NCBI RefSeq assembly: GCF_964194025.1
Contig: NC_134479.1
Location: 38,378,001-38,442,000, forward strand
Source of the DNA: Convolutriloba macropyga
Taxonomy: Eukaryota
Reading direction: 5' to 3'
Length of the DNA stretch: 64,000 bases
Under the pieces are notes generated by a model that did not search any database, had not been told where the DNA came from, and saw only the letters and a program-made list of their open reading frames with translations. This document shows, one piece after another, positions 1-64,000 of the stretch. Within the stretch, counting starts at the first letter, position 1; each line of letters opens with the position of its first letter. The position numbers and the translations under genes were made by a program.

Positions 1-526
1 TTACAATTTAAGTAATTACGAAATTCAAGTGTTTTCTTGGTGCGTTTCAACAACTAAATTTGAATGTTGTGAAATATTCTGTTTGAGCCTCATTTTAAGC
101 GGTATTCACTTAATGAGTTCTTTAGACTATTGTTCGAGTTAGTGAATTTGTATTCATATCAGAGATTTTGAATTGAGCGATCCGCGGAGCGAAATTCGAA
201 ATAAAGAGATTAGACTGAAAATTGAATTTGGATTCAAGAGAATGACAAAAGAAGAATTACAGAAAATTGATCAGCAATTTGATCATATCATATCACAACC
301 TTAAAAAGAAATTGCGGTAAAATAAAATTATCAGACAGCATGATCAGACATTCAATCACATTTAAGTAAACAAAATTAAGAGCATGAAAAAGGAGGATTT
401 GATCTTCAAAATCAAGAATGAACAAATTAATAATTAAATGACTAAAATTGAACTAAATTTAAGATTAATTGAAATTAGGGGTTTTAGCACTACAAATGAC
501 ATCGTCAATTGTACACCTATATCATA
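1..526 (-). repeat. 3' LTR of the Gypsy element (truncated by window start)
   Basis: Aligns by eye with 4801-5341; bordered by a short minus-strand purine tract (AGGGGAAA, 527-534) in PPT position. Confidence 0.9.
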
Positions 527-1329
527 TTTCCCCTACAGCAAAAATAAACAACCGAGTATGTTTATGATAAAATTAATAAAACACATACTGGTTACTATAA
601 ATAATAGAATGAGGTTTATGAGAAGTTTTTGTTTTCATCGGAATCAGTTTCATAGAGGCGTTTTACCTCGCGGACTGTCATAGAATTTTCAGGTCCTTCA
701 TATTTTGGGGAGACGTAATACTGAGTTGGATACGTCTGAACTGGTGAACAGGGACCTACTGAAAAGTCCGTTTCTTCATTTCAATTGTGGGCAGCCGTAC
801 TCTGGATTGTTGTAACAATAGATTTAATTTGAGTCTGCTGACGTTTTTATCATCTGCCGTCTCCTTTGTCGTGGGGGTGCTGACGTTGATGATAAAGTTG
901 GTGGACAATTTTGAGTTGATGTCATTGATTTGTCAGATTCTGTTATAGATGGTGACGATCGTTTACGTTTTTGCGTATGTTGTAGAGCTTCTGTGGCTTT
1001 TGTAGCTGCTTTTCGTTTTGGTCGAGTCGGCGCCTCTGCAATCACAATCGTTGTTTGCGGCAAGACCAATGGCGGCGCGAAATCAGTGGCCATTTCAATG
1101 GTGGCTGTGGCGGTGCGGGAATGATTGTCTTCTTTGGTTTTGTTGGCATGCGGACACGTAGTGCTCTGGATACAATATAATGAATTGACGAGACTGCACG
1201 CAAGTCATCGGCAATTCTTTTATGTTTGATCTTCTTGTTTCCTTCTATTTTTCTTCTTGCTTCTTTGGCATGTTGGTTCATGAGATCTTCCATTATTTTA
1301 CCCGTAGGTACTTTGGGTCTCCGGTCGGC

Positions 1330-3723
1330 TTAGCATTTCAAGTCTGTCTGCCTTGCTGCTATAGTCCCAAATTTGGCTAGATCGGAATTTCTTATCATCA
1401 CTTCTTTTTTGCCTGGCTCTTTTAAGATCGATGTTTGTTCGTTAGTTTTTATCACAGTTGAGACTGGTGCTAAAACCTCGCATAGTCCGTCCAGACTCTT
1501 TTTAGATCTTCTGATCTTCAGCTTTATTTCCGCTAGCTTCAATTTTAAGGAATCTTTTATTCTAGGTACTTGTCGACCAACATCTGTATGTAAAATCACT
1601 CTTGATTCTTTGTTTGGGTCCTCATTGCATCGTCTTACTGCGTCCCTACTGAGTTGATCTCTACTTTTTTCAGATCAATATCGGTTCTTGCCTCGTTGTC
1701 CCACTGTTCCTCTGAGATGAGCTCGTCCCAGCGCACTATCTCCATGTCTAAATCTTTATTCAAAAATGGTTCATATGTAAGAGTACTAGGATCAGGGTCA
1801 GTTGAGATGATAATTTTTGGTTTGCTAGCTTTTCTGCCAAAATGCTCTTCAAACGGTGAAATATTAATAGTCTCTTGACGGAGTATACGGAGTTGATACA
1901 TAATTGAGTTTATTGACGCTTTTAGAATAAAGCAACTTCACACTGCGTTTAATAGTGTCTAATTTAGCAACTATGAATTGCTCATCATAAGTAGAAATTT
2001 TAACAACTTTTTGCTGGGGTTCGCGTGAGATATAATCTACCAACTCCATTTTCGAACCAGGAAGATGATCTATCGAAAAATCGAAAACTAAAATTCGATC
2101 TACCCAACGTGCAAGGCGACTATTATAAAATTTATTAGCTCTGTTTTCTCTGATTATAGACAATAATTCTCTGTGATATTTTGTGACAGCGAAAGGTTTA
2201 CCATAAAGGTAAAATTTGAAATGTTCAATGGACCAAACAACACCTAATAATTCAAGCTCATTAATACTATAGCGATCTTCAACTGATTTTAAAAAACGGG
2301 ATGAAAAAGCTACAGTATGCCAACCTTTTGCAGTTCGTTGTTCTAAAGCACAGCCCAAACCTTTTCGAGATGCATCGCATTTCATCCGTGTTTTAAGATC
2401 AAGATTAAAATTTTTATTTTACGTCACCTCTGCAATTTTCGTTTTTATCAATTAAAAGTGTTTTTCATGCTCATCTGTTTAGACAAATTTAGTGTTTTCT
2501 TTTATGTAGAGGTCTGAGTGAGTGACACAAGTTGGATGATACGGCAAGCTGGATGATACGATGTCCGAGGCATTCAATTTGATCTTTAGCAAAAAAAAAT
2601 TTGGGAGATTAATTCAAAGATTTTCATGATCAAGTTTTATTAAACATTTTCGTACAAGTTCGAGATGGTGGTCAATTTTATATCTACTCACTATTAGGAT
2701 ATCATCTAGAAAACAGAATGTATAAGTCAGGCCGGCAAGCGTACAGTCGATTGCTTTCCGAAATTTTGCTGGCATATCCGTTAATCCTTAGAAACCTGTT
2801 TCAAAGCGTTAAGTGCCAGTCATATCGCCGCTGACAATATTAAAATTACAATGGCGGGCCGTGTCGTTATGGAAATATAACTGGCTATAAACGTACTGCA
2901 AATCTAATGTTGTAAAATAGGCCGTTTCTTGCGGTGCATTTGACAGTGTTTGTGAAATAGTTTGTATCAGAGAATCTATGTTTGGCATCTGATTCTACTT
3001 TTTATGGATTGCTTTATTCAAGGTCTTCGAAGCTAAAGCTATTTTGATTCATTGGTCCTTTTTGACTGTAATAACAATTGCCGAAATGAAGAACTGGGCG
3101 GAACAATTTGATAATTTTTCAAAATATCCTTCGTTTAGTAATTTTTTCAGTTCAATTTTTACTTTTGCTTGAAGGTGAATTGTTATTTTTCTCCCTTTTT
3201 GATGGGTGACACAATAATTTTTATGAAATTTTGAATTGACAGTATGAGGTTCTGATTTATCAATTCTCAAAATTAGTTCCGGAAGTTCTTTTGCTAAAGA
3301 CTGTTTTATTGAGCAATATTTTTCAATTGTATTTACTTCAGTTTTTGGGCAAAGCTTTTGCGAAATAGGTATTCCCAATTGATTAAATAGATCACGTGCA
3401 AGTATAGGTCTGAAACCGTCAGTTACTACCGCTATTTTGGCTTTTGGAATTTTCCAATCATTACAGCTAATTGATGGTTTCAAAGTTCTAAGTGTTTTGA
3501 CTCTATGGTTGGAGAAAGATATAAGTTCTAGAGGTTTTTTATCTGATCGTTGTGCTTGCATACAATTAAACATTATCTCCTTGGCAAGTGACAAGTTTGT
3601 AATAGTGCACCCACTTCCAAAATCAAGGAGCAAATGACAATCCGTATTGCCAATTTTTATTGTTATATTTTGCAAAATGATTAATTTTTCCGATATATTT
3701 TGCAAAATGATTAATTTTTGCAA
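1330..3723 (-). pseudogene. pol: Gypsy pol (protease-RT-RNase H-integrase C-terminal remnant), disrupted
   Basis: Protease 3049-3723, RT ~2500-3050 (TTLDLQYVYSQL; FLDD), RNase H 1864-2385, integrase tail (ISPFEEHFGRK) 1635-1901. Confidence 0.9.
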
Positions 3724-3777
3724 AATGATTGATTTTTCGCATTGTTTAATTTTTCCGACATACAGTTGCGAATTGAT

Positions 3778-4752
3778 TCAGCAGACCACAATGATTACAT
3801 TTCTTACCCAGAACAGGGCAAACCTAGCGATGTGTTGGAGTCCCATATTGACCACGTAACTTCTACACTGGCCATTTGCTACTCGATTAAATGAGTTTCT
3901 GCTTGTCTGATTTGTAAGAGCATTCGCGCCGCAAAATCTTATGAATTGTTGTATAGCAATGATTGCATTGCTATTAGCGTTGATGTTATTGGAAGATATT
4001 CGTTGCTGGTTTTGATATCCCATCTCCATATTGACTGCTATACTGAGAGCTCTTCCTGGGTCTACTGTATCACGGAGAAGTTCTCGCATTATATCATCAT
4101 CAAACATTTTGGTGATGAAAACGTCTCTGATTATTACTTCCTCACGATTTTCGAAATCACAGTTTTCCGCTAATTCTTTCAAAATGCTGTCCCATTGTTC
4201 TACCTTTTCACCCTTCTGTTGTTTCCTCGAGAACAAGACATAGCGATCAAAAGTGATGTTCCTGGGACGGATGAAAGCTATGTCCATCATTTCCCAAAGT
4301 TTTAGGGGGAAAGGTCGTAAATGTTATTGTTGGGAAATTTTTGTGTTAATAGACGTCTTCCTTCCGTTCCAATACTGAGGTAGCGAAGTGAAACGCACTT
4401 CTGATTGCATGGTGGCCATGGTATTTTGCCGCACAAAACGCCTGATTCCGTGATTTTCTGACATTTCAATTCCCATTTAACTTTCAACTCACTGTTGCTG
4501 ATTTGATGATCTCGTTGTTTGCTCTGTTGCATCCTCGATGGGCATTTGATATTTTGGCTCTGCTGGTGGTCGTACCTGTGTCGGCTTCGGTTGTATTAGT
4601 GAGTCCAGCGTTATATTTTCTCTTGCAAGTATTGCTAGTTCCACCTGGAATCGCCACTTTTCCCATCGTATTGGAGGGCCTGATGTAGCCCGTTCCCAAA
4701 ATGGTTCAATTGAAAGTGGGTTCTTGCGCAATTCGCGAACTGACTGCGCCAT
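3778..4752 (-). pseudogene. gag: Gypsy gag, frameshifted
   Basis: ORF pieces 4489-4752, 4302-4532, 3778-4290 (FDRYVLFSRKQQKGE...LKELAENCDF...IRDVFI) typical of Gypsy gag. Confidence 0.8.
4740..4751 (-). promoter_or_regulatory. Primer binding site TGGCGCAGTCAG (tRNA-Ser-like)
   Basis: TGG directly abutting the LTR-terminal CA; resembles the tRNA-Ser PBS of 17.6/297-type Gypsy elements. Confidence 0.7.
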
Positions 4753-5341
4753 GACGTAAAAAAATCGTCTTCGCTAGTTGAGTGTTTTTTGCTTAGCGAT
4801 TTTACCATTTAAGTTGATACGAAATTCAAGTGTTTTCTTGGTGCGTTTCCACTATTAAACTTGAATGTTGTGAACTATTCTGTTTGAGCCGCACTTTTTA
4901 GCGGATTTCGCTTCGCGATTGCAGCGTGAGTTTTTTTTACTATTATTCCACTTAGAGAAATTGTATTCATAACAGAGATTATGAATTGAGCGAACCGCGG
5001 AGCAAAATTCGAAATAAAGAAATTCAACTAAAAATTGAACTTGGATTCAAGAGAATTACAAACGAAGAATTACAGAAGGTTGATCATCATTTCGATCATT
5101 TCATATCACAACTTTAAAAGGAAGTTGCGGCAAATTGAAATTATCAAATAGCATGATCAGACATTCAATCGCAACATTTGAGTAAACAAAATTAAGAGCA
5201 TGAATAAGGAAGATTTGACCTTCAAAATCAAAAATGAAAAAATTAATAATGAAATGACTAAAATTGAACTAAATTTAAGATTAAATGGAATTAGGGTTTT
5301 AACACTACAAATGACATCGTCTATTATACACCTATATCACA
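4752..5341 (-). repeat. 5' LTR of the Gypsy element (590 bp, TG...CA)
   Basis: Minus strand starts TGTGATATAGG at 5341 and ends ...ACGTCA at 4752, immediately followed by a TGG PBS. Confidence 0.85.
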
Positions 5342-6559
5342 GTAGCATTGTGGTATTCACTACGAAAGGGACGAAAGTAATATTTGCATAGCAAATGAAT
5401 GCGTTTTTCGATTTTAACAACTTTAAAACAATACTCATTTTGTAAGATAAACGAACTTTAGTACATCATTTTTCTCAAATTTTGTTCCTTTTTGTTGTAC
5501 TCTATTTCTATTGACTAATTGGAACAATAAATACGGCGATCGGATCACCTAATAAAATGTAACCATAAAGTAAAAGGAAAATACGCAAAGGAGGTTAAAG
5601 ATAATAACCAACAATGTCAAAAATAAATTTAGGCATTAACGTGTTGACTGATTCCTAGACAACGAGGACGGTTGCCCCCCAAATTATGCAAGAGTCCTTT
5701 AAAAGATCTCTATACTGCAGTGAAAAACTTTCAATGAATATCTTGCAATAATCTTGCAAATAATGCTAATCTTGCAAGATGCAGTATTTCCTGCAAGTGT
5801 CCTTCAAAAAATTTTCAGAATATACATCGGAAAATGTTGCTGCAAACATTTTCTTTTTCTCTTTAAAAAGATGTTGCATAAACATAAACAGATCAAAGCC
5901 AAAGCGTAGGTTTTAATAATAAATCCGTAAACCGAAACAAAGCACTTTAAAACAGATTAAACAAAATTTTGAGCGACAAGACGAACTAGATAATTCTCGT
6001 ACCTTTGTAAATAGTATGTGAACCAATATATTTTCTACATACTACAACCAAAACATTTTTGAACGGTTCAGAGTGTTCCTACTCTAAAAAAACCAACTAG
6101 AAAATAACGCCTTTCTGATTTAAAAAAACCCTGATAAGTGGATATTTTGCAACTAAAATACAAACACTTCAATGCATGCCCCTGGATTTATGAAACTCTA
6201 TTTGAAAGGAACATGGATCGAATATTTGCTTAGATTATGTTTAGTTGTGGTGTGCCGTAAAATTGAATAATGCGCCGCAAAATTTTACCTATTTCTTCAA
6301 TTTCTCAAAATGCAGAATTCATTTTGTCCGAGTCAATTTTGGTTATATTCCAAAGTTTTTACATTGTACCATCCCACCAGTGTTTGAAAACTCCAGAATT
6401 TTTATTGGTTTTAAGTGAGGTTGTGAGATATATTTTTTGTTTTGATTTTTACAAAGTAATTGGGCTCGACTCAACTTTTTTCTCAACTTTTACTAAATTC
6501 GCCACAACACACAGTTCTCACAAGCCAATCTTCAATTTATCCATAACAAAAACAGATCC

Positions 6560-8215
6560 CGACAATATGGAAGAAATTGAAGATAATACCGCTGCTCAAG
6601 GCTGGTAAACCATAAACCGAAGCTAAGTCCTATAGGCCAGTATCCTTGCTTTGCCCGACCATCAAGATCATGGAAAAGCTGCTTCTCCCTCAAGTGCTGG
6701 AGCATTGTGGGAGCCCAAGCTATCAGCATGGCTTTAAGAATATGGACTCCACAGTCAGTGCATTAAACCAGCTGATCAACGACATAGCAAACGGGTTTAA
6801 CAGCAAGAAGCCAGCAAAAAGAACTAAAATCCTTTAACTTGAATTATCGAGGGCTTTTGATATGGTTAAACTTGAAATCGTGCTAGAAGACCTATTAGAC
6901 AGCACCCCTTAATCCAGGGACAGTTGATTGGCTTGGAGCGTACCTTCACGGAAGGCAGTCTGCGCTCCAATTCAGGAACATAGACTTAAGATATGTGAAT
7001 GTAAGATTTGGTGTACCACAGGAATGAGTACTCTCACCAAAACTCTTCTGCATTTGCATCGCCAAGTTTCCCACTCCTCTGCAAGGAAATAATTTGAAAA
7101 CTTTTATGTAAGCAGACGATATCTCGATCAATGGTCAAAATGGCAACTACAACAATACGGTAGATAAAATCAAGGCCTTTGTGTCAAGTGTAATCGATTA
7201 CCTTGAGGGAAGTCAGATGCATGCGTCACCAGAGAAGTCCTCAGATGAGTGCATCCTCAGATGAGTGCTACTAACTGGAGAAGATGGAAAGAATCTAAAG
7301 CAAGTCATAAGAGTAGTAACTCGATGTGTTCGAAAGATAGATAAAAATCGCGAGCATGCCAATACCAAATTGATCCCAATTCAACAAAACAGTGGTTTTC
7401 CGACCAATGATTTCAGGATATCAGCACATAGACCTCGGCTCCCAAGTAACAACATCATCAAGCATTATAAGAAGCAGAGAGGAAAATGAAGCACACATTT
7501 TATGAAAGTCTACCGGAAATAAAGGAGTTAACGTGGAAGAAAGTAACGCTGAAGAAAAAATAAGCAGACATTCTCCGCCGGGAAAATCATGAAGAAACGA
7601 TAAACAGAAGTCACGGAAGTTGTTAACCTGAGCAAAGTCCTTGGTTCTAGGGCTGCAATGATAAACTAAGAAGAAAGGGAATTAACAAGCTCTACAAGAA
7701 CACGCCTTGTGGTACTGAGATCCGTTTACAGCCCTTCAATCATTAGTTACATGGCACGGATCGAAGAAAAAGTTTCGCGCAACTGTCTAGATTGAATTTA
7801 GCAGCAATCCGACAGATATCGGTTTTGAAGACCTCTGGAGAAACCAGGACAGAGTAGCAGAATTCCTGAACCTGGCAAATGAAGATAGAACACAGACCAC
7901 ACCATCTAAAACATCTGTGGAGAGGTCATCAACCCAAACATTGCCTGAAACAACAGCAGAAAGTAGGCACATTAGAAGTTAACCTCAGTTCTCCGCAATC
8001 ACAAATTGAGAAATTTGATGATTTGGCCTGTTACCCATGGACGTGCCCATGGTGTTCTCAGCAGTGAAGATGGCTTATGTGGCACATTGACTGTTCGTAA
8101 ACGAGTAACCAGGGAAAAAAGAAGCAACCAAGCATCCAATCGTTCATAAAATTTTAATGAGGAGAAAAACTCAAAAAGCGATCAAGAACTGACGAAGAGC
8201 TACTACAACAACAAG
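6560..8215 (+). mobile_element. 5'-truncated degenerate non-LTR retrotransposon (LINE) RT region
   Basis: Motifs SYRPVSLLCP, QHGF, LSRAFDMV, GVPQ..VLSP, (Y>*)ADD in order; ends in short (ACA)n tail ~8203-8214. Confidence 0.85.
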
Positions 8216-10789
8216 CCATTCCTAAAATGTAATCAGGATTATTTGAGTTTTTTCTGAGTTTATCAATCAGAATTTAATTACCTTTTGCAGGTTAATTTTT
8301 TCGGCAATTTAAGCACCTAGACAATAATTTTTTGCTAAAACGTTCTTGCAAACTATTGAAGCTACTTATAAACAGTCTCCCCACTCCCCACAGTTACTTC
8401 AATTATTAATCCAATCCAACTTTCTCATTAAAAAAATTGGACGTGCAAAGAATTCATTTTGAGCGAAAGAATGCTAATTGAAGCATTACTAGAGAATTAT
8501 TCTTTATCGAAATCTCCTATCTCAGGTTTGAAAAAAAGAATTTTTGGAGAACTGGCTGGCAACTGGTTAAGAAAATGCAATTACTGCATGTTGGCTGTCA
8601 CGCGAGCAGAGTGTTAGCTGTAACCCAGCCCTGGTTGAAGCCCTTTTGAATATACTATGTTTTATGTTCATTGCGTTTCATAAGTTCATTGCTTACTTTT
8701 TCTCATCTTGTCAAATTTCGCTCATTTCTTGAATTTTTATTCATCTCAAATTTCATACTTTTTTGCATGCTTTTTTTCAACAACTCCGCTGATTCCAATC
8801 AAATTCTGCTCATTTCTCTCATGTCTTGAATTATTGCGCAGAAATTGAGCAGACTTCTCGACTAGGGAGAGTTATGGCATGGTTGTTTTCAAATGCTATG
8901 GATCCGACATCTCCAAAACTGCTGATGCGAAATCATAATGGAAAATTATCTACTTGCCTTGAAAGTGATAGTCCAGTTGTCATACCTGCAAGATTATCAA
9001 GATACCTGCAGAGATATCAAATATCTTTACGTCTAAACGAATGCTGTTTCTGTTTGTTTTCTTTTCATCTTCATTTATTTATCCAAGCTACTGAGGCTTC
9101 CGGCCAAAATCAGGCACTTCCAGGCCATACCAGACTGAAAGTAATTATGTGCAGACTCTCGTGCGTTCTCCATTCTTCCGTGCGTTCATACCCACACACT
9201 GAAAAATCCATCAAATTTTTGTGCGCTAGCCGGAAATTCATGTGTTCATGTTCAGACTTTCGTTCGTTTTTCAATGTTTCCAGACTGTGTAATTTTTAAT
9301 ACCCTTGTGAGTTCTTCTTCGGTCATGAGACACCTGATTTTGGTCTCGAACTGCAGTCAGGTTAGCATTTAGTGGCATTGAAGGTGTACGGTTAATTCTG
9401 ACGCATTTTAAAGATTCACTCAAGGTGATTATTGTTTGTCAAAACCGATTCTGATAGTTCTTTCCAGGTTGAGGCCACGGCTTATGAAACGAATTTATAA
9501 TCCTAATAGGATGCCCAATATTGACTATAAATACACAATCCAGCACCTGGTTAAAGTCAAGGTGAAGTTTTTTCATGGGTCCAGTTTTGATATTTTCATG
9601 ACAAAGTAAAGTCGAATACGTTCTTTTCATAAACTAACTTGAGTCAAGCATGGTCTCTTCATGGGTCAAGAAATTTTTTTGGGATTATGAATTGTTATTT
9701 CTTGTTCATCTCTTGCAGTGGATGCAAAAGCATCACCCAAAAGCTTCAACCTAGCCTTGCAACAGGCTGTCCAACATCAAAAACATTTAAAATTTTGCCA
9801 GATCTCTAAAGATAAATTGAATTCTTAAGATAATTTAGTAGTAACAAATAAGTTATTTTGGGAATTTGATCGGCCAAGTGGAACTAGTTAGCAAAAATCT
9901 AACCATCATACTTTTGTCAGCAATAAGCTTACTGCACTTCCATTAACTTCTGTTGACTACTAGAACATGGTTTTAAATCCGTTGACTACGTTATATTCAC
10001 CAGCTAGTTCTCAAAGTGCAGCTGAACTATTTAGGTCCGGGGTGAACATTTTTGGTCGAGCTGAAGATGTGCAGCATTATTGGGTCGAACTAACATCCAG
10101 CAACAAAAATTGCATTGAAATAAAATCCAGCATGAATAACTTTAGTCGAACAAAAGTCGGGTTGAAAACTTAAGTCTGGTAGTGTCTTTTTAAGTAGGTA
10201 ATGTCTTTTTAAGAGCTGTTTGAATCGACAATGGTTTTTATGCCATTTTTAGTCGACCATATTCTTTTCATACGCCGAGATGTAAATCTGTGTTTCTTGT
10301 TAATATCAACTTCAATCAGGACAGTACAGAACAATATGGCCCCTGGTCGGTTAAATTTCAGATTAATGTGCAGACTCCTGGCCATTTAAAACAGTTTTTA
10401 AACAAAACCTGAAACTTGAAGAGCGTAAATATGGTCTGACCATGATCAATTTTTGATATAAGAAGCAAATTGAGATTTTAATTTATTAACCGTTCATTGA
10501 GATTGGGACAGATGAGAACCGCAACCACGTTTTCTGTCCTCTCCGTTCACCCTAACTAATTTTTTTTTATTTGGTTATTCTTCTTTATTTAATTATTCAT
10601 ATATTTCAAAAACAAGTTTTTTAAACATTCTCTTTTTTCTTTTATTTTTAGAATTCACTATGATTACAGCAACCCATGTCCCCGCTAATCAGAAGATTAT
10701 AGCTCGTTGTTAAATTTATCAGTTTTTGTATAGTCGAATTTTTCAAGAAAGTACTTGGTTCATAACCAACTGAGATCACGCAATGTACA

Positions 10790-13700
10790 AGATAGATGTA
10801 CTAGTACACATACCAGTAATGTTTTAATGCTTTGGACAGTAATTGCTTATGTGTTCAACGAAATTCAATATTGTTTGTTTCAATATTTTTTTTGTTGTTT
10901 TTTATTGTTGTTGTTTTTTATTGTTTTTTTTACCTACGCTTCAAAGTTTGACAGAGCGTGTCTTTTGCCGTCATTAGTAATGACGCTTTTTGCTAAATCT
11001 GTCAATTCTGTAAAAACCCCGTTTTCAAACCCCCATATTTTTTCATAATGTTTTAATCTAGGAAATGCCCTATTTCCTTATCAAAAAATCTCAACTCATC
11101 AAAATGAAGAGCTAATCTTATTTCATATGTTTTATTCCGTCACAATTTACTATAAAGTACTAATAGCATTTCTTTAAGATCCATGAAAACGCTAAATTGT
11201 GTTTCGCATTAATGATTTTAAAGATCAAAGTCATTTTAATTTTTCTGTACAAATCATTTTAATTTTGTTTTTCTGTACAAATCTTCTAAAATCCAATTGC
11301 AACCATCTCCGAAATTGTTCCGTGTCTTTGTTCGAGAGTTGATCCAAGTCGGTCTTTGGTTGTGTCACATTTAATTCGTGTTTCGTCAATTATGTCTAAG
11401 TGGATATCGTCTATAATTATATTAAACCAGTTGTTTTACCCCGGCCAATCCAACGAATTTTTCTTTGAAATGTTTCTAAATTTTGGCAATCAAATTTGCC
11501 GGTTCTGATGTCTAATTAGTAATGGCACTTACTGCTCTCAAAAAATATTTTGATCGTTTGTTTTAGTAAAGTCTTTTCAAACTTGGTATTACTTTTTTAA
11601 AATGTCAATCGGTATTTTTTCCTGCGCCAGTAATTTCGTAGCCTAATCAGTGTATTTCTTTTAGACAATGTTTTCATTTTTTAATGAAACACAAACTTTT
11701 TATCGGCATTCTTCCTAGACAGGCTTCACACAGCTCAATTAATCTTCGATGCTTTCAGTTTTAATCACAACATCACCCAAAAAAAACTAATTGATTCCCT
11801 CCTCCATACCGTTGATGTAAGATGAAAAACTTTTGGAAATCTTGCTGCCATACCCGCCAGTCAGTAGAATCCTGGTAGAAATTTATTTTCCTGTAACTGC
11901 GCTTGCTATGATGTTAAATTTACAATGTTTATTCTTTTCCTCATCAAGGTGTAGTTGGTTATATACGTACACCGAGTCAATGGAATTTAACCAGGTTCCA
12001 CTCTTCTGTTCGTTGGATATCTTCGCTTCTGCGATCTTGTCCAATAGTATGTCTTTACGTGACACCTGATATGTTTTCAGTGGATGGATTTATACAAATT
12101 TATTGGAATCTAGTTGATTGATTGGATTTTTTTTTCTGTTATGCTACAGGATAAATAAATGTTGTTAAAATAGAAGTTGCATTTTAACTCAACTAGAACA
12201 GCCTGCAGCAAAATAATCATACCAATTATGGCGTAAAATTCAATTACTTTATGACGTTCGTTCTAAAAATCTCTTCATATATAACCATTGATACTCTACA
12301 GATTTATTGAAGCAGCAAAGAGCGTAAAAATCGAATTACGATCGAATTACTCCCCATTGATCAAGTTAAATAGCACTGGAACTTTTTAGGTATAATTGTA
12401 TTCAATTCGACCAAACTAAAAAATTAAACTAAATCAATTTAATTTGGTTAGTGGTTTTGTCCTAGTACAGTAGATCAAAATTGAGAGTTAAAGTCAACAG
12501 CTACGACTTCTGTTGGAGAAAAATTTTAGAAAAGAAAATTGATCGTTTTGGGACAACAAAATTGTCCAATAGTGCATGAGGACCTGAAAAACTTGATTTA
12601 AATACTGAAAAACGTGAAAGGAGTTTGAATTCAAAATTTGTAATAACATACTATTATTCAACTCTCAATAAGCAGAGCTCAGTCGCAAACAGAATGAGTT
12701 AGTTGTAAAAGCCTATTATATTTAGTGCCTATTATATTTAGTGACTATTATATTTAGTGCCTATTATATATAGTGGTTTATCACAAAAGAGGTAGGGCTT
12801 CATTGGTGTAAACAAACTACGAATTCAAGCAAACATTCATTTTCAAATTATAAAAATTTCAATTTTTGATGTGTTCTTCAATGACATTTCGTTCATAGTA
12901 CATCACGTCAGAAGACTATAAAAAATATTTTAGGACAGAAACAGAAATCTCCAAAAATTGGAAAGAAAGAAAATTTTTATTTTTATTTTCTTTCAATTAG
13001 GCTAACTGCAGCTCGTACAAGTTAATCAGATGCAATATTCTTAATACTTTTTATGATTTAATTAGTTCTTGATGTATAATTTTGGTTTGAATCCACATGT
13101 TTGACCGGGGCTTGCTAGTGTTGATAAGAAACTAAAAGTACCATGAACATAAAAATGACGCAAATAGCGGTTTCTATATGCATTTTGACGTGTCTTTCTT
13201 TGATTATCATAATTCTCGTAGAAATGGTGTACAACAGCGCTAGAACAATTTTTTTTTAAAGTTGAACCATATTATCTTGATTCGTAGGGTTGTACAATTG
13301 AAATTTGACCTCGTTGAGATTTGAACGCAACAATAACGAAGCCGGGCTGAGAAATCTTATGAAAAATACAGCATTTGCAAAAATACCATGATACTTTATT
13401 GTCTTCAATGGCAATTACTCAGGAGTTAATCAAGTGAGAAGATTGAATGAAACTAATTAATGACAGAAAAAGTGGTTTCCGTGAATTAATTTAGCGGAAA
13501 AATGTCCAAAAATGATTAGCATGACATAAAAAAAAATTAATCCATCAACAAGAACGAAGGAAATTTTATGTGGAGAGGCCAATGAGGCGCATAACAAGCG
13601 GATTTGGGTCCTATTTCAAGTGATGAAAAAAGTGGCTTTGATTCCTTTTGGCTCGAATCAAATTATGAACGCTCTGAGAAAAAACAGCTTCGGTTCCCCA

Positions 13701-14275
13701 ACGATTCACCATCCTATATTGAGGATCGAAAGCCTCAAAATGGGATGGCGAATCGCAAGCATTATTTAGTTATGGGTAACTATATTGACATTTACATAAA
13801 ACTTTCCATATTGTGAAAGTTCGTTCGGCTTTGATAAGTGAATACAAATCCCACGAACAGCTGGCTGTATCATAGCGAAAAACCGTGAGGCATGAGGAAT
13901 TTTTTTATCTTGGACTCGAAAATTACAACGTATCCTGTTAAAAGTTGTTGATTGGGAAACATACGGATTCTAAACACATTTTATCAAGTGTAATTTCTCT
14001 ATCACAATTTGTCGGTCTCATTTACAGTCCTTTTGAGTTGTTGTCCAGGCAACCTTCTGAGGAGTTCTATCTTTTGAAAGCGAGGCCCTAGGACCGTAAG
14101 GGTTGCGAATATTTTGATAGCTCAATGGAAAATGATGGCGATAATAAGAGCTGTTAACTCTTCTTCTTACGGGTTATCCTCTTGTATAACAGTACTAAGT
14201 ATAACAATACAGTATAACAGTACAGTATAACAGTGTAACAGTACTACCCAGGATGAAGTGTGCGACACAAGACCA
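10790..14275. repeat. ~3.5 kb host repeat unit, copy A (holds the empty Polinton target site at 13069-13074)
   Basis: Colinear with 14303-16384 joined to 33256-34665. Confidence 0.9.
11883..12065 (-). pseudogene. Ancient Gypsy RT relic inside repeat copy A
   Basis: LLDKIAE...SIDSVYVYNQLHLDEEKNKHCKFNII..AVTG parallels TLDLQYVYSQLYFHNDTARHCNFNIVSGDMTG of the Gypsy at ~2820-2920. Confidence 0.7.
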
Positions 14276-14302
14276 CCTGGATGTGCCTTACCGACTTCTG
14301 TT

Positions 14303-16384
14303 AGATAGATGTACTAGTACACATACCAGTAATGTTTTAATGCTTTGGACAGTAAGTGCTTATGTGTTCAACGAAATTCGATATTGTTTGTCTCAATATT
14401 TTTTGTTGTTGTTTTTTATGGTTGTTGTTTTTTAGTTTTTTACCTACGCTTCAAAGTTTGACACAGTGTATCTTTTGTCGTCATTAGTAATGACGCTTTT
14501 TGCTAAATCTGTAAATTCTGTAAAAACTCCGTCTTCAAACCCCCATATTTTTTCATAATGTTTTAATCTAGGAAATGCCGTAGTTCCTTATCAAAAAATC
14601 TCAACGCATCAAAATTTAGAGCTAATCTTATTTCATATATTTTATTCCGTCACAATTTACTATAAAGTACTAATAGCATTTCTTTAAAATCCATAAAAAC
14701 GCTAAATTGTGTTTTTCTGTACAAATCTTCCAATATTCAATTGCAACCATCTCCGAAATTGTTCCGTGTCTTTGTTCGAGAGTTGATCCAAATTGGTCTT
14801 TGGTTGTGTCACATTTGATTCGTGTTTCGTCAATTATGTCTAAGTGGATATCCTCTATAATTATATTAAACCAGTTGTTTTACCCCGGCCAATCCAACGA
14901 ATTTTACTTTGAAATGTTTCTAAATTTTAGCAATCGAATTTGCCGATTTTGATGTCTAATTAGTAATGGCACCTACTACTCTCAAAAAAATTTTTGACCT
15001 TTTGTTTTAGTAAAGTCTTTTCAAACTTGTTATTACTTTTCTAAAATGTCAATCGGTATTTTTCCTGCGCCAGTAATTTCGTAGCCTAATCAGTCTATTT
15101 CTTTTAGACAATGTTTTCATTTTTTAATGAAACACAAACTTTTTAGCGGCATTCTTCTTAGACAGGCTTCACACAGCTGAAATAATTTTCGATGCTTTCA
15201 GTTTTAATCACAACATCACCCAAAAAAACTAATTGAACCCCTCCTCCATACCGTTGATGTAAGATGAAAAACTTTTGGAAATCTTGCTGCCATATCCGCC
15301 AGTCAGTAGAATCCTGGTAGAAATTTATTTTCCTGTAACTGCGCTTGCTATGATGTTAAATTTACAATGTTTACTCTTTTCCTCATCAAGGTGTAGTTGG
15401 TTATATACGTACACCGAATGAATGGAATTTAACCAGGTTCCCCTTTTCTGTTCGTTGGATATCTTCGCTTCTGCAATCTTGTCCAATAGTATGTCTTTAC
15501 GTGACACCTGATATGTTTTCAGTGGATGGATTTATACAAATTTATTGGAGTCTAGTTGATTGATTGGATTTTTTTTTCTGTTATGCTACAGGATAAATAA
15601 ATGTTGTTAAAATAAAAGTTGTGTTTTAACTCAACTAGAACAGCCTATAGCAAAAGAATCATATCAATTATTGTGTAAATTTCAATTATTTTATGACATT
15701 CGTTCTAAAAATCTCTTCATATATAACCATTGATACTCTACAGATTTATTGAAGCAGCAAAGAGCGTAAAAATCGAATTACGATCGAACTACTCCCCATT
15801 GATCAAGTTAAATAGCACTGGAGGAACTTTTTAGGTATAATTGTATTCAACTCGACCAAACAAAAAAAACTAAACTAAACCAATTTAATTTGGTTAGTGG
15901 TTTTGTCCTAGTACAGTAGCTCAAACTCGAGAGTTAAAGTCAACAGCTACGACTTCAGTCGGAGAAAAACTTTTGAAAAAAATGATAGTTTTTGGACAAC
16001 AAAATTCTCCTCATATCAACTTCAGTTGATTGCTCTAAATAGTGCATGAGGACTTGAAAAAATTGATTTAATTACTGATAAACGTGAAAGGAATTTCAAT
16101 TCGAAATTTGTAATAACATACTATTATACAACTCTCAATAAGCAGAGCTGAGTCGCAAACAGAATTTCAATTTTTGATGTGATCTTCAATGACATTTCGT
16201 TCTGTAGTGCATCACGTCAGAAGACTCTAACAAAATATTTCAGGAGAGAAACAAAAATCTCCAAAAATTGGAAAGAAAGAAAATTTTTATTTTTAACTTC
16301 TTTAAATTAACCTAACTGCAGCTCGTACATGTTAATCAGATGCACTATTCCTAATACTGTTTATGGTTTAATTAGTTTTTGCTG
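14303..16384. repeat. Repeat unit copy B, left part (interrupted by the Polinton)
   Basis: Starts AGATAGATGTACTAGTACACATACC like copy A; colinear with ~10790-13074. Confidence 0.9.
15325..15507 (-). pseudogene. Ancient Gypsy RT relic inside repeat copy B
   Basis: Near-identical paralogue of 11883-12065. Confidence 0.7.
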
Positions 16385-16480
16385 AGTAGTAAGTAAATAC
16401 TGTCTCAAGAGAGTGGGGGGTTATCCTACGATACTTAAACATGGGATAATAGGGGGTTATCCTAAACGGAAAGGGATTAA
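16385..16480 (+). repeat. Polinton left TIR (96 bp)
   Basis: Reverse complement of 33160-33255 with 2 mismatches; contains GGGGGTTATCCTA twice. Confidence 0.97.
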
Positions 16481-16686
16481 CTTTCATTCTTTACCAGATG
16501 TGATTATGTAAGACTATTTCCAAGGCGGCAAACTTGTTTTCGGTCAAACAGTCAACTTTGTTCTAAATTTTGTTCCGATAAGAGCTTCAAGTGAACAATT
16601 TATTGAAATGTATCCTGGCACTCATAAACACAAAATTTACACGGTTAGGAATTCAAAAGGCGCAGTTTGGGCAGTTAGGTGCAAGT

Positions 16687-19600
16687 TTATTGTCTGCGCG
16701 CAAATTTAAATGCTGGTTCTTCTTCATAATTGCTACTACTTTCACTGCACTCATTAGCTTCATAATTAATGAATGGGTTAGGGGAGGAAGAGCTGGAGAT
16801 GGTGGTAGCATCAGAGTCTACAATATTATCGCTATCAATATCGTATTCGTTAATAATACTTGTCATTAATAATCATGGGTCAGGTGTTTCCCGTTCCTCC
16901 TGGCTTTCACTTGTTGTTGTATCTGGCACAACGAAACTATTATTATGGTCTCAGTTTGGACTCGAATCTAGAAGATGAGCATAATTTTCCACATTTTCGG
17001 AGTCCCACTCTACTTCATCGCTATCCCCAGAAAAATCTTCGACTCGGCAGTGATCAATATTATAGTGGCCAAATGTTAGTGCTTAAATTCCCCCGTTCAA
17101 AATGTGGCGTTTATTATCAAAGGCAGATAGACATATTTTATTTGTTGAAACCGTTTGTAGAACATGCTTTTCCAAAACAATCCTTGTATTTCATCGCGCA
17201 GTGTACTACCAGTCACAAGTGTGTTATTGTAGTCTGCATGTCGAAGCAAATTTTGGGCTGCTCTGGTTATTCCTTTGGCGGATATTTTTTGGTTACCTAT
17301 GAAAAGAAAAAAAAGCAGTCAAATCATGACAATCATACAAGGTTAGTTGTTACATTGTTAGTTTTTTCTTGAATCATTAAACATAAAATACTCACCAGCG
17401 GAAGTAATGCTGTACAGCTTTGGCTTCAGACATATAAACTCTTTTATATAACCCCCAGCAAATTCGTCTTCGAATTTTAAGACGACGCGTTTATTTTCTT
17501 CGCTGTAAAGTTTGTGATCTTCTGTGTAATTTGAGAAGTCAAACTGATCAAGAACATTGCTCTCCTCCTGTTCACGGTAGAGATCTTCACAATTGGTCCG
17601 CTATAGCAAGCTATCAGTATCACTATAGAGTAATCGACAGTCAAATGAAGATCGCATTGTTCCATAGTGAAACTGATACATGTAGTACTTTGCTAGATCA
17701 AGTATTGTGGCCCCTACTATAGTTGGTGTATCCCAATAGGTTTTTCTTGGGCGGGAGGAGAGAGCTGCCAAGTTCTCGCCAAACACTTTGAATTTATCAA
17801 ACTCAAACTTGCTTACTATGGTCAGGGTTCGTCTTGCGTCTCTCGTAAGCTCGATTTTCATCTGTCGACATTTCGATTCGCAGTTTTTCCCATAAACGGC
17901 GTTGTTCATTAGTTTATAGAAACTCTCCTCAAATTTTTTCGAAGCAGCTTGTCTCTTCTCACTATTCAGGGTTATATAGGGTATTAACCAATTGTTTTGA
18001 GTAAACTGTAGCACACGATGCATTTTCCTAACCTCTAATCCCAAGTTAACATACAGTTTTAACAGCTTGTAATGCAGCACATAATGTTCTTTGTCGAAGA
18101 AAGTCTGCAACAGTTTTGGAACTTTTGAGGGGGGTAAGTTATGACTCTCTCACAAATTTACGTGGTAGTCGCTGAGCCAGTCATCCTCAACAATATTTTT
18201 TGATGGTGCGAGGGGGAAGTCTTGATGGTAATCGTGTAGACTTGCTGGATAATGCAAGTCGACTTCCACGAAGTAACCGACAGGGTTATCATCAGGACAG
18301 TTTAGTATCTCAGCCAGTTTAATATCAGAGTTCAGCGTAAAATCTGACTGAGAGAGTTTTTCATTTTGCATGACGCCAGCGCATAGGTTATTGGCGTCCA
18401 CGCAGAAGCCAAATGTCGAGGGTTGTGAAGAGTCATAATCTGGCAAAAATTTATTATTTGCTGTAAACTTTCTCATCTTGTAGACTGAGCATACTCCCCC
18501 ACGTACTGCGCATTCTATCATATCGAGGTGCTCGCGTTCTGTGAGCATTTCGACTTCTGCCTTGCATATTCTCAATGATGCTTCCTTAACCATATTTGAC
18601 AGTGTGTAAAAGTGCATGCAGTCGAGTTTGTAGGTGGAGAAACTGAGCTCTCTGTGGTACTCACAAACGCATGCGAAAAAAGCGCAATCGGTTTTCAGGT
18701 ATGCATCGTGGTAGTCTTGTAAAGTTTGACAATTCAGAGTGTTCCACATCGTCTTGGCATGGTTCAAGTTTTCTTGAGTTATTGTTACTGCGTTTCCTTC
18801 TAAAGTGTTACGCCATTCATTAAGTGGCGGTAGGGATTTTTCGATGAACTTTTCTCGACCGCTAACATATGAATAGGGGTAATATCCTTTATGCTGGAGG
18901 AGCTTCAATTCTGTTGAGGATAGGTTAGGGAAGACAGAAGCAAGTATTCCAAAACGATCTCTTGGTAAAATGTCAACCAACTTTTCGAGAGACGAATTCA
19001 TCATTTTGAATGAATCAATAAACCTCAGATTTTCATAATTTTTGACCACTTTTCCATCATCTAGGGTTATGGTCTCTACGAGCACTCCAAAGTTCATGGA
19101 AATGTACTTTTCATCAGTAGACGGAATTACACTTACAGTGGTCGTTGGCTCACAAGATTGCAGGGCTAAACAAATGTGGTGAAGATCATAATTTTGTATA
19201 TTATGACCCATCAGAGGGGTAAAGTTGACGTTCCTTCGTGCTCGGTTGCATTTTTCTTGAGCCCAGCCAAGAAATTGTCCGCTTTAGTGGCAGTGATCCA
19301 GATCTATTGATGACTGTTCATCATTATCGTCAAAGGGTTCGTTACATATCAAATATTCCCTAGCTGCACTTTTCGGATACTGGCTACGGTCACCTCTGAA
19401 GAAAGGAAAAGCTCGTTTGCGCTTGTATATATCCTTGGCTAGTGTGTGTAACTTGTTTACAAATTTAGTAATGCAATCTTCAGAGCTGTCCTCGTGGAAA
19501 AAGATGGGTTTTGTTGAGTTGTGATCAATTACCGCAAGTGAAAAACCACAGGATCGTGTTTTTCAATAACACTGGTAAATGCGTTGATCCCTTGTGGCGT

Positions 19601-20925
19601 GCATCCTGCTACTGGACACAAGAAGGATTCGAAGTCAAAGTAAATGACTAATGGAACAAATCATGTGGTGGCCAAGTTTTTGAATTTATATAAACTCTTT
19701 CCCGGAGCTGGTAATCGAACAACGGCCGGCGCATTTTCACAGCAGGTCTCCATATGTTCGGTAAGCTTTGCAAGGCCTTCTTCACACAACCCGAAACAAT
19801 TCGGGCAAATATGAAACGCAAAGCGGAATTTGGTATTTCGGAGTTGACAGACTACCTTGACCAAATTGGTAATCAAAACAAAATGGTCAAAGTCAGCTTC
19901 GCATAAAAACAATAGATCCATTGTGAAGTTTGAGACAAACTTTGACACTCTGTGTGGAAATAAGTCTCTACCATCATAACCATAAACGTTGATTCGAATT
20001 TCATTGAGATTTTTGAACTGATTGATGTCTTCTAGCCCCATGGGCATATCGAAATGTCCAATTGGTTGATGGAGGTTGGCTTGCTTGTAAGTTTCAGGTG
20101 ATGTTTTGTCTGTATTTTAGTTCCTTCCTGGTCGATCTAAGCTAATATTGTTGTGCATATGATATGCAGCAATATATCAGTAAAAGAAGCAATTTGCGTC
20201 TTTATGATTACAAATATTAAGTAAACCGCGGCAATTTTGTAATTTTGATTTTAATGCAAGGTAAGACGAGCCAGTTACAGGTCGGTAGTGGGCAAAGTTC
20301 AATGTCGTTAGCACTATCATCATCTTTTGGACCATAGTCCAAAAGGTCTCACTGCTAAGTCAATGACTGTAAACGGGTGTCATGAGCGAATTTGCATAAA
20401 TTTCAATAAGTTCATCTTCTTGACCTTCGTTTTGACTTGGTTTTCGGAGTTGAAGATGGGCACTAAATTGAACTTTTGCGATCCCTGTGAGAGTTTTTGT
20501 TCTATAAGCGAATCGATTTGTGGTTTATGCTGGAGCATAAACTGAGTAAGGTCTGTGTTGGCTTGGGTTGTTGATGGCGGCAGATGGTATCTATGAAGGG
20601 TACCATTAAAGGCAGTTTCAGCCGGCGCTTGAGTTAATTGAAATTGATCGCCAAAGACAGGTAAAGAATGCAAAGAACTCATATGCTGAGCAATGAGTCT
20701 GGTGTCGTTAAAACCCATATAGCAGGACCGACAAGAGTTTGTAAATTTTTGATGACAAGTCCTCATGTGTTGTTCCAGTTCAGAAAGTTTTCTACAATTG
20801 AATGTACAAATACAACAGGTGAAGACTGGTAAACCTACTTCGTCGGGGTGGTGACGATGCTCATGTCTAGATTGATTTCCCCTGTTATCAAATGTTGCCG
20901 AACAATTTTTGCAATTGAAAACCAT
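16687..20925 (-). pseudogene. polB: Protein-primed family B DNA polymerase with N-terminal C2H2 zinc fingers, EndoVII/HNH-like insert, one intron and an acidic C-terminal tail; frameshifted
   Basis: ExoI YFDFES, ExoII HNIQNYD, ExoIII YLKTD, motif A DANNL, motif B KLMNNAVYGK, motif C YSDTDS, LKPKLYS, SAKGI, LSAFDNKR, FGHY; DHCH...G..CN insert at ~19230-19360. Confidence 0.95.
17297..17395 (-). other. Putative spliceosomal GT-AG intron (99 nt, phase 1) in pPolB
   Basis: Donor G|GTGAGT, two ACTAAC branch-like motifs, TTTTTTTTCTTTTCATAG acceptor, in-frame TAA inside; removal gives KLYSITSA-G-NQKISAKGITR. Confidence 0.85.
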
Positions 20926-21030
20926 TGTTGGAAAATTCAAGATTCAAAAGTTAGCAGAGATAATGACAACTTTCGTAAACATGTAATTCAACTTCAAATG
21001 GCGAATTTCTTTCTATTCCACACGAGTCTC

Positions 21031-21078
21031 TTATAATAGGCGCGCAATTTAAATTTCAAAATTTCCAATTTTGATTGG
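21031..21078 (-). promoter_or_regulatory. Candidate pPolB core promoter (CCAAT box then TATAA)
   Basis: Minus strand CCAATC at ~21078-21073 and TATAA at ~21035-21031, about 105 nt upstream of the ATG at 20925. Confidence 0.45.
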
Positions 21079-22776
21079 ATAATATGAGCGCGCGTTTTGA
21101 CCCAGCTTTTGTCAACTACTACGAACATATCGAGTTGCGTTGAACTAAAAGTAGCGCTCTACGTTTCCCACTGAACAACACTGACATGACAAAACTTGTT
21201 TGAGATTTTCGAATATTTAGTGCAATATACAAAAAGACGTCTAAAACCATGAATAGTTCTTTTTAGTTTTTAGCTATATGCGACAAAACATATCAATGGC
21301 AACTTTTAATTAAATTTCAGGTTTATTTAAAGTAAACTTTTATGAATTCTTAATGACATTTCAATCAAAAATGTCCGTCTTTTTTCTTCATTTTGATAGC
21401 TAATAAGCTCTAATGAAGAGGGAACATTTGTGTTTCAACCTTTTAGATGTAATATTATACTTCAGTAGCATACCTAAAAAGAAAATTTCGATCTGATTTC
21501 ATCAGAATTTTTGAAAAACATTCCAAAAACATCGGTTTTTTCAACACTTTGTTAAATTTTAAGTACAAGGGATGCTTGGGACTGTTATGATGCATAGTTT
21601 TATTACTGTTACGGTGTTTGAACTGCTAATAAGTCCACTAAAAGCAAATGAAATATTCATTTTTTTCGCTTAATGTTGCAAAAAAAGCGGTTTTTGTAGT
21701 TTTTTCACTGTAGATACCGGTGGGTGCGTCTGACAATGTTGGGCGTCGTAACAAAAAATGCTCCCCGGGCACTAAAACGTAGGAACCGACAAGAAAAAAT
21801 CCCTCATCTTTATCAGGAAAAAAGTTGGTTTTTCTGCCAATCATGATCAATCAATGTCATCACATGACAGCCAATGACAAGCCCCCTGTTGCAAACATTT
21901 TTCGATGACAGCTGTTATGAGATGAATTTGTCTCCAGCCCTCAAAAAATTGGTTTTTAAGAAAAACCTGGTGTATCATTATTATTTCGGGTACATCAATT
22001 GCTAATTAATGCCAGATGTTAATGAGACGTTAATGTCCAGATGTTTTGAAAATCGGTGAAGGAGCCGTTTTTCGGCCCTGGCCCCTATGACCAGAAGTGA
22101 CAAGCATGTATCAGTCATTACAAATCCAATTAACAAAATGGGAATTTTTTTTCATTACTTACTAATTAGACTAATTAGGTGCTAATTAGATATTAATTAA
22201 TGGTTAATTATCTCATGAGTTTAAATTGACGAGCGTTATGAGCTTTTTTGTAGTGCAGTGTCTGATAGTATCAACCAAATAGTCCGCTTCATCCCAACTA
22301 TCTGTTGGAGCCGATTTTTTTGGGGTCAAAGGTCACCATGAAAAACCAAAAAAAAAATTCGTTTTTTTTTCAACTTTTTTTTTAGAAAAATGTGCTTTTT
22401 TTTAATCATATCGATAGCCCACATTAATCGCTTGGTAATGACGTTCAGGTTTTGAGTTTTCGTTCCGTCGAAAAAAATTTATTCGGCAAAAAACCGAAAA
22501 AATCTCATTTAAAAAACCTTTCTTTTTTCCTCTTTTTCGCTGAAAAAATGATGTTTTGCTAGTTTAACTAACACCTCAAGGTATATCCAAGAGGAGCGCT
22601 GGTATTATACAAGCATACCAAGAACGATTTGCTAAAAGAAGTTTGGGTTTGATAAGGAGTTTATGCATTTTTTGAAGCTTTTGTTCAAACCTAATTTTAC
22701 ATTTTATTAGCTTTCTCAACAAATTTTCTCTCAACCAATCACAAGCTTGGTTGCTTCCTGTTATATATTACCTTCT

Positions 22777-22796
22777 GAACATGTTTGAACATGTCC
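22777..22796. promoter_or_regulatory. Perfect p53-family response element (GAACATGTTT-GAACATGTCC)
   Basis: 20/20 match to RRRCWWGYYY x2, zero spacer, CATG cores; function untested. Confidence 0.7.
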
Positions 22797-22847
22797 ATTT
22801 TCAAAATTTTATCTCAGTTTTGTCTCACTAAACAGTACTGTTTTTGT

Positions 22848-22867
22848 GAACATGTTTGAACATGTCC
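22848..22867. promoter_or_regulatory. Second perfect p53-family response element, identical to 22777-22796
   Basis: 20/20 match to RRRCWWGYYY x2; part of a 26-bp direct repeat. Confidence 0.7.
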
Positions 22868-23067
22868 ATTTTTGTAAAATTCTGATTCTGAAGTAAGCTA
22901 GCTATGTAAAAACATTAAAAGAAGAGTGTCAATAAGCGAGCTATTCACAAAAGATAGTAACACAACACACCAAAGTGCAAAGGAATTATAATTCACTAAT
23001 AAAAAAGTTGTTAGAGGTCAAAAAAGTCCATTAGAGAGTCTTCCTGTCTTCGTTTTTTTGGTGCTGC

Positions 23068-23729
23068 TCATACTACTGGAGTTTCCGAGCAATTGGGTGT
23101 CTTGACATCGGCTGAATTTGTTGGGGGTTGTGGTGTCTGAAAGTTTGAACCAGATAAAATATTGACATCAAACTGACTTGTATTTGCAAAATTGTCAGAG
23201 ATCTTGTTCTTACTCTGGAAATCCTCAAAGAGTGAAAGGCTTGGGGTTGGAGTAAAAGTTGGGCTTGGATCCACAGCAGGAGTTGTCGGAACACTGACTG
23301 AAAAACTCGGTGGCTGACTGTCCGGTGAGGATGGTGATGATTTGACACCCCACATATCACCAAATTTTTGTAGGCTTGATATGTACTGAGTTGATTCTCG
23401 AATAAGGGCACGCAATCGCAGTCGTATCTGTACAAGATACGTCTCACTTCCTCCGGCAAAGGTTCTTCAGTAGAATGCATTTGTGGTATAGTTTTTGGTG
23501 GTAAGTGTCCTCCAGAAGTAATGATACTGGATTCAGCCGGCTCCGTTTTTTCCGTTAGGGCAGCAATAGAGTTCATAAATAGCTTCGGTATCAAATAATG
23601 CTGGTAAGTGTACCACAAATCGTTTTTTCTTTTCTGTTGTATCAGAACGACAAAATTTTCAAACACGGTTTGGTAAACAAGAGTTCTCTCAGAAGAGATA
23701 GCAGACTCCGAAAACATTTTCACGGACAT
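23068..23729 (-). pseudogene. Polinton accessory ORF of unknown function with Ser/Pro/Thr-rich C-terminus (probably one gene with a frameshift)
   Basis: Overlapping ORFs 23073-23744 and 23068-23415; ATG at 23729 preceded by a strong splice acceptor. Confidence 0.55.
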
Positions 23730-23786
23730 TGTTTTGAAGTTCAAGTTCGATTCAATAGTTAACTGTTAAGTAAGAGCAAAAAAAAG

Positions 23787-24640
23787 AAATGAACACAAGT
23801 ACAAAATTCTTTCCCAACATGTGTTTCGCAAGGTTCGCCTTATCTAAGACCAAACAGATGACTGGAGCATAATCGCACCTAGTTGCATAATATATTGTAT
23901 ATAACATGTGGTTAGCCGCACTGTGGTTCCTTTACAGAGGAATTTGGGGTCACCTCTGTGGTGTATTGGTTATATGTAAGTTGTGTGTATTCTCTGCACT
24001 ATACTATCTAGGGTCACATCTGTTCTAAATCAACTTGTATGTAAATTACATGGGTCCCTACACTATTAATGGTTAACTATCTCCCGCACAGAAGTGTGGG
24101 TTGTGCTGATAAATTTTTTGCTTTATATACAAAACACATGTACTTGTTATTTTTGTTCGCAAGTAGGTTCTGGTGGTTTATTGAGGTATGGTCTTAATTA
24201 ACTATTATCTAAAAATGAACACAAGTACAAAATTCTTTCCCACAATGTGTTTCGCAAGGTTCGTCTTATCTAAGATCAAACAAATGATTGGAGCATACCT
24301 TTTAGTCACGCCTAGTTGCATAATACAGCTTTTTGTTTATAGCATGTGGTTAGCCGCACTTTGGTTCCTTTACAGAGGAAATTGGGGTTACATCTGTTTT
24401 GTTTTGGTTTTATGTAAATTGTGTGTGGTGTCTACACTATACTATCTAGGGCCACATCTGTTCTAAATCAACTTGTAAAATACATGGGTCCCTACACTAT
24501 TAATGTTTAGCTCTTTCCAACACAGAAGTGTGGGGTTGTGTTGGTAAATTTATTGCTTTATGTACAAAGCACATGTACTTATCCTTATTCGCAAGTAGGT
24601 TCTGGTGGTTTATAGAGGTATGGTTTTAACTAACTATTAT
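23787..24640. repeat. Two diverged tandem copies of a ~425-bp unit inside the Polinton
   Basis: AAATGAACACAAGTACAAAATTCTTTCCC at ~23787 and ~24212, colinear to ...AACTATTATC. Confidence 0.9.
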
Positions 24641-24837
24641 CAAAGGTCACATACGTATAACAGTCTAAAATGAGCAGTCTCAAGTACGCCGTGGGGCGTA
24701 CTTGAGATTGCATTTACCAATCACTTGGATTTAATTAAAAATATGACGATACTGGTTTGATTCCAACATGCCGCGCCTCTTAACTTCGTAGTTATTTACA
24801 TATTGTTGACTGAAAGTGATCAAACAAGTTGCCTACC

Positions 24838-25783
24838 ATGCCTTTTACTTCCTCAAAAGACACACAGTTTGGAGATTGCTATTTCGACATTTCCCAAACA
24901 GAAAAACGTTTGGTCAGGGCAACTTTAAAAACGTACAAGAGAACTGGAACATATGTGTTTCTAAAATTGCTCAAGAAAGCGGCTGAGGATTACCTTTTTG
25001 AACAGAGAATTTCTCTGACTCTAGAAGAGTTTGGAAATTTAGTCAAAGAAGCAGAAAAATACGTGAATCTGCAACGCAAGATTCCCCATGAAAACAAGCC
25101 CCAGCAAAAAAGCAGAAATTTGATCAGTGTAGTAAAGATGGTGGAAGCAATGTTTGAGCGATCTCCCAACTATTTCAAACAATTTCAAAAGCAGTTCAAG
25201 TTTTTAATTGCTAACGAAAAGCCAAACTTAACAGCTTCGAATAACTATGCTGTGTGTCCTCATTTTGAGTCTGAATTTTGTCAGTTACCCACTAACCCTT
25301 TCCACGTTCTGATTGAGAGTGCAGTCGATGTTGAGACCATGAAGCCAATCAAAACTTTTGCAGTTCCCTGTCTCTTCACTACCTTCAGACACTTTTTTTC
25401 AACTTCAACGAGTCTGGAATTTAAAGGAGATACATTTTCAAAATTACAGCTTGCCGTTTTCTTTAATAACAAATCTGGAGAGAAAAAGGATACAGCAAAC
25501 GTACGCAAGCGACTTCCACCCTGGGCAACAGCGGCAATCAAACTACCAAAATCTACAGCGGTCACTAGCGGAGTCTCAGAAAACGATTCACAATTTTGTG
25601 TGTTCTACAATTTCATCGAAAACTCAAACTGATCAATTTAGTAGTGAAACTTTGAAAAGAGTGGAATCAATTTTGAGTGGATCTCATTCTGGTGCTGTTT
25701 GTCAGATTATGGATATATTTATGAGTGGTTTTGGGTATATGAAGAAAAAAATCAGTTTAAAAAAATTTATTTCACAATGTTAG
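24838..25783 (+). pseudogene. Plus-strand Polinton accessory gene(s): N-terminal PC4-like ssDNA-binding domain followed by an unknown region
   Basis: YFDISQTEKRLVRATLKTYKRTGTYVFLKLL...QRISLTLEEFGNL fits the PC4 beta-sheet plus 'ISL..EEF..L' helix pattern; continues via a frameshift into 25358-25783. Confidence 0.55.
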
Positions 25784-25788
25784 TTTTG

Positions 25789-26214
25789 TTATAGCATCAT
25801 GTGAAGAGCAAAGCGAATCGATTGAAAATCACTACAATTTACAATTTGTCTATTATCAAATATTAAATGAGCAATAAAAATACAAAAGAGTCCGCACAAT
25901 TCTGAGTTTTGACTTTGAATTCGTTGTTGTTCAAGTAATTGGTGAAACTGTACATTATTTTTTGCAAGTCGTTGATAAATATTCTTGTAAGAAGACAACG
26001 ATTGACCAAGGGGATCAGCAAACAGAAGATGGTCGCTTTTTTTACAAATGAGGAGCCAGTGCGTGCCAGGACTTTGAGATTTTGACGCATTTACTATTAA
26101 AAAAGTGTTTGATTTCAGTTTTGAAGGAAAATTGTCTGCTGCAAATACACCTCGAAACTTGTGCTTTAGTTTTTGACATCTCTGAATTAAAGCATTAATG
26201 TCGTCTCCGTCCAT
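25789..26214 (-). CDS. Adenain-like (C5) cysteine protease, apparently intact
   Basis: FRGVFAAD, IVN..., GTHW (His), FADPLG (Asp), IQ...LCGLFC (Gln/Cys). Confidence 0.93.
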   Translation of the reverse strand: MDGDDINALIQRCQKLKHKFRGVFAADNFPSKLKSNTFLIVNASKSQSPGTHWLLICKKSDHLLFADPLGQSLSSYKNIYQRLAKNNVQFHQLLEQQRIQSQNSELCGLFCIFIAHLIFDNRQIVNCSDFQSIRFALHMML

Positions 26215-27559
26215 CAGTTTGTTAGAATATGATTTTTTGACACTCGTCGCGCAGTATCAACAAAAATTGTACTAGCTTTTTCTCCAATGATGAAAGTTTC
26301 AAAGTTGGTCGGTAAGGCCGCTGAAAACCTCAACTCGATAGATATGGAACAGTTTGTTAGCTCCGGATGTATAAAATCATGAGAAGCTTGTTAGGTGCTA
26401 GTCAGATCAAATACCATTATAAAATGGTTGGGATAGTCTGACAGACTTATTCCGTGTCCATTGTCAATATAGGCTAAACCCGATATTGTATTAAAATAAA
26501 GGCGTTTGTTAACAGTTGTAGATATTGGGCTATCAGCCACTGGTAACCCGTTGCGATAAATATATAACTGTTCCAAGTCAAATTTTTGAAAATGAAATGG
26601 ATTTTGCATGTTATCGCCCAAAAAAGCTTCGTTTGTATTGAGACAAATGATTAATCTTCGGATTGGCTCTCGTGCAAAAATCTCCTCTTGCTTTCAACTA
26701 TGCAGACCAGTTGAAGCCAAAAACGTCTTTGTCAAAGTTGCAAAGTAGGGATAGGCAGCATGGCTAGTAAACAAGGTTTTTTCAATGGCAGACACGAACT
26801 CGTCATTCAATGTCATCTTGCGAACGTACAAATTAGCTTCAACAATTTTCACCTTGTAATGTTTTGCAGCAACATCGGAAACGATAACTAAGTCATCAAT
26901 AGATCTTTTGAATGCAATACGAAGTTTTACACCACTGAGCAAATGTTTATCACATGTGAAAAAGTCTGCCGCTTAAAGTTTACCATAAAAAGTGCATTCT
27001 GCAGAAAAAGTTTACCATAAAATGTGCATTCTGCAGACTCTCTGACTGAGTTTTTTCTTCATGCAATTTCCGCTGCTTTTATTGTAGATGGATCTTCTTC
27101 GTAAGAATAGCCTTGACATGCCAACCAAGTGTTCTTTGCATCTTTGTTATGTGAGAACTCAGTTTCTTTAAAACTCTTGTGTGCGTAACTTCCATTTGCG
27201 TTAGAGGTTTTCAATCCGTTGGCTGACACTGTGCAGTCAGAGAAAAGTGAATGCAACACACTATTGCAAAAGTTAGGAGCATCGGTTCTAGCAGTGTCAC
27301 CAGTAGCTGCCCCGTCATATTTGAGATCAGCTCCCGAACACTGAACAATTTTGCATTTGATTTCTAATAAATTTTTTTGTAAATCAATAAAATTGTTACG
27401 GTCACCAGTTACCTCGAACTCTAACATGGTTCCATCAGGACTATAAACAGGTCCCAATTTTTGACAAAAACTTCCATCGAAAGTCACCAAGAGCGCCAGC
27501 TTCTCAAACAGATCCAAATAGCTATGGGTTGCTTCGTTTGGTAACAGGTTAGCGATCAT
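26214..27559 (-). pseudogene. Major capsid protein (double jelly-roll, hexon-like), fragmented
   Basis: LDLF...LEFEVTG...FIDLQ...LHSLFSDC, L.GVKLRI, NLYVRK, NPFHFQKFDL, FDLT, ISIELRF pieces; stop codon overlaps the protease ATG (TGATG). Confidence 0.9.
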
Positions 27560-27634
27560 ATTTAACTTGAGAGAAGAAAACAGACAGACTTCTTTTTGGA
27601 AATTTTTGTTTTGAAATGTCCAAATTTTGTTTGG

Positions 27635-27978
27635 TTAATCTTTTTTTCTTGGTGATTTTTTTGAGCGACTCCTAATCGTTTTTCTTTGTTGGCGAAGTCT
27701 TGATCCCCCTGTTTGTTTTTTAACAGTGTTGCTTATTGTATTTTTGAGTGCTTGTTTGGATGATTTTTTACTGCCGACAACGTCTAACAACTTTGGAACA
27801 CTTTGCCTTAAAAGTTGTTTTCCAATACGTTTTGCAGTAGGAAGAATGAAACGTCGAGCTAAGGGTAAAGCGACCCGCCCAATTCCCACAGCTAGTGAAG
27901 CAAAATCGCTGCCTCTTTGCCTGTAGTGGCCAGAGAAATGTGGTAAGGATGTTGTTTGTTAGCGTAATAAGAGTCCAT
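27635..27978 (-). pseudogene. Basic core/condensing protein (Polinton pVII/pX-like), one frameshift
   Basis: MDSYYA...FSGHYRQRGS.F..LAVGIGRVALPLARRFILPTAKRIGKQLL...QTGG followed by an Arg/Lys-rich tail; sits between penton and MCP. Confidence 0.75.
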
Positions 27979-27979
27979 G

Positions 27980-28866
27980 CTAATTGAAAATTTTTTTGAA
28001 CTGAAGAGTTAAAATGACTTTACCGGTTCCCGAAAAGTGAACCAATTCTCCCGTTTCGGTGCGAAGCTCAATCGATATTGATTGTATAGTGCTTGATATG
28101 AGTTTTTTGTAATCTAAATTGGAAAAAACAATTCGATGAGTTGGTTCAAGATCGCAGACACTACTGTTTTTCAGACCTTGTTTTGAATCAATGACTCGAA
28201 GCAAGGGGGCTTTTGTATCACCAACGTACTGGTACTCAATCATATACGTATATATGAAAATTAAGTGCTTTCCTGAGCAAAGATCAACGGGAAATTCTCC
28301 ATAGTATGCTGCCGTTTCATCACTCTTCATTAGTCTGTTTGATGTTGCGCTTTTCATTTTGTACCCTATGTGTACTCCACTGTCATCTGGAATGCCCGAA
28401 AAACCAATAATGCTCGGAACTTCTTTACTGGGAAAAGTAATTCCTTCAATTTTACCCATCAAAATTTCAATCTTTCCAGTTTGCTTGATCTCTCTGAATG
28501 AAATGTTTGGTAGTCCAACAGTTCGTTTGATAGTAGTTAGTATGTCAACAACTGAATTAAATGTTCCCGTCATGATAGACAATTTCTCCTCGTTATAAGG
28601 ACGAGAGATCACATTGGCTTCAGTAGCCCTTTTCTGGCTGTCTTCGTACCCTTTTAAGCTATATACTACCATGCTCAATTTACACTATGCTCAATTTTTG
28701 TGGGGAAAATGATCTCACTGAGAGCTACTCTCCAGTTACCAGCGAGTTGAATTTCATCATTGAAAAGGTTTTGAAATGAACTGAGAGTGTTAGAGTCAAA
28801 GATTTCCATTGAAGCAGATGAAATAGCATGCACAGTGAATTCATCTGTGAAACGGTTTTCACTCAT
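27980..28866 (-). pseudogene. Minor capsid protein (penton), one frameshift
   Basis: F....SSAS..IF..NTLSSF...L.GNWRVALSEI.FP at the N-terminus; IFIYT..IEYQYVGDTKAPLLRVI...ISIELRTETGELVHF at the C-terminus. Confidence 0.88.
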
Positions 28867-29790
28867 TTTTCTCTATACGAACAAGCTGTAACTCTGGTTG
28901 ATAAAATTTGCCTTCAATTTTGTCACCGTTTGCATCAATAAGTGAATACGTTGGTGGATTGAAGGTTGCTAAGCTTTCTACTTCAAATACTTCGTCGGTG
29001 AAAGATTGTTTATACCCTTTCCTGAAGGCTTCGTCCTTTTTGACAATTCTAACAAAATCTCCAACGTAAAATCTCCAACGGGTCTCTGAAACTTGATTGT
29101 TTGAGCGCTCAAAGAGACACGTCGTGGAACATTCTTTTTAGTGACTCTATTTGGAGCAAGTTTCGTTACGCGGTTGACCCGTGAGTTAATTGTTTTCACA
29201 AATTGATCCAGTTTATCAATATAGGAGTATGTCCACTTTTCTGCAAGGTATTTGTAGATAATGTTTTTTAGTGATCGGATGTTCCTCTCTGCGAATGCAG
29301 ACTTTTTTCCACTAAAAGTGCTGTATAAATGAACTTTTCGTTTGCTGCATAAGGTTTTGAAGGCTCCAAGAAACTCTGTGCCATCATCAACCCACACTTT
29401 TTGTGGTTGCTTGTTTGTTTTTTATCATTTTTTAAAGGCCGAGGGAGTTTCCGTTGCATAATTCGTTTTTAAGGGCTCCACACGAAGGTACCTGGAAAGA
29501 CAGTTGACCGCAACCAATAAATATTTAACATTTCTGTAGTATTTTGCTAGTTTATACACATAAGCCAAGTCAACGGACCAAATTTCATTTATGTCTTTTA
29601 CTATTACTTTAAGTCTAGGAAATCGTAAAAGAATTAGGCGATATTTTGCAAAAGATGGCTTGGTTTCCAAGTATGTCTTAACTTTACCAAATGATAATTT
29701 GCCTTGGGTTTTTAGTCGCGTTGGCTTTCCAAACGATGCAGGTTCCTTCAAATACAGTTGGTCCAACATTTTTTTCTCAAAAGAATTAAG
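28859..29790 (-). pseudogene. Retroviral-like (rve) integrase, frameshifted
   Basis: LY...SFG, WSVDL, YLLVAVNCLSRY, WVDDGTEF, AERNIRSLK, PPTYSLID..G..IEGKFYQPEL. Confidence 0.93.
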
Positions 29791-30480
29791 ACCATTTTTG
29801 CTGTTTGGTCTCGTCTTTTGCCATCTTTTTTCTTGTACCCGTTTTTGTTTGGTTGATAACTTGATTGTCCTAGTGGGCTTGCAAAAATGTCTTCTTCGCT
29901 TTAGATGCTTCCAAGATCTGTTTGGCATAGGTATTCGACACTAAATGAGGTGAAAGTTCGAGAGCTAATAACGCTCTAGAATATTTTTGAATATCAATTT
30001 TCTTTGTTGACTGCTGTGTTATACAAAAAATTGACGCTTTTAAGGCAAGTGGTTGGTTATCAATATGAACGATACCACCTGGATCTTCAATGGATACCGT
30101 CGGGGATTCTAATATCTTGTTGAGAATGATTTCTGCTCTTCCGATTTTGTTTTTCTCCATCACTCCCAAATCTCTCATTATTGAGTGAAACGTTGTAGTT
30201 GTACTTTTTTTGACAATAGGTTCAATTTAACTGTCATCTCTCCTGGATTCCTCTTTTTCCTCATGGACTGTATCAACCTTTATGCTGGGTTCTGTCTGGA
30301 CTGCTCCATCCTTTTTTTTTACTTTTTTCCGGTTTTTGAAACATGTTTCTTTGAATGAGAGATAATTGCGTGGCTTTGTGATTGTAAACAGGATTATCAA
30401 AAATTTCACAAATTTCACTTTGCCGGTTGTGTTGACATGAACATTCTTTTGGGAATTAAAATAAATTCTTCAGTATACAT
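29787..30480 (-). pseudogene. Polinton hypothetical protein between ATPase and integrase, fragmented
   Basis: ATG at 30480 (MYTEEFILIPK), pieces 30227-30418 and 29870-30178; position and style match a common Polinton ORF. Confidence 0.55.
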
Positions 30481-30569
30481 TATCACTTCCTTAGATGAAG
30501 GTAACATGAGAGAGCAATACCTTTCAAAAGAACCGTGTTTTTAGCAAAAATCTGCCTTTTATTTTTTAA

Positions 30570-31412
30570 ACTTGTTTGTTTTGATAAAAGTTTTTTAAAT
30601 GAATTTTCCTGGCCTTGTATCAAAGTTTTCTTGCCGTTGACAACATTCAGCAAACACTCGCAAAGAAAGTTAATAAAACTATTTGGTGCCGACTTGAATT
30701 AGTTCTTTTGATTTTATGTCCGATGTCTCTATTATTCGCCGCAGCATACAAAGCTCTTTCTCCCTCCTTACTCAAATTCGTTATAACAGCTTTAGCTGGG
30801 GGAAGGTTAAAAAACGGATGGTCCTGGTGGAACAAAATTGGAGCAGTAACGTAAAACGTCCGAGGTTTTTGGATCCAGATCGATCAGTAAATGACCAAAG
30901 GGTTGTTTGGTTGCCAGCTTGTAGCTATCTTTCAAAAATTGCGTGTTATTAAGCTGTTGACCAATTAAACCAATCTGTTGAATGTCACGGGGTGATTTAA
31001 ATAAAATGATTTGTGTTGTATTAAGATTAATAGTTCGTGACTATTTACTTTGTTGAAATAAATTGTGTTTTACGTATATTATACTAATGTTTTTGTGACG
31101 TCCTGCTGTAGCCAATTTCGAAAACTCTTTGTCATTGAAAATTTCTTCGCATGAATCGTCAAACACAAACAGACAGTTTTCGAGCTCCGATATCAAATCG
31201 AAGCTTGAAAATTTGGTAAACTGTATGTTTAATTTTGCCTCTAGTGACTTAAATTTGGGTTGCTCATGTTGGTAGAAATAAAAAATCGAGAAGAACTTTG
31301 GAAAAAAAGTGCTTTCGAGTAACATTCTGAGAATAAGCTCTTTTTTACCACAACATGACGGGTTGCAAACGGCCATAAACAACCGGTCAGTTGTTGAAAT
31401 GATTTTATTCAT
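30570..31412 (-). pseudogene. A32/FtsK-like DNA packaging ATPase, inactivated
   Basis: Degenerate Walker A (CNPSCCGKK), Walker B FVFDD, GRHKNISIIYVKHNLF, NTTQIILFKSPRD. Confidence 0.92.
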
Positions 31413-32141
31413 AATTTTGGGTTGGGAAGAGCAAATCCAACTGTATAAGAGAGAAGAGAAAACCAAAATGTAGACTCTTCACATTCCAGCTGAAAAAACA
31501 CAATTTTTACCAGAGAAAATATTATGAGAAAAATTATAATGAAAACTTGCGTTAAATAAACAACTTCTGATCGTGGTATCCTTGAATCACAAGACCTCTA
31601 TGATCGTCTTTCATGGTGATTATCATCAAACACTAAGTCAGTTATTACCCCGCCCGTATCTAACTGATCCTCTGCTTTACTCATTTCCAAATAATTTTTT
31701 TAAAAAAGAGTTAAACTTGGTTATTTCATTATATAAATTTCATAAGTTAGAAATTGTGAGTTTTGAATATCATTAATAAAAGTAATGGTGTAGTTCGCAT
31801 TTACTCTGTCAGTTTTGTCTCTGAAAACAATTGACTGTACGTTGTTCTTTTCAATTCTTATTGAAATCATGTCCTATTTCAGCTGGAAGGCTCTTATCGT
31901 TCAGTGACATCAGATTTGGTACTGCACGATTGGGCATAGGTAAAGGGGTTAGTTTCAGTTTTCGCATTTTCTCTTCCAAAGACATGGTACAATTGAAAGT
32001 ACTCCAAAAGCGAAAGGTATTTCTTGAAGGCTTCTATTTCAGCTCCAGTAGAGACAATTTGCTGTTTCCTCAGTACAGTTTGACCACGATTGTCAACTTT
32101 TTCCTCTTTGACAAATGTAACTGTTAATTGATTTTCATCCG

Positions 32142-32717
32142 CTATACAACTGAAAAAACATTAAATTTGGGGACAAGATCACTTGAAGTAGAGAAGGTGC
32201 TGCGTTTTCGGACCGTCGATTCATTCGTTAGCCACAGGTAAAAAAGTGTAGCTTTTTTTGCACAGTGTTTATTTCTTTGTCGCTTAGGACAGCTTAAAAC
32301 ATGTAAAGTACAAATTGGTGTCTCGTGAAAAAGTTTCAAATTTTCGATTTTTGGACATAATAAAATCTCTAAATTGATAACGTCCTTCTTGAGAAGTTTC
32401 TGAAGAGTTTCTGTTTTTTCTGTTCCCTTTGCAAAAAAGTTGGCAAGGGAAATTGAAGTGCTATGCCATCAAAAATTTGTTGCAAATAGCAATATGGATA
32501 ATCTCCACTCTCCCAATTCAAACCATGGAGATACTTTGACACCCAACTGTATGATCGTCTCTCACCCATAGAGAGTATGTTAAGTCAAGTTGGGGGTAAA
32601 AATGACACAGTATCGCAGTAATTTTTTTGTCGAAACAGCTAGTTCTTTGATAATAAAACCAGATTTTTTACGTTGAAAGCCTTCAAAATCAAGGACAACT
32701 GGTCATGATATCAACAT
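32142..32717 (-). pseudogene. DEDD/DnaQ-fold zinc-binding nuclease-like protein (Maelstrom / arenavirus NP-exonuclease-like motif pattern), frameshifted
   Basis: Reconstructed VVLDFEGF...IKELAV...LHGLNW..GDYPY...AKGTEK...L...VINLE..CP...CTLH...HCAKK. Confidence 0.65.
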
Positions 32718-32759
32718 TCCAGCAAACTGAATAAATAGATTTTAAAAGTTTTTTAATAA

Positions 32760-33124
32760 AGACAGAAGACAAGTCCTTTCACGTTACCAAGGTACCCGTT
32801 TGTCACTGGACAGGATAGGACATGCTAATAGCCCGGCCCTTTTTCACTATATTCAAAGACAAAACCTGAAGCGTCGTGAAGTATAGCATGTAACCTCAAA
32901 GTTTTGTAAGACTTGAAATACTTGTCCAGAGAAGAATTATCAATACCAATCAGTCCACCATAGGGTCTCATTTTCATCGCAATATCCAAATCAAGGTCAG
33001 GATCCAAGTACTGACATGTTGCCAAGAAATAAACAAACCTTTCACCGTATTGAGAATAATCCTTTTTCAATTCCTTGTAAATTTCGTGAATAGCTTTTAA
33101 ATCAACCGTCGCTAGGGTTGTCAT
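32760..33124 (-). pseudogene. Small protein with HxxxHD motif, possibly PLA2-like; premature stop at 32825
   Basis: YGGLIG...LD...LRLHAILHDASG...GPGY; reading continues past the TAG (HVLSCPVTNGYLG). Confidence 0.4.
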
Positions 33125-33159
33125 GACGGAAAAATGAGTTTCAAGGCGGCCTAATCCCC

Positions 33160-33255
33160 TTAATCCCTTTCCGTCTAGGATAACCCCCTATTATCCCATG
33201 TTTAAGTATCGTAGGATAACCCCCCACTCTATTGAGACAGTATTTACTTACTACT
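33160..33255 (-). repeat. Polinton right TIR (96 bp)
   Basis: Reverse complement of 16385-16480. Confidence 0.97.
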
Positions 33256-34665
33256 TTGCTGTATAATTTTGGTTGGAATCCACATATTTGACTGAGGATT
33301 GCCTAGTGTGGATAAGAAACTAAGAGTAGCTTGAACATAAAATTGACGCAAATTGCGGTTTCTAGACGCATTTTGACGTGTTTTTCTTTAAGTGTCATAA
33401 TTCTGGTAGAAATGGTTTACAACAGCACTAGAACAATTTTTTTACAATTGAATCATATTATATTGATTCGTAGGGTTGTACAATTGAAGAATGGCCCCGT
33501 TGAGATTTGAACGCAACAATAACGAAGCCGGGCTGCGAAACTCTTATGAAAAGTACAGCAATTGCGACAACAGCTTGATATTTTATTGTCTTCAATGGAA
33601 TATATTCAGGATTTTATCACGTGAGAATATTGAAAGAAGCTAATTGATGACAGAAAAGGTGGTGTTTGTGAAAAAAATTAGCGGAAAATGCACTAAAATG
33701 AGTAGCCGACATGAAATAAAATAAATCCATCGACAAGAACGAAGAAAATTTTATGTGGAGAGTCCAATGAGGCACACAACAAGCGGATTTGGGTCATTTT
33801 TTAAGTGCTGAAAAAAGTGGCTTTGATTCCCTTTGCATAGGAAAAATGCTAGAAGGCTAACAATATTAATTTTGATTGCAGTAGAAAAGAGGGGAGTCAT
33901 TGCATTACTGATACTGACTCACATTTCACAAAAATAAATTTATGCTTGGCTAATATTAAAATTCCTAATATTGGCTAATATTAAAATTCCTAATATTGGC
34001 TAATATTAAAATTCCCTTTGCATACGAAAAAGGCTGGAATGAAATTATGAACTCTCTGAGAAAAAACAGTTTCGGTCTTCTGTACAAAATCCCCTACGAT
34101 TCGTCATCCTATATTGAGGATCGAAAGCCTCAAAATAGGATGGTGAATCGTAAGCATTATTTAGTTATGGGTAATTATATAAAAACTGCACGACTTTTAC
34201 GTAAATTTTCCATATTGTGAAAATTTTTTTGGCTGTGATAAATGAATACAAATCCCATGTACAGCTGGCTGTATCATAGCGAAAAACCGTAAGGCACAAA
34301 AATTTTTTTAATCTTGGACTCGAAAAATACAAAGTTTCCTGTTAACAATTGTTGATTGGGAAACATACGGATTCTCAACACTTTCTATAAAGTGTAAATT
34401 CTCTATCAAAATTTGTCGGTTCTGATCTACAGTCCTTTTGAGTTGTTGTCCAGTCTCCCTTCTGAGGAATTCTATCTTTTGAAAGCGAGGCTCCAGGACC
34501 GTGAGGGGTGCGAATATTTTGCTAGCTCAATGGAAATTGATGGCAAGAATGAGAGCTGTTAACTCTTCTTCTTTTGGGTTATCCTCTTGAATGACAGTAC
34601 AGTATAACACTACAGTATAACAGTATAACAGTACTAGCCAGGATGAGGTGCGCTACTCAAGACCG
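33256..34665. repeat. Repeat unit copy B, right part
   Basis: Colinear with ~13069-14275 (TATAATTTTGGTT.GAATCCACAT... to ...CAGGATGA.G). Confidence 0.9.
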
Positions 34666-36319
34666 CTCTTATCAGACCAACCAGATCAAAATTGCCTCTG
34701 TTCAGACAGACTCGAGTATCGCATGGGGGTGCCAGACCAATTTGAGTTGCGCACTGGGCGCGCCTTACCGTCTTCTGCCGTGCAGACTCACTTCGGTCGC
34801 ACGCTGGGAAAACGCCGATTGACATACTTTTAACTGTAGAAGTAGTAGTAATTATTGGCATAATTTATTATTTTCAGGGAAATAGACGTCTAATAGATTT
34901 TCTGCATATGGTTTCTGGGTTCTTCAGTGAAAAAATAACAGCTCCAAATAACGAAAACTTTTCAGCTCAAAAGCAATTCCACAATTTAGTCTATAGCATG
35001 GTCTGAGATGTTAATCAAGTAAAAATGGGAAGCGCTATTCAAAAAAAATGGTCAACTCGTGGGATAATTATCTCTTCCAGGGCCTCTTGTTTCTGGGCAG
35101 ACTTTCCAGACTGTGGAAAAATTTCTGATCAGACCGTACAGACTCTGGAAAGGGCTCTGATCATCAGACTATTTAGATCATACCAAAAAACTAGCCAGCT
35201 CCTAGACCACACTTTGATCAGACTATCCAGACTCTGGGTGGGGCTCTGACCAGACTGTACAGACCACAGCTAGTGCCCTGATCAGACCGTAGGTAGTGCT
35301 ACCAGACTCTGTGGGGTGAGCCCCCCCCCCCCCCCCCTCGTATGTGACCCAAGCTGGTTTGATCAAAGCAGGTTTGGGTCGCGCATCTCATCTTGGGTTT
35401 TGTTACCATTATTTTTTTAATTATTGTTAATGTTATCAAGACCTTATGAGAGAAATTAGGGACGTTGCATAGCATAGGCACGCCGTTTTTTGCCTAAGCA
35501 TTAATATATCCAGCAGTAATCGTTGCTGTCACAGTGCTGACAAAAGTTCATTCATGGTTGTCAACACATTCAAAATTTTTAGATGGTAATTTTGAGCCTT
35601 CATTAATCCAGACGTGTCCAGCATAGCTTACCCAGAGCGCCGTCTTCGTTTATGATTTTTGTCATCTCTGTCAAGTAATCAACCATCAGAAAAATTACGT
35701 TTCTTTTGATTCATATGTATTATTTTGCATCTACTTCATGGATATGAGACTTTTTTGATAGTGAAATGAACCAAAGACAAAAAGCCAGATGAAACAAAAA
35801 CAGCGGGAAACTGTTTGCTCGCCAAATATATTTGACAGTTTTGCGAGATCTTCTCTGCTTGTGCACCCCCCCCCCCCCCCAGTCTTAGTGGGTGCATATT
35901 TTTTGCATCCCCCAGGACGCATGTGCCATATATTTACATAATGATCAACTGTGTAATTGCACGTGCTCTCTAACGGGGGTGCACAACGTACAGGGGGCAC
36001 AAACGGAAAAGATCCGTTTTGCGTTATATTGACCGGCCACCAATCAAAGTGGTAAACAATCCTAGTGGCCACCCAATTCAATGGTACTCACATCAACATA
36101 AAATTGCAATGGTCTGAAAACTCAGAATCATGAAATCATTTCTGAAAGCTCGCCCATGCGCTAATGTTGCAATGACTCATACCATGTAGTGAAAAATGAA
36201 AAGAAATGAAAATCGAAAAAAATACGGTTCTCCAACTGCCATTCACTGAAGATTTGTTTATACCTTAAACTAAGTAAATGACAGTGATTTTTACTTTGAA
36301 ACTTTCCACGCACGGAGTC

Positions 36320-36321
<2 letters not shown>

Positions 36322-36362
<41 letters not shown>

Positions 36363-64000: not shown

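What the first reader, a model, noticed from the sequence alone, without database searches (positions are those of the whole stretch)
17297..17395. Canonical spliceosomal intron inside the Polinton DNA polymerase gene
Seen: on the minus strand the pPolB frame ...EFICLKPKLYSITSAG is interrupted by GTGAGT...ACTAAC...ACTAAC...TTTTTTTTCTTTTCATAG (99 nt, containing an in-frame TAA). Excision restores ...SAGNQKISAKGITR..., the normal short spacing between the PKxYS and AKG motifs of protein-primed PolB, followed by LSAFDNKR and FGHY. Polinton core genes are usually annotated as single ORFs. Inference: polymerase expression depends on host splicing, which could be a regulatory switch (compare the germline-specific P-element intron), since retention would truncate the thumb region.
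Basis: partly seen in the sequence, partly recalled or inferred. Interest (0 to 1): 0.8.

Follow-up and report, generated by a model that had tools for sequence, protein, structure and literature searches.

The report
Ancient intron in Polinton polymerase genes
A virus-like jumping element (Polinton/Maverick) has its DNA polymerase gene split by a short host-type intron found at the same spot in many distant relatives, so this lineage likely needs the host's splicing machinery to make a complete polymerase, although such genes are described as intron-free.

Summary
The insertion is real and is very likely a functional spliceosomal intron. It lies at 17297-17395 (minus strand) in the polymerase gene of a 16.9-kb Polinton. 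The window's copy is a decayed fossil, and its 99-nt length is private: 22 of 30 close copies have 97 nt, so it is not a 33-codon insertion. A phase-1 GT/GC-AG intron sits at the same site, between the KxY and KG motifs, in 13 Polinton families of this genome and 6 metagenome lineages. Lengths run from 59 to about 208 nt, and the interiors of the 15 tested do not align. Exon 2 is under purifying selection and has no shared start codon. All intron bearers fall in one supported clade with intronless lineages nested inside, which fits one old gain and several losses. No RNA was available, so splicing is inferred. The proposed P-element-like switch has no support: no conserved silencer signal was found, and intronless families persist in the same genome. 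Papers read describe Polinton core genes as intronless. This scan has noted intron-split Polinton polymerases on other DNA before.

The parts
17297..17395 (-). Phase-1 GT-AG spliceosomal intron in the polymerase gene (99 nt here, 97 nt in most family copies)
   Evidence: same site in other families
17390..17395 (-). 5' splice site GTGAGT
   Evidence: GT kept in 28 of 30 close loci
17297..17322 (-). Candidate branch motif TTGAC (26 nt before the end), pyrimidine tract and CATAG acceptor
   Evidence: branch point use is inferred
17342..17362 (-). Two ACTAAC motifs; the proximal one has no AG between it and the acceptor in this copy; not conserved across families
17396..20925 (-). Polymerase exon 1 (N-terminal part to the YSDTDS and KxY motifs); broken by stops and frameshifts in this copy; an open frame of about 1,200 codons in younger copies
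16690..17296 (-). Polymerase exon 2 (KG motif, C-terminal folded part, acidic tail); frame break near 17190 and stops in this copy
16385..16480 (.). Left terminal inverted repeat starting AGTAGT, preceded by the 6-bp target duplication TTGCTG
33160..33255 (.). Right terminal inverted repeat, followed by TTGCTG
30698..31478 (-). Packaging ATPase gene (A32-like), decayed here
28862..29937 (-). rve integrase gene, decayed here
26217..27631 (-). Probable double jelly-roll major capsid protein gene, decayed here
   Evidence: Atlas hit for the sister-family protein; PF21738 on 30% of that cluster
25792..26226 (-). Adenovirus-type maturation protease gene

Best explanation
The insertion is likely an old, ordinary spliceosomal intron that this Polinton lineage has carried in its polymerase gene since before its families diverged, and the host spliceosome would have to remove it for a complete polymerase to be made. 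Shown: the same site and phase in 19 lineages, splice-type ends, unrelated interiors, a selected second exon, and intronless relatives nested in the same clade. Inferred: transcription in the host nucleus, near-constitutive splicing, one gain in the turn of a beta-hairpin between the KxY and KG strands, and later precise losses, likely by recombination with a reverse-transcribed spliced message. The window's own copy is a dead fossil of a family that still has copies with open frames.
For: Same site (4-5 codons plus 1 base after KxYS; 10-11 residues from YS to the KG motif once the intron is discounted) in 13 host families with lengths 97 to about 208 nt and in 6 metagenome lineages of 59-101 nt. 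Two of those six were searched for in this genome and have no close match. 0 of 105 interior pairs beat shuffles at p<0.01. One family keeps a GC donor (GCAAGT in 13 of 15 loci resolved with a GC donor), a recognised splice variant (recalled). Exon 2: pN 0.23-0.58 against saturated pS 0.71-1.01 in 15 family pairs, with no shared methionine. Of 120 listed protein relatives, 25 end or read into an insertion just after KxYS, 73 are contiguous and 22 are undetermined; the protein-based call matched DNA in 6 of 6 lineages where both were held. All intron bearers lie in one clade (97/89), and forcing them apart from all intronless rows is rejected (p-AU 0.0002). In the model of intronless P0049 (mean pLDDT 86, best match phi29 polymerase) the site maps to the turn between strands 810-815 and 820-824, and the roughly 90 residues after it are confidently folded.
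Against: No spliced transcript was seen. The tree cannot by itself separate one gain with losses from parallel gains. Most contiguous relatives inside the clade are known as proteins only (DNA checked for two host families). The route of loss is pure inference. Donor strength varies (G at +5 in only 9 of 15), so uniform constitutive splicing is not shown.
Confidence: 0.75

Rival explanations
1. The intron is a regulated switch like the P-element third intron: removed only in the germ line or on activation, and otherwise retained to give a polymerase lacking its C-terminal part that is inert or represses.
For: It is the only intron found in the gene and lies near the 3' end; retention truncates the protein in 13 of 15 lineages (stop or frameshift); it persisted across deep divergence. 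In P elements, piRNA-linked retention does not necessarily need a specific target sequence (PMC7776569, passages), so lack of a motif does not exclude it.
Against: Four-fold-site identity next to the donor (0.34, 26/77) is within the range elsewhere in exon 1 (0.21-0.38). No shared interior. At least two intronless families are multi-copy with long open frames in the same genome. Two lineages have stop-free, in-frame introns.
Confidence: 0.15
2. Introns were gained several times in parallel at a favoured site, for example by intron-generating transposons, rather than once.
For: Interiors are unrelated; the deep branching inside the clade is unresolved; introners populate Polinton-like elements in dinoflagellates (PMC11957031, passages).
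Against: Identical phase and site in 19 lineages; no second shared intron site seen in the exon-1 alignments checked or between families A and B; the 63 labelled rows of the 67-row outer clade are all contiguous. Synonymous sites are saturated, which explains unalignable interiors.
Confidence: 0.07
3. The insertion is not spliced: it is a dead insertion, or exon 2 is a separate gene, or ribosomes read through it.
For: No RNA evidence; family A has a methionine early in exon 2; two lineages are open through the insertion.
Against: Young families with open frames on both sides carry it; lengths fall in all three frames within families; several stops; no shared start codon; splice-type bases at unselected positions.
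Confidence: 0.03

Closest known systems
Polintons/Mavericks of vertebrates and nematodes (Barreat and Katzourakis 2021, PMC8097293; Widen et al., bioRxiv 10.1101/2022.07.12.499685; passages read)
   Same: Terminal inverted repeats, 6-bp target duplication, protein-primed PolB, rve integrase, ATPase, protease, capsid gene.
   Different: Both papers state that core genes are intronless; in nematodes introns were noted only in cargo genes. Here a core gene carries a clade-wide intron.
Adintoviruses, probably the Beta PolB class (Starrett et al. 2021, PMC8502044; passages)
   Same: A spider adintovirus PolB is among the relatives (40% identity over the searched region); PF03175 matches only weakly, as described for the divergent class.
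   Different: That PolB is contiguous at the site; a word search of the paper found no spliceosomal intron in PolB. The class assignment is inferred, not tested with class profiles.
Introner insertions in dinoflagellate Polinton-like elements (PMC11957031; passages)
   Same: Spliceosomal-type introns inside Polinton-like elements.
   Different: Those are mobile and mostly acquired after integration; this one is at a single fixed site, with eroded interiors, and is inherited with the element.
P-element third intron (PMC7776569; passages)
   Same: Last intron of a mobile element's key gene; retention gives a truncated protein.
   Different: No silencer-like conserved sequence, no tissue data and no repressor function shown here.
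Adenovirus DNA polymerase mRNA (recalled, no call)
   Same: A nuclear virus with protein-primed PolB that uses host splicing.
   Different: There the splice joins a short leader to one long frame; here it interrupts the catalytic core near its C-terminal end.

Membership tests
Polinton/Maverick | Terminal inverted repeats with AGTAGT-type ends and 6-bp target duplication | tested here: met
   96-nt repeats, 98% complementary; TTGCTG on both sides
Polinton/Maverick | Protein-primed family B polymerase | tested here: met
   Weak PF03175 on window fragments, below the curated cut-off; the fold of an intronless relative matches phi29 polymerase, E 6e-19
Polinton/Maverick | rve integrase, packaging ATPase, adenovirus-type protease | tested here: met
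   PF00665, PF04665, PF00770 on younger family copies, mapped to the window
Polinton/Maverick | Double jelly-roll major capsid protein | tested here: inconclusive
   No Pfam hit; Atlas score 0.98 to a cluster with PF21738 on 30% of members; structure job not finished
Major-spliceosome (U2-type) intron | GT or GC donor with GTRAGT-like context and YAG acceptor after a pyrimidine tract | tested here: met
   14 GT and 1 GC donor; pyrimidine at -3 and -5 in 15/15
Major-spliceosome (U2-type) intron | Removal restores the spacing of intronless homologs | tested here: met
   10-11 residues from YS to the KG motif, as in contiguous relatives
Major-spliceosome (U2-type) intron | Branch point 18-40 nt before the acceptor | tested here: inconclusive
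   A loose YTRAY motif in that range in 8 of 15 lineages
Major-spliceosome (U2-type) intron | Spliced out of transcripts | not testable with these tools
   No RNA holder listed
P-element-type regulated intron | Conserved exonic silencer beside the donor | tested here: not met
   No excess four-fold-site identity near the donor among six families; a coarse test
P-element-type regulated intron | Tissue-specific retention and a repressor product | not testable with these tools
   Needs RNA and protein work
Group I/II self-splicing intron or other Rfam RNA | Match to a curated RNA family | tested here: not met
   0 Rfam matches in 16300-33400

The most novel reading that the evidence does not exclude
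A whole clade of Polinton viruses keeps one ancient intron in its replication enzyme as a host-controlled on/off switch: splicing in the germ line gives active polymerase, retention elsewhere gives a C-terminally clipped repressor, and lineages that lose the intron escape that control.
Probability: 0.15. Interest if true: 0.85.

Novelty: new variant of a known kind. Interest (0 to 1): 0.62.

Why it matters
It contradicts the working rule that Polinton core genes are intron-free. A retained, inherited intron in the replicase argues that this clade is transcribed in the host nucleus and not in a giant-virus factory, which bears on the open question of how Polintons replicate; a single junction assay tests it. 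In practice, exon 1 alone is an open frame of about 1,200 codons and would pass length filters such as the 900-residue cut-off used in a recent survey (bioRxiv 10.1101/2023.08.22.554363, passages), so these polymerases can be filed as complete while lacking their C-terminal part; 25 of the 120 database relatives listed look like this. Repeated precise loss in a DNA-to-DNA replicon would also point to host reverse transcriptases reshaping its genes.

Tried and rejected
No RNA holder listed. Four runs of unrecorded kind, held as contigs, were laid on 16400-19300; their cover looks like DNA, and no joint at the intron ends was among the 15 joints shown (35 more were not shown); this is no evidence either way. 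Excess of intron lengths divisible by three (11 of 15) and a deficit of in-frame stops (26 against 40 expected): set aside as probably a search bias. The stop deficit came from families found with a full-length query, and exon-1-only queries show all frames within several families, although family D is 159 nt in 22 of 25 parsed unbiased copies. A spliced leader before the polymerase: not needed, since three families start the long frame with a similar methionine; not excluded. Introns in other genes: families A and B align as plain frames for the recognised genes; small unrecognised genes were not excluded. IMG/VR: the single-protein scan found nothing; the alignment scan gave 4 distant loci, three open at the site and one unparsed. 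Of 84 viral and metagenome loci, 34 were not parsed automatically and part of the output was cut; the 12 closest were checked by hand, 10 reach the site and all 10 show the donor. A second intron site suggested by seven database proteins could not be checked in DNA; no close family was found in this genome. Literature: seven searches and word searches in ten Polinton-related papers found no report of a conserved spliceosomal intron in a Polinton polymerase. The 2006 founding paper was not retrieved, and subscription papers, Repbase entries and supplements were not seen and could hold such a note. The capsid structure job had not finished and was not used.

Full report
Observation. The 99-nt insertion is at 17297-17395 on the minus strand as described. 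It has three in-frame stops. It lies in the polymerase gene of a 16.9-kb element bounded by 96-nt inverted repeats with AGTAGT ends and a 6-bp target duplication. Integrase, ATPase and protease were identified in younger copies by Pfam, and a capsid candidate by the Atlas. The window's copy is about 91% identical to three younger copies (two of those pairs were compared and are 98-99% identical), and most of its genes are broken. It is a fossil.

Copies of the same family. A DNA search scored 40 of 153 candidates and returned 30 loci. All 30 hold the insertion: 97 nt in 22, 98 in 5, and 99, 94 and 92 in one each; GT is kept in 28 and AG in 29. The frame-preserving length is therefore an accident of this copy. 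Several copies have an open frame of 1,212 codons that runs into the insertion and stops, followed by a second open frame.

Other families in this genome. Protein searches with window, database and metagenome queries led to 13 families with an intron at the same site: lengths 97, 152-155, 135, 150-160, 165, 171-177, 114, 146-156, 178-182, 157-163, 155-156, 110 and about 208 nt. All are phase 1, four or five codons after the KxYS motif. One family keeps a GC donor. Two families have no intron and run straight to the KG motif. Families were told apart by flanking residues and intron sequence; some decayed loci did not parse (9 of 69, 1 of 80), and these searches score only the best candidates, so counts are lower bounds.

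Relatives elsewhere. Among 80 metagenome loci, the 12 closest fall into several lineages; 10 reach the site and all show the donor, giving six lineages with full introns of 63, 59, 63, 101, 60 and 60 nt. Two lineages tested have no close match in this genome, so they likely come from other hosts. Of 120 listed protein relatives, 25 stop or read into an insertion just after KxYS, 73 are contiguous and 22 are undetermined (one row mislabelled was corrected). The protein-based call agreed with DNA in all six lineages where both were held.

Intron signature. Across the first 15 lineages, no pair of interiors aligned better than shuffles at p<0.01 (0 of 105), while unselected edge positions follow the spliceosomal pattern (rough probabilities). 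Exon 2 is under purifying selection and has no common start codon. In an AlphaFold model of the intronless relative P0049, whose best structural match is phi29 polymerase, the site is the turn of a beta-hairpin, and about 90 confidently folded residues follow before a disordered acidic tail. Calling that part the thumb rests on known family B architecture (recalled).

History. In a 144-row tree all intron bearers fall in one 77-row clade, and the 63 labelled rows outside it are contiguous. A 56-row maximum-likelihood tree, rooted on 8 distant rows and leaving out near-duplicates, most undetermined rows and most distant rows, gives a 46-row clade (97/89) with two intronless rows branching below it and intronless groups inside; five changes are needed. 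Holding all intron bearers together is rejected. The simplest reading is one gain and about four losses; parallel gain is not excluded.

Mechanism. Shown: position, signals, selection and distribution. Inferred: the gene is transcribed in the nucleus and spliced by the major spliceosome, and unspliced message gives a clipped protein in 13 of 15 lineages. Because intronless families are abundant beside intron-bearing ones and no conserved regulatory sequence was found, I favour an ordinary, largely constitutive intron over a switch. No RNA data were available.

What is known. Passages read state that vertebrate and nematode Maverick core genes are intronless and that endogenous mavirus-like elements have no introns (PMC8547959). 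Introners occur in dinoflagellate elements and group I introns in cryptophyte and other protist elements (PMC12220804). Word searches in five further papers found nothing on this point; a sixth concerns host-gene trans-splicing by Polinton repeats. All papers were seen as search passages only. Earlier notes of this scan report intron-split Polinton polymerases in other genomes; they are unchecked, and no look-alike of this sequence was listed. The host was not identified; it is probably an animal, judging from the named relatives.

Verdict. A real feature and a new variant of a known kind: a clade-wide, old, repeatedly lost spliceosomal intron in a Polinton core gene. Interest 0.62.

Noticed in passing
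window 21721-22355: About 650 nt without a long open frame, conserved at about 70% between families A and B while its flanks do not align; it holds repeated TAATTA and CAGCTG words and long identical blocks. No Rfam match. Possibly a promoter/enhancer or structured RNA upstream of the polymerase.
   Followed up: partly
proteins P0056, P0057, P0058, P0060, P0062, P0063, P0069: One subclade of relatives breaks off just after the FHY motif, mostly with K-V-S or K-V-G, before YSDTDS; this suggests a second, phase-0 intron site in a group nested among relatives that lack the first intron. No DNA available.
   Followed up: partly
L195 and sister loci (family D): The 159-nt intron keeps frame in 23 of 25 parsed copies and has a single stop in 53 codons; chance or a trace of coding origin.
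   Followed up: partly
L254, L270: Copies of the GC-donor family in which the intron has a different start and a long low-complexity T/A expansion.
   Followed up: no
window about 23790-24640: An internal inverted repeat of about 400 nt between two divergently oriented gene blocks, seen when the window element is aligned to younger copies.
   Followed up: no
G000 genome-wide: The genome holds at least 15 related Polinton families, several with near-identical copies and long open frames; protein searches returned about 1,900-9,500 first-look candidates.
   Followed up: partly
window 1867-2418: RNase H-like domain of a retrotransposon on the minus strand.
   Followed up: no
window 10889-15518 and 52800-61100: Tandem duplications with a period of about 3.4 kb, and arrays of about 355-nt units containing a hairpin; related hairpin arms at 13701-13755 and 34097-34151.
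   Followed up: no
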